DNA of 64,000 bases from Bacteroidales bacterium (lineage in GTDB: Bacteria > Bacteroidota > Bacteroidia > Bacteroidales > WCHB1-69). The translations under genes were made by a program, and so were the position numbers. How positions within the stretch are numbered: the first letter of the stretch is position 1; each line of letters opens with the position of its first letter. Shown here piece after piece: positions 1 to 64,000 of the stretch. The notes under the pieces were generated by a model that was not told the DNA's origin, did no database searches, and saw only the letters and a program-made list of their open reading frames with translations. The stretch lies in NCBI GenBank assembly GCA_024400755.1, contig JAKSMG010000003.1, positions 48,596 to 112,595 of the forward strand, given 5' to 3'.

Positions 1-583
1 TTTTCAGAACGTCGTCGGCATGACCAAAACCTTCTTCCACGCCTTCATCGCCGTAATACTTCATGATTTTTTGATTTTTAACGACAATCAAAGAATCAAC
101 GTATTTTTCCATTTCAGCGATACCGGCTTCGGCATATTGTTCACGTTTTTTACCTTCGAACTTAAACGGGAAAGTTACAACGCCAATAGTGAGGATTCCC
201 ATTTCGTGGGCTACCTTTGCCACGACTGGTGCGGCACCCGTACCTGTTCCCTTACCCATACCGGCAGTAATGAACAACATCTGGGTTTCTTCACCAATAA
301 ATTCTTTGATTCTCTCGATGCTATGTTCGGCCAATTCGCGACCGATTTCAGGATTGGCACCGGCACCCAAACCAGTATCTCCCAATACCAGCTTAGAAGG
401 AACCACATTGTTTCTCAAGGCCTGTTCATCGGTATTGCAAATAAGGAAATCCACACCAACAATACCATCGCTGTACATGTGCTTAACAGCATTGCCGCCG
501 CCGCCACCAACACCAATTACCTTGATAATGGAATTATTCTGTTTTGTTCCGTAGTCTGGAGTAAAATCAATTCTGTCTCTCAT
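1..583 (-). CDS. ftsZ: Cell division GTPase FtsZ, N-terminal part (gene runs off the left edge of the window)
   Basis: Absent from the ORF track because it is open at the window edge. The reverse-strand ATG at 583 reads MRDRIDFTPDYGTKQNNSIIKVIGVGGGGGNAVKHM and later FITAGMGKGTGTGAAPV, the tubulin/FtsZ glycine-rich GTP-binding signature. It lies directly downstream of ftsA. Confidence 0.9.
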   Translation of the reverse strand, partial: MRDRIDFTPDYGTKQNNSIIKVIGVGGGGGNAVKHMYSDGIVGVDFLICNTDEQALRNNVVPSKLVLGDTGLGAGANPEIGRELAEHSIERIKEFIGEETQMLFITAGMGKGTGTGAAPVVAKVAHEMGILTIGVVTFPFKFEGKKREQYAEAGIAEMEKYVDSLIVVKNQKIMKYYGDEGVEEGFGHADDVLK

Positions 584-641
584 ATTTATAATTTTATTTT
601 TTTATCTTAAATTAAGGTGAAAACTGAGTATAAGCACAAGA

Positions 642-2027
642 TTAGGAAGTTTTGTCAACCAGTCCGCCCAAGAAATCATTAATCTTATTGGATATGAAAT
701 CATATTTTCGATTACCCGGGAAAAATGAAGATCCTTTAGAAGTTTTCTTTTCTTCCTTTTTCTTATTTGATTTTTGCTTTGGGGGTTCGGGTTTTCTTAT
801 AGGTTCTTCTTCCTGTTCTTCCATTTCAACCATTTCCCTTCCCCTTTCTTCAATACCATATTTCAATAAACCCAAGGCCGTAGCGTACATCGGATGTTTT
901 AACTCGCTTGAGATATTGTGGACGAAACCAAATTCGGGTACACCAATACGAACGGGCTTTTGCAAGGTATATTGACACAATTCCTTAATGTGTTTAAGTG
1001 TCGCGCCACCACCGGTAAGCACTACGCCGGCGTTCAGCTTATCGGCATAACCAGAATCTTCGATTTCCTTTTTCACTTGGTCGAGAATGTCGTTTTGCAC
1101 GCGCATATTGATAATCTTGGCCAAAAAGGTTTCATTGATTTGACGAGGAGGAACCGCATGAAATTGCGGAAGTGCCATATAATGATTGGCATTACTTTTC
1201 TCCACAATACAAGTACCAAAATTGACTTTCAGTTTTTCCGCCAACTCTTCTGTAATCTTGCAAACATTGGCGATGTCTTTGGTAATAATGCTTCCTCCGA
1301 TAGGAATAACTTTGGTAAACACCGGGCTTCCACCATAGAAAATAGCCAAATCCGTGGTGCCGCCACCAATATCTACCAAGGCCACGCCCTGCTCTTTTTC
1401 TTCCTGACTCAAACAAGAAAGACCCGAAGCCACCGGTTCAAGTATAACTTTCTCGGCTTTCAAGTCCGCATTGCGAATACACATCAAGATCTTATTGATT
1501 TCAGCGGCATTTCCAGTAATAAGCTGATAATAACCTTCTATCAACTCGCCTAATTCGCCAACCGGTTCCGAAGTTTCCCTATTATGGTCGATAACGAATC
1601 GTTGAGGTATAACCGTAATAATCTGTTCGCCTGCCGGCACCGAGATATTATTGAGATCAGCCAACATCTGATCGATTTCATCCTGGTTAATGACAAAATT
1701 CTTGCCATTCAAGCGGGTAATGACGTGTTTGTATTCGATACTTTTAATATGGCGGCCTGCCACACCCACATAGACGTTGCGCACTTGAAATCCGTCTGCT
1801 CTATTTTCAGCATTTTGTTTGGATATGTTGATACCGTCCACCGTCTTGTTTATGTTATAGACCAAACCGTGCTGCACCCCTGTTGATTCGGCCTTTCCGT
1901 GACCGATAATGTCAATCTTGCCATCCGCGGTTTTGTAACCGATGATGGTGGCAATCTTGGTTGTACCAATATCCAGTCCAACTACCATATCCGGGGTTTG
2001 CGGCATTGTATCTTCTTCTGCTTTCAT
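642..2027 (-). CDS. ftsA: Cell division protein FtsA (actin-like ATPase)
   Basis: Contains VVGLDIGTTKI and VDIGGGTTD phosphate-binding motifs and sits in ftsQ-ftsA-ftsZ order. Alternative starts at M8 or M14 are possible. The C-terminus is a Lys/Glu-rich tail. Confidence 0.9.
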   Translation of the reverse strand: MKAEEDTMPQTPDMVVGLDIGTTKIATIIGYKTADGKIDIIGHGKAESTGVQHGLVYNINKTVDGINISKQNAENRADGFQVRNVYVGVAGRHIKSIEYKHVITRLNGKNFVINQDEIDQMLADLNNISVPAGEQIITVIPQRFVIDHNRETSEPVGELGELIEGYYQLITGNAAEINKILMCIRNADLKAEKVILEPVASGLSCLSQEEKEQGVALVDIGGGTTDLAIFYGGSPVFTKVIPIGGSIITKDIANVCKITEELAEKLKVNFGTCIVEKSNANHYMALPQFHAVPPRQINETFLAKIINMRVQNDILDQVKKEIEDSGYADKLNAGVVLTGGGATLKHIKELCQYTLQKPVRIGVPEFGFVHNISSELKHPMYATALGLLKYGIEERGREMVEMEEQEEEPIRKPEPPKQKSNKKKEEKKTSKGSSFFPGNRKYDFISNKINDFLGGLVDKTS

Positions 2028-2795
2028 TTATAAATTTCTTTTTTTTGCGATTACTCGATTTTTATATCTTAAATCCAAAGTGGAATAAGCATCCATTCCC
2101 ATATAGACCAATCCTTTTTGATAAGTTTGTTGCAAATTGAACAACTTTTCCTGTGCATTGGCCTCGGTTCCAAACACCACGATATGTCTTCCCACCGTAG
2201 GTACCAGCGTTACTTCGTTATGGGCATCAACATAAAGTTGGCGAAATTGAGCCCTATAAAATTCATCGTCATTGAGGCACGTGGCGATTTTATAGACTCG
2301 GGTTAAATTCCCCTTTCCTGACGCAATATTTTTCCCTCTGGCAAATGTTTCCGCAATCTTTCCGTTGGCCACCATCACGTTTTCCCTAACGGACATTGAA
2401 AAAGGAAGGAGATTGCCTTTTTCATCAACAAAATATTGGGAACCATCTTGGGCATATACGTGCAACAAGATATTTTTCAGGGTAACCTGAATTTTTAATT
2501 TCGTGCTGGAAAAGCGAACCTCATCCACACTTTCAACATAAGGATTTTGTTCAAGCAAATCGGCAATTTTTTCCAATTCAACGTCTTTCAAAGGAACGCC
2601 GACCGTAGGAATATTGTTTTGAGCAATGAGTTTGCAGATGTCACTATCGCAAATGGCAGGATATTCTCCCGCATATTGCACTTTGAAATCGTAACCGGAG
2701 CAAGGGCGCTTAGGCATTTGAATAGCCGCCAAAACAATGCCTACCACAATGGCAGCACATAATAAGACAGCAACTATAAACCGGAAAATTTTCAC
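2028..2795 (-). CDS. ftsQ: Cell division protein FtsQ (single-pass membrane, POTRA-like)
   Basis: Has an N-terminal TM helix (IVAVLLCAAIVVGIVLAAI), is 255 aa long, and its stop codon abuts the ftsA start (2028/2027). Confidence 0.75.
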   Translation of the reverse strand: MKIFRFIVAVLLCAAIVVGIVLAAIQMPKRPCSGYDFKVQYAGEYPAICDSDICKLIAQNNIPTVGVPLKDVELEKIADLLEQNPYVESVDEVRFSSTKLKIQVTLKNILLHVYAQDGSQYFVDEKGNLLPFSMSVRENVMVANGKIAETFARGKNIASGKGNLTRVYKIATCLNDDEFYRAQFRQLYVDAHNEVTLVPTVGRHIVVFGTEANAQEKLFNLQQTYQKGLVYMGMDAYSTLDLRYKNRVIAKKRNL

Positions 2796-2820
2796 TTCTT
2801 TACTCCTTAAGGTTAGCGTA

Positions 2821-2828
2821 CAAAAATA
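2821..2828 (-). promoter_or_regulatory. Bacteroidota -7 promoter box (TATTTTTG) for ftsQAZ
   Basis: The plus strand reads CAAAAATA, which is TAnnTTTG on the minus strand. It lies 26 nt upstream of the ftsQ ATG. Confidence 0.5.
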
Positions 2829-2909
2829 AAAAATTCTTGTGCGCCAAACCTCATCAGAATAAAGATATAATAAACAACTTAATGTTAATTAAAACGTACC
2901 TCCAAATCC

Positions 2910-3344
2910 CTATTTTGTAGGATATGGAATCACGATATCATCGCAATATTCGCAACGGTACGAACGTTTGTCTTTATCAACCAGGTGGAAAACGTGGTCA
3001 AAATAATGTTCAACGGAAGTAACGCAACGCGGATTTTTGCATTTGATAATGTTTCTTACCACTTGTGGCACTTCTAATTGAACTTTTTTTACGGATTTGC
3101 CATTATCGATGATATTGACCGTGATATTGGGGTCGATAAGACCTAAGAAAGTATAATCAATGTCGATAACGTTATTGATTTTGATGATATCCTTCTTGCC
3201 CATTTTTTTACTTGGGGCATTAGTAATCAAGGCAACATTGTATTCTGCCTTATCCAATTTCAAATAATTATACACTTGAAATCCGAAACCTGCTTTGATA
3301 TGGTCGATGACAATACCTTTGTCAATACTAGTAATTTCTAACAT
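2910..3344 (-). CDS. pyrI: Aspartate carbamoyltransferase regulatory chain
   Basis: Has the N-terminus MLEITSIDKGIVIDHI and a C-terminal zinc site (CKNPRC ... CEYC). It lies 10 nt downstream of pyrB. Confidence 0.85.
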   Translation of the reverse strand: MLEITSIDKGIVIDHIKAGFGFQVYNYLKLDKAEYNVALITNAPSKKMGKKDIIKINNVIDIDYTFLGLIDPNITVNIIDNGKSVKKVQLEVPQVVRNIIKCKNPRCVTSVEHYFDHVFHLVDKDKRSYRCEYCDDIVIPYPTK

Positions 3345-3354
3345 AATTCTGTTT

Positions 3355-4278
3355 TTAATAAATTCCTAACAACTTCAATATCAATGCCATACGGACATAC
3401 ATACCGTTTTTGGCCTGAGCGAAATACTGTGCACGCGGGTCAGCATCAACTTCAACGCTGATTTCGTTCACACGTGGCAGCGGGTGAAGAATATACGTAT
3501 CGGGGCGAGCGTATGCCATCTTGTCCATATCCAGGATAAAACGGTCCTTCAGACGGATATAATCTTCTTCGTTAAAGAAACGTTCACGCTGAACACGAGT
3601 CATATACAAGAAATCGAGTTGACCCATATAAGGTTCCATTTCCTGCACTTCCTGGAAAGGAATGCCCTTCTTCTTGATTACTTCTTCCCTAATATATTCA
3701 GGAACGCGCAATTCTTCGGGTGAAATCAGAATAAACTTCACGCCTTCATAATTGCTGAGGAATTTAATTAATGAGTGGACGGTACGACCGAACTTCAAGT
3801 CACCGCAGAAACCGTAGGTCTTGTTTTCCACATTGCCACGCAAACGCTCAATCGTCAGAATATCGGTCAAGGTTTGTGTCGGATGTTGATGTCCACCATC
3901 GCCGGCATTGATCAATGGCATGTGAATATAGTGACTTGCCACGCGCGGAGCACCTTCCTTGGGATGTCTCATAGCCGCGATATCGGCATAGCACTGAATC
4001 GTACGAATGGTATCGGCGATACTTTCGCCCTTGGCCGTCGAACTGGAATTGGGTTCAGAAAAGCCGATGACTTTCCCGCCAAGACGCAACATAGCGGCTT
4101 CAAAGCTAAAACGCGTACGGGTACTGGGTTCATAAAAAAGAGTTGCCAAGATTTTACCCTCACAACTCTTCCCAAATTTTTCTGGATTTTCAACAATTTG
4201 ATGTGCCAAATCAAAAATTTCACGAAATTCTTCGCGGGTGAAATCCGAAGGGTCTATAAGGCATCTATTCTTTAACAA
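3355..4278 (-). CDS. pyrB: Aspartate carbamoyltransferase catalytic chain
   Basis: Contains the [20 protein letters not shown] and HPLPR motifs. The start is TTG at 4278, the first possible start after an in-frame TAG. AGGAGG sits 8 nt upstream. Confidence 0.9.
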
Positions 4279-4346
4279 AATAAGGTCCTCCTATGATTTA
4301 TTTTTGTTGTTATTATTTTATTGATTTCAATATGCCAATATTTGTG

Positions 4347-4354
4347 CAAAAATA
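4347..4354 (-). promoter_or_regulatory. -7 promoter box (TATTTTTG) for pyrBI
   Basis: The plus strand reads CAAAAATA, about 70 nt upstream of the pyrB start. Confidence 0.5.
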
Positions 4355-4399
4355 CGAAAAAAAACTTTTGTACGACATTTTTTTGCGATTTTTGATTTT

Positions 4400-6994
4400 T
4401 TATTTTACGCCGACCACTTTTTGCTTGTTCCATCGCTTACCTTGATGATTCCAAAAAGTAACTTTGACCACATATAATCCTGGAGTGACCAGATTCCCGT
4501 TATCATCTGTACCATCCCAGACACTGTACATCTCTGAACCACATAAAACATTGTCTTTCAATTTTCTAACCAATAATCCTTGGGAAGTATAGACCGATAA
4601 ACTGAGTCTGTTTTCCAAATCCGAAAACGTACAGAAAATTTCAGTATAGTCGTCAAATCCGTCATTGTCTGGTGAAAAAATTTCGGGTTGCACGGTTAGA
4701 TCATTTTTCTCCAAAAGGGCGGATGACATTTGAGAATTTTCGTAACCGGGCGTACCAAAATTCACATTGGCAGAAGCCGACTTCCAGCTTTGATCGTCCT
4801 GCGTATCACATTCATAACGAACACGTTCCAACGAAACACCATCCGTACTGGTCAGCATCTTATAGTGCATTTTCTCGTCATATTCAAATCTATCCAAATG
4901 ATTCAAAGATAAATCGGTCAAATGAACCGCGCCGTGGGAATTCGCATACGGCGGCAAAGAGTCACACTGTAAAAGCGTCTTTTTATCTAACGGATAATAA
5001 TGATTGTACGTCAATTGCTTATTTTTACACAATGCCACCATTTTTTGTGGAAACAATTGATAACCATCACTTTGTGCAATCGCAGTCTTTTCGGGCAATT
5101 CTCCCAAGCCGTTTCCAACCTTAATTTTCTTCAAGTCTATAATAAAAGATGAATTATTATAAATTTCAACATAATCCGCGTCTTCGTTTGAAGGAGAATC
5201 GAACAGTATCTCATTAATTATCAAATCATTATTGGAAGGAATCTCATCTATGCCAAACATAAGCATATTGCCCAACGGCAAAATATTGCCCGCACAATCA
5301 CACACGGAATCAATAATGGAAAGCTGGTAAACCGTTCCTTTACGCAATGACTTATCAAAAACAATGTCCACCGCATTATAAAAAGGTGTCACCATAGACA
5401 AAGACAGGACTTGCAAATCACGATCAACAGAAAACACCGGATGATAATGAATTAGAGAAACCGTTTCGGAAAAGAAAACCCTTATCTTGTTGGTATCCAA
5501 TACAGTTGCTGTTACCAACAAAGGAGATTCGTAATCAGGATTTACCGTTGCGATGGAATTGACACGGCCCGGTGTTCCGCCCATATCGTCAACGGAAGAA
5601 TCCCAATTTTCGCCATTTCCGCAGGGATTGTTGGCATCCATCATTTCCAGCGACCAACCACCCTCTTTTTTGACCGCCGTTCGATGCCAATCATTACTAA
5701 ACTTTATCGCATATATCACTTCATCATACGAATTATACAAAATTAGATCCTGCCCTCCATCCGTAATGCTCAAGGACGAAACGCCGACCGTATTTTCACA
5801 AAAATCACGCATAGCGGCCACATTATTTTCCGCCACGACCACCGCAAAACCACCTTGAGAAAGCAAAATCTCCGGCAAAGATTTCAGCGTTTTTCCCACC
5901 TGCAGTTTCCATCCCGACAAACGGACTTCCCCTTCCACCCTGTTTTGCAACTCTACATACTCCACGGCCGGCAACAAGACCGTGGGCATCGGATCGGCCA
6001 TTATTTCGCTGATGATCACATCATTCCTTTTGATTTTATGACAAAAAAAGGTCAATGTGGTATCTGCCATCACATTTCCTGCTAAATCACGAATGCCACT
6101 CACCTGCAACATATATCTCTGGTCTTCAACAAATTGATAGGGAAAGAAAAGCATCACCTGTCTATAATCAGGAAAAATATATTCACAAATTAGCGGACTG
6201 ACATCAATTCCGGGAATATGATAATGAACTGAACTTAACGCCGTTTCATCGACAATTTCAGAAAAAACAAGCGATACGGTTTGAAAATCATCATTCCCAT
6301 AACAAGACTGCAATACGGGGCAAATACTATCAATCAAAGCAGGACCAACATAGATATTGTCAAAAATGAACTTGTTCGCATTACTGCTGGTGTATTTACA
6401 ATAAATTCCTGCAAAATTTGCCTCCGTAGTCTTATCAAAAAACGTATCCACCTGCATTCGATACCAACCGATTTCCGAGTTGTCAATCCACAAACTCCAA
6501 CGATTTTCAACAGTTTTCAATATTTTTACCTGCAAGTCAAAATTATTGGCAATCATCGCATCAGGACCACGCATCACAGATGTGGTTTGACCATTTTCCA
6601 CATAAAACAACTCTATCGCGTCTTGCGCCAAATTTTCGCCAAATTGCAGATAAAATCCCGTCAAACTATCTGATTTTATATCCGCCACATTAGACAAAAG
6701 ATAAATTCTCGCAAAATTATTATTGGAAGGTGCGAAATCCAGTTTAATTTTGAAATACCATTCAATATCCTGATTCCACACCTCCAAACTATCTAACGAG
6801 AACACCACAGCAGATATTCCCGTTTGAGACGCATTTAACTGCAATTGATTGTTAGTGTTGATCTTAAAATCTGATGTATCTCCAATCCAGGGCGGATTAG
6901 CGGACAAATTGCCATCGGAAAAATCATCGTTTACCTGTGCGGAAAGCGTAATATTCACGCACAAACACATTAAAAGCCAAGCCATCTTTTTCAT
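4400..6994 (-). CDS. Large secreted protein with two lamin-tail-like (LTD) domains and a T9SS type-B C-terminal sorting domain
   Basis: The start is trimmed to ATG 6994 (MKKMAWLLMCLCVNITLSAQ signal peptide), because the tracked 6995-7207 extension overlaps asd and its promoter. LTD-like segments are IISEIMADPMP...YVELQN and LIINEILFDSPS...DYVEIYNNS. The C-terminus (IFSPDNDGFDDYTEIF...VWDGTDDNGNLVTPGLYVVKV) matches the gliding-motility/T9SS type-B CTD pattern. Confidence 0.7.
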   Translation of the reverse strand: MKKMAWLLMCLCVNITLSAQVNDDFSDGNLSANPPWIGDTSDFKINTNNQLQLNASQTGISAVVFSLDSLEVWNQDIEWYFKIKLDFAPSNNNFARIYLLSNVADIKSDSLTGFYLQFGENLAQDAIELFYVENGQTTSVMRGPDAMIANNFDLQVKILKTVENRWSLWIDNSEIGWYRMQVDTFFDKTTEANFAGIYCKYTSSNANKFIFDNIYVGPALIDSICPVLQSCYGNDDFQTVSLVFSEIVDETALSSVHYHIPGIDVSPLICEYIFPDYRQVMLFFPYQFVEDQRYMLQVSGIRDLAGNVMADTTLTFFCHKIKRNDVIISEIMADPMPTVLLPAVEYVELQNRVEGEVRLSGWKLQVGKTLKSLPEILLSQGGFAVVVAENNVAAMRDFCENTVGVSSLSITDGGQDLILYNSYDEVIYAIKFSNDWHRTAVKKEGGWSLEMMDANNPCGNGENWDSSVDDMGGTPGRVNSIATVNPDYESPLLVTATVLDTNKIRVFFSETVSLIHYHPVFSVDRDLQVLSLSMVTPFYNAVDIVFDKSLRKGTVYQLSIIDSVCDCAGNILPLGNMLMFGIDEIPSNNDLIINEILFDSPSNEDADYVEIYNNSSFIIDLKKIKVGNGLGELPEKTAIAQSDGYQLFPQKMVALCKNKQLTYNHYYPLDKKTLLQCDSLPPYANSHGAVHLTDLSLNHLDRFEYDEKMHYKMLTSTDGVSLERVRYECDTQDDQSWKSASANVNFGTPGYENSQMSSALLEKNDLTVQPEIFSPDNDGFDDYTEIFCTFSDLENRLSLSVYTSQGLLVRKLKDNVLCGSEMYSVWDGTDDNGNLVTPGLYVVKVTFWNHQGKRWNKQKVVGVK

Positions 6995-7034
6995 CGGATA
7001 GTAGATTAAGTTATTTTTTAGTTTATTGATTTTG

Positions 7035-7042
7035 CAAAAATA
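7035..7042 (-). promoter_or_regulatory. -7 promoter box (TATTTTTG) for the LTD/T9SS gene
   Basis: The plus strand reads CAAAAATA, 41 nt upstream of ATG 6994. It lies back-to-back with the asd box. Confidence 0.5.
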
Positions 7043-7043
7043 G

Positions 7044-7051
7044 TATCTTTG
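7044..7051 (+). promoter_or_regulatory. -7 promoter box (TATCTTTG) for asd
   Basis: TAnnTTTG lies 51 nt upstream of the asd ATG. Confidence 0.6.
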
Positions 7052-7101
7052 CAGAATAAAAAACATCGTTGTTAATAACTTTTTATAAATTTTGAAAGAA
7101 A

Positions 7102-8094
7102 ATGAAAATAGCATTAGTTGGAGCCACCGGATTAGTCGGAAGTGTAATGTTAAAGGTCTTGGAAGAACGCGGATTTGGGAGCAATGAACTGATTGCCGCC
7201 GCCTCATCGAAATCGGTAGGAAAGAAATTGACTTTCGCCGGTCGCGAAATCACCGTGATAAGTGTTGAGCAAGCCATTGCGGAGAAACCCGACATTGCTA
7301 TTTTTTCAGCAGGCAGTGGCGCTTCGTTGCAATATGCACCGCAATTTGCCGCCCAAGGCACCTACGTCGTGGACAATTCTTCGGCGTGGCGTTACGAGAA
7401 GCACATTCCACTTATCGTGCCGGAAATCAATGGTGACGTCATCACTGCCGACGACCACATCATCGCCAATCCCAACTGCTCTACCATTCAAATGGTTTTG
7501 GCCTTGGCTCCATTGCATAATCAGTTCAAAATCAACAGATTAGTTATTTCAACCTATCAATCTGTAAGCGGGACAGGAGTAAAGGCCCTCAACCAACTTT
7601 TCAAAGAAAGGGAAGGTCAAGACTGCGAGAAGGCATATCCTTACAGAATAGACTTAAATTTATTGCCTCACGGCGGCACATTTGAAGACAACGGCTACAC
7701 CACCGAAGAGATGAAACTGGTAAAAGAAACCCGCAAAATCCTTCGTGACGACAGCATTCGCATAACGGCCACCGTAGTTAGAGTTCCCGTCACGGGAGGA
7801 CACTCAGAAGCCGTAAACATTGAATTTGAAAAAGACTACGAACTATCGGACATTTATCGCTTATTGAACGAAATGCCCGGAATCAAAGTCATTGACAATC
7901 CTGCCAACAACGAATATCCAATGCCTTACTTCGCCAAGGACAAAGATGAAGTTTTCGTAGGGAGAATCCGACGTGACGAATCTCAAGAAAAGGCACTAAA
8001 CATTTGGGTTGTCGCCGACAATCTTCGCAAGGGTGCCGCCACCAATGCGGTTCAGATTGCCCAACTGCTTTGCCAAAAGGGATTTGTAAAATAA
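7102..8094 (+). CDS. asd: Aspartate-semialdehyde dehydrogenase
   Basis: Has an N-terminal Rossmann motif (VGATGLVGS) and the active-site region IANPNCSTI. Length is 330 aa. Confidence 0.92.
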   Translation: MKIALVGATGLVGSVMLKVLEERGFGSNELIAAASSKSVGKKLTFAGREITVISVEQAIAEKPDIAIFSAGSGASLQYAPQFAAQGTYVVDNSSAWRYEKHIPLIVPEINGDVITADDHIIANPNCSTIQMVLALAPLHNQFKINRLVISTYQSVSGTGVKALNQLFKEREGQDCEKAYPYRIDLNLLPHGGTFEDNGYTTEEMKLVKETRKILRDDSIRITATVVRVPVTGGHSEAVNIEFEKDYELSDIYRLLNEMPGIKVIDNPANNEYPMPYFAKDKDEVFVGRIRRDESQEKALNIWVVADNLRKGAATNAVQIAQLLCQKGFVK

Positions 8095-8096
8095 TT

Positions 8097-8783
8097 TTAC
8101 ATCACCAACTTGAAGCCCACACCGTGCACGTTGATAATCTGCACGGAAGGTTCAGTGACAAAATACTTGCGCAACTTGGTAATATACACATCCATACTAC
8201 GGGCATTGTAATAACTATCATCGCCCCAGATTTTCTTCAGTGCAAAACCACGCTCAAGGACTTCATTCTTTTTATTGATAAGCATGATCAACAATTCCGT
8301 TTCGCGCGTGGTCAGTTTTTTCTCTTCGCCCTGAATATTCAAGGTTTGGCGCATCGTATCAAAAGTAATGCTGCCCAAATTCACCACGGTAGGGGTTTCG
8401 GTGTCGTCAGACTGTGCGGCACGACGCAACAAGGCCTGGATACGGGCCAACAAAACTTCCATCGTGAACGGCTTGGTCACATAATCGTCTCCTACAGACA
8501 ATCCTTCAATGATATCTTCCTGCTGATTCTTGGCAGTAAGGAAGATGATAGGCATTTTGCTATCCAACTTACGGATTTCTCGAGCCAGGGTAAAACCGTC
8601 CTTCAGTGGCATCATCACATCCACCACGCAAATGTTATAATCATCCGCACAAAACATATCGTAAGCCATTTCTCCATTGCTGGCGTGACCCACCTCGTAT
8701 CCCTTGGCTTCCAGATAGGTAGTCAATACTTTTCCTAAATTTACATCATCTTCCGCTAATAAAATCTTAATCTGCTTATCCAT
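8097..8783 (-). CDS. OmpR/PhoB-type response regulator
   Basis: Has a REC domain (ILLAEDD ... VDVMMPLKDG ... LTAK) and a winged-helix C-terminal domain. It starts 4 nt after the kinase stop. Confidence 0.88.
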   Translation of the reverse strand: MDKQIKILLAEDDVNLGKVLTTYLEAKGYEVGHASNGEMAYDMFCADDYNICVVDVMMPLKDGFTLAREIRKLDSKMPIIFLTAKNQQEDIIEGLSVGDDYVTKPFTMEVLLARIQALLRRAAQSDDTETPTVVNLGSITFDTMRQTLNIQGEEKKLTTRETELLIMLINKKNEVLERGFALKKIWGDDSYYNARSMDVYITKLRKYFVTEPSVQIINVHGVGFKLVM

Positions 8784-8787
8784 AACA

Positions 8788-10308
8788 TTATATTTTAACA
8801 GGCAAAGATACGATAAAAGTACTGCCTTGATCTATTTTACTTTTTACCGTGATATTTCCATGGTGCAAAGATACAATTTTTTTAACATATCCCAAACCCA
8901 AGCCAAAACCTTTTGTATCATGCAAATTTCCCTGAGGAACACGATAAAACTCATTGAAAATCTTCTTAATATGCTCTGGCGCAATGCCAATTCCGTTATC
9001 CTGGACTTCAATAATAAGATTTTTGGTGTCATTAAATGTCCTTACCTCAATGGTGGGATTTTTGGGAGAATATTTAATGGCGTTTTCAATTAGATTAATA
9101 ATAACATTTTCAATATGAATCGGATCGGCAAAAATGCGATGAACCGGTGCATCTAACTTCAACGAAATACTTCCCATATTGCTTGAAACCTGCAAAGAAA
9201 TACTTTTCGTGATTTTATTGATTAATTCATGCACATCAACCAAATCAATGTTCATTCGCAATTGTCCTTTGTTGAGTTTGGCGATGAGCAAAATATTGGC
9301 CACCATATTTTCGAGCCGATTATTCTCATCCTTGATAATCGAGACATACATCTGATTCATTTTGTCATCCACGCTTACATCACCCATAGCCTCGCAAGCC
9401 AGCGAAATGGTGGCGATGGGCGTTTTAAATTCGTGTGTCATATTATTAATAAAATCATTTTTGACATCCGACATCTTTTTTTGTCGATATAAAGCAGTCA
9501 AAGTGGCCGCACAAATGACGATAATGATGATAATAAAACAGACAATCAAAATAACAATCGTACTCATACGTTGAAAGAAAATGCTTCTTTCTGAAGGAAA
9601 AACCAAGACGAGGTAATGCGGCGCAATGAATTTATCATTGGATTTTAATTTGAATATATACTCGCTCTGCAAAATTTTATCTTGTTGCACATAACGTGGT
9701 TCAACGACAAAATTCGACGTATAGGCGTTATATAACGCAAAATCAAAAAAGCCGGTGATATTTTCCTCCGCAAGTGCTTCTTTAATGATTCGGTAAAGAA
9801 AATCTCGATTTAGCAACTGTCGGTCACTACTGTCCATTTCCACCCATTTTTTCTGCAATTTCATTTCAGAATTTGCACCACCCACGGCTGAGGTCCACAA
9901 ATTATCATATTCCTGAATAGAAGACAAATAGTTGGTGTCAAAATATATGGTATCGACCACGGCATAAATCGTATTATCCTGATTAAAATCGAAAGTGGTA
10001 TTAATAATACCTATAGGTCGCCGGGTGGCCGAATCCAGGTAAAACCGGTTCGTAAACTTTTTGTACACGGTAGAAATGGGCACGGAATCGGGATCCAACT
10101 GATGAATAGAAGAAAACGCGATCGTGTCATTTTTCAAGGTGGCGTCGATTTTATTGACGACCCCTTCTCCGGCAATCAAAACCTCATTCACGAAGATGCT
10201 CCGCTGCACTTTTTCAGCTTCTTTATAAAGTTGAAAGATAGCAAATACAAGCAGGATAGCAATGCAACCCAAAAAAATTGAAAGAGGTATTAAGAGTCGT
10301 TTTCTCAT
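8788..10308 (-). CDS. Sensor histidine kinase
   Basis: Has two TM segments around a periplasmic region, the H-box HEFKTPIATI, and ATPase N/G boxes (NLIENAIKYS, DNGIGI, GFGLGLGYV). Confidence 0.88.
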   Translation of the reverse strand: MRKRLLIPLSIFLGCIAILLVFAIFQLYKEAEKVQRSIFVNEVLIAGEGVVNKIDATLKNDTIAFSSIHQLDPDSVPISTVYKKFTNRFYLDSATRRPIGIINTTFDFNQDNTIYAVVDTIYFDTNYLSSIQEYDNLWTSAVGGANSEMKLQKKWVEMDSSDRQLLNRDFLYRIIKEALAEENITGFFDFALYNAYTSNFVVEPRYVQQDKILQSEYIFKLKSNDKFIAPHYLVLVFPSERSIFFQRMSTIVILIVCFIIIIIVICAATLTALYRQKKMSDVKNDFINNMTHEFKTPIATISLACEAMGDVSVDDKMNQMYVSIIKDENNRLENMVANILLIAKLNKGQLRMNIDLVDVHELINKITKSISLQVSSNMGSISLKLDAPVHRIFADPIHIENVIINLIENAIKYSPKNPTIEVRTFNDTKNLIIEVQDNGIGIAPEHIKKIFNEFYRVPQGNLHDTKGFGLGLGYVKKIVSLHHGNITVKSKIDQGSTFIVSLPVKI

Positions 10309-10327
10309 AATTCACATTTTAGAAATG

Positions 10328-10335
10328 CAAAAGTA
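10328..10335 (-). promoter_or_regulatory. -7 promoter box (TACTTTTG) for the kinase/regulator operon
   Basis: The plus strand reads CAAAAGTA, 20 nt upstream of the kinase ATG. Confidence 0.45.
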
Positions 10336-10398
10336 CATATTTTTGTAATCGCTCATCAAGAAAATATCTTCAGTTTTAATCGAAAACAATAATTTTTG

Positions 10399-10406
10399 TA
10401 ATTTTG
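10399..10406 (+). promoter_or_regulatory. -7 promoter box (TAATTTTG) for ahcY
   Basis: TAnnTTTG lies 15 nt before ATG 10421 and 36 nt before ATG 10442. A second candidate box, TATTTTTG, is at 10338-10345. Confidence 0.45.
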
Positions 10407-10420
10407 CCGCGTATTTATTT

Positions 10421-11851
10421 ATGAATTTAAACAGAATTACAATGACTGATTACGAATTGAAGTACAAAATTGCCGATATGACATTGGCAGAATGGGGTCG
10501 CAAAGACATCGAAGTTTCCCAAAAGGAAATGCCTGGATTAATTGCATTACGTGAAAAATACGGTGATTCCAAGCCCCTTAAGGGAGTGCGTATTATGGGT
10601 TCTCTTCACATGACCATCCAAACGGCCGTGTTAATTGAAACTTTAGTACATTTGGGTGCCGAAGTGCGTTGGTGCAGCTGCAACATTTTCTCAACGCAGG
10701 ATCACGCCGCCGCCGCCATCGCAGCCACGGGAGTTCCCGTTTTTGCTTGGAAGGGCGAATCCTTGGAAGAATATTGGTGGTGTACCAATCAGGCCCTGTC
10801 TTTCCCTGGAGGAAAAGGTCCTCAACTTATCGTTGACGACGGTGGTGATGCCACCTTATTGATTCACACAGGATACAAAGCGGAAGAAGATCCTTCCATT
10901 TTGGACAAAACACCGTCATCTCAGGAAGAAGGCGTTATATTGAACACGCTCAAGGAACTATTAAAAGAAGATCCACAACGTTGGCATCGTATGGTGAAAG
11001 ACATCAAGGGCGTTTCGGAAGAAACCACCACGGGCGTGCACCGCTTGTATCAGATGATGGAACGCAAAGAATTACTGTTCCCCGCCATCAATGTCAATGA
11101 CTCTGTAACGAAATCAAAATTTGACAACAAATACGGCTGCCGCGAATCCTTGGCCGACGGCATCAAACGTGCCACAGACATTATGTTGGCCGGCAAAGTA
11201 GTGGTAGTATGCGGCTACGGCGACGTAGGCAAGGGTTGTGCCCAATCTATGAAATCGTATGGCGCCCGTGTCATCGTTACCGAAGTGGACCCCATCTGCG
11301 CACTTCAGGCCGCTATGGAAGGTTTTGAAGTCAAAACCGTGGAAGACGCTTTGGATGAAGGCAATGTTTACGTTACTTGCACCGGCAACTGCGACATCAT
11401 TACCGTTGATCACCTCAACCGAATGAAAGACCAAGCCATCGTTTGCAATATCGGCCACTTCGACAACGAAATCCAAGTCAGTGCCTTTGAAGCCCAAACT
11501 CAAATCAAGAAACGCACCATCAAACCACAGGTAGATGAATACATCTTCCCCGACGGCCATTCCATCTTCATCTTGGCAGAAGGCCGCTTGGTAAACCTGG
11601 GCTGCGCTACCGGACATCCTTCCTTTGTAATGAGCAACTCCTTCACCAACCAAGTGATGGCCCAATTGGATTTATGGAAACACGATTACGAAATCGGGGT
11701 CTATAACCTTCCCAAAAATCTTGATGAAGAAGTGGCACGACTTCACTTGTCAAAAATTGGGGCGAAACTCACCCAACTAACTCAAAAACAAGCCGATTAT
11801 ATTGGTGTTCCCGTCAACGGACCATTTAAAAGTGATTTATATAGATACTAA
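10421..11851 (+). CDS. ahcY: Adenosylhomocysteinase
   Basis: Contains SEETTTGV, the NAD-binding motif GYGDVGKG and HFDNEI. The promoter spacing favours the alternative start at ATG 10442 ([12 protein letters not shown]). Confidence 0.92.
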
Positions 11852-11899
11852 AAATACTTGTTATTTTAAAGTATTTAATATTATTTGAAAAAATTACCT

Positions 11900-11907
11900 T
11901 ACCTTTG
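11900..11907 (+). promoter_or_regulatory. -7 promoter box (TACCTTTG) for hppA, abutting the ahcY terminator
   Basis: TAnnTTTG lies immediately 5' of the terminator stem and 83 nt upstream of ATG 11990. Confidence 0.4.
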
Positions 11908-11957
11908 CAAACTCATTTGACGTTTTTTGCTCAAGTCAAATGAGTTTGTTTTTTTTG
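11908..11957 (+). terminator. Rho-independent terminator of ahcY
   Basis: A perfect 14-bp stem (CAAACTCATTTGAC ... GTCAAATGAGTTTG) with a 13-nt loop, followed by a T9 run. Confidence 0.85.
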
Positions 11958-11989
11958 ATTCAAATAATTATAAATCAAATACATATATT

Positions 11990-14383
11990 ATGAAAAAAGT
12001 ATTATCATCATTGGCGTTACTGCTGTTTCCTGCATTTATTTTTGCCAGCGAAGCGGATCTTACGCTGCCAAACTTTTCTGATGTTACCTTTTTTAATGGC
12101 AGTGTAACTGCCAAAGCTTTGTTGCTATGGGGCTCCATCATCGTAATTTTAGGATTAATTTTTGGCTTGTTCCAAGCTTTGAGAATCAAAAAATTTCCTG
12201 TTCACACCTCTATGCGCAATGTCGCCAACACCATCTATACCACTTGTAAAACATACTTGCTGCAACAAGGAAAATTCCTGCTTATCCTTTTTGCCATCAT
12301 TGGCGCCATCATTATTTTCTATTTCGGCGTACTCAGTGGCAAAAGTGTCCCGCAAGTCTTATTGATTTTATTGTGGACTATTCTTGGCATTTGCGGTTCA
12401 TACGCCGTAGCCTGGTTCGGCATTCGTATCAACACCTACGCCAACTGCAGAACTTCCTTTGCCTCTTTACGCGGCAAGCCCTGGGATGTGGTTTCCTTGC
12501 CATTGCAATCAGGTATGAGTGTAGGTTTGTTGCTCATCACCATCGAATTAATTATGATGTTGATTATCTTACTATTCATCCCTGCCGAAAGTGCCGGTGC
12601 TTGTTTGATTGGTTTTGCCATTGGTGAATCCTTGGGTGCGAGTGCATTGCGTATCGCCGGTGGTATTTTCACCAAAATTGCCGATATCGGTTCCGACTTG
12701 ATGAAGGTTATCTTTAAGATTGGGGAAGATGATCCACGTAACCCTGGCGTTATTGCCGACTGTACGGGCGACAACGCAGGCGACAGCGTTGGACCTACCG
12801 CCGACGGCTTCGAAACTTACGGTGTTACCGGTGTTGCTTTGATTTCTTTCATCATCTTAGTCTTAGGAGGAAATATTGAAACCCAAGCCCTTTTAATCGC
12901 CTGGATTTTCGCGATGCGTATTTTAATGGTGTTCACTTCTGTTTTATCATACGGCATCAACCACGCTATTTCTACTGCCAAATATAAAAACTCCAAGAAT
13001 TTCAATTTTGAAAACCCATTGACTTCCTTGGTATGGATTACTTCCATCATCTCCATCGTCGTTACTTTCTGCATCAGCAACTTATTATTGACCAACAACT
13101 CTGTAGCCGACACTTACGGTCCAGACTTGTGGTGGCGTTTGGCTGCCATTATCAGTTTCGGTACTTTGGCCGCTGCCATTATTCCTGAAATCACAAAGGC
13201 ATTCACCAGTTCCAACAGCCGTCACGTACAGGAAGTGGTAACCGCATCTCGCGAAGGCGGTGCTTCCCTGACTATCTTATCTGGTATGGTTGCTGGTAAT
13301 TTCAGCGCATTTTGGAAAGGCTTGATTATGGTCGGCTTAATGTTAGGTGGCGTTGTCGTAGCTTCTAACGGACTTGAAATTTTCGGTGAATATTCTTCCA
13401 TTTTCGCCTTCGGTTTGGTTGCATTTGGTTTTCTGGGTATGGGTCCTGTTACCATTGCGGTTGACAGTTACGGACCAGTAACCGACAATGCCCAATCTGT
13501 TTTCGAATTATCTCAAATCGAACAAATTCCAAATATTTCTTCTGAAATCGAAAAAGAGTATGGCTTTACCCCTGATTTCGAAATGGGTAAGTATTATCTT
13601 GAAGCCAACGATGGTGCCGGCAATACTTTCAAGGCCACGGCCAAACCCGTATTGATTGGTACTGCCGTAGTTGGTGCCACCACTATGATTTTTGCCATCA
13701 TCTTATTACTGAAAAATGTTGGATTGCTCCAATTAAGTTTGACTGACGCTCCTGTCATCCTTGGTTTTATTACGGGTGGTGCCGTTATCTATTGGTTCAG
13801 TGGCGCTTCTATGCAAGCCGTTACCACGGGTGCCTACCGTGCCGTTGAATTCATTAAGAAAAATATGAATTTAGACAAAGATGAAGCAGATATTGAAGAT
13901 TCCAAGACCGTGGTTCGTATTTGTACCAAATACGCCCAACAAGGTATGTGGAATATTTTTGCCGTCATTTTCTGTCTCACATTGGCATTTGCCTTCTTCG
14001 ATCCCAACTTCTTTGTGGCATACTTGATTTCCATCGCCGTATTTGGCTTATTCCAAGCTATTTATATGGCCAATGCCGGTGGTGCCTGGGACAACTCCAA
14101 GAAAGTGGTGGAAGTTGATTTGAAAGAAAAAAATACCGACTTGCACGCTGCTACCGTTATCGGTGACACCGTTGGTGATCCATACAAAGACACTTCTTCT
14201 GTGGCTTTGAACCCCATCATCAAATTCTCTACCTTATTTGGTATGTTGGCAGTGGAAATTGCCATTGGTATGAAATTGTCAGACACCGCCATTGACTATA
14301 CCCCATACATTGGTGCAATCTTCTTCATTGTTGGCTTAATTTTCGTGTATCGTTCTTTCTACGGTATGAGAATTAAAAAATAA
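11990..14383 (+). CDS. hppA: Membrane-integral (V-type) proton/sodium-translocating pyrophosphatase
   Basis: Contains the GDNAGD and DTVGDPYKDT motifs and many TM helices. The start is moved to ATG 11990 (MKKVLSSLALL), because 11927-11989 overlaps the ahcY terminator. Confidence 0.9.
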   Translation: MKKVLSSLALLLFPAFIFASEADLTLPNFSDVTFFNGSVTAKALLLWGSIIVILGLIFGLFQALRIKKFPVHTSMRNVANTIYTTCKTYLLQQGKFLLILFAIIGAIIIFYFGVLSGKSVPQVLLILLWTILGICGSYAVAWFGIRINTYANCRTSFASLRGKPWDVVSLPLQSGMSVGLLLITIELIMMLIILLFIPAESAGACLIGFAIGESLGASALRIAGGIFTKIADIGSDLMKVIFKIGEDDPRNPGVIADCTGDNAGDSVGPTADGFETYGVTGVALISFIILVLGGNIETQALLIAWIFAMRILMVFTSVLSYGINHAISTAKYKNSKNFNFENPLTSLVWITSIISIVVTFCISNLLLTNNSVADTYGPDLWWRLAAIISFGTLAAAIIPEITKAFTSSNSRHVQEVVTASREGGASLTILSGMVAGNFSAFWKGLIMVGLMLGGVVVASNGLEIFGEYSSIFAFGLVAFGFLGMGPVTIAVDSYGPVTDNAQSVFELSQIEQIPNISSEIEKEYGFTPDFEMGKYYLEANDGAGNTFKATAKPVLIGTAVVGATTMIFAIILLLKNVGLLQLSLTDAPVILGFITGGAVIYWFSGASMQAVTTGAYRAVEFIKKNMNLDKDEADIEDSKTVVRICTKYAQQGMWNIFAVIFCLTLAFAFFDPNFFVAYLISIAVFGLFQAIYMANAGGAWDNSKKVVEVDLKEKNTDLHAATVIGDTVGDPYKDTSSVALNPIIKFSTLFGMLAVEIAIGMKLSDTAIDYTPYIGAIFFIVGLIFVYRSFYGMRIKK

Positions 14384-14389
14384 TCTCTC

Positions 14390-15178
14390 ATGAACAGATT
14401 CAAACTCCTATTGATTTTACTGCTTTTCTTGCCTTGGATGGTTTACGGACAATCCATCAAGCCAGGGAAAGATTACGTTGATTCTTCCACTACGATGGTA
14501 TGGACAGAAGTAAATATGTCCTGCCAATTCCCTGTGGGAGCACTGCACGATTTATTCAAAGTCAATGGTAGTGTTGGAACTGGCGTCACAGTCAAGACAG
14601 TATCCAATTGGACCTTCGGTATCAGAGGAAACTACTGTTTTGGCGGAAAAATGAGAAACAACGAAATCTTAGACCTGCTCAAGGACCACAACGGCTATAT
14701 TTACAATTCAGATGGTTCCAACAATAAAAAAGACGTCGAAAACGAAATAGAAGGTCGTTATTGGTACGTTACGGCCGGCTTTGGTAAAATTTTTGCCTTA
14801 GACCGTTGGAAAAATTCCGGAATCTGGCTATGGGCAGACTTTGGTTTTGCCCAACATAAGGTATATTTGGGCAGCCAAGTATCTGACAATGTGCCATTAC
14901 TACAGGACAATTATCGAAAAGCCTTCGACCGTCGCTCTTCCGGTTTCACGATGTCACAATCCATTGGATACCTCTTTATTCACCGTGTCCGGGTTGCCAG
15001 TTTTTATGTCGGGTTGGAATTTCGGGAAATGTGGACCAAGCCAGACCGCAATTATATTCTCGGCGTTGGACCGACAGAAGGCACCCCGTATCGCTTCAGC
15101 GGACTGTTTGGCATCAAGGCGTCGTGGCTGATTCCACTTTACGAAAAGAAAAAAGTATCGACATTCTATACTTACTAA
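14390..15178 (+). CDS. Hypothetical secreted protein, possibly an outer-membrane beta-barrel
   Basis: Has a signal peptide (MNRFKLLLILLLFLPWMVYGQ), alternating aromatic/Gly-rich strands and a C-terminal aromatic residue (FYTY). It is wedged 6 nt after hppA and 1 nt before waaA. I do not recognise a family. Confidence 0.55.
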   Translation: MNRFKLLLILLLFLPWMVYGQSIKPGKDYVDSSTTMVWTEVNMSCQFPVGALHDLFKVNGSVGTGVTVKTVSNWTFGIRGNYCFGGKMRNNEILDLLKDHNGYIYNSDGSNNKKDVENEIEGRYWYVTAGFGKIFALDRWKNSGIWLWADFGFAQHKVYLGSQVSDNVPLLQDNYRKAFDRRSSGFTMSQSIGYLFIHRVRVASFYVGLEFREMWTKPDRNYILGVGPTEGTPYRFSGLFGIKASWLIPLYEKKKVSTFYTY

Positions 15179-15179
15179 G

Positions 15180-16412
15180 ATGAGATTTCTATATTCTATC
15201 GGAATACTATTTTATAATGCAGCAATTCACCTTGCTGCATTATTTAATTACAAGGCACGGCAATGGGTGCAAGGCCGCCGGCATTGTTTTGACTTTTTAC
15301 AGGAAAAATGTCAAGGCAAAGAACACATTGTTTGGTTTCATTCGGCTTCTTTAGGCGAATTTGAACAAGGGAAACCTTTGATGCAATTATATCGCACACA
15401 ACATCCCGAATGCACGATCTTAGCCACTTTTTTCTCTCCTTCAGGATATGAAATCAAGAAAAATGATCCAACAGCGGATATTGTTTGCTATCTGCCCATA
15501 GATTCTCCCCACAACGCCAAACGCTTTATTGCTATCACCCACCCCGAAAAAGCCATCTTCGTCAAGTATGAATTTTGGTTCAACTATATGCATCAACTGA
15601 AAAAGAACGACATTCCTTTCTATTATATCTCGGCAATATTCAGACCATCACAATACTTTTTTAAGCCTATCGGACGCTGGTTTGCACAGCAGCTTGCCAC
15701 CTGCTCCTATTTCTTTGTTCAAAATAATGAGTCTAAAAAACTATTAAATTCCATTCATATTGATCAAGTTAAAATTGCCGGAGACACCCGTTTCGATCGC
15801 GTTTACGACATTGCCAACCAAAACTACGAATTGGATTTTGTGCGCCAATTTGCTGGGAACGACAGCAAACTCATCATCGCGGGAAGCAGTTGGGAACCTG
15901 ACGAAAAACTTCTCAAACAACTATTGGAAAAATTACCGGAAAACTATAAGCTGATATTGGCGCCTCACGTAATTGACGCAAAACATATTGAACAAATCAA
16001 GGAACTTTATCAGGATTTCCCCACAATATGTTATTCTGAAAAAGGACAAAAAAACTTATCCTCTTATCGCGTTTTGATTATTGATACTATTGGTATATTA
16101 AGTAAAATATATAAATATAGTTACATATCTTACATTGGTGGAGCTTTTGAAACGGGATTGCACAATATTTTAGAAGCTGCCGTCTTTGGCGTTCCCTTAT
16201 TTTTTGGTCCGCACTACAGCAAATTCAACGAAGCGGTACAATTAGTGGCATTAAAAGGTGCTTTTTCCATTAATACTTATGAAGAAATGCTGCAAAAATG
16301 CGAACTATATGGACAAAACCAAGATGCATACGCTGCCGTATGCCATATTTGCAAATCCTTTGTTCAAGAAAACCTGGGAAGTTGTCAAAAAATAATGGAA
16401 ATAATAGGATAA
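15180..16412 (+). CDS. waaA: 3-deoxy-D-manno-octulosonic acid (Kdo) transferase
   Basis: Contains the N-terminal-domain motif SASLGEFEQGKPL. The 410-aa length fits a GT-B type architecture. Confidence 0.85.
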   Translation: MRFLYSIGILFYNAAIHLAALFNYKARQWVQGRRHCFDFLQEKCQGKEHIVWFHSASLGEFEQGKPLMQLYRTQHPECTILATFFSPSGYEIKKNDPTADIVCYLPIDSPHNAKRFIAITHPEKAIFVKYEFWFNYMHQLKKNDIPFYYISAIFRPSQYFFKPIGRWFAQQLATCSYFFVQNNESKKLLNSIHIDQVKIAGDTRFDRVYDIANQNYELDFVRQFAGNDSKLIIAGSSWEPDEKLLKQLLEKLPENYKLILAPHVIDAKHIEQIKELYQDFPTICYSEKGQKNLSSYRVLIIDTIGILSKIYKYSYISYIGGAFETGLHNILEAAVFGVPLFFGPHYSKFNEAVQLVALKGAFSINTYEEMLQKCELYGQNQDAYAAVCHICKSFVQENLGSCQKIMEIIG

Positions 16413-16470
16413 TTAGAAATTAACCTTAAATTTTCAATTCGTCTTGCAGTATTTTGACAACAAAGTCAGA

Positions 16471-17082
16471 TTATGCCTTTCTTTTTTCAATTTCTTCGTG
16501 AATTTTTGAGGCCATTTCAAAATCCTCGCATTCAACGGCACCTTCAAGAAGATGTTCCAATTCTTCCATTGACATTTCTTCCAATTTAGCCGAAATATAC
16601 TTGTCATAATTTTCATCCGATAAATTAATGTCATCTTCTTCCGGCTCCTCATTTTCCATCAGATTTTTGACTTCGTCAATATTATCTGAGAGATAATTAT
16701 CTAATATATCCTCGTGAATATAAATCGGGATATGCCACTTTAAAGCCAAAACCACGGCATCAGACGTACGGGAATCTATGACCAGCAACTCTCCGTTTTC
16801 ACGCCGCATATTAATATTGGCATAAAAAATACCTTCTTCAAATTTATGGATTTCCACATTTTCAGCTACGATGTTACACGCATCAGACAATTGGAGAAAC
16901 AAATCGTGAGACGTAGGCCGTTTGGGCTTCATCTTGCTCATTTCCAACACAATGGCACGTGCCTCGTTCATCCCGATAACAATAGGAAGCACTCGATCCC
17001 CTTGGCGTTCTGTCAACACCAACGCAAAAGCTTCAGAAGGGCTTTGAGCATTGCGGATATCGGAAACTTCAAGTTCAACCAT
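16471..17082 (-). CDS. Bifunctional nuclease family protein (DUF151-like) with C-terminal UVR-like motif
   Basis: The core is AFALVLTERQGDRVLPIVIGMNEARAIVLEM, with an acidic linker and a tail EELEHLLEGAVECEDFEMASKIHEEIEKR. It lies 12 nt downstream of nupG. Confidence 0.7.
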   Translation of the reverse strand: MVELEVSDIRNAQSPSEAFALVLTERQGDRVLPIVIGMNEARAIVLEMSKMKPKRPTSHDLFLQLSDACNIVAENVEIHKFEEGIFYANINMRRENGELLVIDSRTSDAVVLALKWHIPIYIHEDILDNYLSDNIDEVKNLMENEEPEEDDINLSDENYDKYISAKLEEMSMEELEHLLEGAVECEDFEMASKIHEEIEKRKA

Positions 17083-17093
17083 AAATCTTGGAA

Positions 17094-18365
17094 TTAATTT
17101 TTGGAAGATATGGTATTGAGATTATGCTTATACTTAAAAATAATGGCAAACAAGATAGCAACCACCATAGCGTATGCGGCAAAAATATCCCAAACTGTCG
17201 TCCAATTTCCAACTAAATAACCGTCACTCCAAACACAATATCGATTAACCACCCATTGTGCTACCAGTGTGCCAATCGTAGCTCCCACGCCATTGGTCAT
17301 CAACATAAACAAACCCTGGGCCGAAGAACGGGTATCCTTGTCGGTTTCCTTATCCACAAACAACGAACCGCTGATATTGAAAAAGTCAAAGGCCACACCA
17401 TAAACAATCATTGAAAGGATAAAGAGCCACACGCCGCTGCCGGGGTTTCCGAGTCCGAAGAATCCGAAACGCAAAACCCAGGCGAACATTGCAATCAGCA
17501 TGACCTTCTTAATGCCAAATTTACGCAAGAAGAAGGGAATCAGCAAAATGCACAAAGTTTCGGACACCTGTGACAAGGACACCAAAATATTGGCATGCTG
17601 CACGCCGAAAGTATCGGCATATTCGGGATTAGCACCGAAACTCGCGATAAAAGGATTGGCAAAACCGTTGGTAATCTGCAAAGAAACACCCAAAAGCATA
17701 GAAAAAACAAAGAAAATCGCCATCTTTTTCTGCTTAAAAAGTGAAAATGCCTTCAAACCCAGTGCTTCAGACAAAGATTTTGTTTCGGAAGCAGTTGAAA
17801 TTGGGCATTTTGGCAAGGTAAACGAATAAATGGCCAACACCAAACCAATACAGCCGCTCAGCACAAACTGCTTGGAGGAAGTTTGGAATCCCAACAAATC
17901 AACCGCCCACATAGAGCAGATAAAGCCAACCGTGCCAAAAACACGAATCGGAGGAAATGCTTTCACCGTATCGTAACCTTTCTGGTCCAAAGCATTGTAA
18001 GCCACTGAATTAGACAGAGCCAAAGTAGGCATATAGAAAGCCACGCTTATGGTATAAAGCGTAAACAATATCGAAAATTGAACTTCAGTACCTGTGGCGA
18101 TACCATAATAGCCAGCTGCGATCAACGAGGCACCGGCAATGGCATGGCAAATTCCCAGCATTTTTTGGGCAGGAATCCACCTATCGGCAATAATGCCAAT
18201 CAATGCCGGCATAAAAATGGAAACGATGCCCTGGATGGAGTAGAAAAGTCCAATTTTTCCGCCCATTCCGTAAGGTCCCAAATAGCGGCCCATACAAGTA
18301 AGATACGCTCCCCAAACGGCAAATTCGAGGAAATTCATTATTATCAGTCTGACTTTCAAATTCAT
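17094..18365 (-). CDS. nupG: Nucleoside:H+ symporter (MFS, NupG/XapB family)
   Basis: A 12-TM protein whose N-terminus (MNLKVRLIIMNFLEFAVWGAYLT) is typical of the family. Confidence 0.8.
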   Translation of the reverse strand: MNLKVRLIIMNFLEFAVWGAYLTCMGRYLGPYGMGGKIGLFYSIQGIVSIFMPALIGIIADRWIPAQKMLGICHAIAGASLIAAGYYGIATGTEVQFSILFTLYTISVAFYMPTLALSNSVAYNALDQKGYDTVKAFPPIRVFGTVGFICSMWAVDLLGFQTSSKQFVLSGCIGLVLAIYSFTLPKCPISTASETKSLSEALGLKAFSLFKQKKMAIFFVFSMLLGVSLQITNGFANPFIASFGANPEYADTFGVQHANILVSLSQVSETLCILLIPFFLRKFGIKKVMLIAMFAWVLRFGFFGLGNPGSGVWLFILSMIVYGVAFDFFNISGSLFVDKETDKDTRSSAQGLFMLMTNGVGATIGTLVAQWVVNRYCVWSDGYLVGNWTTVWDIFAAYAMVVAILFAIIFKYKHNLNTISSKN

Positions 18366-18396
18366 AACTTCAAAATTAATACAACAAATAATTTGG

Positions 18397-18404
18397 CAAA
18401 GTTA
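18397..18404 (-). promoter_or_regulatory. -7 promoter box (TAACTTTG) for nupG
   Basis: The plus strand reads CAAAGTTA, 32 nt upstream of the nupG ATG. Confidence 0.55.
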
Positions 18405-18549
18405 CAAGAATTTACTGAAATACCCAACATTCAATTTGATTTTTTGATTTTTCCAAAATAAAATCTCACCCCAGGCAACATTTTTCATTTTTTATCGTCT
18501 ATATAATAAACAACCCCACTTATGTCTTAACATTTCAACACACAATATT

Positions 18550-20589
18550 ATGAAAAAACACTTTACCCTTATTTTCACGTTATTCCTGCTTCTCCTCCAG
18601 ATTCCCGCCTCCGCCCAGGGCGAATGGAAGTGGGCCAACTACTGGACGGGCAACGACGACCTGTTGAATCCATCTCACGCATATAACTATGTGGTGCGCA
18701 CCGCCTTTGATGATGACGGAAACGTTTATGTTTTCGGCAGCTTTGGCGGAAATGCCTTTCTGTATGACCAAAACCAGGAAATCAGATTCTCCGACAATCC
18801 CATTATTGAGTCTAATAGTTCTCCAGGCAATGTTTTGGCAAAATTCAACGCGCAAGGTGACTTGCTTTGGTATAAGTTTATCAAAAGCACAAATGGCGAT
18901 TGTCTTCCGTATGATATGGTTATCAAAGACAGTGTCATTTTAATTGCTGGTGAATATAGTTGGACCTATGCTCTGAACAAACCGTTTTGGTTTTTTGACA
19001 CGCTTATCACAGTGCAAACAGCACTTTCATATGGGAATGGAGCCTACCAACCTCCATTCACTTTTGGCAATTACTCTTACTTTGTTTATTTTGACCCTAA
19101 TGGCGATATCATTCAAAAACATTTTGTACAAACCAAATCGAGAGAATGCTATGGGAATACGCATGCAATAGCTCCACTAGGAAGCAGGTTTATAGGAGGC
19201 TATCCTATTTGTATAGATAACGACAACAACATCTACATCGCAGTAAGTATGCAATACGAAGGCAATGAATCTGACCCTTACGGCATAATAATAGATTGTG
19301 ACACCGCAAATATGTATAACATATATTTGCCAGGCAACTATTGTGGTTTGTCTCTAAACAATATTATGTTATATAAATTCGCTCCAGATTGGAGGTTGGT
19401 TTGGGGGAAACCATTGGTCCATCATACCGAAGGATTGTCCCCTGCAATCCCCACAGATACGGTGAATCCAAGTTTTAGGCCTTTTGTCGGGGGTATGAGC
19501 ATTGATAATCATGGTAACCTCTATGTGTCTGGTTATTTAATGGATATGTGGATAACTGATCAATACAACCAATACCCAATGTATATTTATTGGGACAACA
19601 CACATCGTGCAATCATAGATGATCATGGGTTGGCATTTTGCCTGCCCTTTATAGTAAAATATGATTCTGCGGGAACGGTGCAATGGTCGAATCAGGCTTT
19701 TATGAAACACGCACCCACGGCGACATGGTACAATAAGATATACTGGACAGACAACTGTGTCACAGAAAACAGTGTTTATCTTTTGGGGGATACAAGAGTA
19801 TCAGAAGGTTATAGTTCTTTATTCTATTTTGACAATGAAAATAATGACATGGATATTTCCCAATCATCATGCTATTTTGTCAGATTTAATAGAGAAAATG
19901 GAGGTTTTGAAAACAGTGGGGTTTCCCCCGGCGAAAAAACTTGTTTTGGTTCAGGGGAAACAGCTAAGCCTGCTGTTGTTAACAATCATCTTTTATGCTT
20001 GTCCAAAGATTTTTTCAACAGATATTTCATTTTAGGACAATTCAATACGAATGGCACATTTAAAAAAGGAGATACGATTGTAAACAATAGTGGTACAATG
20101 TCCGCTAATCAAGGAATTGTCTTAAACGAAACGGGATATCTTTTGAATAGTTTTATTTCAACTCAAGACCTGACTTTCGGCAATGACCTCACCCTCAATT
20201 TTGACGACCACCAACACAGTCACGCTGTTGTCGCATTACGTTACGACCCGTCCATCTTGGAACCCTACCCCGAAGACTCCACGGGCATTGCAGACCGTGG
20301 AAGTCTTAGCCGTGCGGTGGTGCGCGCGTATCCCAATCCCACCACGGACAAGGTGACGGTGGAGGTGATGATGCCCCTTGAGGATGACGAAATCTATTTG
20401 GGAGACGTCACCACCAATTACAATATGGAGCGTGTCACGGTCACTGACCTCACGGGGAAAGTGGTCTTGCAGCGCGCCGTGAGCGGCACCCGTGCGGAAC
20501 TGGACTTCAGCGCCCTGCCCGCCGGCACCTACATCATCACCGCAAGCGGCGAGATGGGCCAGTGGGAAGGAAAGGTGGTGAAGAAGTGA
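18550..20589 (+). CDS. Secreted beta-propeller (SBBP-repeat-like) protein with T9SS type-A C-terminal sorting domain
   Basis: Has a signal peptide (MKKHFTLIFTLFLLLLQIPASAQ). D-x-x-G-N/D-x-Y motifs recur (DDDGNVYVFGS, NAQGDLLWYK, DPNGDIIQK, DNDNNIYIAVS, DNHGNLYVSGY, DSAGTVQWS). The last ~85 aa (AYPNPTTDKVTVEV...LPAGTYIITA...GKVVKK) fit the Por secretion tail pattern. Confidence 0.75.
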   Translation: MKKHFTLIFTLFLLLLQIPASAQGEWKWANYWTGNDDLLNPSHAYNYVVRTAFDDDGNVYVFGSFGGNAFLYDQNQEIRFSDNPIIESNSSPGNVLAKFNAQGDLLWYKFIKSTNGDCLPYDMVIKDSVILIAGEYSWTYALNKPFWFFDTLITVQTALSYGNGAYQPPFTFGNYSYFVYFDPNGDIIQKHFVQTKSRECYGNTHAIAPLGSRFIGGYPICIDNDNNIYIAVSMQYEGNESDPYGIIIDCDTANMYNIYLPGNYCGLSLNNIMLYKFAPDWRLVWGKPLVHHTEGLSPAIPTDTVNPSFRPFVGGMSIDNHGNLYVSGYLMDMWITDQYNQYPMYIYWDNTHRAIIDDHGLAFCLPFIVKYDSAGTVQWSNQAFMKHAPTATWYNKIYWTDNCVTENSVYLLGDTRVSEGYSSLFYFDNENNDMDISQSSCYFVRFNRENGGFENSGVSPGEKTCFGSGETAKPAVVNNHLLCLSKDFFNRYFILGQFNTNGTFKKGDTIVNNSGTMSANQGIVLNETGYLLNSFISTQDLTFGNDLTLNFDDHQHSHAVVALRYDPSILEPYPEDSTGIADRGSLSRAVVRAYPNPTTDKVTVEVMMPLEDDEIYLGDVTTNYNMERVTVTDLTGKVVLQRAVSGTRAELDFSALPAGTYIITASGEMGQWEGKVVKK

Positions 20590-20592
20590 TGA

Positions 20593-20626
20593 GGGTTCAG
20601 GGTTTAGGGTTCAGGGTTTAGATGGG
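20593..20626 (+). repeat. G-rich tandem repeat with G-quadruplex potential
   Basis: Reads GGGTTCAGGGTTTAGGGTTCAGGGTTTAGATGGG, which gives five G3 tracts with 4-5 nt loops and a 14-bp unit repeated twice. It starts 4 nt after the stop codon at 20587-20589. Confidence 0.8.
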
Positions 20627-20656
20627 TGACAACGTAAATCCCGGGCCTCCGTAGGG

Positions 20657-20710
20657 ACGCAATTCATTGCGTCCGCTGGGATGTTGCGATTCATTGCGTC
20701 CGCTGGGATA
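20657..20710. repeat. Two tandem 27-bp REP-like hairpin units
   Basis: GACGCAATTCATTGCGTCCGCTGGGAT is followed by GTTGCGATTCATTGCGTCCGCTGGGAT. Each unit contains the stem CGCAAT/ATTGCG. The same core recurs at 38665-38680, and a related TAGAGACG...CGT(T/C)TCTAC hairpin is at 42552-42579. Confidence 0.8.
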
Positions 20711-20782
20711 ATGGTGGCCAGCATATAGAGCCCTTTCTCCGTGAAAACTTTCGGCAACTGAGGAGAAAATCGTAATTTTTCA

Positions 20783-20809
20783 AGGTGGTGGAAATTTTCC
20801 ACCACCTTC
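20783..20809. repeat. Perfect 27-nt palindrome (13-bp arms, 1-nt spacer)
   Basis: AAGGTGGTGGAAA-T-TTTCCACCACCTT, read directly from the sequence. Confidence 0.85.
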
Positions 20810-20934
20810 GTTTTCTCTATAGGTGCCAATTGAAAAATATATCCATTTGGAAATTTCTCAAGGAAATCGGCTCAAATTTTGGCGAATTCAAAAAAATACC
20901 GGTGAATTTTAAGCCGATAATCAAAAAATATTCA

Positions 20935-20942
20935 TATTTTTG
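20935..20942 (+). promoter_or_regulatory. -7 promoter box (TATTTTTG) for the polytopic membrane protein gene
   Basis: TAnnTTTG lies 25 nt upstream of ATG 20967. Confidence 0.5.
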
Positions 20943-20966
20943 TGCCGATTTTTGTTTTACACAATT

Positions 20967-22916
20967 ATGAATAAAACCAAAACAACTCTTCAATTTTTGG
21001 ACAAATTTAAGACTTTGAAAACAAACACGACCATAAACCATTTTTCATTTTCATCAACCTGTTTTACAATGGATACCAATGCACATTTTCGTTATCCAAT
21101 AGTTTTAAAAGTACTTTTTGCAATTTTCATTTACTTATTGACTTTTACAGGTTTTGAACCTGATCTTGCTCCAGGGCTTGACGCCTCTTATGTTTGGGGA
21201 CTTAATTGGTTGTTCGCCAACGACTATTCTACCTTATTGCAACTTGTTTACCCAATTGGACCACTGGCATTGCTAAAAATGCCAACCATCGAAGGAGGAA
21301 ATTTCATCCTATTTCTAATTGTATATTCGATACTTAAATTCGGATTCATTTTTGAATGTTTTAAACTTGCGGAATCGTATTCCAAAAATTTCTACCTGTC
21401 CGTGGTATTGATTCTTATTGCTTCCTATTTCACCAATATCGATATGCTGATAACTTTTTTATGCCTGATGTTGTGCTTTCGTTCCATAAAGGAATCAAAA
21501 TGGCTTCCATTTGCTGTAGCCGCAATATTGGCATATATCGGCCTATTTATCAAGACATCCATTGGTGTTATTTCACTGTCCATTTTATTCGTTACGATAA
21601 TTATCAATTTTTACGAAAATAGGAATTGGAAACGTTTGCTTATTCAAGCATTTATATTGTTATCAAGTGCTCTGGCTGTTGGATTAGCGGTATTTCATCA
21701 GTTTTCGACGCTATTCAAATATTTTGTTGCCGAATTTCATCTTGTAACCGGTTATGGCGGGGCTCTTTCATTACATCCGGATAATAATTGGTTTGCTCTT
21801 TCCATCTTTATCGCCATTATGCTGACCTATCCGCTTTTTGCAAAAGAAAAGGATGCAAGGTATATTTTCCTTTTGGCTTTTATTCCGCTCTTTGCAAATT
21901 GGAAACACGCATTTGTCCGCGAAGATATTACGCACTATCAAAGCATTGTGTTGTTCGTAATCATTTTTTGGTGCATCATGCTCATTACCAAAACAGAAAG
22001 AAAAAACTATTCGATTGTCTGCGCTTTGCTTTCCGTGATGATGCTTCATTGCAATATGACCAACATTCCTAATTACAAAAGTCGTAAGATAGATTATTGT
22101 GGCGTAAACAATTTCAATGATATTGTTTTGGGCTATAAAGATTTTGCGACCAGAATGAATAATATTACCGATGAGGCCATGTCGTGCGAAAAACTTCCCG
22201 AAGAAGTGCTAAAAATGATAAATTCTTCCACTATCGACTTTTATCCGTGGGAACATAGCTATGCGAAAGTAAACGGATTAAATTGGCAACCTCGAAAGAC
22301 CATTGAGATTGGCGCATCAACTTCAAAATGGCTGTCGGATTTGGCATCGCAAAATTTCTGTGGGAAATCGCGTACTGATTTTGTGTTATGGCATTTCAAC
22401 GATGACGGCTTCACCATAGACGGTCGCTATCCGCTGAACGATGAACCCAACGTCGTTTTCAACATTCTGCAAAATTACAGTCCCGCATATTACGGAGACA
22501 AATATGTCCTTTTTCAGACGAGTGACGACAAGGCAAAAATTGAACGAAAAACACTAGCAAAATTTTCTGTAAAATTCAACGAATGGATAGATGTACCCGA
22601 TTGCGGCAATAATATTCAGCGCATAAAAGTGTGGTCGAAAGTTAATTTTTCGGGATTGCTCAAAAAGACCTTTCTAAAGGACGAAATATATTACATTGAC
22701 TATTTGACTTCCGACAATAAATTACTCACCTACCGTTATGTGCCTTCAACAGCCGTTGATGGTTTATGGGTGAATCCATTCGTGACAAAGTTTCCCAACG
22801 GTGAACTGGCGGGAAAAATTGTAAAGCTTCGATTCCGTAATTCCAATAATTCGTGTGTTGCGGAAAATATCAGCGTGCAATTTGAAATATGGAATATGCC
22901 GTTAAAAAACATTTAA
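20967..22916 (+). CDS. Hypothetical polytopic membrane protein with a soluble C-terminal domain
   Basis: The N-terminal ~400 aa holds about 10 hydrophobic helices and the C-terminal ~240 aa is soluble. The gene is AT-rich. The start is uncertain: ATG 20967 is the first after the promoter box, ATG 21069 is an alternative, and the track start at 20940 is TTG. The architecture resembles large membrane glycosyltransferase-like proteins, but I recognise no motif. Confidence 0.6.
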   Translation: MNKTKTTLQFLDKFKTLKTNTTINHFSFSSTCFTMDTNAHFRYPIVLKVLFAIFIYLLTFTGFEPDLAPGLDASYVWGLNWLFANDYSTLLQLVYPIGPLALLKMPTIEGGNFILFLIVYSILKFGFIFECFKLAESYSKNFYLSVVLILIASYFTNIDMLITFLCLMLCFRSIKESKWLPFAVAAILAYIGLFIKTSIGVISLSILFVTIIINFYENRNWKRLLIQAFILLSSALAVGLAVFHQFSTLFKYFVAEFHLVTGYGGALSLHPDNNWFALSIFIAIMLTYPLFAKEKDARYIFLLAFIPLFANWKHAFVREDITHYQSIVLFVIIFWCIMLITKTERKNYSIVCALLSVMMLHCNMTNIPNYKSRKIDYCGVNNFNDIVLGYKDFATRMNNITDEAMSCEKLPEEVLKMINSSTIDFYPWEHSYAKVNGLNWQPRKTIEIGASTSKWLSDLASQNFCGKSRTDFVLWHFNDDGFTIDGRYPLNDEPNVVFNILQNYSPAYYGDKYVLFQTSDDKAKIERKTLAKFSVKFNEWIDVPDCGNNIQRIKVWSKVNFSGLLKKTFLKDEIYYIDYLTSDNKLLTYRYVPSTAVDGLWVNPFVTKFPNGELAGKIVKLRFRNSNNSCVAENISVQFEIWNMPLKNI

Positions 22917-22951
22917 TTTTGATTCACTATCATTCAATACGGGAATTTTTG

Positions 22952-22959
22952 TAACTTTG
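22952..22959 (+). promoter_or_regulatory. -7 promoter box (TAACTTTG) for lysS
   Basis: TAnnTTTG lies 28 nt upstream of the lysS ATG. Confidence 0.6.
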
Positions 22960-22986
22960 CACCTTGATTCAAAAAAGTGAAAATTT

Positions 22987-24699
22987 ATGGAATTATCAGA
23001 ACAAGAAATCATTAGAAGGAAAAAATTAGAAGATTTGTTGAATTTGGGTATTAATCCTTATCCAGCAGCAGAATATGAAATCAATGCCACAACAGCACAG
23101 ATTTTAGAGGAATTCCCGAAGGACAATACGAAATTCCAAAATGTCAGCATTGCGGGACGTATTATGAATCAACGTATTATGGGAGCCGTTTCCTTTTATG
23201 AAATCCAAGATTCTGTTGGCAGAATCCAAATCTACGCCAAACGTGACGAACTTTGCCCAGGCGAAGACAAAACAATGTACAACAACGTGTTCAAGAAATT
23301 GGACATTGGCGACATCATTGGCGTAAAAGGATTCGTTTTCACAACGCAGATGGGCGAAACCAGTATTCACATCAAGGAATTCACCATTCTTTGCAAATCG
23401 GTTTGCCCGCTGCCTATCGTCAAGGAAAAGGATGGCAAGGTTTACGACGCATTCCAGGATCCGGAACAACGCTACCGCCAACGCTATATCGACCTCATCG
23501 TCAATCCGCAGGTGAAAGACACTTTCATCAAGCGCACGCTGCTGGTCAACACCATGCGTAGTTTCTTGAACGAAAAGGGCTATTTGGAAGTTGAAACTCC
23601 CATTTTGCAGCCTTTATACGGTGGCGCTGCCGCCCGCCCGTTCAAAACCCACCACAACACGTTGGATATGACGCTGTACCTGCGTATCGCTGACGAATTG
23701 TATCTGAAAAAACTGATCGTGGGCGGTTTCAACGGTGTGTATGAATTTTCAAAAGACTTCCGCAACGAAGGCATGGACCGCTTCCATAATCCCGAATTTA
23801 CCCAGATGGAGCTGTACGTTCCCTACAAAGATTATGAATGGATGATGAACTGCGTGGAAGAGATGGTGGAACGCATCGCCCTCGCCCTGCACGGCGATAC
23901 CAAAGTGCAAGTGGGCGAAAACATCATCGATTTCAAACGTCCTTGGAAACGCTACACGATGTTTGAAGCCATTGAGCATTTTACCGGCGTGAACATTGCT
24001 GAAATGGACGAAGCCCAATTGGCCAAATTTGCCGCCGAACAAGGCGTGAAAGTGGATGAAACTATGGGTAAAGGCAAGTTAATCGACGAAATTTTCGGCG
24101 AGACCTGCGAACACAAACTGATTCAGCCGACCTTCATTTATGATTATCCTATCGAAATGTCTCCTCTGACTAAAAAACACCGCTCAAAACCAGGTTTGAC
24201 CGAACGTTTTGAAGCTATGTGCAATGGAAAGGAAATCTGCAACGCCTATTCCGAATTGAACGACCCATTGGATCAAAGAAAGCGTTTTGAAGACCAGTTG
24301 GAATTGGGCAAACGTGGCGACACGGAATCCATGGTTTTGGATGAAGATTTCTTGAGATCACTGGAAATCGGTATGCCTCCTACAGCAGGCTTGGGCATCG
24401 GAATCGACCGTCTAGCAATGATTATGACCAATTCTCCATCCATCCAGGATGTACTCTTCTTCCCGCAAATGCGTCCGGAAAAGAAGGTGGAAACTTCCAC
24501 GGACAAGGATTTTATGGAGAGAGGTGTGCCTGAAGAATGGGTTCCAGCCTTGCGAAAACTGAACATTAACACCATCGAACAGTTAAAAGCCGCCAATCCA
24601 AATAAACTTTTGAATGACCTTGGTGGAATGCGTAAGAAGCTGAAAATGAACATTCCAGCCGCCCAATTGGATGAAATTAAAAGTTGGATTGAAAAATAA
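22987..24699 (+). CDS. lysS: Lysine--tRNA ligase (class II) with C-terminal extension
   Basis: Has an OB-fold N-domain and class II motifs ([16 protein letters not shown]). The 570-aa length, with the C-terminal tail, is typical of Bacteroidota. Confidence 0.93.
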
Positions 24700-24745
24700 T
24701 TTCAATATTATTGAAAATAATGGTTGAGGATTCAAAAAAAAGTCG

Positions 24746-24753
24746 TATTTTTG
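24746..24753 (+). promoter_or_regulatory. -7 promoter box (TATTTTTG) for tRNA-Leu
   Basis: TAnnTTTG lies 23 nt upstream of the mature tRNA 5' end. Confidence 0.55.
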
Positions 24754-24775
24754 CAGCCTCAAAACCGAAGTGAAA

Positions 24776-24859
24776 GCCGAAGTGGCGGAATTGGTAGACG
24801 CGTCGGTCTCAAAAACCGATGAGGTAACACTCGTGCCGGTTCGATCCCGGCCTTCGGTA
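24776..24859 (+). tRNA. tRNA-Leu (anticodon CAA), type II with long variable arm
   Basis: Folded by hand. The acceptor stem is GCCGAAG/CTTCGGT with a G1:U72 wobble. The D arm is GCG-GAATTGGTAGA-CGC. The anticodon arm is TCGGT-CTCAAAA-ACCGA. The variable arm is 16 nt, the T arm is GCCGG-TTCGATC-CCGGC, and the discriminator is A. CCA is not encoded. Confidence 0.9.
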
Positions 24860-24862
24860 CTC

Positions 24863-24900
24863 AAAACCCTTGTTAATCTTTGATTATCAAGGGTTTTTTG
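24863..24900 (+). terminator. Rho-independent terminator after tRNA-Leu
   Basis: The stem AAAACCCTTG ... CAAGGGTTTT is followed by TTTG. Confidence 0.8.
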
Positions 24901-24977
24901 TTTTGTCAAGGTGTACTAAAAATGTATAATCAAACAACATATTTGACTCAACTTTACTTCATCTAAAATAAAATGCG

Positions 24978-24985
24978 TATTTTTG
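24978..24985 (+). promoter_or_regulatory. -7 promoter box (TATTTTTG) for the FISUMP lipoprotein gene
   Basis: TAnnTTTG lies 59 nt upstream of ATG 25044. Confidence 0.55.
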
Positions 24986-25043
24986 CCAGTGATTTTAGAA
25001 ATTCCAAAGTTAAAATAAAAACCATCTGAAAAACATCAAGATA

Positions 25044-25802
25044 ATGAAAAAAACATTCCTTTCCATAATTCTCGTGACCGCAATTTCCGCATTTTGCCTA
25101 ACATCCTGCCATAAAGCGTCCTATCCTTCCACCGCGGAAGTCATTAAAGATGCCGTTACAGACTATGACGGCAATAAGTATGACGCGGTGAAAATCGGAG
25201 ACCAGGTTTGGATGGCTTCCAACTTGAAGACCAAACATTTTGCAAACGGCACAGAAATTCCGGAAAGCAAAACCACAGACTTAACCTCTGCAATGCGATA
25301 CAAACCCAAATGCACCAACAGTCAACTTCCCGATTTTGGCTTCTTATATAACTGGGAAGCGGCCGTAAATGGTGCCAAACCCAGTGCCAACTCCAATGAA
25401 AAAGTTCAAGGTGTTTGTCCTGACGGTTGGCATATTCCTACTTTGGCAGAATGGAAAAGTCTGATTTCTTACTTGGAAAGTGACAAGAAATATCAATCAG
25501 GAGACTCGTGTGCCAACATTGGCAAGGCTTTGGCTTCACAGAGCAATTGGAAAAGCTGCGGTACCGCCCACAGTGTAGGAAATCGTCCCGCCAGCAACAA
25601 TGCCACCGGCTTTACGGCAATGCCTGCCGGAACCTATTTCGGAACAAGTTTTTCCACCGGTGAATACGCCTATTTCTGGAGTGCCACTCCTTACGACAGC
25701 ACTTACGCCTACGGCACCTACTTATTTTATCGCTTTACCAATGCGACTACCAGTTTTGCCAACAAAGGGGACGGTTTTTCGGTACGTTGCGTGAAAGATT
25801 AG
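25044..25802 (+). CDS. Single-domain FISUMP (Fibrobacter succinogenes major paralogous domain) lipoprotein
   Basis: Has a lipobox (FCLTSC). The ordered family motifs are DGNKYDAVKIGDQVWMASNL, LYNWEAA, GVCPDGWHIPTLAEW, GKALAS..NW, GFTAMPAG, YFWSAT and GFSVRCVKD. Confidence 0.8.
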   Translation: MKKTFLSIILVTAISAFCLTSCHKASYPSTAEVIKDAVTDYDGNKYDAVKIGDQVWMASNLKTKHFANGTEIPESKTTDLTSAMRYKPKCTNSQLPDFGFLYNWEAAVNGAKPSANSNEKVQGVCPDGWHIPTLAEWKSLISYLESDKKYQSGDSCANIGKALASQSNWKSCGTAHSVGNRPASNNATGFTAMPAGTYFGTSFSTGEYAYFWSATPYDSTYAYGTYLFYRFTNATTSFANKGDGFSVRCVKD

Positions 25803-28093
25803 AATCTCCAATTCAATCCAAAATAATACAGGAACGGTAACTGATAAACCACGTCGTTGGTGATACGGTTTACATAGAACACGTTGCTGTAATTATATAC
25901 ATTGGTCAATGAAGCACTCACTTCAATAGAGTGTCTTTCACCAATAAAGAATTTCTTTTTAACCCCTAAATCCAAACGATGATAATTGGGCAGACGGCCT
26001 TTGTTCAAATCGTCTAACACAAAATCCAAATCCTCGTTTGCCTGAATAATATCATCCCCTATACCCGTAGAAGGAACAAAATTGGGATAGAAGGCCTGAG
26101 TTTGCGTAAATGGAAATCCTGAACCAAAATTCCAACGCAAGTCAATCTGCCAGGAACGGCGTTTTCCAAAGGCATACGATGCCAGAATATTAATATTGTG
26201 GCGACGATCAAAATTAGGAGCGTATGTAACCTTGGGATCCGTACGTTTAACCCAGCCCAAAGAATAAACACCCCACAAATACAAGCCCTTGTACTCGAAT
26301 TTGATAGAAATATCTCCACCGTATGCGTGTCCCTGCTCCCACATAAACGGCTCGTCATTCTGCTCATCCACCATATAACGATTGACGGAAATAATTTGTG
26401 AAAAATGCTTATAATAACCTTCCACATTGATGCTGGTGTATTTTAACACATCCAATTCCAAACCCAAGACCGCATGCTCGGAAGTCTGCAAGCGGTTTTT
26501 GGCCGTTTTCCCATTGGGAAGGATAGGTGCGATATCCAAGCTTGACGGACTTGAAACATAGCCATAGAACAAGTTGACCACATCACGATCAGACGTAACG
26601 GAGATGTAATTTTGCGAATACATACCGCCCGACAATTTCAATCGAATATTTTTAGTGATATTGTACTTGATAGCCAAACGAGGTTCTGGAGACACCTTGC
26701 TTAATGAAGTATAATATTGCAAGCGGAAACTTGGCTCTATCAATAAGATATTTTTATAATTGTACTTATACTTTACAAATAAAGAAAGATCGGTTGTATA
26801 ATCTTTTGGGTATTCTTTATTGCCATATTTCGTCCAATACTTATAAACCGTATTGAAACCAACGGCATTAAGACCTATGTTAAAAATACTTCGTCCCACA
26901 TAATAATTAAAGACTAAATTGAAATTAAAGCCCCCCGTATGCGTATATTTGCTGTATTCTCCCTCAGTCTGGTAAGCAGGGTCATTGATTTTCGATTCAT
27001 AATCAGAATAAGCGAATGTACCCTCGATGGTCGTATTGGCTTGTCCCGGAACGATTAAGAAATTGGCACCAACGCCCCAATTGTTCCAAGAATATTGTAG
27101 TGCGGAAGTATAATTCACTTTATCCATAAAGTTAAAGCCAAAAACATTCAATTTGGAGCCGCCTTGCGAGGCAAGGGTGAGTTTTCCGTAGATGTCCATA
27201 AAATTGTAAGGCAAACCGGATTCATTTTTTACATAGGGATAAAACACCTTTGCAGCTTGGGCCAGATAGGAACCTTTTCCAGACAAAATAAAACTCAAAG
27301 AAGTTTTTCTATCATCTTTTAACTTTACGATAGGACCCTCCAAAAGTACCTGTGCACCGATATTGCTCAAATCGATTTTTCCGGAAAGTCTTTTCTTGTT
27401 TCCGTCTCTGGTTTTGATATTCATTACGGAAGAAATTCTTCCACCAAACTCGGCACCGAATCCGCCCGTATAAATATCGGCACTGCTCATAATATCCATA
27501 TCAAACACAGAAAAAAGTCCGATGGAATGAAAAGGATTAAACACAATCATTCCGTCCAACAAGAGCATATTTTGAATAGGGGTACCGCCACGCACATAAA
27601 GCTGACCGCCCTGATCGCCGGTAGAGATGACGCCAGGCAATACTTGCAAGTACTGTGCAAAATCGGGTTGACCACCAATGGCGGGCATTTTGCTGATTTC
27701 TTTGGGGGTAATGCTAATGACAGCCGAACGGGTTTCCTGGATTTGACGATCCGCGGCCCCACTGACCTGGACTTCATCCAAAGAAACCTTTGAAGGTTGA
27801 ATCATATAGCGTTTGATGACGGTTCTACCCTGCACGTCAATCGTATCGCGATAAGTATCATAGCCTAAAAAATTGATTGTCAATACGTATGTTCCATTAG
27901 GGATCTTATCCATAATAAAGTTACCCGTGGATTCTGTCATTGCGCCGTACGACGTTCCTTGCAGGACAACGGGACAATATCCCACGGGTTCGCCACTTGA
28001 GGCATCATAGACGAAACCTTTAATTGTAGATTGCGCCGACACTGACAACATCACTGTCAACAAAAAAATTATGGCTATAAATCGCTTTATCAT
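25799..28093 (-). CDS. TonB-dependent receptor with N-terminal carboxypeptidase-regulatory-like domain
   Basis: Has a signal peptide, the segment TIKGFVYDASSGEPV...GTYVLTINFLGY, a plug region, a long beta-barrel and a terminal F. Its stop codon overlaps the stop of the convergent FISUMP gene (TTAG). Confidence 0.85.
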   Translation of the reverse strand: MIKRFIAIIFLLTVMLSVSAQSTIKGFVYDASSGEPVGYCPVVLQGTSYGAMTESTGNFIMDKIPNGTYVLTINFLGYDTYRDTIDVQGRTVIKRYMIQPSKVSLDEVQVSGAADRQIQETRSAVISITPKEISKMPAIGGQPDFAQYLQVLPGVISTGDQGGQLYVRGGTPIQNMLLLDGMIVFNPFHSIGLFSVFDMDIMSSADIYTGGFGAEFGGRISSVMNIKTRDGNKKRLSGKIDLSNIGAQVLLEGPIVKLKDDRKTSLSFILSGKGSYLAQAAKVFYPYVKNESGLPYNFMDIYGKLTLASQGGSKLNVFGFNFMDKVNYTSALQYSWNNWGVGANFLIVPGQANTTIEGTFAYSDYESKINDPAYQTEGEYSKYTHTGGFNFNLVFNYYVGRSIFNIGLNAVGFNTVYKYWTKYGNKEYPKDYTTDLSLFVKYKYNYKNILLIEPSFRLQYYTSLSKVSPEPRLAIKYNITKNIRLKLSGGMYSQNYISVTSDRDVVNLFYGYVSSPSSLDIAPILPNGKTAKNRLQTSEHAVLGLELDVLKYTSINVEGYYKHFSQIISVNRYMVDEQNDEPFMWEQGHAYGGDISIKFEYKGLYLWGVYSLGWVKRTDPKVTYAPNFDRRHNINILASYAFGKRRSWQIDLRWNFGSGFPFTQTQAFYPNFVPSTGIGDDIIQANEDLDFVLDDLNKGRLPNYHRLDLGVKKKFFIGERHSIEVSASLTNVYNYSNVFYVNRITNDVVYQLPFLYYFGLNWRF

Positions 28094-28113
28094 CAGTTTT
28101 TAATTTGCACAAG

Positions 28114-28629
28114 TTAAAAAACAAGACGGATTTCTTCTTTTAATGCTTCCATTGCCGTCGTAACAGGAGAAATTGCTGCCGTTTCTTCAATAATTGCCGA
28201 TACCAATTCTATTCCGGGAGCTTCAGGTGCTAATTTCCCGGAACTAATATTGATAATGCGAATAATATCTTCTTTCGCATTGCAGATTTTATCCCATACT
28301 TCAGTAGAAAGATAAATTTGCTGTGATAAATTGTGTTCAAATTCGGAACGAATCGTGGCAATCAGCAGCAAGCGCAAACCCGCATTATTCGTATTGCCGT
28401 CATTCAACCTGAGTATCAACTGATTGGGTTCGATACGTTCCAAGAACATCGCCATCCGCTCGTATGCCTGCAAGCGGATGGGGGCGATGACACTCTTATT
28501 ATGTTCCTTCAATTCCAATAATCGCTTTCTCTCATCATTTTGAATAAACATTCGAACAGAGAAAAAAGAAGTCAAGAAAACGATTACGGCAACAAGAAAT
28601 GTTCCTAAAATATAGATTAAAACCGTCAT
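28114..28629 (-). CDS. Hypothetical membrane-anchored protein
   Basis: Has one N-terminal TM helix (VLIYILGTFLVAVIVFLTSFF) and is 171 aa long. It is packed between glnA (2-nt gap) and the TonB-dependent receptor (20-nt gap). I do not recognise a family. Confidence 0.55.
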   Translation of the reverse strand: MTVLIYILGTFLVAVIVFLTSFFSVRMFIQNDERKRLLELKEHNKSVIAPIRLQAYERMAMFLERIEPNQLILRLNDGNTNNAGLRLLLIATIRSEFEHNLSQQIYLSTEVWDKICNAKEDIIRIINISSGKLAPEAPGIELVSAIIEETAAISPVTTAMEALKEEIRLVF

Positions 28630-28631
28630 TT

Positions 28632-30137
28632 TTATCCGCAGTGGAAATAATTATGAACTAATTCAAGCATTTTTTCAGGATGATTCTTGATTTCTTCGCG
28701 AATATTCTGATCTTGGAATGATTTCAACTGTTTAATGATATCGTCAATCATTTCAGCAGCGAAAACACCGTGCTTTTCAAAAATATCCCTATGGGCGCAC
28801 AAAGCGTCGGCTGATTCCCAGCAAGAAGCGGGAAGTTGAGCCAAACTTTCCAGTTTTTCCTTATTTTCGGTTTTATGGATATTGACATCCACGTAAGTTT
28901 TCTTGGCCAAGTCGAGAGCGCCTTCCATTTCAAATCCGTGACGAGCGGCCACGCACAAACCGGCCAACAACAAATAGATGTCGGCAGAACCGTCTGGACA
29001 ACGGAATTCAACGGTTTGCTTTTGAGCAAAATCACGATTACCAGCTTTTTCCAATGGATTCACCATAGCCACCATATCGTTTTTATGTGTCCAACCAAGA
29101 GGAACTCTCACCAAAACCGAACGGTTGCGGTCACCCCAGCAAATTGATGTGGGAGCTTCCTGATGAGGCACCAAGCGGAAATAGGAAGTCGGATTGGTAT
29201 TGCCGAAAGCCGTCAACGAAGAAGCGCAAGTCATATAGCCGGCAATCGCTGATTTGGCAATCGTATTCAATTTTCCTTTCGTAACATATTGATTCTTTCC
29301 GTCCTTGACGATACGGGTATGGATGTGCAAGCCGCTACCGGCCTTGCCTGCCGTGATTTTAGGAGCGAAAGTAACGTCCAAACCGTATTGATAAGCCAAA
29401 TTTCTGATGATCCACTTTGCCAATACCAACTGATCTGCCGCATCTTGAACATCGGTAACCAAAAATTCAATTTCATTTTGCTCATAAATCTTATCTTCCA
29501 AAGTGAAATTACCCACTTCTGAATGACCATACTTAATTTGTCCGCCCACCTTTGAAATGGCCAGCATACATTCGGTACGGAATTCCTCAAATTTGGTAAA
29601 AGGGGTAGATTCGTGATAACCACGTTGATCCGGAGTCAAATACAAATCCTCTTTTTCACCGATCACGTAATATTCCAATTCGCCCATAGCCTGAAAATTC
29701 ATACCCGTAACTTTGGTGAATGATTCAGCAGCTTTGCGCAATACGTATTCCGGAGAATTTTCCATTGGCTGACCATCTTTGTTGAAATAGGAACACAACA
29801 TAGAAACGGTTGGAATTTCGGCAAAAGGATCCACAAAAGCCGTACTAAAACGAGGGATGACATACAAGTCGCTGGAACCGGCGTGAATGAATGACGGGAA
29901 AATATTGGAACCGTCAACACGTTCACCCGCAGACAAAATCTGGTCGAGATATTCCCGATTGTTCAGCACAAAATTTAAGGTTTTCAATCTACCATCGCCA
30001 GCCACATATCTGAAATTGACCATCTGGATTTTGTTTTCCTCGATATACTTCATAATATCGGCTTTGGTAAATTCCTTCGAATCCTTCTTCAAGTAGCTAA
30101 CCAATGGATTCATGCTCATAACTAAGTTTTCTTTCAT
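28632..30137 (-). CDS. glnA: Glutamine synthetase (about 500-aa form)
   Basis: Has a beta-grasp domain plus a catalytic domain. KAGSGLHIHTR resembles the GS ATP-binding region. The start may instead be M7 or M9. Confidence 0.82.
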   Translation of the reverse strand: MKENLVMSMNPLVSYLKKDSKEFTKADIMKYIEENKIQMVNFRYVAGDGRLKTLNFVLNNREYLDQILSAGERVDGSNIFPSFIHAGSSDLYVIPRFSTAFVDPFAEIPTVSMLCSYFNKDGQPMENSPEYVLRKAAESFTKVTGMNFQAMGELEYYVIGEKEDLYLTPDQRGYHESTPFTKFEEFRTECMLAISKVGGQIKYGHSEVGNFTLEDKIYEQNEIEFLVTDVQDAADQLVLAKWIIRNLAYQYGLDVTFAPKITAGKAGSGLHIHTRIVKDGKNQYVTKGKLNTIAKSAIAGYMTCASSLTAFGNTNPTSYFRLVPHQEAPTSICWGDRNRSVLVRVPLGWTHKNDMVAMVNPLEKAGNRDFAQKQTVEFRCPDGSADIYLLLAGLCVAARHGFEMEGALDLAKKTYVDVNIHKTENKEKLESLAQLPASCWESADALCAHRDIFEKHGVFAAEMIDDIIKQLKSFQDQNIREEIKNHPEKMLELVHNYFHCG

Positions 30138-30181
30138 GACGTTATATTTTAAATTACTATTATCCTAAATTTATGGGGTGC

Positions 30182-30189
30182 AAAGATAC
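30182..30189 (-). promoter_or_regulatory. -7 promoter box (TATCTTTG) for glnA
   Basis: The plus strand reads CAAAGATA, 45 nt upstream of the glnA ATG. Confidence 0.6.
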
Positions 30190-30232
30190 AAAATAATTAT
30201 CAGTACAGCGTAAAACATTAAATTTTTTCAGT

Positions 30233-30240
30233 AGATTTGC
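30233..30240 (+). promoter_or_regulatory. -7 promoter box (TAGATTTG) for the tRNA methyltransferase gene
   Basis: TAnnTTTG lies 18 nt upstream of ATG 30258. It overlaps the TTG start at 30237 used by the ORF track, which argues against that start. Confidence 0.45.
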
Positions 30241-30257
30241 CAACCAAATTAGTGGTT

Positions 30258-30977
30258 ATGTTTCACTTTAAGAATTTTTCGCTTTACCACGAAAACAGCG
30301 CATTAAAAATTGGCACCGATGCCGTGCTATTAGCTGCGGCAACGCCCGTTCAACAAGTCACTTCCGTTTTGGACATAGGGTGCGGCTGCGGGGTAATTGC
30401 TTTGTGCTTGGCCTGGAAAATGAAACAGCAAAATGGAAGTCAGTCCATTATCGGTATTGACATTGACGAATCTTCCATTTTGGAAGCACAGAAAAATCTT
30501 GACGGTTTCCCCAAAAACGCCCAACAGGACATTCAATTTTTACGGCAAAGCATCCAGGGATTTTCCAATGAATACCAAGGAAAATTTGACCTCATCGTAT
30601 CCAATCCTCCATTTTTCGTAGATTCCCTAAAACCTAATTCCTATAAAAAAAGTGTCAGCAAACACAACGACACACTCCCCTTTGAAGAATTAATTCAAGC
30701 CGTCACAAGATTGTTGGCACCAAAAGGAAAATTCTATCTCATACTTCCAAAGAATGAGCACGACGTTTTTCATCAATTGGCACAGCGACAATGGACGGAA
30801 ACTTTTCGTTTATCCATTAAACCCACTCCTCAAAAACCCGTCAATAGAATCATATCGGCATATCAAAAATGTCCTTCTTGTGAATTGCATTTTTCCGAAC
30901 TCGTTATAAGAACTAAAAATAACACATATACTTCTGAATATCAAGACTTAACGAAAGAATTTTATCTTGATTTTTAA
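30258..30977 (+). CDS. tRNA (adenine-N6)-methyltransferase (TrmN6/YfiC-like)
   Basis: Has the SAM-binding motif VLDIGCGCG and the catalytic NPPF motif (VSNPPFF). The start is trimmed to ATG 30258. Confidence 0.8.
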   Translation: MFHFKNFSLYHENSALKIGTDAVLLAAATPVQQVTSVLDIGCGCGVIALCLAWKMKQQNGSQSIIGIDIDESSILEAQKNLDGFPKNAQQDIQFLRQSIQGFSNEYQGKFDLIVSNPPFFVDSLKPNSYKKSVSKHNDTLPFEELIQAVTRLLAPKGKFYLILPKNEHDVFHQLAQRQWTETFRLSIKPTPQKPVNRIISAYQKCPSCELHFSELVIRTKNNTYTSEYQDLTKEFYLDF

Positions 30978-31016
30978 ATTTCATCCTCACAACATTACTT
31001 TTAGGCAAATATTTTT

Positions 31017-31237
31017 CGGAATTATCCCCCTCCGTCTTGCAAAGAGATTCCGATTTCGCTACGCTTCATCGGAATGGCGATTAATCATTAGGCAAGAAGT
31101 GGCGGCGGCACCCAACACGTACATTAACCTCCTATTTTGTGCCGCCGCCATTATACATACAAGGTATTTCGCCATTCCAACGTTTCCGACGTAAGGAGGG
31201 AACATCGGAATCTCAACAAGATTAAAATGGATAGTCC
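31017..31237 (+). repeat. Structured interspersed repeat, copy A (longest, most diverged)
   Basis: Shares three blocks with the copies at 42057 and 47840: CGGAATTATCC...TCTTG.AA.GAGATT, the conserved TCGGAATGGCGA loop, and CAACAAGATTAAA. The central GC hairpin is GGCGGCGGCAC/GTGCCGCCGCC. Confidence 0.75.
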
Positions 31238-31290
31238 ATTTTTTTATTCAATTTTCATCATTTCAGAATTCTTAACTGCCAATAATTTTG

Positions 31291-31298
31291 TATCTTTG
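31291..31298 (+). promoter_or_regulatory. -7 promoter box (TATCTTTG) for the S41 peptidase/dnaG unit
   Basis: TAnnTTTG lies 21 nt upstream of ATG 31319. Confidence 0.6.
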
Positions 31299-31318
31299 CC
31301 AACTTAAATTTTCGAATC

Positions 31319-33079
31319 ATGAAAAAAACACTTAGATTTGTCATTAGTCTCTTCTTATTATTCTTCACTGTCAATGGATTTGCACAAAATCCTTCCTATC
31401 AGCAAAATGCAGGCAAAATGCAGCAAATGTTGCAGGCCATCAACGGAATGTATGTCGATACCGTGAACTTTATGCCACTGGTAGAAAAAGGCATTGTTGA
31501 AATGCTGAAAGAGCTGGATCCGCATTCTGTTTATATTCCGAAAAAAGACGTGCAACAAACCAACGAGCCGTTAGAAGGCAAATTTGACGGCATCGGTGTT
31601 ACTTTTCAATTAATCAAAGATACCATCAATGTGATGGAAGTTATTCCAGACGGTCCGTCGGACAAGGTCGGACTTCGTGCCGGGGATAAGATTTTGAAGG
31701 TGGATACGGCCATTGCCTGCGGTAAACACGTGAACAACAAGTGGGTACAGAACCATTTGCGCGGCGTCAAAGGCACCAAAGTAGTGGTGGGTATCAAGCG
31801 CGGCCGCAACCCCGAACTGTTAGAATTTACCATCACCCGCGATAAAATTCCGATGAACAGCGTGAACGTGTCGTTTATGGTAAACGAACACACCGGCTAC
31901 ATCAAATTGGACCGTTTCGCGATGACCTCGCCGAATGAAGTGCATACCGCCCTCACCAAACTCAACGCCCGCGGAATGAAAAACCTCATCTTAGACCTTC
32001 GCGGCAATGGCGGCGGCTACTTGGACGTAGCATTTCAAATTTCTGATATTTTCCTGGGTGCCGACCAGATGATTGTCTATACAGACAATTTCAGAAAAAC
32101 CGGACAACAATTCCTTTCTACCGGCAAAGGCGAATTCCAAAAAGGCAAGCTGATTGTATTGGTAGATGAAGGCTCCGCTTCCGCATCAGAAATCGTCTCC
32201 GGCTGTATTCAGGACTGGGACCGCGGCTTGGTAATCGGTCGCCGTACTTTTGGTAAAGGATTGGTACAGAAACCATTATATCTCAATGATCAATCTATGG
32301 TGCGTCTTACCATTTCACATTATTACACTCCAACGGGACGCTGCATCCAGAAACCTTACAATGACGGTTTGGAAAGTTATTTCAACGACCTCAACAACCG
32401 CAGCAAGCACGGGGAATTTCTCACCGCCGACAGCATTAAATTTCCTGATTCACTGAAATATACGACACCAAGAGGACGTACGGTCTATGGCGGCGGCGGC
32501 ATCATGCCCGACATTTTCATTCCTTTGGATACTTCCAAATACTCCACATTCTACAACGAACTCGCCCGCAAAGGCATTTTCGGCAGTTTCACAATGGACT
32601 ATATGGAATCTCACCGCGATGAAATGAAAGCCAAATATCCTGATTTTGAAGCTTATAAAAACAACTTCGAAATTTCTGACGAACTTTATGCCGACTTTAT
32701 CAAATATGCGAAAAAAGAAGGCGTGAGCGACAGCGTCAAATTCGTTTTTTCCTCTTATCTGCAAGGATTTTTGAAAGAAAACAAAGGAAAACTGGACTCA
32801 CTTTATCATTCAAGCAATGATTTTGAAAAACAAGCCGATTTTGATAAGATGCTGACCGAATACATCAGCAAACAAAGTGCGGAAGCCCTGCGTCTGAAAA
32901 ATTTGAATAAGGCACCTGAATACATCAAGGAATACCTCAAATTTGAAATTGCCCGTACCTTGTTCAGCTATGGTGAGGCATACGAAGTGTTCCTGACCAG
33001 TGACGACACCTTCCAGCAAGCGGTCAAGATCATGAACGACAATAAAATTTTCAAGAAATTTAAAGTCAACGACAAGTGA
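31319..33079 (+). CDS. S41 family C-terminal processing (tail-specific) peptidase
   Basis: Has a signal peptide, a PDZ domain (GLRAGDKILKVD), and S41 core motifs (DLRGNGGGYL, GSASASEIV, GRRTFGKG). Confidence 0.85.
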   Translation: MKKTLRFVISLFLLFFTVNGFAQNPSYQQNAGKMQQMLQAINGMYVDTVNFMPLVEKGIVEMLKELDPHSVYIPKKDVQQTNEPLEGKFDGIGVTFQLIKDTINVMEVIPDGPSDKVGLRAGDKILKVDTAIACGKHVNNKWVQNHLRGVKGTKVVVGIKRGRNPELLEFTITRDKIPMNSVNVSFMVNEHTGYIKLDRFAMTSPNEVHTALTKLNARGMKNLILDLRGNGGGYLDVAFQISDIFLGADQMIVYTDNFRKTGQQFLSTGKGEFQKGKLIVLVDEGSASASEIVSGCIQDWDRGLVIGRRTFGKGLVQKPLYLNDQSMVRLTISHYYTPTGRCIQKPYNDGLESYFNDLNNRSKHGEFLTADSIKFPDSLKYTTPRGRTVYGGGGIMPDIFIPLDTSKYSTFYNELARKGIFGSFTMDYMESHRDEMKAKYPDFEAYKNNFEISDELYADFIKYAKKEGVSDSVKFVFSSYLQGFLKENKGKLDSLYHSSNDFEKQADFDKMLTEYISKQSAEALRLKNLNKAPEYIKEYLKFEIARTLFSYGEAYEVFLTSDDTFQQAVKIMNDNKIFKKFKVNDK

Positions 33080-35061
33080 TTTCAAAGGAAACGATTGATG
33101 AAATCTATAATGCCGCTCAAATCGAGGAAGTAGTGGCCGATTTTGTTCCCTTGAAACGCAGGGGGCAGAATTGGGTAGGCGTTTGTCCTTTTCACAGCGA
33201 CAAAAACCCGTCTATGTACGTGAGTCCTCGTTTGGGCATTTTCAACTGCTTTGTCTGTCACACGGGCGGCAACGCCGTCAACTTCGTGATGAAGCACGAA
33301 CAGATTTCGTATCCTGAAGCCTTGCGGTACTTGGCCAAGAAGTACGCCATCAACATTGTGGAAGATGCGCAGAAGGAAGATTTAAGTGAGGAGGACCGAC
33401 TGCGGGAAAGCTTGATTGGCGTTAATAAATACGCTGAACAGTATTTTATTAATCAGCTACTCCATACCGAAGAAGGGCAAAACATTGGACTTTCATACTT
33501 TAAGGAACGCGGTTTTACCCAAGCCACCATTGAAAAGTTCAAACTCGGCTACTGCCCCGACGGCTGGGACAAATTTACCCAGGACGCCCTCAAAGCGGGC
33601 TATAAATTAGAGCACCTGATTCAAGTGGGATTGACAAAGCAGTCGGAAAGCGGCAAAACCTTCGATTTTTACCGCGGCCGCGTCATCTTTCCCATCTATG
33701 ACAAATTGGGCAAGCCCGTTGGTTTTGGCGGAAGAATCTTGAAGAAAGACGAAAAGATCGCCAAATACTTCAATTCGCCCGAAAACCCGATTTACCATAA
33801 AAGCAATGTCCTGTACGGCTTTTACAATGCCCAAAAATCCATCAAGACCAAAGATAATGTTTATCTTGTCGAAGGTTATACGGATGTACTGTCCCTGGTG
33901 CAGGCCGGCGTCGAAAATGTGGTGGCCACTTCAGGAACGGCGTTTCCCGACGGCCAAATCCGCCTGCTGAAATCCAAAACCAACAATGTGACCGTACTGC
34001 GTGATGGCGACAGAGCCGGCATCAACGCCGCTCTCAAAGACATCAACATTTTGCTGAGCAACGGTTTCAATGTCAGCGTGGTACTGCTGCCCGAAGGCGA
34101 AGACCCCGATTCTTTCGCTCGCAGTCATCGGGATTCTGAAATTGCTGATTATCTGAAAGATAATGCGAAAAGCTTTATTTTGTTCAAAGCCAAAGTAATG
34201 GCCGATGAAGCCGGAAATGATCCCGCCAAGCGAGCCGCTATGGTCAAAGACATTATTCAGTCCATCGCATTGATTCAGGACGACATCACAAGACAATTAT
34301 ACATTAAGGAACTGGCCAAGCAATTTGACATAGAAGAAAAGTCACTCAATGCCGAATTGCGAAAATATATCGTCAAGTCAATCAAGGAAACCGCGAAAGA
34401 AGATTCAAAGCAAGACCTCAACCTACATCTTCCCAAAGAAGAATCATCAAATGTCACTATAAATCTCGATAAAGAAAGTGCCCTGGCACATATTGAGCAG
34501 AGCATTATTTTGTTGATTTTAAAATACGGCGCATTTGAAATCGACATTGAAGAACAAGACGAAGAAGGGCAAATCAGTACAAGAAAAATCAGGTTGGATC
34601 AATATATCTTCAATGAATTTTCCGACGAAATGATATGTTTTCAGCAACCGTTATTTCAGAAAATATATGAAGAATACGCCGTCATAGCGGCCAAAACGAA
34701 TGGTCAAGATGAAATCAAGAAGTTCTTCGTCAACCACGAAAATACGGAAATACAGCAATTTGCGATGAGTCAACTGATCAATGAAGAACCCAATATCAGT
34801 CCTGGTTGGGAACAAAAATTTGAAGTCAGCACCGATTCCGTCAACAATAACATCTACAAACTCAACCAAGCAGTTGAAAACAGTATTCTTATGTTCAAAT
34901 TGCGTCTGACTGAACATTATCTGAAAATACTTGAAAACGAACTATCTGCCGACAAAAACGAAGCAATACAGGCACAAATCTTGAAACATTATGACAAAGT
35001 TTTAAAACAACGTCATATTATTGCCAATTTATTAAACACCGTGGTCAGCCAATTTTCATAA
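33076..35061 (+). CDS. dnaG: DNA primase
   Basis: Has a CHC2 zinc finger (CPFHSDKNPSMYV...CFVCH) and TOPRIM motifs (VEGYTDV, LRDGDRAG). The GTG start overlaps the peptidase stop by 4 nt. Confidence 0.92.
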   Translation: MISKETIDEIYNAAQIEEVVADFVPLKRRGQNWVGVCPFHSDKNPSMYVSPRLGIFNCFVCHTGGNAVNFVMKHEQISYPEALRYLAKKYAINIVEDAQKEDLSEEDRLRESLIGVNKYAEQYFINQLLHTEEGQNIGLSYFKERGFTQATIEKFKLGYCPDGWDKFTQDALKAGYKLEHLIQVGLTKQSESGKTFDFYRGRVIFPIYDKLGKPVGFGGRILKKDEKIAKYFNSPENPIYHKSNVLYGFYNAQKSIKTKDNVYLVEGYTDVLSLVQAGVENVVATSGTAFPDGQIRLLKSKTNNVTVLRDGDRAGINAALKDINILLSNGFNVSVVLLPEGEDPDSFARSHRDSEIADYLKDNAKSFILFKAKVMADEAGNDPAKRAAMVKDIIQSIALIQDDITRQLYIKELAKQFDIEEKSLNAELRKYIVKSIKETAKEDSKQDLNLHLPKEESSNVTINLDKESALAHIEQSIILLILKYGAFEIDIEEQDEEGQISTRKIRLDQYIFNEFSDEMICFQQPLFQKIYEEYAVIAAKTNGQDEIKKFFVNHENTEIQQFAMSQLINEEPNISPGWEQKFEVSTDSVNNNIYKLNQAVENSILMFKLRLTEHYLKILENELSADKNEAIQAQILKHYDKVLKQRHIIANLLNTVVSQFS

Positions 35062-35084
35062 AAATCCAATTAAAAAACTTTACT

Positions 35085-36437
35085 ATGGATAACAAAAACG
35101 AAAGAGGTTTTTCCAGCAATATAGGAGCCATTATCGCGGCAGCGGGTGGTGCTGTCGGATTGGGCAACATTTGGCGTTTTCCTTACGTGGTTGGACAAAA
35201 TGGCGGAGCTGCCTTTCTGTTAATGTATGTCCTATTCATTTTGCTGTTAGGAATTCCTGTTATGCTGAGTGAAATTATCATTGGAAGACGCTCACAAAGA
35301 AATTTAGTCGGTGCATTTCGCACTTTGGCTCCCAAACATAAGGCCTGGATGGGTGTGGGAGTATTGGGACTGATCGTGGCCTTTATTATTTATTCTTTTT
35401 ATAGCGTGGTGGCAGGATGGACCCTTAATTACATAGTATTATCCTGCAACGGACAACTTATGGGCAAAAATCCGGCGGAGATCACGCAAATGTTCTCTTC
35501 CTTTACTCAAAGTTCATTCTGGCCCTTATTATACCAAATTGTTTTCATAGGGATAACCGCGATTGTCGTCATTCTTGGAGTAAAAAAAGGCATTGAAAAA
35601 AGTACCACAATTCTTATGCCGTTACTTTTATTATTGATTATTGTGATGTGTATTCGTTCCATTAGCTTGCCGGGAGCGGAAAAAGGCATTAAATTTCTAT
35701 TCAAAGCCGATTTCAGCAAATTAAATGCGGACAGTTTCTTAACTGCCTTAGGGCAAGCTTTTTTCTCCCTAAGTATAGGTATGGGGGCCTTAATCACATA
35801 CGGTTCATACATTCGCAAAGAAGACAACCTCTTCACGACAAGTCTATGTATCGCAGGGGCAGACACTTTGGTGGCCATCCTGTCCGGCATTGCCATTTTC
35901 CCTGCCGTATTTGCCTTCGGACTCAATCCCACCTCTGGCCCCAGCTTGGTCTATGAAGTCCTCCCCAACGTGTTCAACAGTATGCATTATGGGCAACTAT
36001 TTGCCATTGTCTTCTTTATTCTATTAGCCATTGCGGCACTAACCTCCACAATTTCTTTATTGGAAGTCGTCGTTTTATGGGAAATAGAAGAACTCAAATG
36101 GAGCCGGCGCAAAGCAGCCATATTAAGTTCTCTATGCATCTTCCTCATTGGCATTGGCTGTACGCTGTCTTTTGGGCCGCTACAAGGTTTCAAAATCTTT
36201 GACTTAACCATTTTCGAATTTTTCGACCAACTTACGGCCGTATATCTTTTGCCCATTGGCGCACTATTATTTACGATATTTATCGGATGGTATCTGCCCA
36301 AGACAGACGTTTATGATGAATTGTCCAATGGTGGAAAATTAAAGGTCAGATACTTCAAATATTATTATTTCATTGTTCGTTATATAGCACCTATCGCTTT
36401 ATTAATCGTTATCATTACAAATATTATTTTTGACTAA
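35085..36437 (+). CDS. Sodium-dependent transporter, SNF (neurotransmitter:sodium symporter) family
   Basis: Contains the GLGNIWRFPY motif and has 11-12 TM helices. Confidence 0.9.
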   Translation: MDNKNERGFSSNIGAIIAAAGGAVGLGNIWRFPYVVGQNGGAAFLLMYVLFILLLGIPVMLSEIIIGRRSQRNLVGAFRTLAPKHKAWMGVGVLGLIVAFIIYSFYSVVAGWTLNYIVLSCNGQLMGKNPAEITQMFSSFTQSSFWPLLYQIVFIGITAIVVILGVKKGIEKSTTILMPLLLLLIIVMCIRSISLPGAEKGIKFLFKADFSKLNADSFLTALGQAFFSLSIGMGALITYGSYIRKEDNLFTTSLCIAGADTLVAILSGIAIFPAVFAFGLNPTSGPSLVYEVLPNVFNSMHYGQLFAIVFFILLAIAALTSTISLLEVVVLWEIEELKWSRRKAAILSSLCIFLIGIGCTLSFGPLQGFKIFDLTIFEFFDQLTAVYLLPIGALLFTIFIGWYLPKTDVYDELSNGGKLKVRYFKYYYFIVRYIAPIALLIVIITNIIFD

Positions 36438-36439
36438 AG

Positions 36440-37018
36440 ATGAATTTCAATCAAAAAATACAACTCAAGGTTGGCAATATGCTCAACCCCACCCCAGTGG
36501 TAATGGTCAGTTGTGGGGAAACGCCAGACGAATACAACATCATCACGGTGGCCTGGACCGGCACATTATGTTCTGATCCTCCTATGTGTTACATTTCAGT
36601 GCGACCGGAACGTCATTCCTACGCCATTCTCAAAGAAAGAAAACAATTCGTCATCAACTTGGTAAATGAGCCCTTGGCTGCCGCAACCGACTGGTGCGGC
36701 GTACGTTCCGGGAAAAAATACAATAAGTTTTTTGAGACAAACCTCACTCCCATTCGTGGAAATGTGGTCAAAGCCCCTATGATTTACGAATCGCCCGTAA
36801 ATTTGGAATGCGAAGTCACCGACATCGTATCATTGGGTTCTCACGATATGTTTATTGCCAAAATCGTGGCCGTACACGCTGATCCACGATATTTGGACAA
36901 AAAAACTGGGGCGTTAGATCTCAAAAGAGCAAATTTGGTCGCTTATTCGCACGGACAATACTTTGGTTTAGGCAAAATTTTAGGAAAATTCGGATTTTCC
37001 GTCGAAAAAAAGAAATAA
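36440..37018 (+). CDS. Flavin reductase-like (FMN-binding split-barrel) protein
   Basis: The segment PTPVVMVSCG...YNIITVAWTG...P...ISVRP fits the flavin reductase domain pattern. Length is 192 aa. Confidence 0.7.
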   Translation: MNFNQKIQLKVGNMLNPTPVVMVSCGETPDEYNIITVAWTGTLCSDPPMCYISVRPERHSYAILKERKQFVINLVNEPLAAATDWCGVRSGKKYNKFFETNLTPIRGNVVKAPMIYESPVNLECEVTDIVSLGSHDMFIAKIVAVHADPRYLDKKTGALDLKRANLVAYSHGQYFGLGKILGKFGFSVEKKK

Positions 37019-37043
37019 AAAGAACAATTTAAATGTTAATACT

Positions 37044-37490
37044 ATGAGTTTAGAAGAAAAAATAAACAATGACATTAAAGCCGCCATGTTGGCCAAGGAA
37101 AAGGAAAAATTGAACGCACTTCGGGCCATCAAATCCGCTTTATTATTATTAAAAACTGAAAAAGCCGGAGCAGAAATTACTCCTGAGGCAGAATTAGGAT
37201 TACTCCAAAAATTGGTTAAACAGCGCAAGGAATCCGCCGAATTGTATAAATCACAAAACAGACAGGATTTGTATGAGGAAGAAATGGCGCAATACGAAGT
37301 AATCGTGAAATATCTGCCGGCACAAATGTCTGCCGACGAAATTAAAAATGTCATCAGCCAACTCATTACTGACAATAATATCTCAGGCATCAAGGAAATG
37401 GGCAAACTGATGGGATTGGCCACCAAGCAGTTGGCTGGCAAAGCCGATAACAAAACCGTGGCAGAAATCGTTAAATCGTTGCTTTCATAA
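37044..37490 (+). CDS. GatB/YqeY domain protein
   Basis: Contains MSLEEKINNDIKAAMLAKEKEKLNALRAIKSA and YLPAQMS.DE, which are typical of the YqeY family. Length is 148 aa. Confidence 0.8.
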   Translation: MSLEEKINNDIKAAMLAKEKEKLNALRAIKSALLLLKTEKAGAEITPEAELGLLQKLVKQRKESAELYKSQNRQDLYEEEMAQYEVIVKYLPAQMSADEIKNVISQLITDNNISGIKEMGKLMGLATKQLAGKADNKTVAEIVKSLLS

Positions 37491-37512
37491 TTTTTTCACC
37501 TAAAAAATAAAG

Positions 37513-38646
37513 ATGAAATACTACATTGTTGCTGGCGAGGCTTCCGGTGATCTTCACGGTTCCAATTTAATGAAGGCCTTAAAAGAACGCGATGGCGAAG
37601 CTGACTTTCGTTTCTGGGGAGGCGATTTAATGCAGTCTGTGGGAGGCGAGCTGATCAAGCATTACAAGGAAATGGCCTTTATGGGATTCTTTGAAGTCGC
37701 TACGCATTTGCGGCAAGTGCTCAACAACATCAAAGTTTGTGAAGTGGACATTCTTCTTTACGAACCGGATGTGCTCATTCTCATCGATTATCCCGGATTT
37801 AATTTGAGAATTGCAGAATTTGCCCACGAACACGGCATCAAAGTCATCTATTATATTTCACCTCAGGTTTGGGCATGGAAAAAGAACAGAATCCATAAAA
37901 TAAAGCGTTGCGTGGATGAAATGATTGTGATTCTGCCTTTTGAAAAAGAATTTTACGAAAAACATCAGGTTCCAGTCCATTTTGTGGGCCATCCTCTTTT
38001 GGATGCCATTGACAAAGACATTCGCAAAAGTGAAGCGGTGACTGATTTCCGCCAACGCAATAACTTAGACGAAAGAGAGATTGTGGCCATTCTTCCCGGC
38101 AGCCGCAAGCAGGAAATTGACAAAATGCTACCGGTAATGCTGGAAGTCGCCACACAATATCCTCAATATCAGTTTATTGTATCTGGCGTAAATTGGCAGC
38201 CACAGACTTTATACGAAAAATACCTAAAAAAAACAAATATCAAGATTGTCTATGACCAGACTTATCCCTTGCTGCTCAATGCCAAATCAGCGTTGGTGAC
38301 ATCGGGAACCGCCACTCTCGAAACCGCCCTTTTAGGCACTCCACAAGTGGTGTGTTACAAAGGAAGTGCCATTTCCTATATCATTGCCAAACATTTAATC
38401 AAGGGAATTAGTTACATTAGTTTAGTAAACCTCATCTTGGACAAGCCAGCCGTGGTCGAATTAATTCAATACGATATGAATGCCAAACGGCTTTCTGAAG
38501 AATTTGAAAAAATCACTTTTGACGAGCAAAACATCCAGCGAATGAAGGCAGATTATGCCAATTTGCACCACCTTCTCGCCGACAGTCACGCTTCGGCCAA
38601 TGCCGCCGAGGTCATCACCAAATTTACAAAATCTCAAAATTCTTAA
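37513..38646 (+). CDS. lpxB: Lipid-A-disaccharide synthase
   Basis: Has the N-terminus MKYYIVAGEASGDLHGSNLMKAL and the segment DYPGFNLR. Length is 377 aa. Confidence 0.88.
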   Translation: MKYYIVAGEASGDLHGSNLMKALKERDGEADFRFWGGDLMQSVGGELIKHYKEMAFMGFFEVATHLRQVLNNIKVCEVDILLYEPDVLILIDYPGFNLRIAEFAHEHGIKVIYYISPQVWAWKKNRIHKIKRCVDEMIVILPFEKEFYEKHQVPVHFVGHPLLDAIDKDIRKSEAVTDFRQRNNLDEREIVAILPGSRKQEIDKMLPVMLEVATQYPQYQFIVSGVNWQPQTLYEKYLKKTNIKIVYDQTYPLLLNAKSALVTSGTATLETALLGTPQVVCYKGSAISYIIAKHLIKGISYISLVNLILDKPAVVELIQYDMNAKRLSEEFEKITFDEQNIQRMKADYANLHHLLADSHASANAAEVITKFTKSQNS

Positions 38647-38664
38647 ATCTCTCCTCGCTATTAA

Positions 38665-38680
38665 ACGCAATCCATTGCGT
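38665..38680. repeat. REP-like hairpin (ACGCAAT-CC-ATTGCGT) downstream of lpxB
   Basis: Has the same CGCAAT/ATTGCG core as 20657-20710 and is followed by CTCTACA. Confidence 0.6.
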
Positions 38681-38722
38681 CTCTACAAAATTTCTAATTT
38701 TCCAAATTTCTAAAAAAAATCG

Positions 38723-38730
38723 TATCTTTG
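38723..38730 (+). promoter_or_regulatory. -7 promoter box (TATCTTTG)
   Basis: TAnnTTTG lies 29 nt upstream of ATG 38759. Confidence 0.6.
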
Positions 38731-38758
38731 CACTTTTAATCATAACAAAAACAAAAAA

Positions 38759-39958
38759 ATGGCAAGAGTATTAATTATTGGCGCCGGAGGTGTTGGCGCA
38801 GTCGTAGCACACAAATGTGCTTCCGTTCCAGAAGTTTTTACCGAAATAATGATGGCAAGCCGCACCAAGGCCAAATGCGACAAAGTCGCTGCAGCTGTCG
38901 GTGGAAATCGCATCCAAACGGCTCAAGTCGATGCCGATAATGTTCAGGAAACCATCGAATTGATCAACAGTTACAAACCTGACTTGCTGATTAACGTGGC
39001 ATTGCCATATCAAGACCTGCCATTGATGGATGCTTGTTTGGCCACCAAAACCAACTATATGGATACCGCCAATTACGAACCCCGTGACAAGGCAAAATTC
39101 GAATACAGTTGGCAATGGGCCTACCAAGACCGCTTCAAGGAAGCCGGCATTATGGCGCTACTCGGATGCGGTTTTGACCCGGGTGTAACCAGTATTTACA
39201 CCGCCTATGCCGCCAAACACCATTTTGACGAAATCCATTATCTGGATATCGTTGACTGCAATGCCGGGGACCACGGCAAAGCCTTCGCCACCAACTTCAA
39301 CCCGGAAATCAATATTCGTGAAGTAACGCAAAGAGGCAAATACTGGGAAAACGGACAATGGGTGGAAATTGACCCTATGTCGATTCACAAAGCCGTAACT
39401 TATCCCAACATCGGTGACCGCGAATCTTACTTGCTTTACCACGAAGAATTGGAATCATTGGTACGCAGTTATCCAACCATCAAGCGTGCCCGCTTCTGGA
39501 TGACTTTCGGACAAAAATATTTGACTGTTTTGAACGTGTTGCAGGAAGTTGGTATGACCAGCATTAAGCCCATCAACTACGAAGGCAAGGAAATCGTTCC
39601 TTTGCAGTTCTTGAAGGCCGTCCTTCCTGAACCATCTTCTTTGGGCGAAGGATACACGGGACAAACTTCCATCGGTTGCCAGATCAGAGGTATCAAAGAC
39701 GGTAAAGAACGAACCTACTATGTTTGGAACAACTGTGACCACGCCGCCTGCTACAAGGAAATCGGTGCCCAGGCAGTTTCTTATACCACGGGAGTTCCCG
39801 CTATGCTCTGTGCCAAAATGATTTTGACTGGCAAATGGAACGGAAAAGGCGTTTTCAATGTTGAACAATTTGACCCAGATCCATTTATGAAGGAAATTGG
39901 CGGCTACGGACTGCCTTGGAACGAACAAATTGACCAACCCCTTCCTATTGAAAAATAA
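38759..39958 (+). CDS. Saccharopine dehydrogenase family protein, probable carboxynorspermidine dehydrogenase
   Basis: Has a Rossmann N-terminus (VLIIGAGGVGAVVAHK). At 399 aa, the size and sequence pattern fit the polyamine-pathway enzyme common in Bacteroidota. Confidence 0.78.
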   Translation: MARVLIIGAGGVGAVVAHKCASVPEVFTEIMMASRTKAKCDKVAAAVGGNRIQTAQVDADNVQETIELINSYKPDLLINVALPYQDLPLMDACLATKTNYMDTANYEPRDKAKFEYSWQWAYQDRFKEAGIMALLGCGFDPGVTSIYTAYAAKHHFDEIHYLDIVDCNAGDHGKAFATNFNPEINIREVTQRGKYWENGQWVEIDPMSIHKAVTYPNIGDRESYLLYHEELESLVRSYPTIKRARFWMTFGQKYLTVLNVLQEVGMTSIKPINYEGKEIVPLQFLKAVLPEPSSLGEGYTGQTSIGCQIRGIKDGKERTYYVWNNCDHAACYKEIGAQAVSYTTGVPAMLCAKMILTGKWNGKGVFNVEQFDPDPFMKEIGGYGLPWNEQIDQPLPIEK

Positions 39959-39978
39959 CAAATAACATAATCTGACTA

Positions 39979-40008
39979 AGGGGCGAATCATAATTCGCCC
40001 CTCTTTGT
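39979..40008 (+). terminator. Rho-independent terminator
   Basis: A 10-bp stem with a tetraloop (AGGGGCGAAT-CATA-ATTCGCCCCT), followed by CTTTGTCT. Confidence 0.75.
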
Positions 40009-40018
40009 CTAATCAACT

Positions 40019-42052
40019 ATGAATTTCAAGCTACACGCCCCTTTCGCGCCTTCCGGCGACCAACCCCAAGCCATCAAAGAATTGGTGGAGGGCCTGAGTC
40101 GTGGCGACAAAGCGCAAACACTCTTGGGCGTAACCGGTTCGGGCAAAACCTTCACCATCGCCAATGTCCTCAACGAAGTTAACCGCCCCGCCCTCATTCT
40201 CAGCCACAACAAAACCCTGGCAGCGCAATTATACAGCGAATTTAAGCAGTTTTTCCCCGAAAACGCCGTCGAATACTACGTTTCCTATTACGATTATTAC
40301 CAACCTGAAGCCTATATTCCTACCACCAATACCTACATCGAAAAGGACTTGGCTATCAATCAGGAAATTGACAAACTGAGGATGCACACGACTTCCTCAC
40401 TGCTTTCCGGCCGACGAGACATTGTGGTCGTCGCATCCGTTTCCTGCATTTACGGCATTGGCAATCCCGACGATTTTGCCCAAAACGTCATCAATATCCA
40501 TAAAGGGATGACCATTGACCGCGACCAACTTTTATATGCTTTCGTTTCCGGTTTATATTCTCGCACCGAGCTGGGACTGGAACCAGGAAAATTCCGCGTG
40601 AAAGGCGATACGGTGGATATTTTCCCGCCTTACAACGACACGGCTTTCCGCATCGTCTTTTTTGATGATGAAATCGAAGATATTTTTGAAATTAATCCTG
40701 TATCAGGAGATAAAATTAATAAACTGAATCTGCTTACGCTTTATCCGGCCAGTATCTTTGTAACATCTCAAGATTCTATGAATAATGCGATTGCGGAAAT
40801 CAAAATGGATCTGGACACCCAGATACAATATCTTCATTCTTTAGATAAACATTTGGAAGCCAAACGATTAGATGATCGTGTGAATTACGATATCGAAATG
40901 ATGAAAGAATTAGGGTATTGCTCCGGCATTGAAAATTATTCTCGCTATTTCGACCGACGCAAACCAGGAGAAAGACCATTCTGCATTTTAGATTTCTTTC
41001 CTGATGATTTTATCTTGATTATTGACGAAAGCCACGTTACCGTGCCGCAAATCGGCGCGATGTATGGCGGTGACCGCTCCCGCAAAATCAATTTGGTGGA
41101 TTATGGATTCAGACTGCCCGCCGCATTGGATAACCGTCCTTTGAAATTCAATGAATTTGAATCATTAATTGGGCAAACCATTTTTGTGAGTGCCACCCCT
41201 GCCCAATACGAATTAGATAAATCCGACGGTGTAATTATTGAGCAAATTGTCAGACCAACCGGCTTGTTGGACCCACCTATCGAAGTCCGACCCGCCATCA
41301 ATCAAGTTGATGATTTGCTTAACGAAATTGAATTGACGGTTGAAAAAAAACAACGGGTTTTGGTCACCACATTGACCAAAAAGATGGCGGAAGAGCTCAA
41401 TTCCTACCTTCTTCGCATTGGCATTCGGTCCAAATATATTCATTCTGAAGTTGAAACTTTGGAACGCATTGAAATTCTCAAAGACTTGCGTGCCGGTGCC
41501 ATTGACGTGCTGGTTGGCGTGAACCTGCTTCGTGAAGGCATTGACCTGCCAGAAGTTTCCTTAGTGGCCATTATGGATGCCGACAAAGAGGGTTTTCTTC
41601 GAAACGAACGCTCCTTGACCCAAACCGCAGGACGTGCCGCACGTCACGTAGATGGTCGCGTGATTTTCTATGCCGAGCACGTCACTAAGTCAATGCAGGC
41701 CACCATTGACGAAACGCTGCGGCGAAGAACGAAACAATTGGCTTACAACGAAAAATACCACATCATCCCGAAAACCGTCATCAAGTCGGATTCCATCCCT
41801 GCGGAAATAGATCATAAACGCTTTGAAAAAGTGGATGCTTTTGAGTATAAAAACCACGAAAAAGCAACTTCCATCGCCGCAGAACAAGCCATTGACTACA
41901 AGATGTACAACATCGAGCAACTACGTGCCAGTGCCAAAAAATTACGCAAACAACTGGAAAATGCGACCAAGGAACTGGACTTTATGCTGGCCGTCAAACT
42001 TCGTGACGAAATCATTGAAATCGAAAAACTTATCGCTGAACAAAAAGCATAA
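40019..42052 (+). CDS. uvrB: Excinuclease ABC subunit B
   Basis: Has the Walker A motif GVTGSGKT, helicase motifs, and a C-terminal UVR domain (LAVKLRDEIIEIEKL). Confidence 0.95.
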   Translation: MNFKLHAPFAPSGDQPQAIKELVEGLSRGDKAQTLLGVTGSGKTFTIANVLNEVNRPALILSHNKTLAAQLYSEFKQFFPENAVEYYVSYYDYYQPEAYIPTTNTYIEKDLAINQEIDKLRMHTTSSLLSGRRDIVVVASVSCIYGIGNPDDFAQNVINIHKGMTIDRDQLLYAFVSGLYSRTELGLEPGKFRVKGDTVDIFPPYNDTAFRIVFFDDEIEDIFEINPVSGDKINKLNLLTLYPASIFVTSQDSMNNAIAEIKMDLDTQIQYLHSLDKHLEAKRLDDRVNYDIEMMKELGYCSGIENYSRYFDRRKPGERPFCILDFFPDDFILIIDESHVTVPQIGAMYGGDRSRKINLVDYGFRLPAALDNRPLKFNEFESLIGQTIFVSATPAQYELDKSDGVIIEQIVRPTGLLDPPIEVRPAINQVDDLLNEIELTVEKKQRVLVTTLTKKMAEELNSYLLRIGIRSKYIHSEVETLERIEILKDLRAGAIDVLVGVNLLREGIDLPEVSLVAIMDADKEGFLRNERSLTQTAGRAARHVDGRVIFYAEHVTKSMQATIDETLRRRTKQLAYNEKYHIIPKTVIKSDSIPAEIDHKRFEKVDAFEYKNHEKATSIAAEQAIDYKMYNIEQLRASAKKLRKQLENATKELDFMLAVKLRDEIIEIEKLIAEQKA

Positions 42053-42056
42053 AATT

Positions 42057-42225
42057 ACGGAATTATCCCTTTCCGTCTTGTAAAGAGATTCCGACTACGC
42101 TATGCTTCGTCGGAATGGCGATGAGTCATTAGTCAAAAAGTAGCGGCGACGGAACACAACTGCGATATAGTTCGGTCACGGTGTCGCCGCAAACATCCCA
42201 ACAAGATTAAAAGGGATAATTCCGT
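42057..42225 (+). mobile_element. Structured interspersed repeat, copy B (intact, MITE-like)
   Basis: Has perfect 13-bp terminal inverted repeats (ACGGAATTATCCC ... GGGATAATTCCGT), directly flanked by AAAATT on both sides (42051-42056 and 42226-42231). Internal hairpins are present. There is no ORF. Confidence 0.65.
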
Positions 42226-42265
42226 AAAATTTTTAAAAAACACCCCCGCATGTCGGATAATTGAT

Positions 42266-42273
42266 TATTTTTG
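42266..42273 (+). promoter_or_regulatory. Orphan -7 promoter box (TATTTTTG)
   Basis: TAnnTTTG with no intact gene downstream. It lies about 75 nt upstream of the FISUMP relic. Confidence 0.35.
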
Positions 42274-42348
42274 CATTCGTGATCCGTATTCATAGAATGA
42301 TAAATGCGGCGGTTTTTTTCCTTCTAAATTACTGACAATTATATCCAG

Positions 42349-42518
42349 TTGGACAGAGTGCTCATTGCCGACTTCGCCCAAGGTTGGCAGGAAAGCATTT
42401 ACTATCCCGACACCACACTGACGTTAAGCGTGATGGATACAGTACCAGTATTGCAAAGGCGTTGGCATCCACTTCCGGTTGGGACGACTTTTACAGTGTG
42501 CGTTGCCTTCGAGATTAG
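42349..42518 (+). pseudogene. Decayed FISUMP-domain gene relic (frameshifted, internally deleted)
   Basis: One frame (the tracked ORF frame from 42349) reads AQGWQESIYYPDTTLT, compare GICPKGWHVPSDTEWTQLT. The frame through 42453-42518 reads AKALASTSGWDDFYSVRCLRD-stop, compare AKALASTTGW and GFSVRCLRD in the 2092-aa protein. The sequence between these motifs is missing. Confidence 0.45.
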
Positions 42519-42551
42519 GAAGTCGGATTATGTTGTTGTTTGTCCGCTAAT

Positions 42552-42579
42552 GTAGAGACGTGATGAGCCACGTTTCTAC
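42552..42579. repeat. 11-bp hairpin related to the REP-like family
   Basis: GTAGAGACGTG-ATGAGC-CACGTTTCTAC, with one G:T pair. Confidence 0.6.
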
Positions 42580-42625
42580 AATTCGTTTGATAAGCGGAGG
42601 ATATAAGTGAAACTTCTGCTACAAT

Positions 42626-42660
42626 AAAAAATGGGCTGGCTCCTTTCGGAATCAGCCCAA
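42626..42660 (-). terminator. Rho-independent terminator of the C1 peptidase gene (bidirectional shape)
   Basis: The stem is TGGGCTG ... CAGCCCA. On the minus strand it is followed by TTTTTT. There is an A-run on the other side. Confidence 0.7.
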
Positions 42661-42683
42661 AAATATTTTAAAGCTATTTATTA

Positions 42684-43913
42684 TTATTTGATACCTAATT
42701 TCTTCTTGATATCCTTTGGAATAGCATCCTTATGAACAACGATATTCATCGTTTTGTATCTTACAAATGCTTTGCTGGCATAGAACATACCGTCATATTT
42801 GTAAACTTTGCCCCAGCTGTTCTTTACCATATAATATTCATTGCCGGCTTGATCTTTGGCCTTACCATAAATCAACATACCGTGGTCATCGGTAGTTTCC
42901 CAGTTGTCAAAAGCTACTTGACGTTCCTCTTGGCTTACCCAACGCTGAGGAGTTGGATGTTCGTATGCTTCCTTGGCACGGTCGGTTTTGCTCAAACCGG
43001 TCCAGTGAGCCATATCGCTGCCGCCATTGTCGGAACTTGCATCAAGATCTGGCAATACGCAGAAACCTTCACGGATTCCCTTGCGGAAACCGTCTTCACT
43101 TACATCGGCACCCCAAGCAATGGTGTAACCATTGTCAATGGCATTGTCAAAAATCTGCATGAATTCATCCAATGGAACATTATAGCACTGTGACCAACGC
43201 CAGTTGTCCTGAATTTCCAATACAAATTTTTCATAGAAAGGATGATGAGTATAAGAAGTGATGGAAATATAATCATCCGCATTCAATCCCAATGATTGAT
43301 AAAATGACATTGGGGTGTAGTTAACTCCATTGTAAACGAAATTTTCTGGACATTTTCCCAAATAAATGTCGTGGACGGCCTTTACCGACTTTTCCCACAA
43401 CATTTCCTTGTCCTTGTTGGTTTGTAATGACTTGTGGTCACCTTTTGCGATAGCTTTGACGATAGCTTCGCTGATAGCTGAAAGTTCACCGTGTTTTGAC
43501 AAGCTGTCACCATACATAGCACCTGGACGCATTTCGGCTTCTGGAACCAAACCAAAAGTCTTCATTCCATAGATTACATCATAGAATGAACCTCCTTGTG
43601 AGAAAGAAACATCTCCGTGAGTGCGAACGGCTGCCTTTGCACGATCAATGTAAGTATTGTGAACAATATACATTTCAGAAAGGTCGTATTCACCTTTGCC
43701 CATACGCAAAAGTTCTGCTTCAATGAAGCCCAAGCCGGAATAGCACCAGCAAGTACCCGCACGTGCCTGATCCTTAACGGAAGTGATTGGAAGTTCCTTT
43801 ACATTTGTGAAGACATAACCTTCTTTTTCGGTTTTTTCTTCTTTTTCCTGTGCCATTACTACGCCACTACAAAACAGAATAGCAATAAGCAATAAAGACG
43901 TTAATTTTTTCAT
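42684..43913 (-). CDS. Secreted C1-family cysteine peptidase (aminopeptidase C/bleomycin-hydrolase-like)
   Basis: Has a signal peptide, the catalytic Cys motif QARAGTCWCYSG, and the downstream segments DHGMLIYG and VKNSWG. Confidence 0.8.
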   Translation of the reverse strand: MKKLTSLLLIAILFCSGVVMAQEKEEKTEKEGYVFTNVKELPITSVKDQARAGTCWCYSGLGFIEAELLRMGKGEYDLSEMYIVHNTYIDRAKAAVRTHGDVSFSQGGSFYDVIYGMKTFGLVPEAEMRPGAMYGDSLSKHGELSAISEAIVKAIAKGDHKSLQTNKDKEMLWEKSVKAVHDIYLGKCPENFVYNGVNYTPMSFYQSLGLNADDYISITSYTHHPFYEKFVLEIQDNWRWSQCYNVPLDEFMQIFDNAIDNGYTIAWGADVSEDGFRKGIREGFCVLPDLDASSDNGGSDMAHWTGLSKTDRAKEAYEHPTPQRWVSQEERQVAFDNWETTDDHGMLIYGKAKDQAGNEYYMVKNSWGKVYKYDGMFYASKAFVRYKTMNIVVHKDAIPKDIKKKLGIK

Positions 43914-43943
43914 TTGATTTTTTTGATTGATATTTATTGTAAA

Positions 43944-45083
43944 TTAAAATTTTCTTCTTACCAAGTCACAAAGTGATAAATACGCCGAGGAAGTTGAATC
44001 CCAAAAATACTGCTTTTTCAGGCCTTCCATAATGTCAAAGGCCTCTTCAATATCCTGACAATTATTCAACGTTTGAATGGCACGACTAAATTCTTCACTC
44101 TTATTTTTGAACAACTCCCTAATAAACAAAAATTTATCATTAATCGTCATGGCCTTGGTCAAATCCACAACCTTTTTCTGCTGAAATTTGTCACCAAGCG
44201 AATTTTCCCTTTTCTGCTCATTAAACAAATCGTTGAGCGAACGCTGTTGCGGTTTTTCAGCGGCCGGAACTACTTCAACTTGCTGTGCCGGCTTGGGTTC
44301 TGGGATAGCCGGTTTTGCCTCCGGTTTCACCACTACCTGCTTATCTTCCTGCATAGTCGGCTTAGGTTCCGATTTTGCAGGTTCTTCAACTTTAGGTTTG
44401 ATTTCGGGAATTTCCATTTTAGGTTCTGAAACCGTAACTTTATGACTATCAACTTGTTTAACCTCTGGCTTAACTTCTAGTTTAACCTCTGTTTTGGGCT
44501 CCGGTTTAACTTCTGGTTTAGGCACTGGCTTAACTTCTGGCTTGGGCTCCGGTTTAACCTCTGGCTTGGGCTCTGGTTTTGCTTCTACCTTTGCTTCCGT
44601 CTTTACCACCGGCTGGCTTTTTGTTTCCACTTTAGGTTGTGGCGTAAGAAATTGCAGAATATCCGAATCCATCTCGTCAAGATCTTCTACCTGCGGTTTC
44701 TCACTTTTTATGGAAATTTTTTCAACGACAGGTTTTTCTTCCTTACGAGGAACCTCCACTTGCGGCTCAACTTTCTTTTCAACAACCGGCGATTTTTCAA
44801 CAGCAGGCGTTTCCTTAACTAGCGACACAGGTTGAACCGGCATAACAGTGGGCTTGGTTTCCATCACCGCCATTTCCTTCTTTTCCGTTTCCGGCTTAGG
44901 ATTGATTTCCGGTTTTTGAACCGTTGGAACACTACTCACCTGATTTCTCAAAATCAGCAAATAGGCTTCGCGAAGATTTTGAAGCACGATATCCTTTTCA
45001 ATTTGAGAAAAATCACTCTTACTGTTCTTGATAAGCGTAAGATTATCAATGATTTGATTTAATAATTCGTCCTTATTCTGCAT
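43944..45083 (-). CDS. Hypothetical protein with central Pro/Glu/Lys/Val-rich repeat region
   Basis: Has structured N- and C-terminal regions flanking about 200 aa of low complexity, including KPEPKPEVKPEPKPEVKPVPKPEVKPEPK. The start is either ATG 45083 or ATG 45134, and promoter spacing favours 45083. Confidence 0.55.
   Translation of the reverse strand: MQNKDELLNQIIDNLTLIKNSKSDFSQIEKDIVLQNLREAYLLILRNQVSSVPTVQKPEINPKPETEKKEMAVMETKPTVMPVQPVSLVKETPAVEKSPVVEKKVEPQVEVPRKEEKPVVEKISIKSEKPQVEDLDEMDSDILQFLTPQPKVETKSQPVVKTEAKVEAKPEPKPEVKPEPKPEVKPVPKPEVKPEPKTEVKLEVKPEVKQVDSHKVTVSEPKMEIPEIKPKVEEPAKSEPKPTMQEDKQVVVKPEAKPAIPEPKPAQQVEVVPAAEKPQQRSLNDLFNEQKRENSLGDKFQQKKVVDLTKAMTINDKFLFIRELFKNKSEEFSRAIQTLNNCQDIEEAFDIMEGLKKQYFWDSTSSAYLSLCDLVRRKF
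44467..44598. repeat. Eleven tandem 12-nt units inside the Pro/Glu/Lys-rich CDS
   Basis: Plus-strand units read GGCTTAACTTCT / AGTTTAACCTCT / GTTTTGGGCTCC and so on. They encode (K/E)PEV-type tetrapeptides on the minus strand. Confidence 0.8.
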
Positions 45084-45122
45084 AATAAAAAACTTCTTCG
45101 AGGAATAATCCCGATAATTTAT

Positions 45123-45130
45123 TAATTTTG
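45123..45130 (+). promoter_or_regulatory. -7 promoter box (TAATTTTG) for tdk
   Basis: TAnnTTTG lies 58 nt upstream of ATG 45188. Confidence 0.5.
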
Positions 45131-45147
45131 CCATTTGAAAAAGCGTT

Positions 45148-45155
45148 CAAAAATA
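45148..45155 (-). promoter_or_regulatory. -7 promoter box (TATTTTTG) for the repeat-protein gene
   Basis: The plus strand reads CAAAAATA. It is divergent from, and interleaved with, the tdk promoter. Confidence 0.5.
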
Positions 45156-45187
45156 CAAAAATATTCAATTCAAACAAGACAAAAAAA

Positions 45188-45796
45188 ATGTTTTTAGAGA
45201 GTAAAGCGAGTAGAAATTTACATAAAGGGTGGATAGAGGTAATTTGCGGCTCAATGTTTTCCGGAAAAACGGAAGAATTGCTCCGAAGAATTCGTCGTGC
45301 CAGATTTGCACAGCAGCAAATAGAGCTCTTCAAACCAGCCATTGATGTGCGGTATGATGAAACCGACGTGGTTTCACACGATGAAACTTCTATGGTTTCG
45401 ACACCCGTGCATAATTCTTCGGAAATATTGCTGTATGTCAATATGGAAACAGTCGAAGTGGTGGGTATTGATGAGGTGCAGTTTTTCGATAACGGCATTG
45501 TTGAAGTCTGTAATAAATTGGCCGACAATGGAATCCGTGTTATCGTAGCGGGATTGGATATGGATTATTTAGGACACCCGTTTGGTCCGATGCCGGGTTT
45601 GCTGGCCGTAGCCGAATATGTTTCCAAAGTTCACGCCATCTGCACCCGTTGCGGCGACCTCGCCCAATATTCCCACCGTCTGGTAATGAATGACAAACAA
45701 GTGATGTTAGGCGAAAAAGAAAGTTACGAACCTCTCTGCCGACATTGCTATAACGAACAACTACAACAAAGCAAAAACGAAACATCAGACAAGTAG
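45188..45796 (+). CDS. tdk: Thymidine kinase
   Basis: Has the P-loop [11 protein letters not shown] and zinc-ribbon cysteines (CTRCG ... CRHC). The start is trimmed to ATG 45188. Confidence 0.92.
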
Positions 45797-45822
45797 TTTA
45801 TCCAACACTTACTAATTTTTCG

Positions 45823-45830
45823 TATTTTTG
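45823..45830 (+). promoter_or_regulatory. -7 promoter box (TATTTTTG) for sufE
   Basis: TAnnTTTG lies 21 nt upstream of ATG 45851. Confidence 0.55.
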
Positions 45831-45850
45831 TAATTTAATTACTTAAAAAA

Positions 45851-46279
45851 ATGGAACAAACACTACAAGAAGCCGAACAGCAAATCATCGACGAATTTGA
45901 ACTATTTGAAGATTGGATGGATAAATACAATTATATTATTGAATTAGGAAAAGAACTTCCGCTCATTGATCCCCAATATAAAACTGAGCAATATCTCATT
46001 TCGGGATGTCAGTCGCAAGTATGGCTTCACGCCGACTTCAAGGACGGAAAAATCAATTTTACGGCCGACAGCGACGCCATCATCACAAAAGGTATCATCA
46101 ACTTACTTATCCGCGTCCTCTCCGGCCGCACTCCCCAGGAAATCTTAGATTGCTCCTTGGACTACATCGACAAGATCGGCTTAAAAGAACATCTGTCCCC
46201 GACAAGATCCAACGGTTTGGTGTCTATGATTAAACAGATTAAACTGTATGCGTTGGGATTTAGTAAGATCGGTAATTAA
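45851..46279 (+). CDS. sufE: SufE-family cysteine desulfuration (sulfur acceptor) protein
   Basis: Has the SGCQSQVWL active-site Cys motif. Length is 142 aa. Confidence 0.85.
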   Translation: MEQTLQEAEQQIIDEFELFEDWMDKYNYIIELGKELPLIDPQYKTEQYLISGCQSQVWLHADFKDGKINFTADSDAIITKGIINLLIRVLSGRTPQEILDCSLDYIDKIGLKEHLSPTRSNGLVSMIKQIKLYALGFSKIGN

Positions 46280-46334
46280 AATTAAGAATGTAGTAACTAA
46301 GGTATAGGGTTATAAATTTTCAAAAAATATCAAT

Positions 46335-47303
46335 ATGGCTAAAATCATCGGTGTAGGAAATGCGTTGGTTGACGTGATCGTTAATCTACAAAATGAAGAA
46401 ATATTAAAGCAATTCTCTTTGGAAAAAGGCGGAATGGAAATGATTGACAGTGAACGGAAGAGAGAAATTCACCAAGCTCTCAAAAATATGTCAAAAGCTT
46501 CTGCCACAGGAGGTTCCACATCCAACACCATTCACGGATTGGCTCGATTGGGCATAGAGGCCGGCTATATGGGCAAGGTTTGCGACGACGAACCCGGACG
46601 CTTTTTTCAAGCCGAGATGGAACGCTACAAAGTTACGCCACACCTGATGTATTCCGATATTGACACCGGCATTGCCACTACCTTTATGACCCCCGATGCC
46701 GAACGGACTTTCGCCACCTACCTCGGTGCCGCCGCCACGATGACCGCCGCCGAAATCAATCCTGAAATTTTCAAGGATTATGATTATTTGTATATTGAAG
46801 GATACCTGATTTTTAATCACGAATTGGTACAAAAACTTTGCGAAATTGCCGATCAATACCACTTAAAAGTCGCAATGGATTTCGGAAGTTACAATATTGT
46901 GGAGGATCATTTTGAATTTCTAAAAGATATTCTACGACGTTATGTCGATATTATTTTTGCCAACGAAGAAGAAGCCAAGGCTTTTACGGGTAAAGAAGGT
47001 GCGGAAGCGTTGTCTGTTTTGGCAGAATATTGTCCAATTTCCATTGTCAAATTGGGCAAACACGGTTCAATTGTGAATGTGAACGGTGAAGTGGTGGAAA
47101 TTCCGCCATACGAAGCACAACGTATCGATACCAATGGAGCTGGTGATATTTATGCTTCAGGATTTATGTATGGCTTAATGAAAGGATACGACACTCAACG
47201 CTGCGGCTACATTGCCACACGCCTTTCCGCCGCCATCATTGAAACCGTAGGGGCAAAATTAACCGACGAACAATGGGAAAAATTACTTCCCGAGGTCCGT
47301 TAA
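46335..47303 (+). CDS. PfkB-family carbohydrate/nucleoside kinase
   Basis: Has an N-terminal GVGNALVD motif and the C-terminal DTNGAGD signature. Confidence 0.8.
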   Translation: MAKIIGVGNALVDVIVNLQNEEILKQFSLEKGGMEMIDSERKREIHQALKNMSKASATGGSTSNTIHGLARLGIEAGYMGKVCDDEPGRFFQAEMERYKVTPHLMYSDIDTGIATTFMTPDAERTFATYLGAAATMTAAEINPEIFKDYDYLYIEGYLIFNHELVQKLCEIADQYHLKVAMDFGSYNIVEDHFEFLKDILRRYVDIIFANEEEAKAFTGKEGAEALSVLAEYCPISIVKLGKHGSIVNVNGEVVEIPPYEAQRIDTNGAGDIYASGFMYGLMKGYDTQRCGYIATRLSAAIIETVGAKLTDEQWEKLLPEVR

Positions 47304-47768
47304 CAATTCGTCTTTCAGCATTTGCAGGGCAGCTTCGGCCGCCTGATGAATAATTTCCACACGACTTAAATTTGGGTCGAAGTGATGGATTTTGGAATTG
47401 AAACGGGTGGTAGTAGCCACACAGATCCAAACCGTACCTACCGGCTTTTCCTCGCTGCCACCGCCAGGGCCCGCAATGCCGGATGTAGCGATGGTATAGT
47501 CCACATCAAACAGCCCCATCGTGTTGATAGCCATATCGTTGACGACAAATTCGCTGACGGCACCGTGTTTTTTGAGATTCAACTCACGCACATTGAGCAC
47601 CGAGCGTTTGATTTCGTTGGAATAGGACACCACAGAGCCTTTGAAAAACTCGGAGCTTCCCGGCACTGAAGTGATGAGGTGTGACAAATAGCCGCCGGTA
47701 CAGCTTTCCGCTACCGCCAATGTCTTTTTGTTTTTGAAAAACAATTCCGCAATTTCTTCCTGTATCAT
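47283..47768 (-). CDS. pncC: CinA-family nicotinamide-nucleotide amidohydrolase (PncC domain)
   Basis: Contains the AVAESCTGGYLSHLIT motif. The start is trimmed to ATG 47768, because the tracked 47769-48020 extension reads through repeat copy C. The 3' end overlaps the pfkB-family gene by 21 nt. Confidence 0.8.
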   Translation of the reverse strand: MIQEEIAELFFKNKKTLAVAESCTGGYLSHLITSVPGSSEFFKGSVVSYSNEIKRSVLNVRELNLKKHGAVSEFVVNDMAINTMGLFDVDYTIATSGIAGPGGGSEEKPVGTVWICVATTTRFNSKIHHFDPNLSRVEIIHQAAEAALQMLKDELLTDLGK

Positions 47769-47788
47769 CGTAAAAATATTTAATGGAG

Positions 47789-47796
47789 CAAAAATA
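47789..47796 (-). promoter_or_regulatory. -7 promoter box (TATTTTTG) for the cinA-family gene
   Basis: The plus strand reads CAAAAATA, 21 nt upstream of ATG 47768. Confidence 0.55.
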
Positions 47797-47839
47797 AGGA
47801 AAAACAATGAAATATAAAAAAATGCAACATTAAAAATAT

Positions 47840-48004
47840 CGGAATTAGCACCTTTCTTCTTGTAACGAGATTTCAACTTCGCTATGGTTCGTCGGAATGG
47901 CGACGAACCATTAGGCAAGAAGTGGCGGCGACGGAAAGCAACTGCGATATTGTTCGGACACGGTATCGCCGCAAACATTTCAACAAGATTAAACGAGATA
48001 ATCC
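47840..48004 (+). repeat. Structured interspersed repeat, copy C
   Basis: Collinear with copy B over its full length. It has a perfect 10-bp hairpin (ATGGTTCGTC-GGAATGGC-GACGAACCAT) and degenerate termini. Confidence 0.75.
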
Positions 48005-48041
48005 AGACAAAAAATGACAACTTTGCAAGACGGATAAGGTA

Positions 48042-48049
48042 TAATTTTG
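48042..48049 (+). promoter_or_regulatory. -7 promoter box (TAATTTTG) for the giant FISUMP gene
   Basis: TAnnTTTG lies 80 nt upstream of ATG 48129. Confidence 0.45.
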
Positions 48050-48128
48050 AAAAATATTATTTATAATTGCAAAATCAAGTTTATTATTGAGAAAAGATAT
48101 AAAGCATTATAAATTAGAAAGTTAAATA

Positions 48129-51100
48129 ATGAAAAAACTATTATGCTGTGTGCTTTTCGCACTATTTCTACTTCCATTGGCTGTAATGGGTCAGTACGGA
48201 ACTGAAAATCTGACAGCACAGGATGCTGAAGGTCACACCTTCAGTTCCGTGAAAGTGGGTCCTCACTGCTGGTTGAAACCCAACCTTTCAATCAAGCTGG
48301 ACAGCAGTAAAATCTACAAATCGGAGATGTATCCCGACACAGATGCCAACCTGGCCACTTTCGGTCGTTTGTACAACTGGTACACGGCCATGAATGTGCA
48401 GCCCGGACAAAGCCCCGTGGTCGGCGAACACGGCTTCGTGCAAGGTATCTGCCCCGAGGGGTGGCACCTTCCTACCGAAGCTGAAACCCGTGAACTGATG
48501 AACTATGACGCCAAAACGCTACACGCCACAGAGCATTGGTTCGTACCCGGTACCAACACCACTGGCTTCACCATGCTTCCCGGCGGTTACTACAACGCCA
48601 TGAAGAAATATGGCGAAAACTTGGGCGGTGACTGCTATATGTGGTCCGCACAGAGTCTGGATCCCTCCAACCCGACCGTGATCTGGTCCGACTGCCACTG
48701 TGAATATTTCTTGGTGAACAGGGGTTCAGCCGTCAATGGCATGTCGGTACGCTGCGTGTATAAAATTTACCAGGGCGAGATAACTACCGACTCTGTAAAA
48801 GAAATCACCGACCAATCCGCCACGCTTTATGGAACGGTTGCCTTCAGTGGCTATGACGAAGAATACGAACGCGGCTTCGTGTATGGTACCAATCCCAACA
48901 ACCTGGATCAATGGGCAGTGGAAAGCTCAACGGCTTCTGAGGAGACAGCTCCTTTCAACAAGGAAATCACGGGCTTAACCGTTGCAACTACTTACTATTA
49001 TCAGGCCTATATCATCAATGATTTCGACACCGCCTGGGGAGAAATAAAGGACTTCAAAACACTACAAATGCAGGTTACCACCGACAGTGCCAACAATATC
49101 ACGCATTATACTGCCACTTTGCATGGCACCTTAACCCATTTGTCATACCCCAGCGTGAATGTCGGCTTCAAGTACGGCACAAGCGAAGATGCACTGACTT
49201 TTATTTCAGAAGTTGAGTCTCGTAATACCACAGGTCAATATTCGGCAAATCTCAACGGACTTACCGAAGGAACCACCTATTTTTTCAAGGCTTTCACAGC
49301 CAATGGAACTGACACCGTTTATGGCGAAGTGAAGAGTTTCATCACAAAGGATATAGCAGTGGCAACAAACGCTGCCACCGACATAAGAAGCACTGCCGCC
49401 ACATTGAACGGAGAGTTGACAATACTCAAGGGTTATGAAAATGCCAATGTCGGTTTCCGCTACGGACAGTATAAAGATTATATGGTATTCTTTGCTGATG
49501 AACAACCTATGACCAGCACGGGACCATTTGCCTTTGACTTATCAGACATTTCACCCAACACGACCTACTACTTCCAGGCCTACGCCTACAACGGCACCGA
49601 CACCGCCTGGGCAGCCGATACCTTAGACTTCACTACACCAACCGTTCCTTGCCTGGGTGCAGTAAGAGCCAACGAGCGCGGTACCACCGATGCTATCGAC
49701 TCCGTATTAGACGTTGATGGAAGCGCATATATTACCGTTCAAATCGGCGACCAGTGCTGGATGGCCCAGAACCTGAGGACGACGAAATATGCCGACGGCA
49801 CCTCCATTTCCTTGGGCAGCACCACGAGCACAGAAACAGCTTATCACTACTATCCCACCGGCAGCAGTAGCAACGTGAGCAAGTACGGTTATCTGTACAA
49901 TTGGAAGGCGGTGATGGGCAACTCCACCAGCAGTGAAACTAACCCCAGCGGAGTGCAGGGCATCTGTCCTAAAGGCTGGCACGTGCCGAGCGATACGGAG
50001 TGGACACAGCTGACCAACTACGTAAGCAGTCAGAGCGAGTACGTGTGCGAAAGTATCAACACTTACAACGCCAAGGCGTTAGCCTCAACCACGGGGTGGA
50101 ACAGCAGCTCAAACACTTGTGTCCCAGGCAACAATCCGTCAGACAACAACGCCACGGGTTTTTCTGCTGTTCCTGCGGGCTACTACAGCGGCAGCTACGG
50201 CAGTTTCGGCGACGACGCGCACTTTTGGTCGGCTACCCAATACTATAATAGCTACGCCTACTCCCGCTACGTGGACTACAACTACGCAGACGTGCACAAG
50301 TACAACTACGAGGAGTACTACGGATTCAGTGTCCGCTGCCTCCGTGATCCAATGACCGTTACCACCGACAGTGCAACTGCCGTGACGAAAGAATCCGCCA
50401 CCTTGAACGGAACGGTGAAGAGTTTGGGTAAATATACCGAAGTGAAAGCCGGATTCAAGTATGGGCAATCTGCTAAAATGATGGTGTTTAAGACAGAAGA
50501 AACAAGTAAGGATACAATTGAAGCATACAGTGCCAACCTTAATTCCTTGGCTCCCAATACCACCTATTTCTATCAGGCATACGTTTGTACTCCAGGTGAT
50601 ACCGTTTATGGTAACATACTAAATTTCACCACACCGACTGTTCCTTGTCTGGTTACTCCAAGACAAAATGAACGTGGTGTCTCTAATGCCATCGATTCTG
50701 TAATAGATAATGAAGGCAACCACTATATTGTCGTTCAAATCGGCCGACAGTGCTGGATGGCCCAGAACCTGCGCTGCACTAAGAGCCCGAGACAAGGTAC
50801 GGGAGCTGGACAGATTGACCTGAAACTTGGCGGATCAAATTATAATAATTTCCAACCCTATTATTATGCTCCATCTAAAGCACACGTTGCCACTTATGGG
50901 TACCTGTACAACTATCCTGCCGTGGTTGATACGATGGGTAGTGTTACTGCAATGCCGACAAAGATTCGCAGGGGTATCTGTCCTGAAGGTTGGCATGTGC
51001 CAAGTGACGGAGAATGGTTTGAATTGGAGAAAGAAGTAATGGGTATGACGACGGCAGACAGCGCGACAAATGGAGGATATAGAGGTAGTGGTGTCGGTAA

Positions 51101-54100
51101 GTTAACGGGAGGTTATGATATTTGGCCTGTTAATGTTTCGGCAACGACTTCAACTCCTGAGAATTATTCTTATGAAAATCGTAACAGCAGCGGTTTTTCA
51201 GCACTTCCGGGTGGTGATATAAAAGAGGGCTCACTCATAAATGTTGGTGGATATGCGTATTTTTGGAGTGCGACTTCGGCATCTTCAACGAAAGCCTGGA
51301 GTAGAACTTTTATGCATAGCAAGGAGGGTTCTTATCGTAATGATTATGATCGTAGCCGTGGGTACTCCGTTCGTTGCGTGCGAGACACAACGGCTATTAC
51401 CACCGACAGTGCCAACACCATCACCAAGAACAGTGCCAAGTTGCACGGCAATGTGATTTCTTTGGGTTATACCGAAATGAAAGTCGGTTTCCGCTACGGA
51501 CAGCAACCGAACCAGATGACTATCAACGCTGAAAAGGCAGATGCGATTACGGCCGCAGGACCCTACAATGTGGATTTGACAACCCTTGCTCCCAACACAA
51601 CCTATTATTTCCAAGCATACGCCTGCAACGGCACCGATACCGTCTGGGCAGCCGATATCTTAGACTTCACAACGCCAATCGCTCCTTGTTTGGGTACACC
51701 TAACGCCAACGAACACGGCACAACAAATGCTATCGACGCCGTTACCGATTACCAGGGCAACAGCTACCTCACCGTTCAAATCGGCAACCAATGCTGGATG
51801 GCTCAGAACCTGAGGACGAAAGTGGGAGAAAAAACCGATGGTGATTTCGGTTATCCTACAACCGGTAATGACACAATAACCTACGGTCATCTATACTCCT
51901 GGAATGCCGTCACGAAGGGCGCTTCCACGACTTATCCTATGAATGCGACAGATACATTGGTACACGGCATTTGCCCGGCAGGTTGGCACGTACCGAGTGC
52001 CAATGAGTGGGACACGCTGACCTATTGTGTATATTATAGCACAAATCCCGATTACAAATGTTCTGGATGCAGCTCTGAAAGTTGGACACAAAATACACCT
52101 TGTATCGCCAATGCCTTGGCTTCAGTCACCGGTTGGATTAGTAGTAGCACAATCGAATGCAGTGCCAGCAATATAAGCGACAAATCGAATGCCACCGGCT
52201 TTGCAGCTATTCCTGCCGGCCACTACACCAACAAATTCTTCGAATTCGGCACCAACGCCTACTTCTGGAGTGCTACCGAAAAAACGAATACAGCATGGTG
52301 TAGGTATATATCCAGTTCCGAATCCTACGTGAACAGCAAAGTCAATAGCAAGAATAATACCGGCTATTCCGTCCGCTGTCTCCGCGATCCAATGATTGTT
52401 ACCTCCGACAGCGTTACCACCGTTACCAAAAACAGCGCCAAGTTATACGGCAATGTGATTTCTTTGGGTAAATATACCGAAGTGAAAGCCGGTTTCCGTT
52501 ACGGACAACACTCGAACTATATGACCTTCAAGGCTGAAAGGGCCAACGCGATTACGACTGCGGGTTCATATAATATTGATTTATCAACCCTTGCTCCTAA
52601 CACCACCTACTATTTCCAGGCCTATGCCTGCAACGGCACCGACACCGTCTGGGCAGCCGATACCTTGAACTTTACTACACCGACTGTTCCTTGTCTAGGT
52701 ACTCCAAAACAAAATGAACGTGGTGTTTCTACTGCCATCGATTCTGTAATAGATAATGAAGGCAACCACTATATTGTCGTTCAAATCGGCCGACAGTGCT
52801 GGATGGCCCAGAACCTGCGCTGCACTAAGAGCCCGAGACAAGGTACGGGAGCTGGACAGATTGACCTGAAACTTGGCGGATCAAATTATAATAATTTCCA
52901 ACCCTATTATTATGCTCCATCTAAAGCACACGTTGCCACTTATGGGTACCTGTACAACTATCCTGCCGTGGTTGATACGATGGGTAGTGTTACTGCAATG
53001 CCGACAAAGATTCGCAGGGGTATCTGTCCTGAAGGTTGGCATGTGCCAAGTGACGGAGAATGGTTTGAATTGGAGAAAGAAGTAATGGGTATGACGACGG
53101 CAGACAGCGCGACAAATGGAGGATATAGAGGTAGTGGTGTCGGTAAGTTAACGGGAGGTTATGATATTTGGCCTGTTAATGTTTCGGCAACGACTTCAAC
53201 TCCTGAGAATTATTCTTATGAAAATCGTAACAGCAGCGGTTTTTCAGCACTTCCGGGTGGTGATATAAAAGAGGGCTCACTCATAAATGTTGGTGGATAT
53301 GCGTATTTTTGGAGTGCGACTTCGGCATCTTCAACGAAAGCCTGGAGTAGAACTTTTATGCATAGCAAGGAGGGTTCCTATCGTAATGATTATGATCGTA
53401 GCCGTGGGTACTCCGTTCGTTGCGTGCGCAATCTGGAACCTATTTCCGTCACTACCGATAGTGCCAACAACGTTGCCAGTACCGAAGTCCGTCTGCACGG
53501 CAATGTAACCTCTTTGGGTACATACAACAATGTGTATGCCGGTTTCAAGTACGGCACAAGCGAAAGCACACTTACTTCCATCGCTACTGTCGAATCTGTA
53601 ATAACCACTACCGGCAGATTTAGCTGCGACATTACTGGTCTTTCCGCCAATACCCAGTATTATTTCAAGACCTTTGCTGCCAACGGCACCGACACGGTAT
53701 ATGGCGAAGTGAAGAACTTCAAAACGCTATCCTTTTGCCCCAATACTCCCACCGTTACCGATATTGACAACAACATATATAACACGGTGCAGATAGGGCA
53801 GCAGTGCTGGATGAAAGAGAACTTGCGGACAACGAGGTTTGCCGACGGCACCCCCATCTCCTTGGGCAACAGCAAGAGCACCTCTACGGCCTACCGCTAC
53901 TATCCCAACAATGACAGCAATACTGTGAGCACATACGGTTACCTGTACAACTGGAGGGCAGCGATGCGCTACTCCTCCTCTTCAGAGAACAATCCCAGCG
54001 GGGTGCAGGGCATCTGCCCCACGGGCTGGCACTTACCGAGCGATGCGGAATGGACGCAACTGACCGATTATGTGAGCAGCCAAAGCCAATATCGATGCGA

Positions 54101-54407
54101 TGATAATACTGACTACATATCCAAGTCATTGGCCGCCACTTCAGGTTGGAGACAGGACTATTTCGCTTGTGCTATTGGCAACTATCAATTCCTCAACAAC
54201 GCCACGGACTTTTCAGGTGTTCCTTCGGGCGACTACGCCGGCGACTACGCTCTTTTCGCCAACAGTGCCTACTTTTGGTCAACTACCAAACCCGCTAACG
54301 ATCATAACGACGCCTTCATCCGCCTCTTGTACTACAACTCCGAACGCATGTTAAGAAACCACAACCCCATTGACTTCGGATATGGTGTTCGTTGCCTCCG
54401 TAACTAA
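48129..54407 (+). CDS. Giant secreted modular protein with six FISUMP domains interleaved with seven Ig-like modules
   Basis: An uninterrupted 2092-codon ORF with a signal peptide (MKKLLCCVLFALFLLPLAVMGQ). FISUMP motif sets (QIG.QCWMAQNL, YGYLYNW, GICP.GWH.PS..EW, GFSA.PAG, YFWSAT, GYSVRC.R) recur at approximately 48.2-48.77, 49.65-50.35, 50.64-51.38, 51.68-52.39, 52.69-53.43 and 53.73-54.40 kb. They are separated by ~95-aa modules of the form TTDSA..IT...A.L.G...LG......GF.YG..........TTYY.QAY..NGTDTV. Confidence 0.85.
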   Translation: MKKLLCCVLFALFLLPLAVMGQYGTENLTAQDAEGHTFSSVKVGPHCWLKPNLSIKLDSSKIYKSEMYPDTDANLATFGRLYNWYTAMNVQPGQSPVVGEHGFVQGICPEGWHLPTEAETRELMNYDAKTLHATEHWFVPGTNTTGFTMLPGGYYNAMKKYGENLGGDCYMWSAQSLDPSNPTVIWSDCHCEYFLVNRGSAVNGMSVRCVYKIYQGEITTDSVKEITDQSATLYGTVAFSGYDEEYERGFVYGTNPNNLDQWAVESSTASEETAPFNKEITGLTVATTYYYQAYIINDFDTAWGEIKDFKTLQMQVTTDSANNITHYTATLHGTLTHLSYPSVNVGFKYGTSEDALTFISEVESRNTTGQYSANLNGLTEGTTYFFKAFTANGTDTVYGEVKSFITKDIAVATNAATDIRSTAATLNGELTILKGYENANVGFRYGQYKDYMVFFADEQPMTSTGPFAFDLSDISPNTTYYFQAYAYNGTDTAWAADTLDFTTPTVPCLGAVRANERGTTDAIDSVLDVDGSAYITVQIGDQCWMAQNLRTTKYADGTSISLGSTTSTETAYHYYPTGSSSNVSKYGYLYNWKAVMGNSTSSETNPSGVQGICPKGWHVPSDTEWTQLTNYVSSQSEYVCESINTYNAKALASTTGWNSSSNTCVPGNNPSDNNATGFSAVPAGYYSGSYGSFGDDAHFWSATQYYNSYAYSRYVDYNYADVHKYNYEEYYGFSVRCLRDPMTVTTDSATAVTKESATLNGTVKSLGKYTEVKAGFKYGQSAKMMVFKTEETSKDTIEAYSANLNSLAPNTTYFYQAYVCTPGDTVYGNILNFTTPTVPCLVTPRQNERGVSNAIDSVIDNEGNHYIVVQIGRQCWMAQNLRCTKSPRQGTGAGQIDLKLGGSNYNNFQPYYYAPSKAHVATYGYLYNYPAVVDTMGSVTAMPTKIRRGICPEGWHVPSDGEWFELEKEVMGMTTADSATNGGYRGSGVGKLTGGYDIWPVNVSATTSTPENYSYENRNSSGFSALPGGDIKEGSLINVGGYAYFWSATSASSTKAWSRTFMHSKEGSYRNDYDRSRGYSVRCVRDTTAITTDSANTITKNSAKLHGNVISLGYTEMKVGFRYGQQPNQMTINAEKADAITAAGPYNVDLTTLAPNTTYYFQAYACNGTDTVWAADILDFTTPIAPCLGTPNANEHGTTNAIDAVTDYQGNSYLTVQIGNQCWMAQNLRTKVGEKTDGDFGYPTTGNDTITYGHLYSWNAVTKGASTTYPMNATDTLVHGICPAGWHVPSANEWDTLTYCVYYSTNPDYKCSGCSSESWTQNTPCIANALASVTGWISSSTIECSASNISDKSNATGFAAIPAGHYTNKFFEFGTNAYFWSATEKTNTAWCRYISSSESYVNSKVNSKNNTGYSVRCLRDPMIVTSDSVTTVTKNSAKLYGNVISLGKYTEVKAGFRYGQHSNYMTFKAERANAITTAGSYNIDLSTLAPNTTYYFQAYACNGTDTVWAADTLNFTTPTVPCLGTPKQNERGVSTAIDSVIDNEGNHYIVVQIGRQCWMAQNLRCTKSPRQGTGAGQIDLKLGGSNYNNFQPYYYAPSKAHVATYGYLYNYPAVVDTMGSVTAMPTKIRRGICPEGWHVPSDGEWFELEKEVMGMTTADSATNGGYRGSGVGKLTGGYDIWPVNVSATTSTPENYSYENRNSSGFSALPGGDIKEGSLINVGGYAYFWSATSASSTKAWSRTFMHSKEGSYRNDYDRSRGYSVRCVRNLEPISVTTDSANNVASTEVRLHGNVTSLGTYNNVYAGFKYGTSESTLTSIATVESVITTTGRFSCDITGLSANTQYYFKTFAANGTDTVYGEVKNFKTLSFCPNTPTVTDIDNNIYNTVQIGQQCWMKENLRTTRFADGTPISLGNSKSTSTAYRYYPNNDSNTVSTYGYLYNWRAAMRYSSSSENNPSGVQGICPTGWHLPSDAEWTQLTDYVSSQSQYRCDDNTDYISKSLAATSGWRQDYFACAIGNYQFLNNATDFSGVPSGDYAGDYALFANSAYFWSTTKPANDHNDAFIRLLYYNSERMLRNHNPIDFGYGVRCLRN
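50631..51382 (+). repeat. Intragenic near-identical repeat, copy 1 (FISUMP module 3)
   Basis: Matches 52677-53428 at an offset of exactly 2046 bp. I found 6 mismatches by eye, 5 of them in the first ~70 nt, plus T/C at 51326/53372. The stretch 50697-51325 is identical to 52743-53371. Confidence 0.9.
52677..53428 (+). repeat. Intragenic near-identical repeat, copy 2 (FISUMP module 5)
   Basis: See copy 1. The track's identical off-frame ORFs 50827-51039 and 52873-53085 independently confirm the identity. Confidence 0.9.
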
Positions 54408-54460
54408 GTTGGGTTGAGGGGTTAGAACTGCTTTCAACACACATACAATAGATTCATACA

Positions 54461-54497
54461 GGGGCTTTGTGCGATTTCGTGCGAAGCCCCCTTTTTT
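54461..54497 (+). terminator. Rho-independent terminator of the giant gene
   Basis: A 13-bp stem including G:T pairs (GGGGCTTTGTGCG-ATTT-CGTGCGAAGCCCC), followed by CTTTTTT. Confidence 0.8.
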
Positions 54498-54699
54498 AGA
54501 GTTTAGGAGAAAGAATGTAGGATAGAGGAATAACATATTAATCTCTTAATTCTAAAGTCTAAAGTCTAATCCCTTAACTGACAAAATATTTCTTTGGATG
54601 GCAAAGAAAGCAACGGGAAAATTAGGTATGCAGATTAAACTAACAAAGCCCCAAAAACTAAAATTTTTCTTCGTCAGTGTGTAATTCAAGAATTTTGTG

Positions 54700-54707
54700 T
54701 AGATTTG
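54700..54707 (+). promoter_or_regulatory. -7 promoter box (TAGATTTG) for pepE
   Basis: TAnnTTTG lies 60 nt upstream of ATG 54767. Confidence 0.5.
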
Positions 54708-54766
54708 CATTTTATTATATGGTCTTTTATTTACATAATTAAGATTAATCATCAAAATAATATCAA

Positions 54767-55519
54767 ATGAAACTCTTATTAATCAGTAACTCAACAAATT
54801 ATAAAGAAAAATATTTAGGATGGTGCATGCCTTTGATCGCTGACTTCCTGAAAAATGAAAAGAAAAATATTTTATTTTTCCCTTATGCCGGTATCAATAT
54901 TGGTGGCAAAGCCTATCCCGCAAGCTATGACGCCTATACCGAAAGGGTGCAGAATGTATTCAAGGATTTTGGTTTCAATGTAACTTCCATCCATACCGCC
55001 AAGTGTCCGATTGAAGCGGTGAACAATGCCGATGTCATTATGGTGGGTGGCGGCAACACGTTTCATTTGGTGGCAGAACTGCATAAGTATAAATTGATTG
55101 AGCCCGTGCGTCGCAAGGTGTTGGAAGGCACTCCGTTTTTGGGCTGGAGCGCCGGCTCCAACGTGGCTTGCCCCACTTTGCGTACTACCAACGATATGCC
55201 TGTGGTGATGCCTGAAAGCTTCAACTGCTTCGATTTTGTGCCTTTCCAAATCAATCCTCATTATGTGGATCCTTATCCAGAAAACGTGAACGATGCCATC
55301 CGCCACGGCGGCGAAACGCGTCAGGTGCGTATCGAGGAATTTCTCGCTGTCAATCAGCAGATTACCGTAGCTGGATTGCGTGAAGCCACTGCGTTGTGGG
55401 TAGAAAACGACCGCATCACCTTGAAGGGTGAACGCCCGATGCGCGTGCTCAAGTTCGGTCAGGAACCTCGCGAAATTCAACCTGGAAGTACTTTTGACTT
55501 TGCCTTAAACCTTAAATAG
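54767..55519 (+). CDS. pepE: Dipeptidase E (S51 alpha-aspartyl dipeptidase)
   Basis: Contains MKLLLISNS, GGGNTFHL and the nucleophile region GWSAGSN. Confidence 0.85.
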   Translation: MKLLLISNSTNYKEKYLGWCMPLIADFLKNEKKNILFFPYAGINIGGKAYPASYDAYTERVQNVFKDFGFNVTSIHTAKCPIEAVNNADVIMVGGGNTFHLVAELHKYKLIEPVRRKVLEGTPFLGWSAGSNVACPTLRTTNDMPVVMPESFNCFDFVPFQINPHYVDPYPENVNDAIRHGGETRQVRIEEFLAVNQQITVAGLREATALWVENDRITLKGERPMRVLKFGQEPREIQPGSTFDFALNLK

Positions 55520-55541
55520 TAATCAACAAAAACAATAAATT

Positions 55542-56525
55542 ATGATTGATCTTTCAACAAAATATATGGGCTTTAATTTGTGCAGCCCTTTGATTTTAGG
55601 CAGTTGTGGCCTAACTAAAGACTTGTCGAATCTGAAAAAGGCCGAAGAGTGCGGTTTCGGTGCCGTAACCTTAAAGTCTATTTTCGAAGAGGAAATTAGA
55701 AACGATGTCAATTCCATCCTCAACAACGACGATGCTTCTATGTACAAACAGGCGTACGATTATATGGCCCAATACCAAGAAATGGCTTCCGCATACAAAT
55801 ATCTGGAATTGATCCACACGGCCACCCATACCCTGTCAATTCCCGTTATTGCCAGTATCAACTGTGCCACGCCTTCAGGTTGGACAAAATATGCCAAAAT
55901 GATTGAAGAGGCAGGTGCCAAAGCGTTGGAAATCAACTACTTTATTCTTCCAACCGATTTGGAAAAAGATGCAAATGCATATATGAAATCTTATTTGGAA
56001 TTAATCGAAAATCTAAAAGGAACCATTGATATTCCATTCGGTTTGAAAATTTCCACCTATTTCACCGATATGTCGCACGCTTTGCAACAATTATCCTATA
56101 CCGGCATCAGTTCCTTGATTATGTTCAATCGTTTTTATGCCCCTGACATCAACATCGACAAAATGGAATTTTCTTCCACAGGGATGGACGGCCACGAATC
56201 AGAACTGAGCAACACACTGCGCTGGACCGGACTTTTGAGCAGCAAACTACGCTGCGATTTGTCAGCCACCACCGGTGTTCACAACAGCAAAGGCCTCATC
56301 AAGTTGTTATTGGCCGGTGCCAATAGTGTTCAGGCCGCATCCGTTTTTTACAAGAACGGCATTGAATACGGCGCGGTTATGTTGAGCGAAATGAAAGACT
56401 GGATGGAAAAACACGACTTTTCTTCCGTCAAGGAATTCCAAGGCAAAATGAGTTTCGACAAAGTTGAAAATCCTCATTCCTATTTTAGAATTCAATTTAT
56501 GAAACACGTGGCAGGAATTGAGTAG
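55542..56525 (+). CDS. Dihydroorotate dehydrogenase-like TIM-barrel flavoprotein
   Basis: Its overall pattern (N-terminus MIDLSTKYMGFNLCSPLILGS, then FGAVTLKS and later glycine-rich segments) fits class-1 DHOD-like proteins. The substrate is uncertain. Confidence 0.65.
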   Translation: MIDLSTKYMGFNLCSPLILGSCGLTKDLSNLKKAEECGFGAVTLKSIFEEEIRNDVNSILNNDDASMYKQAYDYMAQYQEMASAYKYLELIHTATHTLSIPVIASINCATPSGWTKYAKMIEEAGAKALEINYFILPTDLEKDANAYMKSYLELIENLKGTIDIPFGLKISTYFTDMSHALQQLSYTGISSLIMFNRFYAPDINIDKMEFSSTGMDGHESELSNTLRWTGLLSSKLRCDLSATTGVHNSKGLIKLLLAGANSVQAASVFYKNGIEYGAVMLSEMKDWMEKHDFSSVKEFQGKMSFDKVENPHSYFRIQFMKHVAGIE

Positions 56526-56527
56526 CC

Positions 56528-57586
56528 ATGAAAAAGAAATTTGTTTTTATTACCATCATCGGAATGCTTGTGCTAATGATCACAGGCATTCTGTTTTGGC
56601 ATTTTCGCAACCTGAATTCTTCTGAAAACAGCCGCAAATTTGATGTTGGAAAATCAACAATCAATAAGGTGGAACGCCAAGATATCCATATTCATCGCTA
56701 CGAAAAAGCCCTGTTTTCTATCAATAAAAACGATCCTGCCCCCGACCTACAAAAACTTGCCGACCAATATCCGGAAATGCTTATTGGAGATGGCGTATGG
56801 AATGACCCTCAAATGCTGGAACAACTCAAGGCCTACATCTCCGACCCCGTCATCGTGGAAATCTACAATGATGTCCAAAAGGCTTATCCCAACCTCAAAG
56901 ACATCGAAACCGAACTAAATACCGCTATGGGCTACTATTTAAATTATTTTCCCAATGAATCCGTGCCCAATTTCTATAGTGTCGTCCCTGGCCTTAACAT
57001 AGAAATGCCCACCGTCTATGGTTACGACAACGATATTTTCATCAATTTAGATATGTATTTAGGTAAGGATTATAAATATTATAGCCAAATTGGAATGCCA
57101 TTGTTCGTGAGTCAACGCTGCGAAAAAAAGTTCGTGGTCCTGGATTGTATCAGCAAGGCATTGGTTTACAAATATTTACCTGACAAAAGTTTAATTTCCC
57201 TGCTTGACTATATCATTTATGAAGGAAAACGGATGTATTTTACCGAAATGCTTTTCCCTGATAAAGAAGAACAAGACATCATAGCTTATACTCCAGAAAA
57301 ATACGAATGGGCCGTAGCCAACCAAGGTCAAGTATGGGGCTATATCATCGAAAAAGACCTGCTGTTTTCAAAACAAAGTGAGACTATTCGCCAATTTGTA
57401 GATGACACCCCCTTCACAAAACCATTCAATAATGTTTCGCCAGGAAGAATGGGCGTCTTTATTGGCTGGAAAATCGTTCAGCATTTTATGGAAAATAATC
57501 CTGATATCAGTCTTGCAGAACTAATGAAAATCACTGATTCTCAAACAATTTTGAATAAATCAGGATACAAACCTAAGAGAAGATAA
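56528..57586 (+). CDS. GldB-like (gliding-motility lipoprotein family) protein
   Basis: Has an N-terminal membrane anchor. The C-terminal pattern IYEGKRMYF...SPGRMGVFIGWKIV..FMENN...L.ELM resembles my recollection of GldB. This call is from memory only and is not verified. Confidence 0.45.
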   Translation: MKKKFVFITIIGMLVLMITGILFWHFRNLNSSENSRKFDVGKSTINKVERQDIHIHRYEKALFSINKNDPAPDLQKLADQYPEMLIGDGVWNDPQMLEQLKAYISDPVIVEIYNDVQKAYPNLKDIETELNTAMGYYLNYFPNESVPNFYSVVPGLNIEMPTVYGYDNDIFINLDMYLGKDYKYYSQIGMPLFVSQRCEKKFVVLDCISKALVYKYLPDKSLISLLDYIIYEGKRMYFTEMLFPDKEEQDIIAYTPEKYEWAVANQGQVWGYIIEKDLLFSKQSETIRQFVDDTPFTKPFNNVSPGRMGVFIGWKIVQHFMENNPDISLAELMKITDSQTILNKSGYKPKRR

Positions 57587-57650
57587 ATTATTTTTTCTAA
57601 AATAATAGTAAAAAGTTATCAACATTTAATGCTGGTTCAAATACTTTTTG

Positions 57651-57658
57651 TATTTTTG
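57651..57658 (+). promoter_or_regulatory. -7 promoter box (TATTTTTG) for ssb
   Basis: TAnnTTTG lies 25 nt upstream of ATG 57683. Confidence 0.6.
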
Positions 57659-57682
57659 CATCGAACTTAAAAATTAAACGAT

Positions 57683-58129
57683 ATGTCAGGAATAAACAAA
57701 GTAATCTTAGTGGGAAATTTGGGCAAAGACCCGGAAATCCGCACATTTGAAAATGGATCAAAGAAGGCGAGTTTCACCATCGCGACTTCCGAAACGAGAA
57801 AAGACAAGGACGGAAATCGTTCGGAATTTACTGAATGGCACAACATTGTATGTTGGCGAAATCTAGCCGAAATCGCAGAAAAGTATTTAACCAAAGGGAA
57901 ACAGATCTATCTTGAAGGTAAACTCCGCACCCGCAGCTGGGAAGAAAATGGTACCAAGAGGTACATGACCGAAATTGAGGCTTCAACCTTTACTATGTTG
58001 GGCACCAAAAACGATAATGCAGAACAAAAAGTTTCTAACGCAACGCCAGGTATTGTTCCTCCAACCCCTCCCGAAAATACCTATACGGAAGCCGAGGCCG
58101 CAACCGAAACCGACGATCTACCATTCTAA
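57683..58129 (+). CDS. ssb: Single-stranded DNA-binding protein
   Basis: Has an OB-fold N-domain (MSGINKVILVGNLGKDPEIR) and an acidic tail ending in DDLPF. Confidence 0.93.
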   Translation: MSGINKVILVGNLGKDPEIRTFENGSKKASFTIATSETRKDKDGNRSEFTEWHNIVCWRNLAEIAEKYLTKGKQIYLEGKLRTRSWEENGTKRYMTEIEASTFTMLGTKNDNAEQKVSNATPGIVPPTPPENTYTEAEAATETDDLPF

Positions 58130-58136
58130 TCCACAT

Positions 58137-58165
58137 AAGGGCGATAACAATTCGCCCTTTTTTGT
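58137..58165 (+). terminator. Rho-independent terminator of ssb
   Basis: AAGGGCGA-TAACAAT-TCGCCCTT, followed by TTTTG. Confidence 0.8.
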
Positions 58166-58212
58166 TCCCGAAATTTATTGATATTCCTTTTAAAATATAG
58201 TTGATTTTTATG

Positions 58213-58220
58213 TATTTTTG
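58213..58220 (+). promoter_or_regulatory. -7 promoter box (TATTTTTG)
   Basis: TAnnTTTG lies 19 nt upstream of ATG 58239. Confidence 0.55.
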
Positions 58221-58238
58221 CTACAAAATCAAAAATCT

Positions 58239-59366
58239 ATGAAACGATGGGTCTTATTTTGTGGGATTATTCTGGTATTATCAGCCTGTCAAACTTATCA
58301 GGTCGGAAAAAATCCGGCTTCTATGCTGAAAAACGAACAACAGGCACAAGGCATCGTTTTAACAGAAAGTCAAGAGCCGGAACTAAACGGACTACTCTAC
58401 TATTTGGATTATGAAAACGATTATCGCTTGGATAAATTTATCAATGCCGATATTCGCGGTCTCAAAGATTTCAAACTCTACGCCGGAACAAAAATTTTGA
58501 GTTTCGGAAAAGTCCTCGCAAATATCAAAAAACTCAAATACGGATGCTCTGCCTTCGTTTGCCAATCGCAAACCGGGGACATTCTCTATGGCAGGAATTT
58601 CGATTTTACATCAGAAGGACCGGCCCCCGTCATCATCGCAAATACGCATCCGCAAAATGGTTATAGGTCGGTTTCCATTATCAGTATGTCATTGCTAAAA
58701 TATCCTATGGGAAGTCTCAGCGACGGCAAAACCGATTTAAGCATTTTAGCCGCATCACCATATTTATTGATGGACGGAATGAACGAAAAAGGACTGGCTA
58801 TCAGCGTGCTATACTTGGATCCAAGCGATACGATAAACAAAATATGGTACGGAGGTACTGAACAATACGACCCCAAAAAACACGACATTATGACCTCATC
58901 GGCCATGCGCGTTGTATTAGATAGAGCAGCAACTGTAGATGAAGCGCTGGCATTGCTAAATCAATACAATATGTTTGCCAACGGGAAAAAGAACAACTGC
59001 AGTTATCACTTCCTCCTTGGCGATAAAACGGGAAAATCTGTGGTTTTGGAATATATTCCCATTAACGGAAAATGGGTGATGGCACCCGTAAATACAAATT
59101 TTGTCACCAATTTTTATGTTCATTCCAATTTATTTGGCGTAGGGCACGGACAAGACCGTTTTGCAAAACTTGAAGAAAAACTTAAAAAGACAAATAACGT
59201 CCTTTCGGAAAAAGAATCAATGAATTTGCTGCAAACCGTATCACAAAAACCATCTACTGAAAAGACGAGCAATACGCAATGGTCCGTGGTTTATAATCTC
59301 AGTCAAGGCACTTATTCTATTTGTATCGGCAGAAATTACGACAAAGTAGTGCGTGGTTCCTTATAA
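58239..59366 (+). CDS. Ntn-hydrolase superfamily lipoprotein (choloylglycine hydrolase / peptidase C45-like)
   Basis: Has a lipobox (LVLSAC). A Gly-Cys dipeptide in KYGCSAFVCQSQTGDILYGRNFDF lies about 100 aa into the precursor. This resembles the autoprocessing site and catalytic N-terminal Cys of this superfamily. Confidence 0.5.
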   Translation: MKRWVLFCGIILVLSACQTYQVGKNPASMLKNEQQAQGIVLTESQEPELNGLLYYLDYENDYRLDKFINADIRGLKDFKLYAGTKILSFGKVLANIKKLKYGCSAFVCQSQTGDILYGRNFDFTSEGPAPVIIANTHPQNGYRSVSIISMSLLKYPMGSLSDGKTDLSILAASPYLLMDGMNEKGLAISVLYLDPSDTINKIWYGGTEQYDPKKHDIMTSSAMRVVLDRAATVDEALALLNQYNMFANGKKNNCSYHFLLGDKTGKSVVLEYIPINGKWVMAPVNTNFVTNFYVHSNLFGVGHGQDRFAKLEEKLKKTNNVLSEKESMNLLQTVSQKPSTEKTSNTQWSVVYNLSQGTYSICIGRNYDKVVRGSL

Positions 59367-59371
59367 AAGCG

Positions 59372-59379
59372 TATCTTTG
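59372..59379 (+). promoter_or_regulatory. -7 promoter box (TATCTTTG) for pepC
   Basis: TAnnTTTG lies 29 nt upstream of ATG 59408. Confidence 0.6.
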
Positions 59380-59407
59380 CCAAAGAATTCACATAAAAAC
59401 ACCTATA

Positions 59408-60805
59408 ATGAAAAAAATCTTTTTACTCATTGCATCAACCCTTTGCATCATTGGGCTGAACGCACAAAACAACGGCGGAATTTCTACTGAAATGCTGACC
59501 AAAATCAAGGACGGATATCCCAACACCCCGGCCAACAAGGCCTTGCGCAATGCCATTGTCAGTAACGACATCAACAAATTAGCTGCCAATGCCGACAATA
59601 GTACCGCTTTTGACGACTATTTTTCAAATAAAGTAAACTCTAAAGCCGTCACCGACCAAAAATCTTCAGGCCGCTGCTGGATGTTTACGGGTATGAACGT
59701 GATGCGCTCAAAAGCCATCGCCAAGCATCATCTTCCCGCAGATTTCCAATTTTCCCAATCTTACACCTTTTTCTGGGACCAACTTGAAAAATCCAACTTG
59801 TTTTTACAAGCCATTTTAGACCATCGTACAGAAGCCATGGACAGTAAAACCGTAGAATGGCTGTTCAAAAACCCCATCGGTGATGGCGGACAATTCACAG
59901 GAGTGGCCAATTTGGTTAGCAAATATGGTATTGTACCCAAAGATGCCATGCCGGAAACTTTTAGCAGCAACAATACTTCCAAGATGTCTAATATCTTGTC
60001 GCTCAAGTTGCGCGAATATGGACTTGAATTGCGAAAAATGGCTCAAAAAAAGAACACGACAGAACAAATGCTACAAGATCGCAAAACCGAAATGCTGCAA
60101 ACCATCTATCGCATTTTGGCTATGACTATTGGCGAACCTCCCACAGAATTCACCTGGACACAGCGTGATGCGTCAGGGAAGCCGGTTTCTACTGAAACCT
60201 ATACCCCACAGTCTTTCTTCAAGAAATTCGTTGATGAAGACTTTTCCAAATACTATATGATTATGAACGACCCCACTCGCGAATATTACAAAGTGTATGA
60301 AATTGAATACGATCGTCACGTTTATGACGGTAACAACTGGGTTTATCTGAATCTTCCTATGGAAGACATTGCCCCTATCGCCATCGCCTCCATCAAGGAC
60401 AGCACGATGATGTATTTTTCTTGTGATGTGGGTAAATTTCTGAATCGTGACAATGGCTGGCTGGACATCAACAATTACGATTACGCTTCCCTGTTTGGCA
60501 CAGAATTCAATATGACGAAAAAAGAAAGAGTCGCCACGTTCGCCAGCGGTTCATCCCACGCTATGACTCTTTGTGCCGTGGATTTGGATGCCAACGGAAA
60601 TCCAAAGAAATGGATGGTGGAAAACAGTTGGGGCAATTCGTACGGCCACAACGGATTTCTCATTATGACCAACGAATGGTTCAACGAATATATGTTCCGC
60701 GTGGTCGTGGAAGAAAAATATATTCCTGCTAAAATCCTGAAAATGACTCAACAAAAACCCATTATGTTGCCACCTTGGGATCCGATGTTTGCTCCAGAAG
60801 AATAA
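59408..60805 (+). CDS. pepC: Aminopeptidase C (C1B bleomycin-hydrolase family) with signal peptide
   Basis: Has the catalytic motif QKSSGRCWMF, then HAMTLCAVD and ENSWG. The start is trimmed to ATG 59408 (MKKIFLLIASTLCIIGLNAQ). Confidence 0.85.
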   Translation: MKKIFLLIASTLCIIGLNAQNNGGISTEMLTKIKDGYPNTPANKALRNAIVSNDINKLAANADNSTAFDDYFSNKVNSKAVTDQKSSGRCWMFTGMNVMRSKAIAKHHLPADFQFSQSYTFFWDQLEKSNLFLQAILDHRTEAMDSKTVEWLFKNPIGDGGQFTGVANLVSKYGIVPKDAMPETFSSNNTSKMSNILSLKLREYGLELRKMAQKKNTTEQMLQDRKTEMLQTIYRILAMTIGEPPTEFTWTQRDASGKPVSTETYTPQSFFKKFVDEDFSKYYMIMNDPTREYYKVYEIEYDRHVYDGNNWVYLNLPMEDIAPIAIASIKDSTMMYFSCDVGKFLNRDNGWLDINNYDYASLFGTEFNMTKKERVATFASGSSHAMTLCAVDLDANGNPKKWMVENSWGNSYGHNGFLIMTNEWFNEYMFRVVVEEKYIPAKILKMTQQKPIMLPPWDPMFAPEE

Positions 60806-60827
60806 AATTAAGAAAATTTAATATTGA

Positions 60828-60856
60828 AATGCCATTCGAAAGAGTGGCATTTTTTA
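60828..60856. terminator. Shared hairpin terminator between convergent pepC and the TonB-dependent receptor gene
   Basis: AATGCCATTC-GAAA-GAGTGGCATT, followed by TTTTT on the plus strand. Confidence 0.7.
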
Positions 60857-62878
60857 ATATTTTAACACGAATTTTATACGGAAACTTCTGCCCTGCATAG
60901 GATAATTCTTGATGATTTCATATTGTTCGTCCGCCAAATTCAACATTTCAGCCTTCAAACCCAATATTACTTTATCCTTGATATTAAAGTCATGCGCGAT
61001 GAAAACACTTTGGTCGGCGTAGGGTTTTAATCTGTTTTCATCAATGTTTTGTCCTAAAGCATATCTTTCTCCCGAAATGAGGATGGAATAGCCCAACGTA
61101 AGCCATCTCGTTTCAACGGCAAGCACTGCCGAACCCGAATGCAACGGCGTATAGGGAATCTGATTTTTATAGGTTTTCCCTTCCGGATTCGTCATATCCC
61201 ACGCCCTTTGGAAAGAATAGCTTCCCATTACACCGACCTTGACTTCCTTAATAATTCGATATGTAAAATTAAAACTCAAATCTGTACCCAAAATATCAAC
61301 TTTTCCATAATTCAACATCGACCAGACAAAGATATTTTTGTTGGGAATGGCAATGATTTTATCTTTGACCATATTGTAATACAAATCTGCGGAAGCGGAA
61401 AGTGAAATTCTGCCTAACCAGGTGTCGTCATAGCTGATACCAAAGTCAAACTGATTGGTCTTTTCCGGCTCAAGATTAACATTTCCAACTTCTCTATAAT
61501 ACAAATCATTAAAAGACGGCATTCTGAAAATATTTTTATAGAACATTCTCATTATCAAATGATTATCTCCTAATGGTTTGATGGTAATTCCTGCCGAAGG
61601 CGACCAATGACTTTGATTTTTGGCGGCTTCCCCAACCTCAACTTTGTTCAATACGTAAGTGTGCAGTAAATTTGCACTAACATTGATGTATTTGGATGTA
61701 AACGTCATGGCCAAGACCGTCAGACAATTGAAGCGTTTGGGTTTGGCAAAACTATTTAAATTGGCATCCATATTATTGTAAAACAAATCATTAGACAGGA
61801 CAATGTTCCATTGTTTAAAAGGCTGATATTGAACACTGTTGGAGAGATAATATTCTCGCTGAATATATCGATTGTCTAATTTCCCTTCTATGTTATGATA
61901 CGTTGGATCAAGATATTGCGTTTGATCGTAATTGAATTTGGCATTGACTTGATAGGCCACTTTCGGTGTGAAGAAATTCTCGTAATGCACCTGGGCAAAC
62001 GCATTTTGATTGTTCAATCGCTGGGCAGAATTGGTATTGTAATAAATTACGGCGCCGGGAAGTCCCCGTTTTGACCAATAATAATAGACTTTTGCCGTCA
62101 ATTTTGAATGTTTGTTGAAGTGTGCGTAAAAATTGACTTCCCCATTAAGACTCTTCACATCAGAATTGATGCGTTTTTCACGAGAAATACTGTCATTATT
62201 TCGATTCCCATAATGTAAATCAAAAGGATAATTTCCATCAGATTGAAGATAATTAAGTTTTAGCGACCAGGAATAATAGGAATCATCCTCGTTTTTTTGT
62301 TTTTTTATTCTGTTTTCAAATAATAAATACGGATTTAAAAGTCCAAAAGAGCCACCTGTAAAAGAAAAATCAAGATTGATGGGCTTCTCCGGCTTAAAAA
62401 TGGGCTCTAACGTGACAATATTAATCACACTTGCAGAAGAAAACAACCTCGCCGGTACAAAAATATCCTCTTCCCTTCCCGATTGCAAAGATATTGTCTT
62501 GACATTCTCCGTAGTGATTCGACTCAAATCTATTTGTCCGGTTTGGCAATCCGTCAAAGAAATACCATCATACGATACCCCTGTATGCTGCGTGCCGAGT
62601 CCGCGAACCGAAACGGTTTTCATACCGCCAATGCCGCCATAATCCTTGATAACAATGCCAGACAAAAATTTCAAGGCATCGGAAAGTTGAAGCGTGGGCA
62701 AGGTTTTAAGGTCCTGACTTCTAATGACCTGAATCGGAGCGGACGATTCCAAAGGTCGTTCCTTGCCCACAATTTCAACCTCCTGCAAATTTTGACGACG
62801 CGTGCTGTCTTTCTGTGCCACAAGCATAGAAAGCGAAAAAATGGACAAACACAAAAAGCACAGCAGCCGCTTCAACAT
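60854..62878 (-). CDS. TonB-dependent receptor (about 670 aa, BtuB/HmuR size class)
   Basis: Has a signal peptide, a plug domain (LQLSDALKFLSGIVIKDYGGIGGMKTVSVRGLG), a beta-barrel and a terminal aromatic residue (LKY). Confidence 0.85.
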   Translation of the reverse strand: MLKRLLCFLCLSIFSLSMLVAQKDSTRRQNLQEVEIVGKERPLESSAPIQVIRSQDLKTLPTLQLSDALKFLSGIVIKDYGGIGGMKTVSVRGLGTQHTGVSYDGISLTDCQTGQIDLSRITTENVKTISLQSGREEDIFVPARLFSSASVINIVTLEPIFKPEKPINLDFSFTGGSFGLLNPYLLFENRIKKQKNEDDSYYSWSLKLNYLQSDGNYPFDLHYGNRNNDSISREKRINSDVKSLNGEVNFYAHFNKHSKLTAKVYYYWSKRGLPGAVIYYNTNSAQRLNNQNAFAQVHYENFFTPKVAYQVNAKFNYDQTQYLDPTYHNIEGKLDNRYIQREYYLSNSVQYQPFKQWNIVLSNDLFYNNMDANLNSFAKPKRFNCLTVLAMTFTSKYINVSANLLHTYVLNKVEVGEAAKNQSHWSPSAGITIKPLGDNHLIMRMFYKNIFRMPSFNDLYYREVGNVNLEPEKTNQFDFGISYDDTWLGRISLSASADLYYNMVKDKIIAIPNKNIFVWSMLNYGKVDILGTDLSFNFTYRIIKEVKVGVMGSYSFQRAWDMTNPEGKTYKNQIPYTPLHSGSAVLAVETRWLTLGYSILISGERYALGQNIDENRLKPYADQSVFIAHDFNIKDKVILGLKAEMLNLADEQYEIIKNYPMQGRSFRIKFVLKY

Positions 62879-62879
62879 T

Positions 62880-64000
62880 TTATTGTTTTATGATTTTTAT
62901 ATTTTGATGATTAACTTGAAGAATGTATAATCCGTTTGTAAATTCTTGAATATCAAATTGATAATTATCATTATTGATTATTTCGCGCCGTAATTCCTGC
63001 CCAAAAGCGTTGTAAAGTACAGCGGTTTTTCCATTTTGTCCTGAAACCATGAATTGATTTTGGCAAGGATTGGGATAAACCCGCAAATTATTCAAATTAA
63101 AATCAGTTATTGCATCGGGAGTCCCATGAATTGCGGAAGTATCGCCATGTAGGACGGCCACACCGGATAAATCAAAACCGCCTGATGCAAAAGGGGTTGG
63201 GTATGGATCATTGATTAAGCGGCCGTTCTTGTCGCGACTGCCGTATTGCGGGTCGATACTGCCCACCACGTCAATCAGTTTCACATGCGTAATGTTGTTG
63301 ATGTCGAGTTCAACGCTGTCTTGCAATTCCTCTAAATCGAAAGGAGTTCCGTAGCCAACACGATACTTTCCAGCCAAATTATTGATAAGACGGGCATCTA
63401 CACTGCCGGCATTATTAATTTGCGTATCAATTTGCGTATTTGAAGTAGCGGGAAAACGATAATAATGAATGCCGTCGGAGCTGACTTCCACAAAAGCCAA
63501 TTCCAAAAACACATCATTGAGGGAATTTTCAAAAACGGCAAAGTCATAGCCTTCCCCATTGATAATAGGCGTTTCAAAGGTGAGGATGGCAACACCACCA
63601 TCACCCAAACTGACAGCGTCCGCCGTAGAAGTGGAAGCCGGTCCGACACCTGCGCTTTCAGAACCGTATGAAGTCAATAACCCTCCTGTCGCAATATCTT
63701 GATAACCACGACTAATTACACAAGACGTTGCCCACGCTAAAATTCTTGAATCTTGATAATATATTGCCTGACAGCCTTCCGAACCCACCGGGCCATCAAA
63801 AGTATTGGTATCGGTTGGAACATCGGGAGGATCAATAGGTCCAACAGGAGGGGTATTCGGATCGCTGACGGCAATAATGTTGGCCGGAGTTGTGCAATTG
63901 CCCCATTCCTGCATTTCGAAAAAGTCCCCGTCATGCAGATAGTCGTCCAAGCCCATCGCCCAATTGCCATTATACGTATATGTCAAACTGCCAGCCGAAA
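62880..64000 (-). CDS. Secreted protein with T9SS type-A C-terminal sorting domain (5' end beyond the window)
   Basis: The reading frame remains open to position 64000, and the track start at 63986 is an internal TTG. The C-terminal ~80 aa (LRVYPNPCQNQFMVSG...GLYILQVNHQNIKIIKQ) fits the Por secretion tail. The stop lies 1 nt before the receptor start. Confidence 0.6.
   Translation of the reverse strand, partial: SAGSLTYTYNGNWAMGLDDYLHDGDFFEMQEWGNCTTPANIIAVSDPNTPPVGPIDPPDVPTDTNTFDGPVGSEGCQAIYYQDSRILAWATSCVISRGYQDIATGGLLTSYGSESAGVGPASTSTADAVSLGDGGVAILTFETPIINGEGYDFAVFENSLNDVFLELAFVEVSSDGIHYYRFPATSNTQIDTQINNAGSVDARLINNLAGKYRVGYGTPFDLEELQDSVELDINNITHVKLIDVVGSIDPQYGSRDKNGRLINDPYPTPFASGGFDLSGVAVLHGDTSAIHGTPDAITDFNLNNLRVYPNPCQNQFMVSGQNGKTAVLYNAFGQELRREIINNDNYQFDIQEFTNGLYILQVNHQNIKIIKQ

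Follow-up and report, generated by a model that had tools for sequence, protein, structure and literature searches.

What is the palindromic repeat that lies between the uvrB stop codon and a convergent peptidase gene in this uncultured Bacteroidales genome, and how might it have arrived there? The original prediction had read it as a non-autonomous, MITE-like element of unnamed family, present in three copies in the window (by which we mean the whole 64-kb stretch of DNA that was analyzed). We find that the segment at 42058-42224, referred to here as copy B, is very probably a MITE that shares its ends with a group of IS1595-family insertion sequences frequent in gut-type metagenome contigs, an assignment that we base on sequence comparison. 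The 25-bp ends, the 8-bp duplications, the small size and the lack of a transposase gene all support the non-autonomous MITE reading. Copy B and its surroundings contain the following features:

40019-42052, + strand: uvrB, whose product matches UvrB Pfam domains; stop codon TAA at 42050-42052
42050-42057: left target-site duplication of copy B, TAAAATTA; its first three bases are the uvrB stop codon
42058-42224, + strand: MITE copy B, 167 bp, with IS1595-type ends, in the uvrB 3′ untranslated region
42058-42082, + strand: left terminal inverted repeat of copy B, CGGAATTATCCCTTTCCGTCTTGTA; 23/25 to the consensus CGGAATTATCCCTTTTAGTCTTGTA
42088-42116, + strand: internal hairpin 1, ATTCCGAC ... 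GTCGGAAT; kept in copies A, B and C
42143-42190, + strand: internal G+C-rich hairpin 2, GCGGCGAC ... GTCGCCGC; copy A has another loop and one compensated stem pair
42200-42224, − strand: right terminal inverted repeat of copy B, reverse complement CGGAATTATCCCTTTTAATCTTGTT; 23/25 to the consensus CGGAATTATCCCTTTTAGTCTTGTA
42225-42232: right target-site duplication of copy B, TAAAATTT; 7/8 to the left copy
about 42236-42332: long hairpin followed by TTTTTTT, arms AAAAACACCCCCGCAT ... ATGCGGCGG; lies 11 nt past the right duplication

Where exactly does the element begin and end? The inverted repeat on which the original prediction rested is present: the 13-mer ACGGAATTATCCC lies at 42057-42069 and its reverse complement at 42213-42225, and the perfect repeat is really 18 bp long, with 42055-42072 pairing with 42210-42227. 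By chance, a first-order Markov simulation predicts about 0.85 perfect inverted repeats of 13-mers, spaced within 300 bp, in the 64-kb window. From position 42047 the window reads GCA TAA AATTA, then CGGAATTATCCCTTTCCGTCTTGTA ... AACAAGATTAAAAGGGATAATTCCG, then TAAAATTT. Family-wide analysis places the true ends of copy B at CGG (first bases) and CCG (last bases), and the outermost A and T of the 169 bp first assigned to the element are the last and first bases of the duplication. The element itself therefore stands, while its extent is corrected to 42058-42224, or 167 bp. In the same way, AAAATT does occur on both sides, at 42051-42056 and 42226-42231, but these are the inner six bases of an 8-bp duplication with a 7/8 match rather than a 6-bp duplication. 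The element had also been placed 4 nt past the uvrB stop codon; it starts 5 nt past it, and the target octamer took in the stop codon. The view that the element has no coding capacity holds up, since the longest open reading frame inside copy B is 36 codons.

How can a 167-bp segment be assigned to a family? The original prediction could not name one; the ends of this previously unnamed repeat are now assigned to IS1595. The 25-bp end consensus of the family was built from 96 arms, and the right arm of copy B together with one flanking base is identical (26/26) to arms in several metagenome loci. When viral contigs were scanned with GGAATTATCCCTTT, most matches were single and due to chance; several contigs carry the motif twice, inverted and 0.2-3 kb apart. 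Some of these inverted pairs enclose a 307-aa protein with an ISXO2-like/IS1595 DDE domain (PF12762) and the IS1595 zinc ribbon (PF12760), and others enclose TnpB. A metagenome scan with GGAATTATCCCTTTNNNTCTTG returned at least 120 loci; among the 120 matches listed, at least 18 loci contain an IS1595 transposase homologue and at least about 22 a TnpB homologue.

A search of the genome for a longer element with the same ends and a transposase gene had been proposed. Transposase-encoding elements with these ends, 1.6-3.4 kb in length, do exist in gut-type metagenome contigs and on a plasmid of Treponema succinifaciens (NC_015386.1), but none lies in the 64-kb window. They include two complete elements:

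L186, 9217-12213: complete element of 2997 bp; transposase scoring 181 bits on NF033547; passenger ORFs
L133, 6020-9407: complete element of 3388 bp; transposase scoring 181 bits on NF033547; passenger ORFs

The cut-off of NF033547 ("IS1595 family transposase") is 75 bits. The transposase of locus L063 contains PF12762 and PF12760, and tblastn identifies IS1595 transposase homologues in L124 and L093. A tblastn search of plasmids led to pTRESU01 of T. succinifaciens DSM 2489, which carries an annotated IS1595-family transposase (50% identity) in an element bounded by CGGAATTATCCC ends and by a non-trivial perfect duplication, TTCCAAAA. In all, the same ends occur on transposase-encoding IS1595 elements in three phyla-level backgrounds, and dozens of MITEs of 40-600 bp are bounded by them.

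Two results on this subject count against the MITE reading. Within the 64-kb window, tblastn with IS1595 transposase and TnpB finds no homologue of either, which agrees with the earlier statement that the window has no transposase gene. In addition, the interior of copy B has no similarity to any IS1595 element that we recovered, so copy B is not a simple internal-deletion derivative of these elements. A scan of the genome collection with the interior motif TCGGAATGGCGANNNNNCATTAG returned only the orthologous copy in one MAG and one chance match, indicating that the interior is specific to this uncultured Bacteroidales lineage. Scanning viral contigs with the inner-arm motif TCCGTCTTGNANAGAGATTCC gave nothing.

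Is the A+T-rich match on the two sides of copy B a true target-site duplication or, as the original prediction allowed, chance? We settled the duplication length by a scan of offsets and lengths. Among the matches listed, a perfect 8-bp duplication abuts CGG...CCG in 22 of 48 non-redundant end pairs, compared with 0.43 expected from partner permutation, and 4 more pairs have one mismatch, as in copy B; since two collections share a few of the sites, the number of distinct ones is slightly lower than 48. At the level of the family, then, the match is not a chance one. The targets are 92% A+T, and perfect 8-bp duplications flank 5/6 of the transposase-encoding elements checked. We rejected a model of 6-bp duplications with one variable terminal base: 24 pairs are perfect under this model, yet the six bases are the inner part of the 8-bp duplication. 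The family length agrees with that of IS1595-family members, which usually make 8-bp duplications (PMC8101967). For copy B alone, we estimate the chance probability of a 7/8 match at roughly 0.003-0.02. Its duplication is imperfect and its octamer A+T-rich, and copy A has no duplication, which are further points against the MITE reading.

Two side observations concern the family at large. Locus L189 contains, at 463-502, a 40-bp element made of nothing but two directly adjoining terminal repeats, with a perfect TAATGGTT duplication on its flanks, which suggests that the ends alone may be enough for transposition. Separately, L026, L133 and L163 are all on the 387,654-bp contig Ga0310786_10000003 (IMGVR_UViG_3300031998_000001), which is classed as viral and holds at least four family members: one transposase-encoding, one TnpB-carrying and two MITEs.

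If copy B is an IS1595-derived MITE, how would it have been inserted? By analogy with the family, the insertion would depend on a DDE transposase that has a zinc ribbon at its N terminus, is encoded by a full-length IS1595-type element at another genomic location and acts in trans. It would bind both ends of copy B and cut the element out, and the element would then be pasted into an A+T-rich octamer with an 8-bp staggered cut, with gap repair duplicating the octamer. At this locus the target would have been TAAAATT(A/T), which overlaps the uvrB stop codon. TAA is restored by the left copy of this octamer, which leaves the UvrB protein as it was. A relative whose UvrB is 91% identical (L007) reads GCATAAAAT at its uvrB stop codon, which fits the left octamer as native sequence and is compatible with the proposed target.

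On its other side, copy B faces the convergent peptidase gene, and no open reading frame longer than 68 codons lies between the two. The hairpin at about 42236-42329, a probable uvrB terminator, has a fold that does not stand out statistically (z = −1.15); its loop of about 60 nt contains, at 42266, a −7 motif of the Bacteroidetes type, TATTTTTG. Since copy B is located between the stop codon and this predicted terminator hairpin, it is probably co-transcribed, and would give the 3′ untranslated region of uvrB a palindrome that folds strongly. We also observed that, in L007 (12035-12334) and likewise in L008 and L009, the spacer past uvrB is filled by a different repeat system. In this type of spacer, found where UvrB is 91% identical, a tandem array of CATCATTGTAGCCATCTGCGTCC... 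comes first and a series of TTGCAACTGCGAGACGCAGTTGCTTACA palindromes after it. In this clade, the uvrB 3′ spacer is a repeat hot spot.

The window had been said to contain three copies in one orientation, all of them intergenic, and a BLAST search of the element against the window agrees: copies A (at about 31017), B (42057) and C (at about 47840) are homologous, lie on the + strand and are intergenic. A common orientation of 3/3 has a chance probability of 0.25 and carries no weight. A motif search found no further family arms in the window, and we discarded a terminal-repeat-like BLAST match at 22972-22997 as a chance match at a gene start. The features of the two other copies are:

31017-31238, + strand: MITE copy A, 222 bp, chimeric and degenerate; at a strain-level synteny break
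47832-47839: left duplication of copy C, AAAAATAT, perfect 8/8
47840-48049, + strand: MITE copy C, 210 bp; left end CGGAATTAGCACC; outer right end differs from that of copy B
48050-48057: right duplication of copy C, AAAAATAT, perfect 8/8

The original prediction treated the three copies as equals, and their homology is borne out, but their equivalence is not: copy C is 210 bp long with another right end, and copy A is a recombinant. The right end of copy C seemed degenerate, with an inner B-type right arm at about 47985-48005; an inverted left-type arm was found 15 nt further on. Read in reverse complement, the resulting outer right end (48021-48049) is CAAAATTATACCTTATCCGTCTTGCAAAG, and the outer arms pair in the predicted fold. 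This arrangement and the intact duplication are also found in three same-species contigs (L264-L266). In copy A, a B-type 5′ part is joined to a short-form 3′ part, and the right tip is mutated (TGGACTATCC). The short form to which the 3′ part is related is an 85-bp element in the relative L005, which has two family copies within 22 kb. It had been noted earlier that a lack of flanking duplications at the other copies would tell against insertion. Copy C is flanked by a perfect 8/8 duplication, and no matching flanking duplication was found at copy A.

Could the segment instead be a structured non-coding RNA gene or a cis-acting RNA, such as an sRNA or a 3′-UTR stabilizer or terminator, with the repeats as its closing stem? 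The + strand of copy B has a very stable predicted fold, at −69 kcal/mol (z = −6.9), and the internal hairpins are kept, with one compensated pair between copies A and B, all of which would suit an RNA. However, the − strand folds equally well (z = −6.6), and once the arms are removed, the interior shows no significant structure (z = −1.8); as both strands fold alike and the interior is unremarkable, the structure signal comes mainly from the paired ends. These ends are homologous to transposon ends and have target duplications alongside, and the copies occupy unrelated transcriptional contexts, one past a gene, one between divergent genes and one between co-directional genes. A search of 41950-42350 against Rfam 15 gave nothing relevant at an E-value ≤10, and no match to the element in the window reached the gathering threshold. 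We have dropped a known RNA as an explanation and regard an RNA gene of any kind as highly improbable. The sole Rfam match at the gathering threshold in the window is a tRNA gene at 24776-24859.

When was the element inserted? It is present at the uvrB site in all relatives with UvrB 98%-100% identical. In a MAG with UvrB 98% identical, the element is 97.6% identical and has the same flanking octamers, so the insertion probably predates the split from this closest MAG. The contigs of L001, L004 and L252 (UvrB 99%-100% identical) stop 24-31 nt inside the element; three independent short-read contigs ending in an element are what is expected of a genomic repeat. The element is absent past uvrB in relatives with UvrB 96% (L005, L006), 93% (L251) and 91% (L007-L009) identical, whose downstream DNA cannot be aligned with the window. 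The absence in the 96% relatives would be compatible with insertion after that split. One contig, L250, was set aside as a probable misassembly, since unrelated sequence begins just before the 3′ end of its uvrB.

A comparison of uvrB 3′ regions in related strains had been proposed as a way to find an empty site. Relatives that lack the element do exist, but the clean single-copy target does not appear among the UvrB homologue contigs: past the stop codon these relatives carry unrelated DNA and are not collinear with the window, which weighs against the MITE reading. CinA homologues likewise gave no empty site for copy C, the relatives being about 77% identical in DNA with synteny that ends at cinA. 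Nor was one found among same-species strains, where variants of site A (the site of copy A) and the duplication of copy C were seen.

The lack of an empty site would suit a palindromic repeat of the REP, ERIC or BOX kind that is maintained by the host, is ancestral at the locus and was not moved by a transposase. So would the modular forms of the family (short, about 85 bp; long, 167-228 bp; compound, 310 bp), which resemble those of ERIC and BOX. We nevertheless consider such an origin very improbable. Transposase-encoding IS1595 elements in three phyla-level backgrounds have these very ends, the 8-bp duplications at 22/48 family insertions and at copy C are a signature of transposition, and the element is absent past uvrB at 96%, 93% and 91% UvrB identity. 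An IS1595-derived MITE remains the reading that we prefer.

What has become of the element since its insertion? At site A, three structural alleles are found in three genomes, each with a different left flank: the 222-bp chimera in the window, a 48-bp remnant (L261, about 1020-1070) and a 310-bp compound (L005, 959-1268). The 48-bp remnant is all that is found in two strains with 99% identity to the window over 4.8 kb; in it, AGATT microhomology connects the left arm with the last 15 nt, and the sequence on its left is completely different. In the 310-bp compound of L005, the interior is inverted relative to the window, and the unusual right tip and the right flank are identical. Site A is direct evidence that the element undergoes deletion, exchange of its flanks and inversion between its two ends. 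The window and L005 are syntenic only over 31211-42053, from copy A up to the uvrB stop codon, and around copy C synteny with more distant relatives ends at the start of cinA; given these limits, all three copies coincide with synteny breaks. We considered a composite transposon formed by copies A and B around the 10.8-kb block between them; as this block is made up of housekeeping genes and retains its synteny in L005, where no copy is present past uvrB, we rejected it.

The interior flip in L005 implies that the element can behave as an invertible segment. Is it then an inverton of the Bacteroidales type, in which the repeats are invertase sites and the segment flips to control its neighbors? 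The outermost right tip and right flank are the same in the two orientations of site A, and Bacteroidales invertons have a size range that takes in segments of 170-310 bp between inverted repeats. However, the inversion is seen only between genomes that are 86%-90% identical in DNA, for which a single historical event is enough. The Bacteroidetes −7 motif TAnnTTTG is missing from both strands of all three copies, the gene that copy B faces is convergent, and the repeats are IS1595 ends next to 8-bp target duplications, features for which an inverton has no need. We judge a DNA switch to be very unlikely.

A more serious alternative is that the element is a MITE by origin and is now an immobile fossil, a dispersed repeat that drives deletions, inversions and flank exchange in a lineage with no active transposase. 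The three alleles and three left flanks at site A, including those of the two nearly identical strains, are consistent with this idea, as are the degenerate ends of copies A and C, the fixation of the element at uvrB in all relatives with UvrB 98%-100% identical and the lack of a transposase within the 64-kb window. Set against it are the ends of copy B, both 23/25 to the consensus, and nothing in the sequence bars mobilization. We regard the fossil state as possible but doubtful. It is also possible, and we put it forward only tentatively, that the MITE family in this lineage is more than passive and is a main substrate of strain-level genome restructuring.

Elements of this family outside the window carry cargo of several kinds, which we record as observations in their own right. 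TnpB genes, which encode an RNA-guided nuclease of the IS200/IS605 type, are found inside IS1595-type terminal inverted repeats with no TnpA. Among the matches listed, nine TnpB elements of 1284-1327 bp are complete, with both ends present:

L163, 679-1963 (same site as L026, 5261-6545): TnpB element with a perfect 8-bp duplication, AGTGATTT
L236, 2214-3505: TnpB element with a perfect 8-bp duplication, ATTGAATA
L153, 261-1551: TnpB element with a perfect 8-bp duplication, AAAGAAAT
L149, L228, L231, L224, L131 and L210: further TnpB elements

The TnpB of L026 scores 314 bits on NF040570. The 3′ end of tnpB is about 15-45 nt from an element end, and in L026 and L163 the gene runs into the terminal repeat. 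Given the IS1595-type ends and the perfect 8-bp duplications, the TnpB elements were probably moved by IS1595-type transposition and not by the IS200/IS605 mechanism; TnpB thus appears to travel as cargo of a DDE-transposon shell. A search of the TnpB-carrying elements for a guide RNA gave no Rfam match. In the papers that mention TnpB together with IS1595, neither the title nor the opening of the abstract addresses this association. Other elements with the same ends, 1.07-1.33 kb in length (L017, 9265-10335, which equals L155; L188, 1467-2796; and L218), have an ORF of about 300 aa as their sole cargo. These ORFs are of two types that are 27% identical, and the L017 ORF has no significant Pfam match. 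In L063, a G+C-rich IS1595 element with the same tip contains a passenger with a Rap1a immunity-protein domain (PF18602) at 9580-9966.

What does the assignment mean for this genome and its relatives? A repeat in an uncultured Bacteroidales genome now belongs to a named family, and the 25-bp end consensus together with the 8-bp duplication rule allows other copies and autonomous partners to be found. The repeat explains why short-read assemblies break past uvrB in this species. The uvrB coding sequence is untouched, and its 3′ untranslated region has gained a strong palindrome. The family also marks rearrangement junctions between closely related strains. None of these consequences is surprising for a MITE.

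How does copy B compare with known systems? IS1595 elements encode a DDE transposase with an N-terminal zinc ribbon that is related to eukaryotic Merlin, and similar ends of the CGGnnTT type are a feature of the ISNha5 and ISNwi1 groups. The 25-bp terminal inverted repeat of the IS1595 family has a CGGAATTATCCC tip in common with copy B, and the family makes 8-bp duplications at A+T-rich targets, as do the elements related to copy B. However, the transposase-encoding elements with these ends are 1.6-3.4 kb long, whereas copy B is 167 bp long and has no transposase, and its interior is unrelated to those of the full-length elements that we recovered. The transposase-encoding partner elements carry passenger genes.

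ERIC, Correia and BOX elements are small, intergenic, imperfect palindromes that are co-transcribed with flanking genes, exist in size variants produced by internal insertions and deletions, and have been tied to rearrangements. As these elements have other ends and other duplications (TA for Correia), they resemble copy B in behavior only.

The closest parallel, likened here by description, is the MITE derived from the IS1595-family element ISHwa6 in Haloquadratum walsbyi, which is 165 bp long and present in 7 copies, with 25-bp repeats and an 8-bp duplication (PMC3852290, Table 4). It has nearly the same dimensions as copy B, the same architecture and the same parent IS family, although its host is an archaeon and that of copy B a Bacteroidales bacterium. 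An IS1595-derived MITE of such dimensions is therefore already known, and copy B adds one.

Follow-up and report, generated by a model that had tools for sequence, protein, structure and literature searches.

Of the extracytoplasmic domains whose function is unknown, FISUMP domains are among the most abundant in Fibrobacterota and Bacteroidota; they have neither a solved structure nor a known ligand. In their single-domain form they are lipoproteins of about 200-400 residues, present as ~50-120 paralogues per Fibrobacter genome. Tandem arrays of binding modules are found in the animal mannose receptor family, with 8-10 C-type-lectin-like domains (CTLDs) in a row, and in cellulosomal scaffoldins, such as CipA, with tandem cohesins. 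The Legionella pneumophila adhesin Lcl displays a single C-type-lectin-like domain (Lcl-CTD) on an elongated stalk, and this domain binds sulphated glycosaminoglycans while being devoid of the Ca2+- and sugar-binding motifs of C-type lectins (PMC11162425). The FISUMP model TIGR02145 has been proposed to represent a cellulose-binding or cohesin-like module (PMC4704652), and the ligand-binding domains that diversity-generating retroelements (DGRs) target include both Fib_succ_major and DUF1566 (PMC5758913, PMC4159848; for the target class see also PMC11661182).

The gene described here lies in a 64,000-nt stretch of DNA (the window) from an uncultured gut Bacteroidales bacterium, and codes for a 2,092-aa protein with the module order SP-F1-I1-I2-I3-F2-I4-F3-I5-F4-I6-F5-I7-F6 (Table 1). 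The original prediction of six complete FISUMP domains in one ORF was borne out by HMM annotation: PF09603 (Pfam; cut-off 33.9 bits) matched six stretches, scoring 633.1 bits at E 8e-192, TIGR02145 (NCBIfam) matched six with 586.9 bits against 41.65, and a FISUMP match was obtained for each of 27 isolated modules. The protein and the single-domain FISUMP lipoproteins have their family and the conserved Cys/Trp core in common and are presumably both extracytoplasmic; one canonical representative of the latter is present in the window (25044..25802, 252 aa, lipobox LTSC). The protein differs from them in its length, in having six tandem domains on Fn3 spacers, in an SPI-type signal without a lipobox, and in the mosaic origin of its modules.

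Table 1. Features of the multi-FISUMP gene and its flanks, in window coordinates
Feature	Residues (aa)	Position (nt)	Strand	Description
Candidate Bacteroidetes-type promoter		48022..48049	+	Read by eye; ~80 nt 5′ of the ATG
ORF	1-2092	48129..54407	+	ATG start, 2,092 aa, frame unbroken over 6.3 kb
Signal peptide	1-21	48129..48191	+	Segment preceding 48192; predicted signal peptidase I cleavage at VMG/QYG
F1	22-214	48192..48770	+	FISUMP, short type; 35-37% identical to other modules
I1-I3	215-313, 314-409, 410-506	48771..49646	+	Fn3-like; I3 within the AF2 model
F2	507-741	49647..50351	+	FISUMP; Tyr-rich variable surface, 14 Tyr/50 aa; GC3 0.70
I4	742-838	50352..50642	+	Fn3-like; repeat pattern and AF2/Foldseek
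F3	839-1087	50643..51389	+	FISUMP; basic variable surface; near-identical to F5; GC3 0.37
I5	1088-1185	51390..51683	+	Fn3-like spacer
F4	1186-1421	51684..52391	+	FISUMP; 10 Cys
I6	1422-1520	52392..52688	+	Fn3-like spacer
F5	1521-1769	52689..53435	+	FISUMP; gene-conversion partner of F3
I7	1770-1868	53436..53732	+	Fn3-like; best Pur_ac_phosph_N match among modules
F6	1869-2092 + stop	53733..54407	+	FISUMP; protein ends in ...GVRCLRN
Intrinsic-terminator-like hairpin, then T run		54461..54500	+	13-bp stem, 8 G-C pairs

The FISUMP modules are related to each other to varying degrees. F3 and F5 share 98% protein identity, and F2 and F6 share 54%, as expected from their initial description as nearly identical and similar pairs, respectively; of the two modules described as distinct, F1 does stand apart, but F4 is as close to F2 (53%) as F6 is. 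Each FISUMP domain is preceded by one to three Ig-like modules, as originally drawn, with the exception of F1, which has none because it directly follows the signal peptide. The modules contain 5-10 Cys residues each, with C39, C109 and C233 invariant and C4 near-invariant in the FISUMP alignment (A3), as would suit disulfides formed outside the cytoplasm, and a Trp/Gly/Pro core is also conserved, in contrast to the variable C-terminal segment, where column entropy reaches 2.7-2.9 bits versus about 1.1, and where charge and aromatic content differ among modules. No relative of F3 exceeded 47% identity among 240 proteins, and a PHROGs scan with three FISUMP modules and one spacer yielded no family.

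The seven spacers, ~95-99 aa each, carry the pattern TTDSA...TTYY.QAY by which they had been recognized as Ig-like modules. An AF2 model of F2 with both flanks (I3 and I4; pLDDT 90.3) retrieved tandem FNIII proteins as top Foldseek matches (E about 1e-8, probability 1.00), and Pfam yielded weak fn3 and Pur_ac_phosph_N matches; the ~97-aa spacers are thus predicted with high confidence to adopt the fibronectin type III fold. Since the Fn3 flanks dominated the three-domain search and concealed the FISUMP domain, F2 was also modelled alone (pLDDT 93.8, pTM 0.91). A Foldseek search with this model against PDB revealed no close solved relative, and the best of its weak matches were C-type-lectin-like domains, led by the Legionella Lcl-CTD (8q4e, E 0.13) (the others being Bd2740 CTD, snaclecs, CD72, mannose-receptor CRD-4 and the 4eps fimbrial protein). 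At the sequence level, searches of PDB with one module and with a profile of 27 sequences gave no match even at E 10. The only other Pfam family matched by FISUMP modules was Lcl_C (DUF1566, PF07603), which scored 36.6 bits on the whole protein (cut-off 34.9) with no single stretch being significant, and which matched 5 of the 27 isolated modules at E up to 0.01 (best E 5.7e-7). FISUMP may therefore be a distant relative of the C-type-lectin-like DUF1566/Lcl_C domain, and we regard this model-based, lectin-like assignment as a weak one. The resemblance to Lcl extends to collagen repeats, which also occur in some relatives of the 2,092-aa protein. Lcl, however, has one domain per chain, achieves valency by collagen trimerisation and lacks disulfides, whereas here valency would be gained from six covalently linked modules of differing sequence with predicted disulfides. 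The likeness to animal multi-CTLD receptors, with tandem lectin-like domains of differing specificities on one exported polypeptide, goes no further than layout, as a relationship in sequence is not detectable and the bacterial protein has Fn3 linkers and no transmembrane anchor.

Although the original prediction presumed such proteins to be rare, this premise does not hold. A FISUMP profile search recovered 78,271 cluster representatives, and all of the best 150 had at least three matched stretches, 49 having at least six (maximum 12). The 120 best matches to the protein contain 2-11 FISUMP domains in the same alternating Fn3-FISUMP pattern, and at least three further multi-FISUMP giants are encoded in the same genome. 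Relatives come almost exclusively from herbivore guts, and join the same modules to Cleaved_Adhesin, DUF2436, collagen, C10 peptidase and LRR domains. Tandem multi-FISUMP giants are common in herbivore-gut metagenomes and none has been studied; of the original proviso that such forms might prove both common and characterised, only the first part applies, as we found no characterised example in the literature.

The Fn3-FISUMP layout, the conserved Cys core set against a variable C-terminal segment, the weak fold match to Lcl-CTD and the extracellular-type relatives speak for a lectin-like, probably glycan-binding role. The likeness to multivalent adhesins or lectins, initially noted from the layout, is supported by the Fn3 fold of the spacers and by a possible distant relationship of FISUMP to DUF1566/Lcl_C, and we put at about even the chances that the protein is an exported multivalent ligand-binding adhesin or agglutinin, most likely for a glycan, with a repertoire altered by module exchange and gene conversion. 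Transcription would proceed from its own inferred promoter to its own terminator, the pattern of which is evident in the DNA. Export would be by the Sec pathway, with signal peptidase I cutting after Gly21 to leave an N-terminal Gln. Outside the cytoplasm, the six disulfide-stabilised FISUMP modules would fold as divergent C-type-lectin-like domains, spaced by the seven Fn3 modules. In each module, the ~50 residues leading up to the SVRC motif would be the hypervariable part, so that five different surfaces may be offered, by F1, F2 (Tyr-rich and acidic), F3=F5 (basic, in two copies), F4 and F6; several ligands could therefore be bound at once, with avidity. Five differing surfaces on one conserved scaffold provide a natural test set for glycan arrays and structure determination, and could help to explain by what means the uncultured Bacteroidales of herbivore guts adhere to fibre, mucus or other microbes.

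The features relevant to export agree with the original description of a signal peptide with no lipobox and no T9SS tail. By inspection, the N-terminus, MKKLLCCVLFALFLLPLAVMG/QYG, is devoid of a lipobox; a lipoprotein signal is reportedly usual in the FISUMP family, though not required for membership. The cleavage junctions of relatives read ...LPLAVMG/QCG or A/Q, and these, as well as VMG/QYG, fit the Bacteroidetes 'Q-rule' for signal peptidase I. Neither Por_Secre_tail/TIGR04183 nor CHU_C matched the 2,092-aa protein in Pfam and NCBIfam scans, its C-terminus being a FISUMP domain, while three other proteins in the window served as positive controls for T9SS tails (18550..20589; 62880..63986, minus strand; 4400..7207, minus strand). 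As first noted, none of these features marks a route to the surface.

With an SPI-type signal and neither a lipobox nor a T9SS C-terminal domain in an organism that encodes T9SS cargo and GldB (window Pfam/NCBIfam scans), the protein might instead stay in the periplasm or cell envelope and never be surface-exposed, binding, for example, the cell's own peptidoglycan, LPS or capsule precursors. We consider this unlikely, as a 13-domain chain would be very long for the periplasm, the adhesin, collagen-like and protease domains of related proteins are typical of extracellular ones, and diversification at the module level is typical of proteins that face outwards. It is also rather improbable that FISUMP modules act as docking modules ('cohesin analogues') of a scaffoldin-like platform organizing a multi-enzyme complex on plant fibre. 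Such a role was suggested for TIGR02145 in Fibrobacteres (PMC4704652), and the protein resembles scaffoldins in being a giant exported chain of repeated binding modules with Ig-like separators, from a fibre-degrading gut community; the near-restriction of its relatives to herbivore guts and the NCBIfam match of its spacer type to the N-terminal module of the BT0360 arabinanase model are in line with this idea. However, the Pfam scan found no cohesin or dockerin, the predicted fold is lectin-like and unlike the cohesin jelly-roll, there are no known enzyme partners, and no CAZyme or conserved partner is found nearby or in 77 related loci.

Two further explanations concern the integrity of the ORF and the source of its variability. 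Within the gene, ~750 nt are repeated almost perfectly, and related contigs often break within such genes (locus L005 ends inside the orthologue), as might be expected if paralogous FISUMP genes had been collapsed or chained into a false ORF. However, a 404-kb contig from an independent ENA assembly has, in the same synteny, an ORF that is 97% identical and also exactly 2,092 aa long; its F3 and F5 can be told apart at 14 positions, and are thus two real copies; and an orthologue from a horse-faeces MAG (L002), 49% identical, has the same 13-module order. Together with the uninterrupted frame, these data refute an assembly artefact, a concern voiced at the outset, and leave it a very slim chance. 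It is scarcely conceivable that the gene encodes a DGR variable protein in which FISUMP C-termini are mutagenised from a template repeat, and this hypothesis was rejected. Fib_succ_major/DUF1566 is a recognized DGR target class (PMC5758913, PMC4159848, PMC11661182), and the variable segment occupies the C-terminal end of each module, as in 'category d' DGR proteins (DUF1566/DUF823/Fib_succ_major, e.g. Legionella LdtA) of the same superfamily; but no reverse transcriptase was found among 42 window ORFs scanned with Pfam, nothing in the window outside the gene repeats a module end in the manner of a template, and the F3/F5 differences are not adenine-specific. Unlike those proteins, the window gene exhibits whole-module exchange and gene conversion.

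Recombination, rather than a retroelement, would alter the repertoire of the proposed adhesin. When compared with L002, the window F2 is 94.2% identical at the DNA level to module 4 and F6 is 90.3% identical to module 6, so these two modules are almost unchanged in a horse-faeces bacterium, as opposed to 66.8% between F1 and module 1 and at most 65% protein identity between spacers. GC3 also varies between modules, from 0.37 in F3/F5 to 0.65-0.70 in F1, F2 and F6. A paralogue from the same genome (P0003) is 98% identical in F1 and 91% in I1, and then diverges. Positions 50625-51389 recur 2,046 nt downstream (F3/F5); the two copies agree exactly over 645 nt, and their 8 mismatches lie at the edges. 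The sister strain carries K917E and H919Y in its F3 and its F5 alike. Sequence comparison shows that whole FISUMP modules were swapped between paralogues and species, and that F3/F5 were homogenised by intragenic gene conversion. We tentatively suggest, as a possibility we would not bet on, a general scheme in which FISUMP cassettes, cut exactly at their borders, move between paralogous giants of a single genome and from one gut Bacteroidales species to another, paralogues have a conserved 5′ unit (promoter, signal peptide, F1 and I1) in common, and gene conversion adjusts valency (F3=F5). If true, this would be a bacterial counterpart, in a multivalent adhesin, of the way phage fibres swap receptor-binding domains, or of antigenic-variation cassettes, and module exchange, if general, would constitute a second diversification route for the lectin-like fold, beside DGRs. 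In F6, codons of the window gene differ from those of its 97%-identical copy non-synonymously in 15 cases and synonymously in 5.

The original view of a single gene with no demonstrated system is upheld, as the adjoining genes are housekeeping (Pfam scan of window ORFs), the gene has its own terminator-like hairpin 54 nt past the stop codon, and no partner or secretion gene is generally kept across the 77 related loci; the gene is monocistronic. We infer its promoter from TTTG at 48022-48025 and TAATTTTG (TAnnTTTG) at 48042-48049, read by eye; TTTG/TAnnTTTG is the consensus of Bacteroides promoters, and the 16-nt spacer is below the length typical of them. An Rfam search with the upstream repeat gave no family match. 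The opposite orientation of the L005 orthologue next to pepE had raised the idea of an invertible cassette or site-specific switch, which was rejected: no inverted or direct repeats of at least 10 nt join the two flanks of the gene, and no inverted repeats of at least 50 nt occur anywhere in the window. Whole-gene horizontal transfer was likewise rejected. G+C content of the gene is 0.48 versus ~0.41 in its surroundings, and the excess resides mostly in the second codon position (GC2 0.48 versus 0.27-0.43) because of amino-acid content, with the signal of foreign origin at the level of modules, as seen in their GC3 range. Genes with FGE-sulfatase domains and Ser/Thr-kinase genes are found near a subset of the 77 related loci.

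The giant gene (Table) is real, and the original prediction described it correctly apart from details of F1 and F4. Its frame runs unbroken from an ATG start through 2,092 codons, and HMM annotation of the product, which had been proposed as a check, supports six FISUMP domains in one ORF: Pfam Fib_succ_major (633 bits, E 8e-192) and TIGR02145 (587 bits) each matched six stretches. The protein, MCQ2270038.1 (MJZ52_02265), carries the database annotation "hypothetical protein". Motif positions, together with an HMM from the window's own modules, yielded the layout signal peptide (aa 1-21)-F1-I1-I2-I3-F2-I4-F3-I5-F4-I6-F5-I7-F6, where F stands for a FISUMP module and I for a fibronectin type III (Fn3)-like, or Ig-like, spacer. 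An Ig-like module had been claimed ahead of every FISUMP domain, which holds for F2-F6, but F1 directly follows the signal peptide. F3 and F5 are nearly identical, as predicted (98% in protein), and a DNA repeat has its second copy 2,046 nt downstream, with a 645-nt stretch of perfect identity and edges that are sharp at the module borders. F4, previously called distinct, is as near to F2 (53% identity) as is F6 (54%).

The giant ORF is not an artefact of collapsed or expanded paralogues, as an independent ENA assembly contains, on a 404-kb contig (k141_381591), an ORF of exactly 2,092 aa which is 97% identical to it and is flanked, as in the window, by cinA, pfkB, sufE and tk and, at the other end, by pepE, gldB and ssb. 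In P0001, as this copy is called, 14 residues distinguish F3 from F5, so that the two are real copies. The orthologue from the horse-faeces MAG121 (49% identity, 2,137 aa) displays the same module order, F-iii-F-i-F-i-F-i-F-i-F, with one inserted repeat domain.

The most interesting result is the mosaic evolution of this gene. In the MAG121 orthologue, F2 has its close counterpart in module 4 and not in module 2 (92-93% identity in protein, 94.2% in DNA), while the corresponding values are 88-89% and 90.3% for F6 against module 6, and 58% and 66.8% for F1 against module 1; none of the spacers is >65% identical between the two proteins. The same-genome paralogue P0003 (MJZ52_04340; 1,804 aa, six FISUMP modules) shares F1 and I1 with the window protein at 98% and 91% identity, respectively, the remainder being different. 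For F3 and F5, 240 proteins offered no relative more than 47% identical, and the G+C content of both at third codon positions is 0.37, as opposed to 0.65-0.70 in F1, F2 and F6. In a closely related MAG (JAZLHE010000077.1; PepE 98% identical), comparison of positions 1-9030 with window positions 48058-61437 shows that the orthologous giant gene has just the promoter-F1-I1 unit in common (85% DNA identity) and goes on with a different module array. This orthologue adjoins pepE in the opposite orientation, and the contig stops inside the gene; no flanking inverted or direct repeats of ≥10 nt that would explain this orientation were found round the giant gene in the window.

Differences between the window and the 97% strain cluster in F1, F5 and F6, with 15 non-synonymous and 5 synonymous codon differences in F6 and no amino-acid changes in I3-F2-I4. 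Two of the substitutions separating the strains, K917E and H919Y, are present in both the F3 and the F5 copies, and the F3/F5 consensus of the window resembles P0001-F3 up to residue 980 and P0001-F5 from residue 997 on, which is the signature of intragenic gene conversion.

In the AlphaFold2 model of I3-F2-I4 (pLDDT 90.3), the flanks matched tandem fibronectin type III structures at E of about 1e-8 in Foldseek. For the FISUMP module, neither sequence searches nor Foldseek (E up to 0.001) gave a match to any solved structure. The weak top list obtained with the model of F2 alone (pLDDT 93.8, pTM 0.91) is nearly all C-type-lectin-like, and includes Legionella Lcl-CTD, Bd2740 CTD, snake-venom lectins, CD72, mannose-receptor CRD-4 and the 4eps fimbrial protein. 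The sole other Pfam family of note matched by FISUMP modules is Lcl_C (DUF1566). Lcl-CTD is a glycosaminoglycan-binding C-type-lectin-like domain (PMC11162425), and DUF1566 and Fib_succ_major together make up one class of ligand-binding domains diversified by diversity-generating retroelements (PMC5758913). The same fold also occurs in phage proteins. The Cys/Trp/Gly/Pro core of the module is conserved, in contrast to a hypervariable segment of ~50 residues just ahead of SVRC; in the giant protein these variable segments differ strongly between modules, that of F2 being acidic, with 14 Tyr in 50 residues, and those of F3 and F5 basic. Pfam scans of 42 window ORFs detected no reverse transcriptase, and the window contains no repeat of FISUMP module ends outside the giant gene. 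The best-supported reading, to which we give about even chances, is that the giant protein is exported and acts as a multivalent binder with surfaces of five types, diversifying by module exchange and gene conversion; its ligand, its final location and even the lectin-like fold are inferred.

As predicted, the signal peptide is accompanied neither by a lipobox at the N-terminus nor, in Pfam and NCBIfam scans, by a C-terminal T9SS sorting domain; the chain ends with F6. N-terminal junctions common in the relatives (...LPLAVMG↓QCG or ...A↓QT) fit the signal-peptidase-I "Q-rule" of Bacteroidetes. Codon 23, which follows the predicted cleavage-site Gln, encodes Tyr in the window copy and Cys (QCG) in the 97% strain, P0003 and most relatives, so that a conserved Cys of F1 has been lost specifically in this strain. 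The organism also encodes GldB, and three likely T9SS cargo proteins in the window (Por_Secre_tail in two; CHU_C, lamin-tail and Big_5 domains in the third) show that it uses T9SS, though the giant protein is devoid of the signal. Many related giants (P0006, P0020 and others) start with a conserved ~230-aa head, absent from the window protein, with a Por_Secre_tail-like match near the cut-off (26 bits vs 27) at residues ~80-150, i.e. near the N-terminus and not the C-terminus.

The supposed rarity of multi-FISUMP proteins was not confirmed. A word-indexed search gave 724 matches (E up to 1e-10); the top 120 are 1,190-3,597 aa long with 2-11 FISUMP modules each, mostly with the alternation of spacer and FISUMP seen in the window protein and mostly with a FISUMP domain at the C-terminal end. 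For a census, 1.84 billion cluster representatives were searched with a profile built from 27 modules, which uncovered 78,271 FISUMP proteins; the best 150 all have at least three matched stretches (at least six in 49, with a maximum of 12), and reach 7,786 aa. Almost all matches with a named source come from uncultured Bacteroidales of rumen, reticulum, omasum, horse faeces, deer and reindeer; a few are human-gut sequences. The window's genome (GCA_024500545.1) itself encodes at least three further giants outside the window, with MJZ52 locus tags (P0003, P0026 and P0072). Multi-domain forms are common, but not characterised: tandem forms are not treated in the literature searched, where the domain is seldom mentioned and never under the name "FISUMP". 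The giant protein belongs to a large class of tandem Fn3-FISUMP giants of herbivore-gut Bacteroidales that has gone unstudied, and is no singular oddity. The window also encodes the usual form of the family, in contrast to the giant: a canonical 252-aa single-domain lipoprotein (lipobox LTSC with Cys22; Pfam E 1.3e-39).

The giant gene stands alone, a single gene and not a system, in agreement with its surroundings and with the lack of any generally conserved neighbour among 77 related loci. In 6-8 of the 77 (L013, L014, L016, L018, L034, L037, L044, L050 and others), FISUMP genes adjoin those for a 520-aa FGE-sulfatase-domain protein, a 572-aa Ser/Thr protein kinase and a 190-aa protein with no family assigned; this cluster is absent from the window.

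Features of the giant gene and the surrounding window
Feature	Position	Strand	Remark
Giant gene	48129..54407	+	2,092 aa
Codon 23	48195-48197
DNA repeat, first copy	50625-51389
Candidate Bacteroidetes promoter	~80 nt upstream of giant gene		read by eye
Strong terminator-like hairpin	54461-54490		plus T run; after stop codon
Upstream neighbours			cinA (divergent), pfkB-family kinase, sufE, thymidine kinase
Downstream neighbours			peptidase S51, DHO-dehydrogenase-like gene, gldB, ssb
Likely T9SS cargo	18550..20589	+
Likely T9SS cargo	62880..63986	-
Likely T9SS cargo	4400..7207	-
Single-domain FISUMP lipoprotein	25044..25802	+
Intergenic repeat, copy 1	31014-31190	+
Intergenic repeat, copy 2	42051-42229	+
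Intergenic repeat, copy 3	47833-48011	+	between cinA and giant gene's promoter
PEVK-like protein	43944..45134	-	396 aa
Tandem 12-nt repeat	44435-44602		within PEVK-like gene

The three copies of the ~150-180-nt intergenic repeat are 82-86% identical, with a predicted three-hairpin fold containing a GGCGGCG...CGCCGCC stem, and have no match in Rfam. In JAZLHE010000077.1, the sequence after copy 2 (window 42230-42335) is found upstream of the orthologous giant gene. The 396-aa protein, with no Pfam match, contains a PEVK-like array (KPEPKPEVKPEPKPEV...); its orthologue on k141_381591 measures 371 aa, which points to repeat-length polymorphism.

Follow-up and report, generated by a model that had tools for sequence, protein, structure and literature searches.

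Why are two modules of one large gene almost identical in their DNA, when the modules next to them are clearly diverged? The question is raised by an open reading frame in the window, i.e. the whole 64-kb stretch of DNA that was analysed. The most likely cause is that one of the two copies recently overwrote the other.

The gene and its modules

The encoded protein is identical to MCQ2270038.1 (MJZ52_02265) from the MAG Bacteroidales bacterium. A signal peptide is followed by modules in the order F1 I1 I2 I3 F2 I4 F3 I5 F4 I6 F5 I7 F6, where the six F are FISUMP domains and the seven I are Fn3/Ig-like modules. Pfam profile PF09603 (Fib_succ_major) matched the protein in six stretches with 633 bits (cut-off 33.9), and TIGR02145 likewise in six stretches with 587 bits (cut-off 41.65). 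Both copies of the repeat studied here matched the FISUMP profile above its curated cut-off. An alignment of F3 with 39 other FISUMP sequences showed the invariant residues W42, G115-C117-P118-G120-W121-H122, W212-S213 and R248-C249 in common. The spacer modules matched profiles of the Fn3 type, namely Pur_ac_phosph_N with 66.6 bits (cut-off 30) and fn3 with 33.8 bits (cut-off 25); PhoD_N matched them with 31.6 bits (cut-off 30). A weak Pfam match of the protein to Lcl_C scored 36.6 bits.

The AlphaFold model of a FISUMP module had a pLDDT of 81.5 and a pTM of 0.82. Foldseek gave no match of this model in the PDB at E ≤ 0.001; the best was 8q4e, the Lcl C-terminal domain, with E = 0.015 over 43 columns, and the CTLD matches below it were scattered and non-significant. 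A phmmer search of the PDB sequences with the FISUMP module returned no match. FISUMP domains presumably form a C-type-lectin-like class of putative ligand binders. The data are best explained by a large secreted or surface protein in which six FISUMP domains are strung between Fn3/Ig-like spacers. No match to a T9SS C-terminal sorting domain (PF18962 / CHU_C) was found in the 2092-aa protein, which ends with FISUMP module 6. Many FISUMP relatives differ from it by carrying the T9SS sorting tail (PF18962), and the domain is also present in neighbouring genes of the window.

Table 1. Positions in the window of the gene, the two repeat copies and the modules around them.
Feature	Position	Strand	Basis or remark
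ORF, 2092 aa	48129..54407	+	ORF list and translation
Repeat copy A = FISUMP module 3, aa 835-1085, TPTVPCL...SVRCVR	50631..51382	+	752 nt, boundary alignment
Repeat copy B = FISUMP module 5, aa 1517-1767	52677..53428	+	752 nt, boundary alignment
Identical core of copy A, 645 nt	50687..51331	+	mismatch positions; maximal extent of the putative conversion tract
Identical core of copy B, 645 nt, probable conversion recipient	52733..53377	+	site patterns versus L001
Unique block between the copies, I5-F4-I6, 1294 nt	51383..52676	+	module map
Ig/Fn3-like I4, upstream of copy A	50349..50630	+	diverged from I6 (52389-52676, upstream of copy B)
Ig/Fn3-like I7, downstream of copy B	53429..53729	+	diverged from I5 (51387-51677, downstream of copy A)

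Extent and boundaries of the repeat

An ungapped comparison of the two copies at an offset of 2046 nt yielded 6 mismatches in 752 nt, located in copy A at 50651, 50653, 50662, 50681, 50686 and 51332. The base differences are G>A, T>G, G>A, C>T, A>C and T>C. Five of the six fall into the first 56 nt, in agreement with the first-pass annotation, which had counted six, mostly in the first ~70 nt. The identical stretch that it had given, 50697-51325, is contained in the slightly longer clean run of 645 nt computed here. If six differences were placed at random, a run of this length would have a probability of ~2e-5.

The boundaries of the repeat are sharp within a few bases, and on both sides similarity then drops to background. 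Outside the tract, blocks of 100 nt compared at the same offset were 16-36% identical, which is chance level. Upstream of the repeat the residues N-F-T are common to both copies, but their codons differ; downstream, identity stops directly past ...SVRCVR. On the protein level F3 and F5 are 98% identical, as opposed to 35-53% for every other pair of FISUMP modules. The flanking modules are diverged, with 59% amino acid identity for I4 versus I6 and 43% for I5 versus I7, and the ungapped nucleotide identity of I4 and I6 is at chance level. Thus the earlier observation that near-identity is limited to the FISUMP module itself holds. Gene conversion is also a better explanation of the near-identity than chance or conservation, given the distances to an orthologue described below.

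Two further origins were considered and rejected. A recent tandem duplication of a large F-I-F-I block is contradicted by the identities of I5/I7 and F4/F6, both 43% and no closer than random pairs. A mobile element or foreign origin of F3 and F5 does not fit their GC3 of 0.37, since values of 0.36-0.53 are found across the window genes; there is no ORF on the opposite strand, nor are there inverted repeats. It is F1, F2 and F6 that have an atypical GC3 of 0.65-0.70.

One repeat copy and the I5-F4-I6 block together make up a unit of 2046 nt. The first-pass annotation had pointed out that recombination between the copies would remove or add an in-frame F-I-F-I block, and its arithmetic of 682 codons is correct. 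Yet an offset in whole codons follows automatically when the same coding module occurs twice in one ORF, and is no extra coincidence. Direct repeats of 645-752 nt could also support unequal crossing-over, by which the 2046-nt block would be deleted or duplicated in frame, and the valency of the protein could change in this way. Among ~15 billion proteins we found only two full-length orthologues, both of 2092 aa, and no high-identity forms of 1410 aa or 2774 aa, i.e. with one 2046-nt unit less or more.

Site patterns in two strains

The orthologue L001 stems from another sample (ERZ27247122), which was assembled independently with megahit. It equals the window gene in length, is 98.1% identical to it and carries the same two repeat copies. 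In the following, WA and WB denote copies A and B of the window, LA and LB those of L001, and site numbers are positions in the repeat. The number of pairwise differences was 6 for WA-WB, 12 for WA-LA, 18 for WB-LA, 25 for WB-LB and 31 for LA-LB, i.e. each window copy has fewer differences to its paralogue than to its orthologue. An A/B pattern common to both strains was seen only at the edges of the tract (sites 22, 31, 50, 55 and 701). Because these edge differences are shared, the two copies must have been present and diverged before the strains split; the duplication predates the split and is not recent. The earlier proposal of either recent duplication or gene conversion can therefore be narrowed: the shared edge differences speak against the former, and the distance of the L001 copies, 31 versus 6 in the window, speaks for the latter.

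LB has 20 unique sites, 19 of them within sites 116-436. At 19 sites in this range that differ between LA and LB both window copies have the LA state. LA has 7 unique sites. In addition, there are five sites (230, 246, 252, 356 and 473) at which neither window copy agrees with LA or LB. The 12 differences in 645 nt between WA and LA amount to 1.9%, which equals the strain divergence of the whole gene; in the I5-F4-I6 block the differences to L001 are 0-1.7% per module. A single conversion from A to B in the window lineage would account for all of these site patterns, from which we infer both the mechanism and its direction. Taken together, we consider it probable, at roughly 60%, that F3 and F5 are an old duplicate pair homogenised by intragenic gene conversion, with a recent F3-to-F5 event in the lineage of the window.

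The proposed course of events is as follows. F3 and F5 would be old, module-precise duplicates of a FISUMP subtype found nowhere else, kept alike in concerted evolution as the two copies within the ORF undergo non-reciprocal homologous recombination with each other. In the window lineage, one recent conversion would have replaced the interior of module 5 by that of module 3, with a tract of 321-645 nt; the minimal tract is given by sites 116-436 (50747-51067) and the maximal one by the identical core. In this event ~20 older differences would have been lost and 5 new substitutions would have become common to both copies; the tract edges alone would have escaped it. Marks of concerted evolution are seen in the data: paralogues closer than orthologues, a discrete tract, and substitutions shared by both copies of one strain. 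A comparison with orthologues had been suggested as a way to date a conversion; made with L001, it fits an event in the window lineage after the strain split. Since the core has 0 differences between the window copies versus 12 for WA-LA, a Poisson bound would place the conversion late, roughly in the final quarter of the period after that split.

LB-unique sites are absent from 437-700, where ~2.4 would be expected from mutation in the LB lineage alone (P ~0.09). This speaks against a single conversion and calls for an earlier homogenisation of that half, or for chance.

The packing of 19 of the 20 LB-unique sites into 116-436, at a density of ~6%, would also arise if the near-identity were ancestral. 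The module would then have been homogenised, or F3 duplicated over F5, shortly before the split, and LB would later have received a diverged patch of ~320 nt from a more distant strain by homologous recombination. Strain divergence along the locus is indeed patchy, ranging from 0 to 7% per 500 nt, as imported segments predict. Such an import requires, however, a donor with a diverged copy of a module subtype that was detected nowhere else, and it leaves the five sites shared by the window copies unexplained unless there was further conversion. Module-confined homogenisation would be needed here as well, so that the timing changes and the mechanism stays the same. We regard this course of events as quite improbable.

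The extra homogenisation of the window copies rests on one MAG assembly, and the comparison covers only two strains with no outgroup to polarise changes. An assembly artefact has to be weighed. In this case the true window copies would be ~4% apart as in L001, and the bubbles between them would have been merged into one consensus path that was traversed twice; interiors would be identical, and only those differences that are chained to the unique flanks would survive. This is possible, though we think it unlikely. The remaining differences do lie close to the edges, at most 56 nt from the left one and 51 nt from the right one, where a k-mer graph still separates the copies, and as this topology presumably has only one Eulerian path, the repeat could be emitted twice without spanning reads. 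The source of the window is a MAG, and a merged consensus would fit the interior of the window copies, where 19 sites show the LA state and 7 the LB state. The five substitutions shared by the window copies are expected under collapse, too.

On the other hand, the 7 sites with the LB state (137 and 487-680) are explained more simply as LA-specific mutations. Judged by their spacing, a k of ~55 would chain sites 581-680 to the right flank, so that differing sites there would not have been merged. Window and L001 aligned over 16.3 kb without a frameshift, which indicates high base-level quality, and the sole internal indel was a 24-nt tandem-repeat polymorphism. A MAG of apparently the same series has a contig of 773 kb, which hints at long reads. 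Finally, module-confined identity of at least 96% occurs independently in L001 and in two unrelated genes, L080 and L081, and the copies are non-identical there. The first-pass annotation had itself allowed for an artefact: for the underlying identity of at least 96% this does not hold, because the independent L001 assembly has it as well, while for the extra homogenisation in the window it may hold. Modular FISUMP genes are easily mis-assembled in MAGs, which should serve as a warning.

A third strain was absent from protein-guided scans of metagenome_contigs and genome_contigs, in which the best identity was 40-45%, and an exact 29-mer of the repeat core had 0 matches in both collections. 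Word-index protein searches with F3 and with I5-F4-I6 as queries reached 46-49% at best and returned only proteins of roughly query length, so that long proteins were outside their reach. An exhaustive HMMER scan of 1.84 billion representatives gave 38,788 FISUMP relatives with an identity to F3 of at most 47%. The cluster fragments P0122-P0124 were discarded as evidence on F3/F5; they are N-terminal pieces with the signal peptide of a paralogue, P0003.

Related genes and known systems

Multi-module FISUMP proteins of other Bacteroidales and Bacteroidota show the same alternation of FISUMP and Fn3-like modules as the window protein, and several of them likewise carry internal module pairs of at least 95% amino acid identity. 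Such repeats were present in four others among 121 related proteins of at least 800 aa, with a fifth at 94.9%. On the DNA level L080 has a module-confined tract of ~660 nt with 96-97% identity at an offset of 3951 nt, and L081 one of ~570 nt with an identical run of 360 nt at an offset of 993 nt; both tracts end sharply past ...VRC. What sets the window gene apart from its relatives is the F3/F5 subtype, whose identity to the other FISUMP modules found does not exceed 47%.

Similarity across genes was also seen. In a protein-level comparison the first 309 aa are ~97% identical to P0003 of the same MAG, followed by abrupt divergence, and P0002 of another MAG has modules with 92% identity to F2 and 89% to F6. 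These identities indicate that modules are exchanged between FISUMP genes. One may go further and see the multi-module FISUMP genes of gut Bacteroidales as linked in a recombination network: whole modules would be copied from one paralogue to another or inside a single gene, and F3/F5 would be one event caught happening; this is a tentative picture and a rather improbable one. In it the tracts would be bounded by conserved inter-module junctions (...FTTPTVPCL, ...SVRCVR), which would allow cassette-style reshuffling of binding repertoire and valency. A real conversion would show that homologous recombination changes the large modular FISUMP proteins of uncultured gut Bacteroidales one module at a time, which bears on the diversification of surface binding proteins in this group.

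FISUMP domains call to mind diversity-generating retroelements (DGRs), as Fib_succ_major/DUF1566 is listed as a class of DGR target domain and CLec2-type variable domains of this kind occur in targets such as Legionella LdtA (PMC5758913). The window protein shares with LdtA the domain superfamily, the surface exposure and a presumed ligand-binding C-type-lectin-like fold. That F3 and F5 are template and variable repeat of a DGR is nevertheless extremely unlikely and was rejected: the repeat of 752 nt is coding in both copies, the A/B differences are not adenine-specific, none of the ORFs with 150 aa or more in the 64 kb of the window matched a reverse transcriptase, and the gene shares no repeat of 100-150 nt with a non-coding template. 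Unlike LdtA-type targets with their mutagenic retrohoming, the window gene points to homologous recombination.

Antigenic variation by segmental conversion from silent cassettes is known from Neisseria pilE/pilS, Borrelia vlsE and Treponema tprK. Like these, the window gene suggests non-reciprocal transfer of coding segments resulting in mosaic surface proteins, and its modules are also common to other FISUMP genes. In contrast to these systems there is no array of silent cassettes, nothing indicates that the transfer is highly frequent or programmed, and donor and recipient alike are expressed within a single ORF.

Concerted evolution and variation in repeat number are familiar from repeat-rich bacterial surface proteins such as streptococcal alpha C/Rib, staphylococcal SasG/Aap, Bap and the M proteins. 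RecA-type recombination is the accepted cause there; it is automatically in frame and changes the number of modules. As in these proteins, whole modules of the window gene are near-identical in DNA within one ORF for a secreted or surface protein. Yet their repeats are tandem and numerous, while the window gene has two copies with 1294 nt of unrelated modules in between, its other modules are only 35-53% alike, and the two strains both have 2092 aa. That repeats in bacterial surface proteins evolve in concert is already well established, and F3/F5 is a case of ordinary intragenic repeat homogenisation, as is usual in repeat-rich surface proteins, and involves no new mechanism.

Architecture of the FISUMP gene and its repeated module

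Both copies of the repeat lie in a single gene (see table), the 2092-aa product of which is identical to MCQ2270038.1 from a Bacteroidales MAG. Pfam assigned six Fib_succ_major (FISUMP) domains (633 bits) and Fn3-type modules to the protein, and NCBIfam TIGR02145 agreed on the FISUMP domains. Mapping from conserved motifs placed, after a signal peptide, the modules F1 I1 I2 I3 F2 I4 F3 I5 F4 I6 F5 I7 F6, where F denotes a FISUMP domain and I an Fn3/Ig-like module. The 752-nt repeat corresponds exactly to F3 (copy A) and F5 (copy B).

Features of the window discussed in the text
Feature	Position	Strand	Remarks
FISUMP gene	48129-54407	+	single ORF, 2092 aa, containing both copies
First 309 aa	48129-49055		signal peptide, F1, I1
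F1	48192-48764		GC3 0.65-0.70
F2	49641-50348		GC3 0.65-0.70
F3 (copy A)	50631-51382		GC3 0.37
F5 (copy B)	52677-53428		GC3 0.37
F6	53730-54404		GC3 0.65-0.70
Second FISUMP gene	25044-25802	+	single-domain, 252 aa
Sorting-domain gene	4400-7207	-	CHU_C or Por_Secre_tail
Sorting-domain gene	18550-20589	+	CHU_C or Por_Secre_tail
Sorting-domain gene	62880-63986	-	CHU_C or Por_Secre_tail
GldB	56528-57586
12-nt tandem repeat	44435-44602		inside ORF 43944-45134 (-), gene without Pfam match
Intergenic element, three copies	31014-31107, 42051-42229, 47833-48011		~170-190 nt, 82-86% identical

Ungapped comparison of copies A and B gave 6 mismatches in 752 nt (50651, 50653, 50662, 50681, 50686 and 51332 in copy A), which confirmed every detail of the near-identity described in the first-pass annotation. 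The identical stretch proved slightly longer than stated there, with 645 uninterrupted nucleotides (50687-51331 in copy A); a clean run of this length has a P of ~2e-5 if six differences are placed randomly. Outside the tract, 100-nt blocks at the same 2046-nt offset were only 16-36% identical. Both edges were sharp: upstream, the residues N-F-T are common to both copies while their codons differ, and downstream the identity ends directly after the codons for ...SVRCVR. At the protein level F3 and F5 were 98% identical, compared with 35-53% for the remaining pairs of F modules; the modules upstream of the copies (I4 and I6) shared 59% and those downstream (I5 and I7) 43% identity. The offset of 682 codons is automatic for one coding module present twice in one ORF.

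The FISUMP gene is surrounded by genes with housekeeping roles (PfkB, CinA, peptidase S51 and GldB). The third copy of an intergenic element ends ~118 nt upstream of its start. This element, which combines a conserved GCGGCG...CGCCGC stem with a TTCCGA...TCGGAA hairpin, had no match in Rfam; candidate identities are a small RNA, a regulatory element and a REP-like repeat.

Comparison with an orthologous locus

An orthologue of equal length and 98.1% nucleotide identity, set among the same neighbouring genes, was present in L001, a locus on a 404-kb megahit contig of an independent assembly (ENA ERZ27247122). Among the copies of the window strain (WA, WB) and of L001 (LA, LB), WA and WB differed at 6 and LA and LB at 31 of 752 sites; the remaining counts were 12 for WA-LA, 25 for WB-LB, 18 for WB-LA and 29 for WA-LB. 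Differences between A and B common to both strains were confined to the margins of the tract, at repeat sites 22, 31, 50, 55 and 701. These shared sites indicate that both copies were already present before the strain split. Judged by the four-copy site patterns, the duplication is older than the split, and recent duplication, one of the two readings originally offered, was wrong.

Twenty sites were unique to LB, 19 of them within sites 116-436, seven to LA (137 and 487-680) and one to WB, while both window copies differed from both L001 copies at 5 sites. One A-to-B conversion in the window lineage suffices to explain every site pattern, with a tract of at minimum sites 116-436 and at maximum sites 56-700. 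It leaves WA and LA 12/645 (1.9%) apart, the same value as for the two strains across the whole gene. Because the cores of the two copies show zero differences compared with 12 for WA-LA, a Poisson bound would date this conversion to roughly the final quarter of the period following the strain split. At the level of sequence, the window strain thus bears the hallmark of concerted evolution.

The same identity would also arise in assembly, if variant bubbles inside the repeat were merged and the graph then walked flank-repeat-loop-repeat-flank, so that the interiors emerge identical. Such a collapse predicts differences only where they are chained to unique flanks, which is where all six are located. 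On the other hand, window and L001 agree across 16.3 kb with zero frameshifts and a 24-nt tandem-repeat polymorphism as the single internal indel, the spacing of sites 581-701 is such that a k ~55 graph would have kept them apart had they differed, and the underlying phenomenon is also seen in L001 without any collapse. We consider collapse unlikely, though a caveat to be kept. In a further scenario copy B of L001 acquired a diverged segment by import, and the patchy strain divergence along the locus (0-7% per 500 nt) would fit this. It appears very unlikely to us and would alter the timing and leave the mechanism unchanged. Exact 29-mer, protein-guided and exhaustive HMMER scans and word-index searches yielded no third strain to polarise the changes. 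Gene conversion between the modules is supported, subject to the caveat of collapse, and the first-pass interpretation as a whole partly so.

Length variation and predicted function

Direct repeats of 645-752 nt are an adequate substrate for RecA-dependent unequal exchange, so that rare deletion and duplication variants are expected. The unit that such exchange would remove or add, with a hypothetical change in valency, had been described correctly; it consists of one repeat copy plus I5-F4-I6 (2046 nt). Yet only two alleles are known, both of 2092 aa, no relatives of 1410 or 2774 aa were found in databases, and nothing suggests programmed or frequent switching. Elsewhere in the window, the 12-nt tandem repeat is 24 nt (two units) longer than in L001, so that here the strains do differ in length, in frame.

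FISUMP has been grouped with DUF1566 among the C-type-lectin class of surface-exposed target domains of diversity-generating retroelements (PMC5758913). Such an origin of the repeat pair was excluded: the 64-kb window contained no reverse transcriptase among its ORFs of 150 aa or more, there was no template repeat, and the mismatches were not adenine-specific. The structure of F3 was predicted confidently (pLDDT 81.5); comparison with the PDB gave no significant match, the best being the C-terminal domain of Legionella Lcl (43 columns, E = 0.015). Taken as a putative multivalent binding protein, the 2092-aa product carries a signal peptide and, unlike many relatives, no T9SS sorting tail. Three window genes with T9SS C-terminal sorting domains and GldB indicate that the organism has a type IX secretion system nonetheless.

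Mosaic structure and related FISUMP genes

The GC3 of F1, F2 and F6 is well above that of every other window gene, while that of F3 and F5 lies inside the range of window genes (0.36-0.53); by this measure the FISUMP gene is a compositional mosaic. Similarity, too, marks it as a phylogenetic mosaic. The first 309 aa were ~97% identical to P0003, the paralogue MJZ52_04340 on another contig of the same MAG, and thereby nearer to it than to L001 (96%/93%), followed by abrupt divergence. This protein-level identity suggests that an N-terminal cassette was exchanged between the two genes. P0002, a protein from a different MAG, contains modules to which F2 shows 92% and F6 89% identity. The F3/F5 subtype had at most 47% identity to any other FISUMP module in all collections searched. 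The second FISUMP gene of the window shared only 31% identity with F3. That FISUMP genes form a recombination network exchanging module cassettes seems rather improbable.

The best internal identity had a median of 67% in a set of 121 related proteins no shorter than 800 aa. Repeats spanning 195 aa or more with 95% or higher aa identity occurred in four of these besides the present protein, with a fifth at 94.9%. Two of these relatives were checked at the DNA level, the unrelated multi-module FISUMP genes L080 and L081 from an environmental Bacteroidetes MAG and a MAG of a horse-faeces series. In L080 (~1870-2530) the tract spans ~660 nt with 96-97% identity (offset 3951 nt); in L081 (~358-928) it spans ~570 nt, including 360 nt of uninterrupted identity (offset 993 nt). 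Each tract lies within one FISUMP module and has a sharp 3' end after ...VRC. Duplication or conversion at the level of modules thus recurs within this protein class, and the F3/F5 pair adds a new case to a process already well known, the intragenic concerted evolution of bacterial surface-protein modules.
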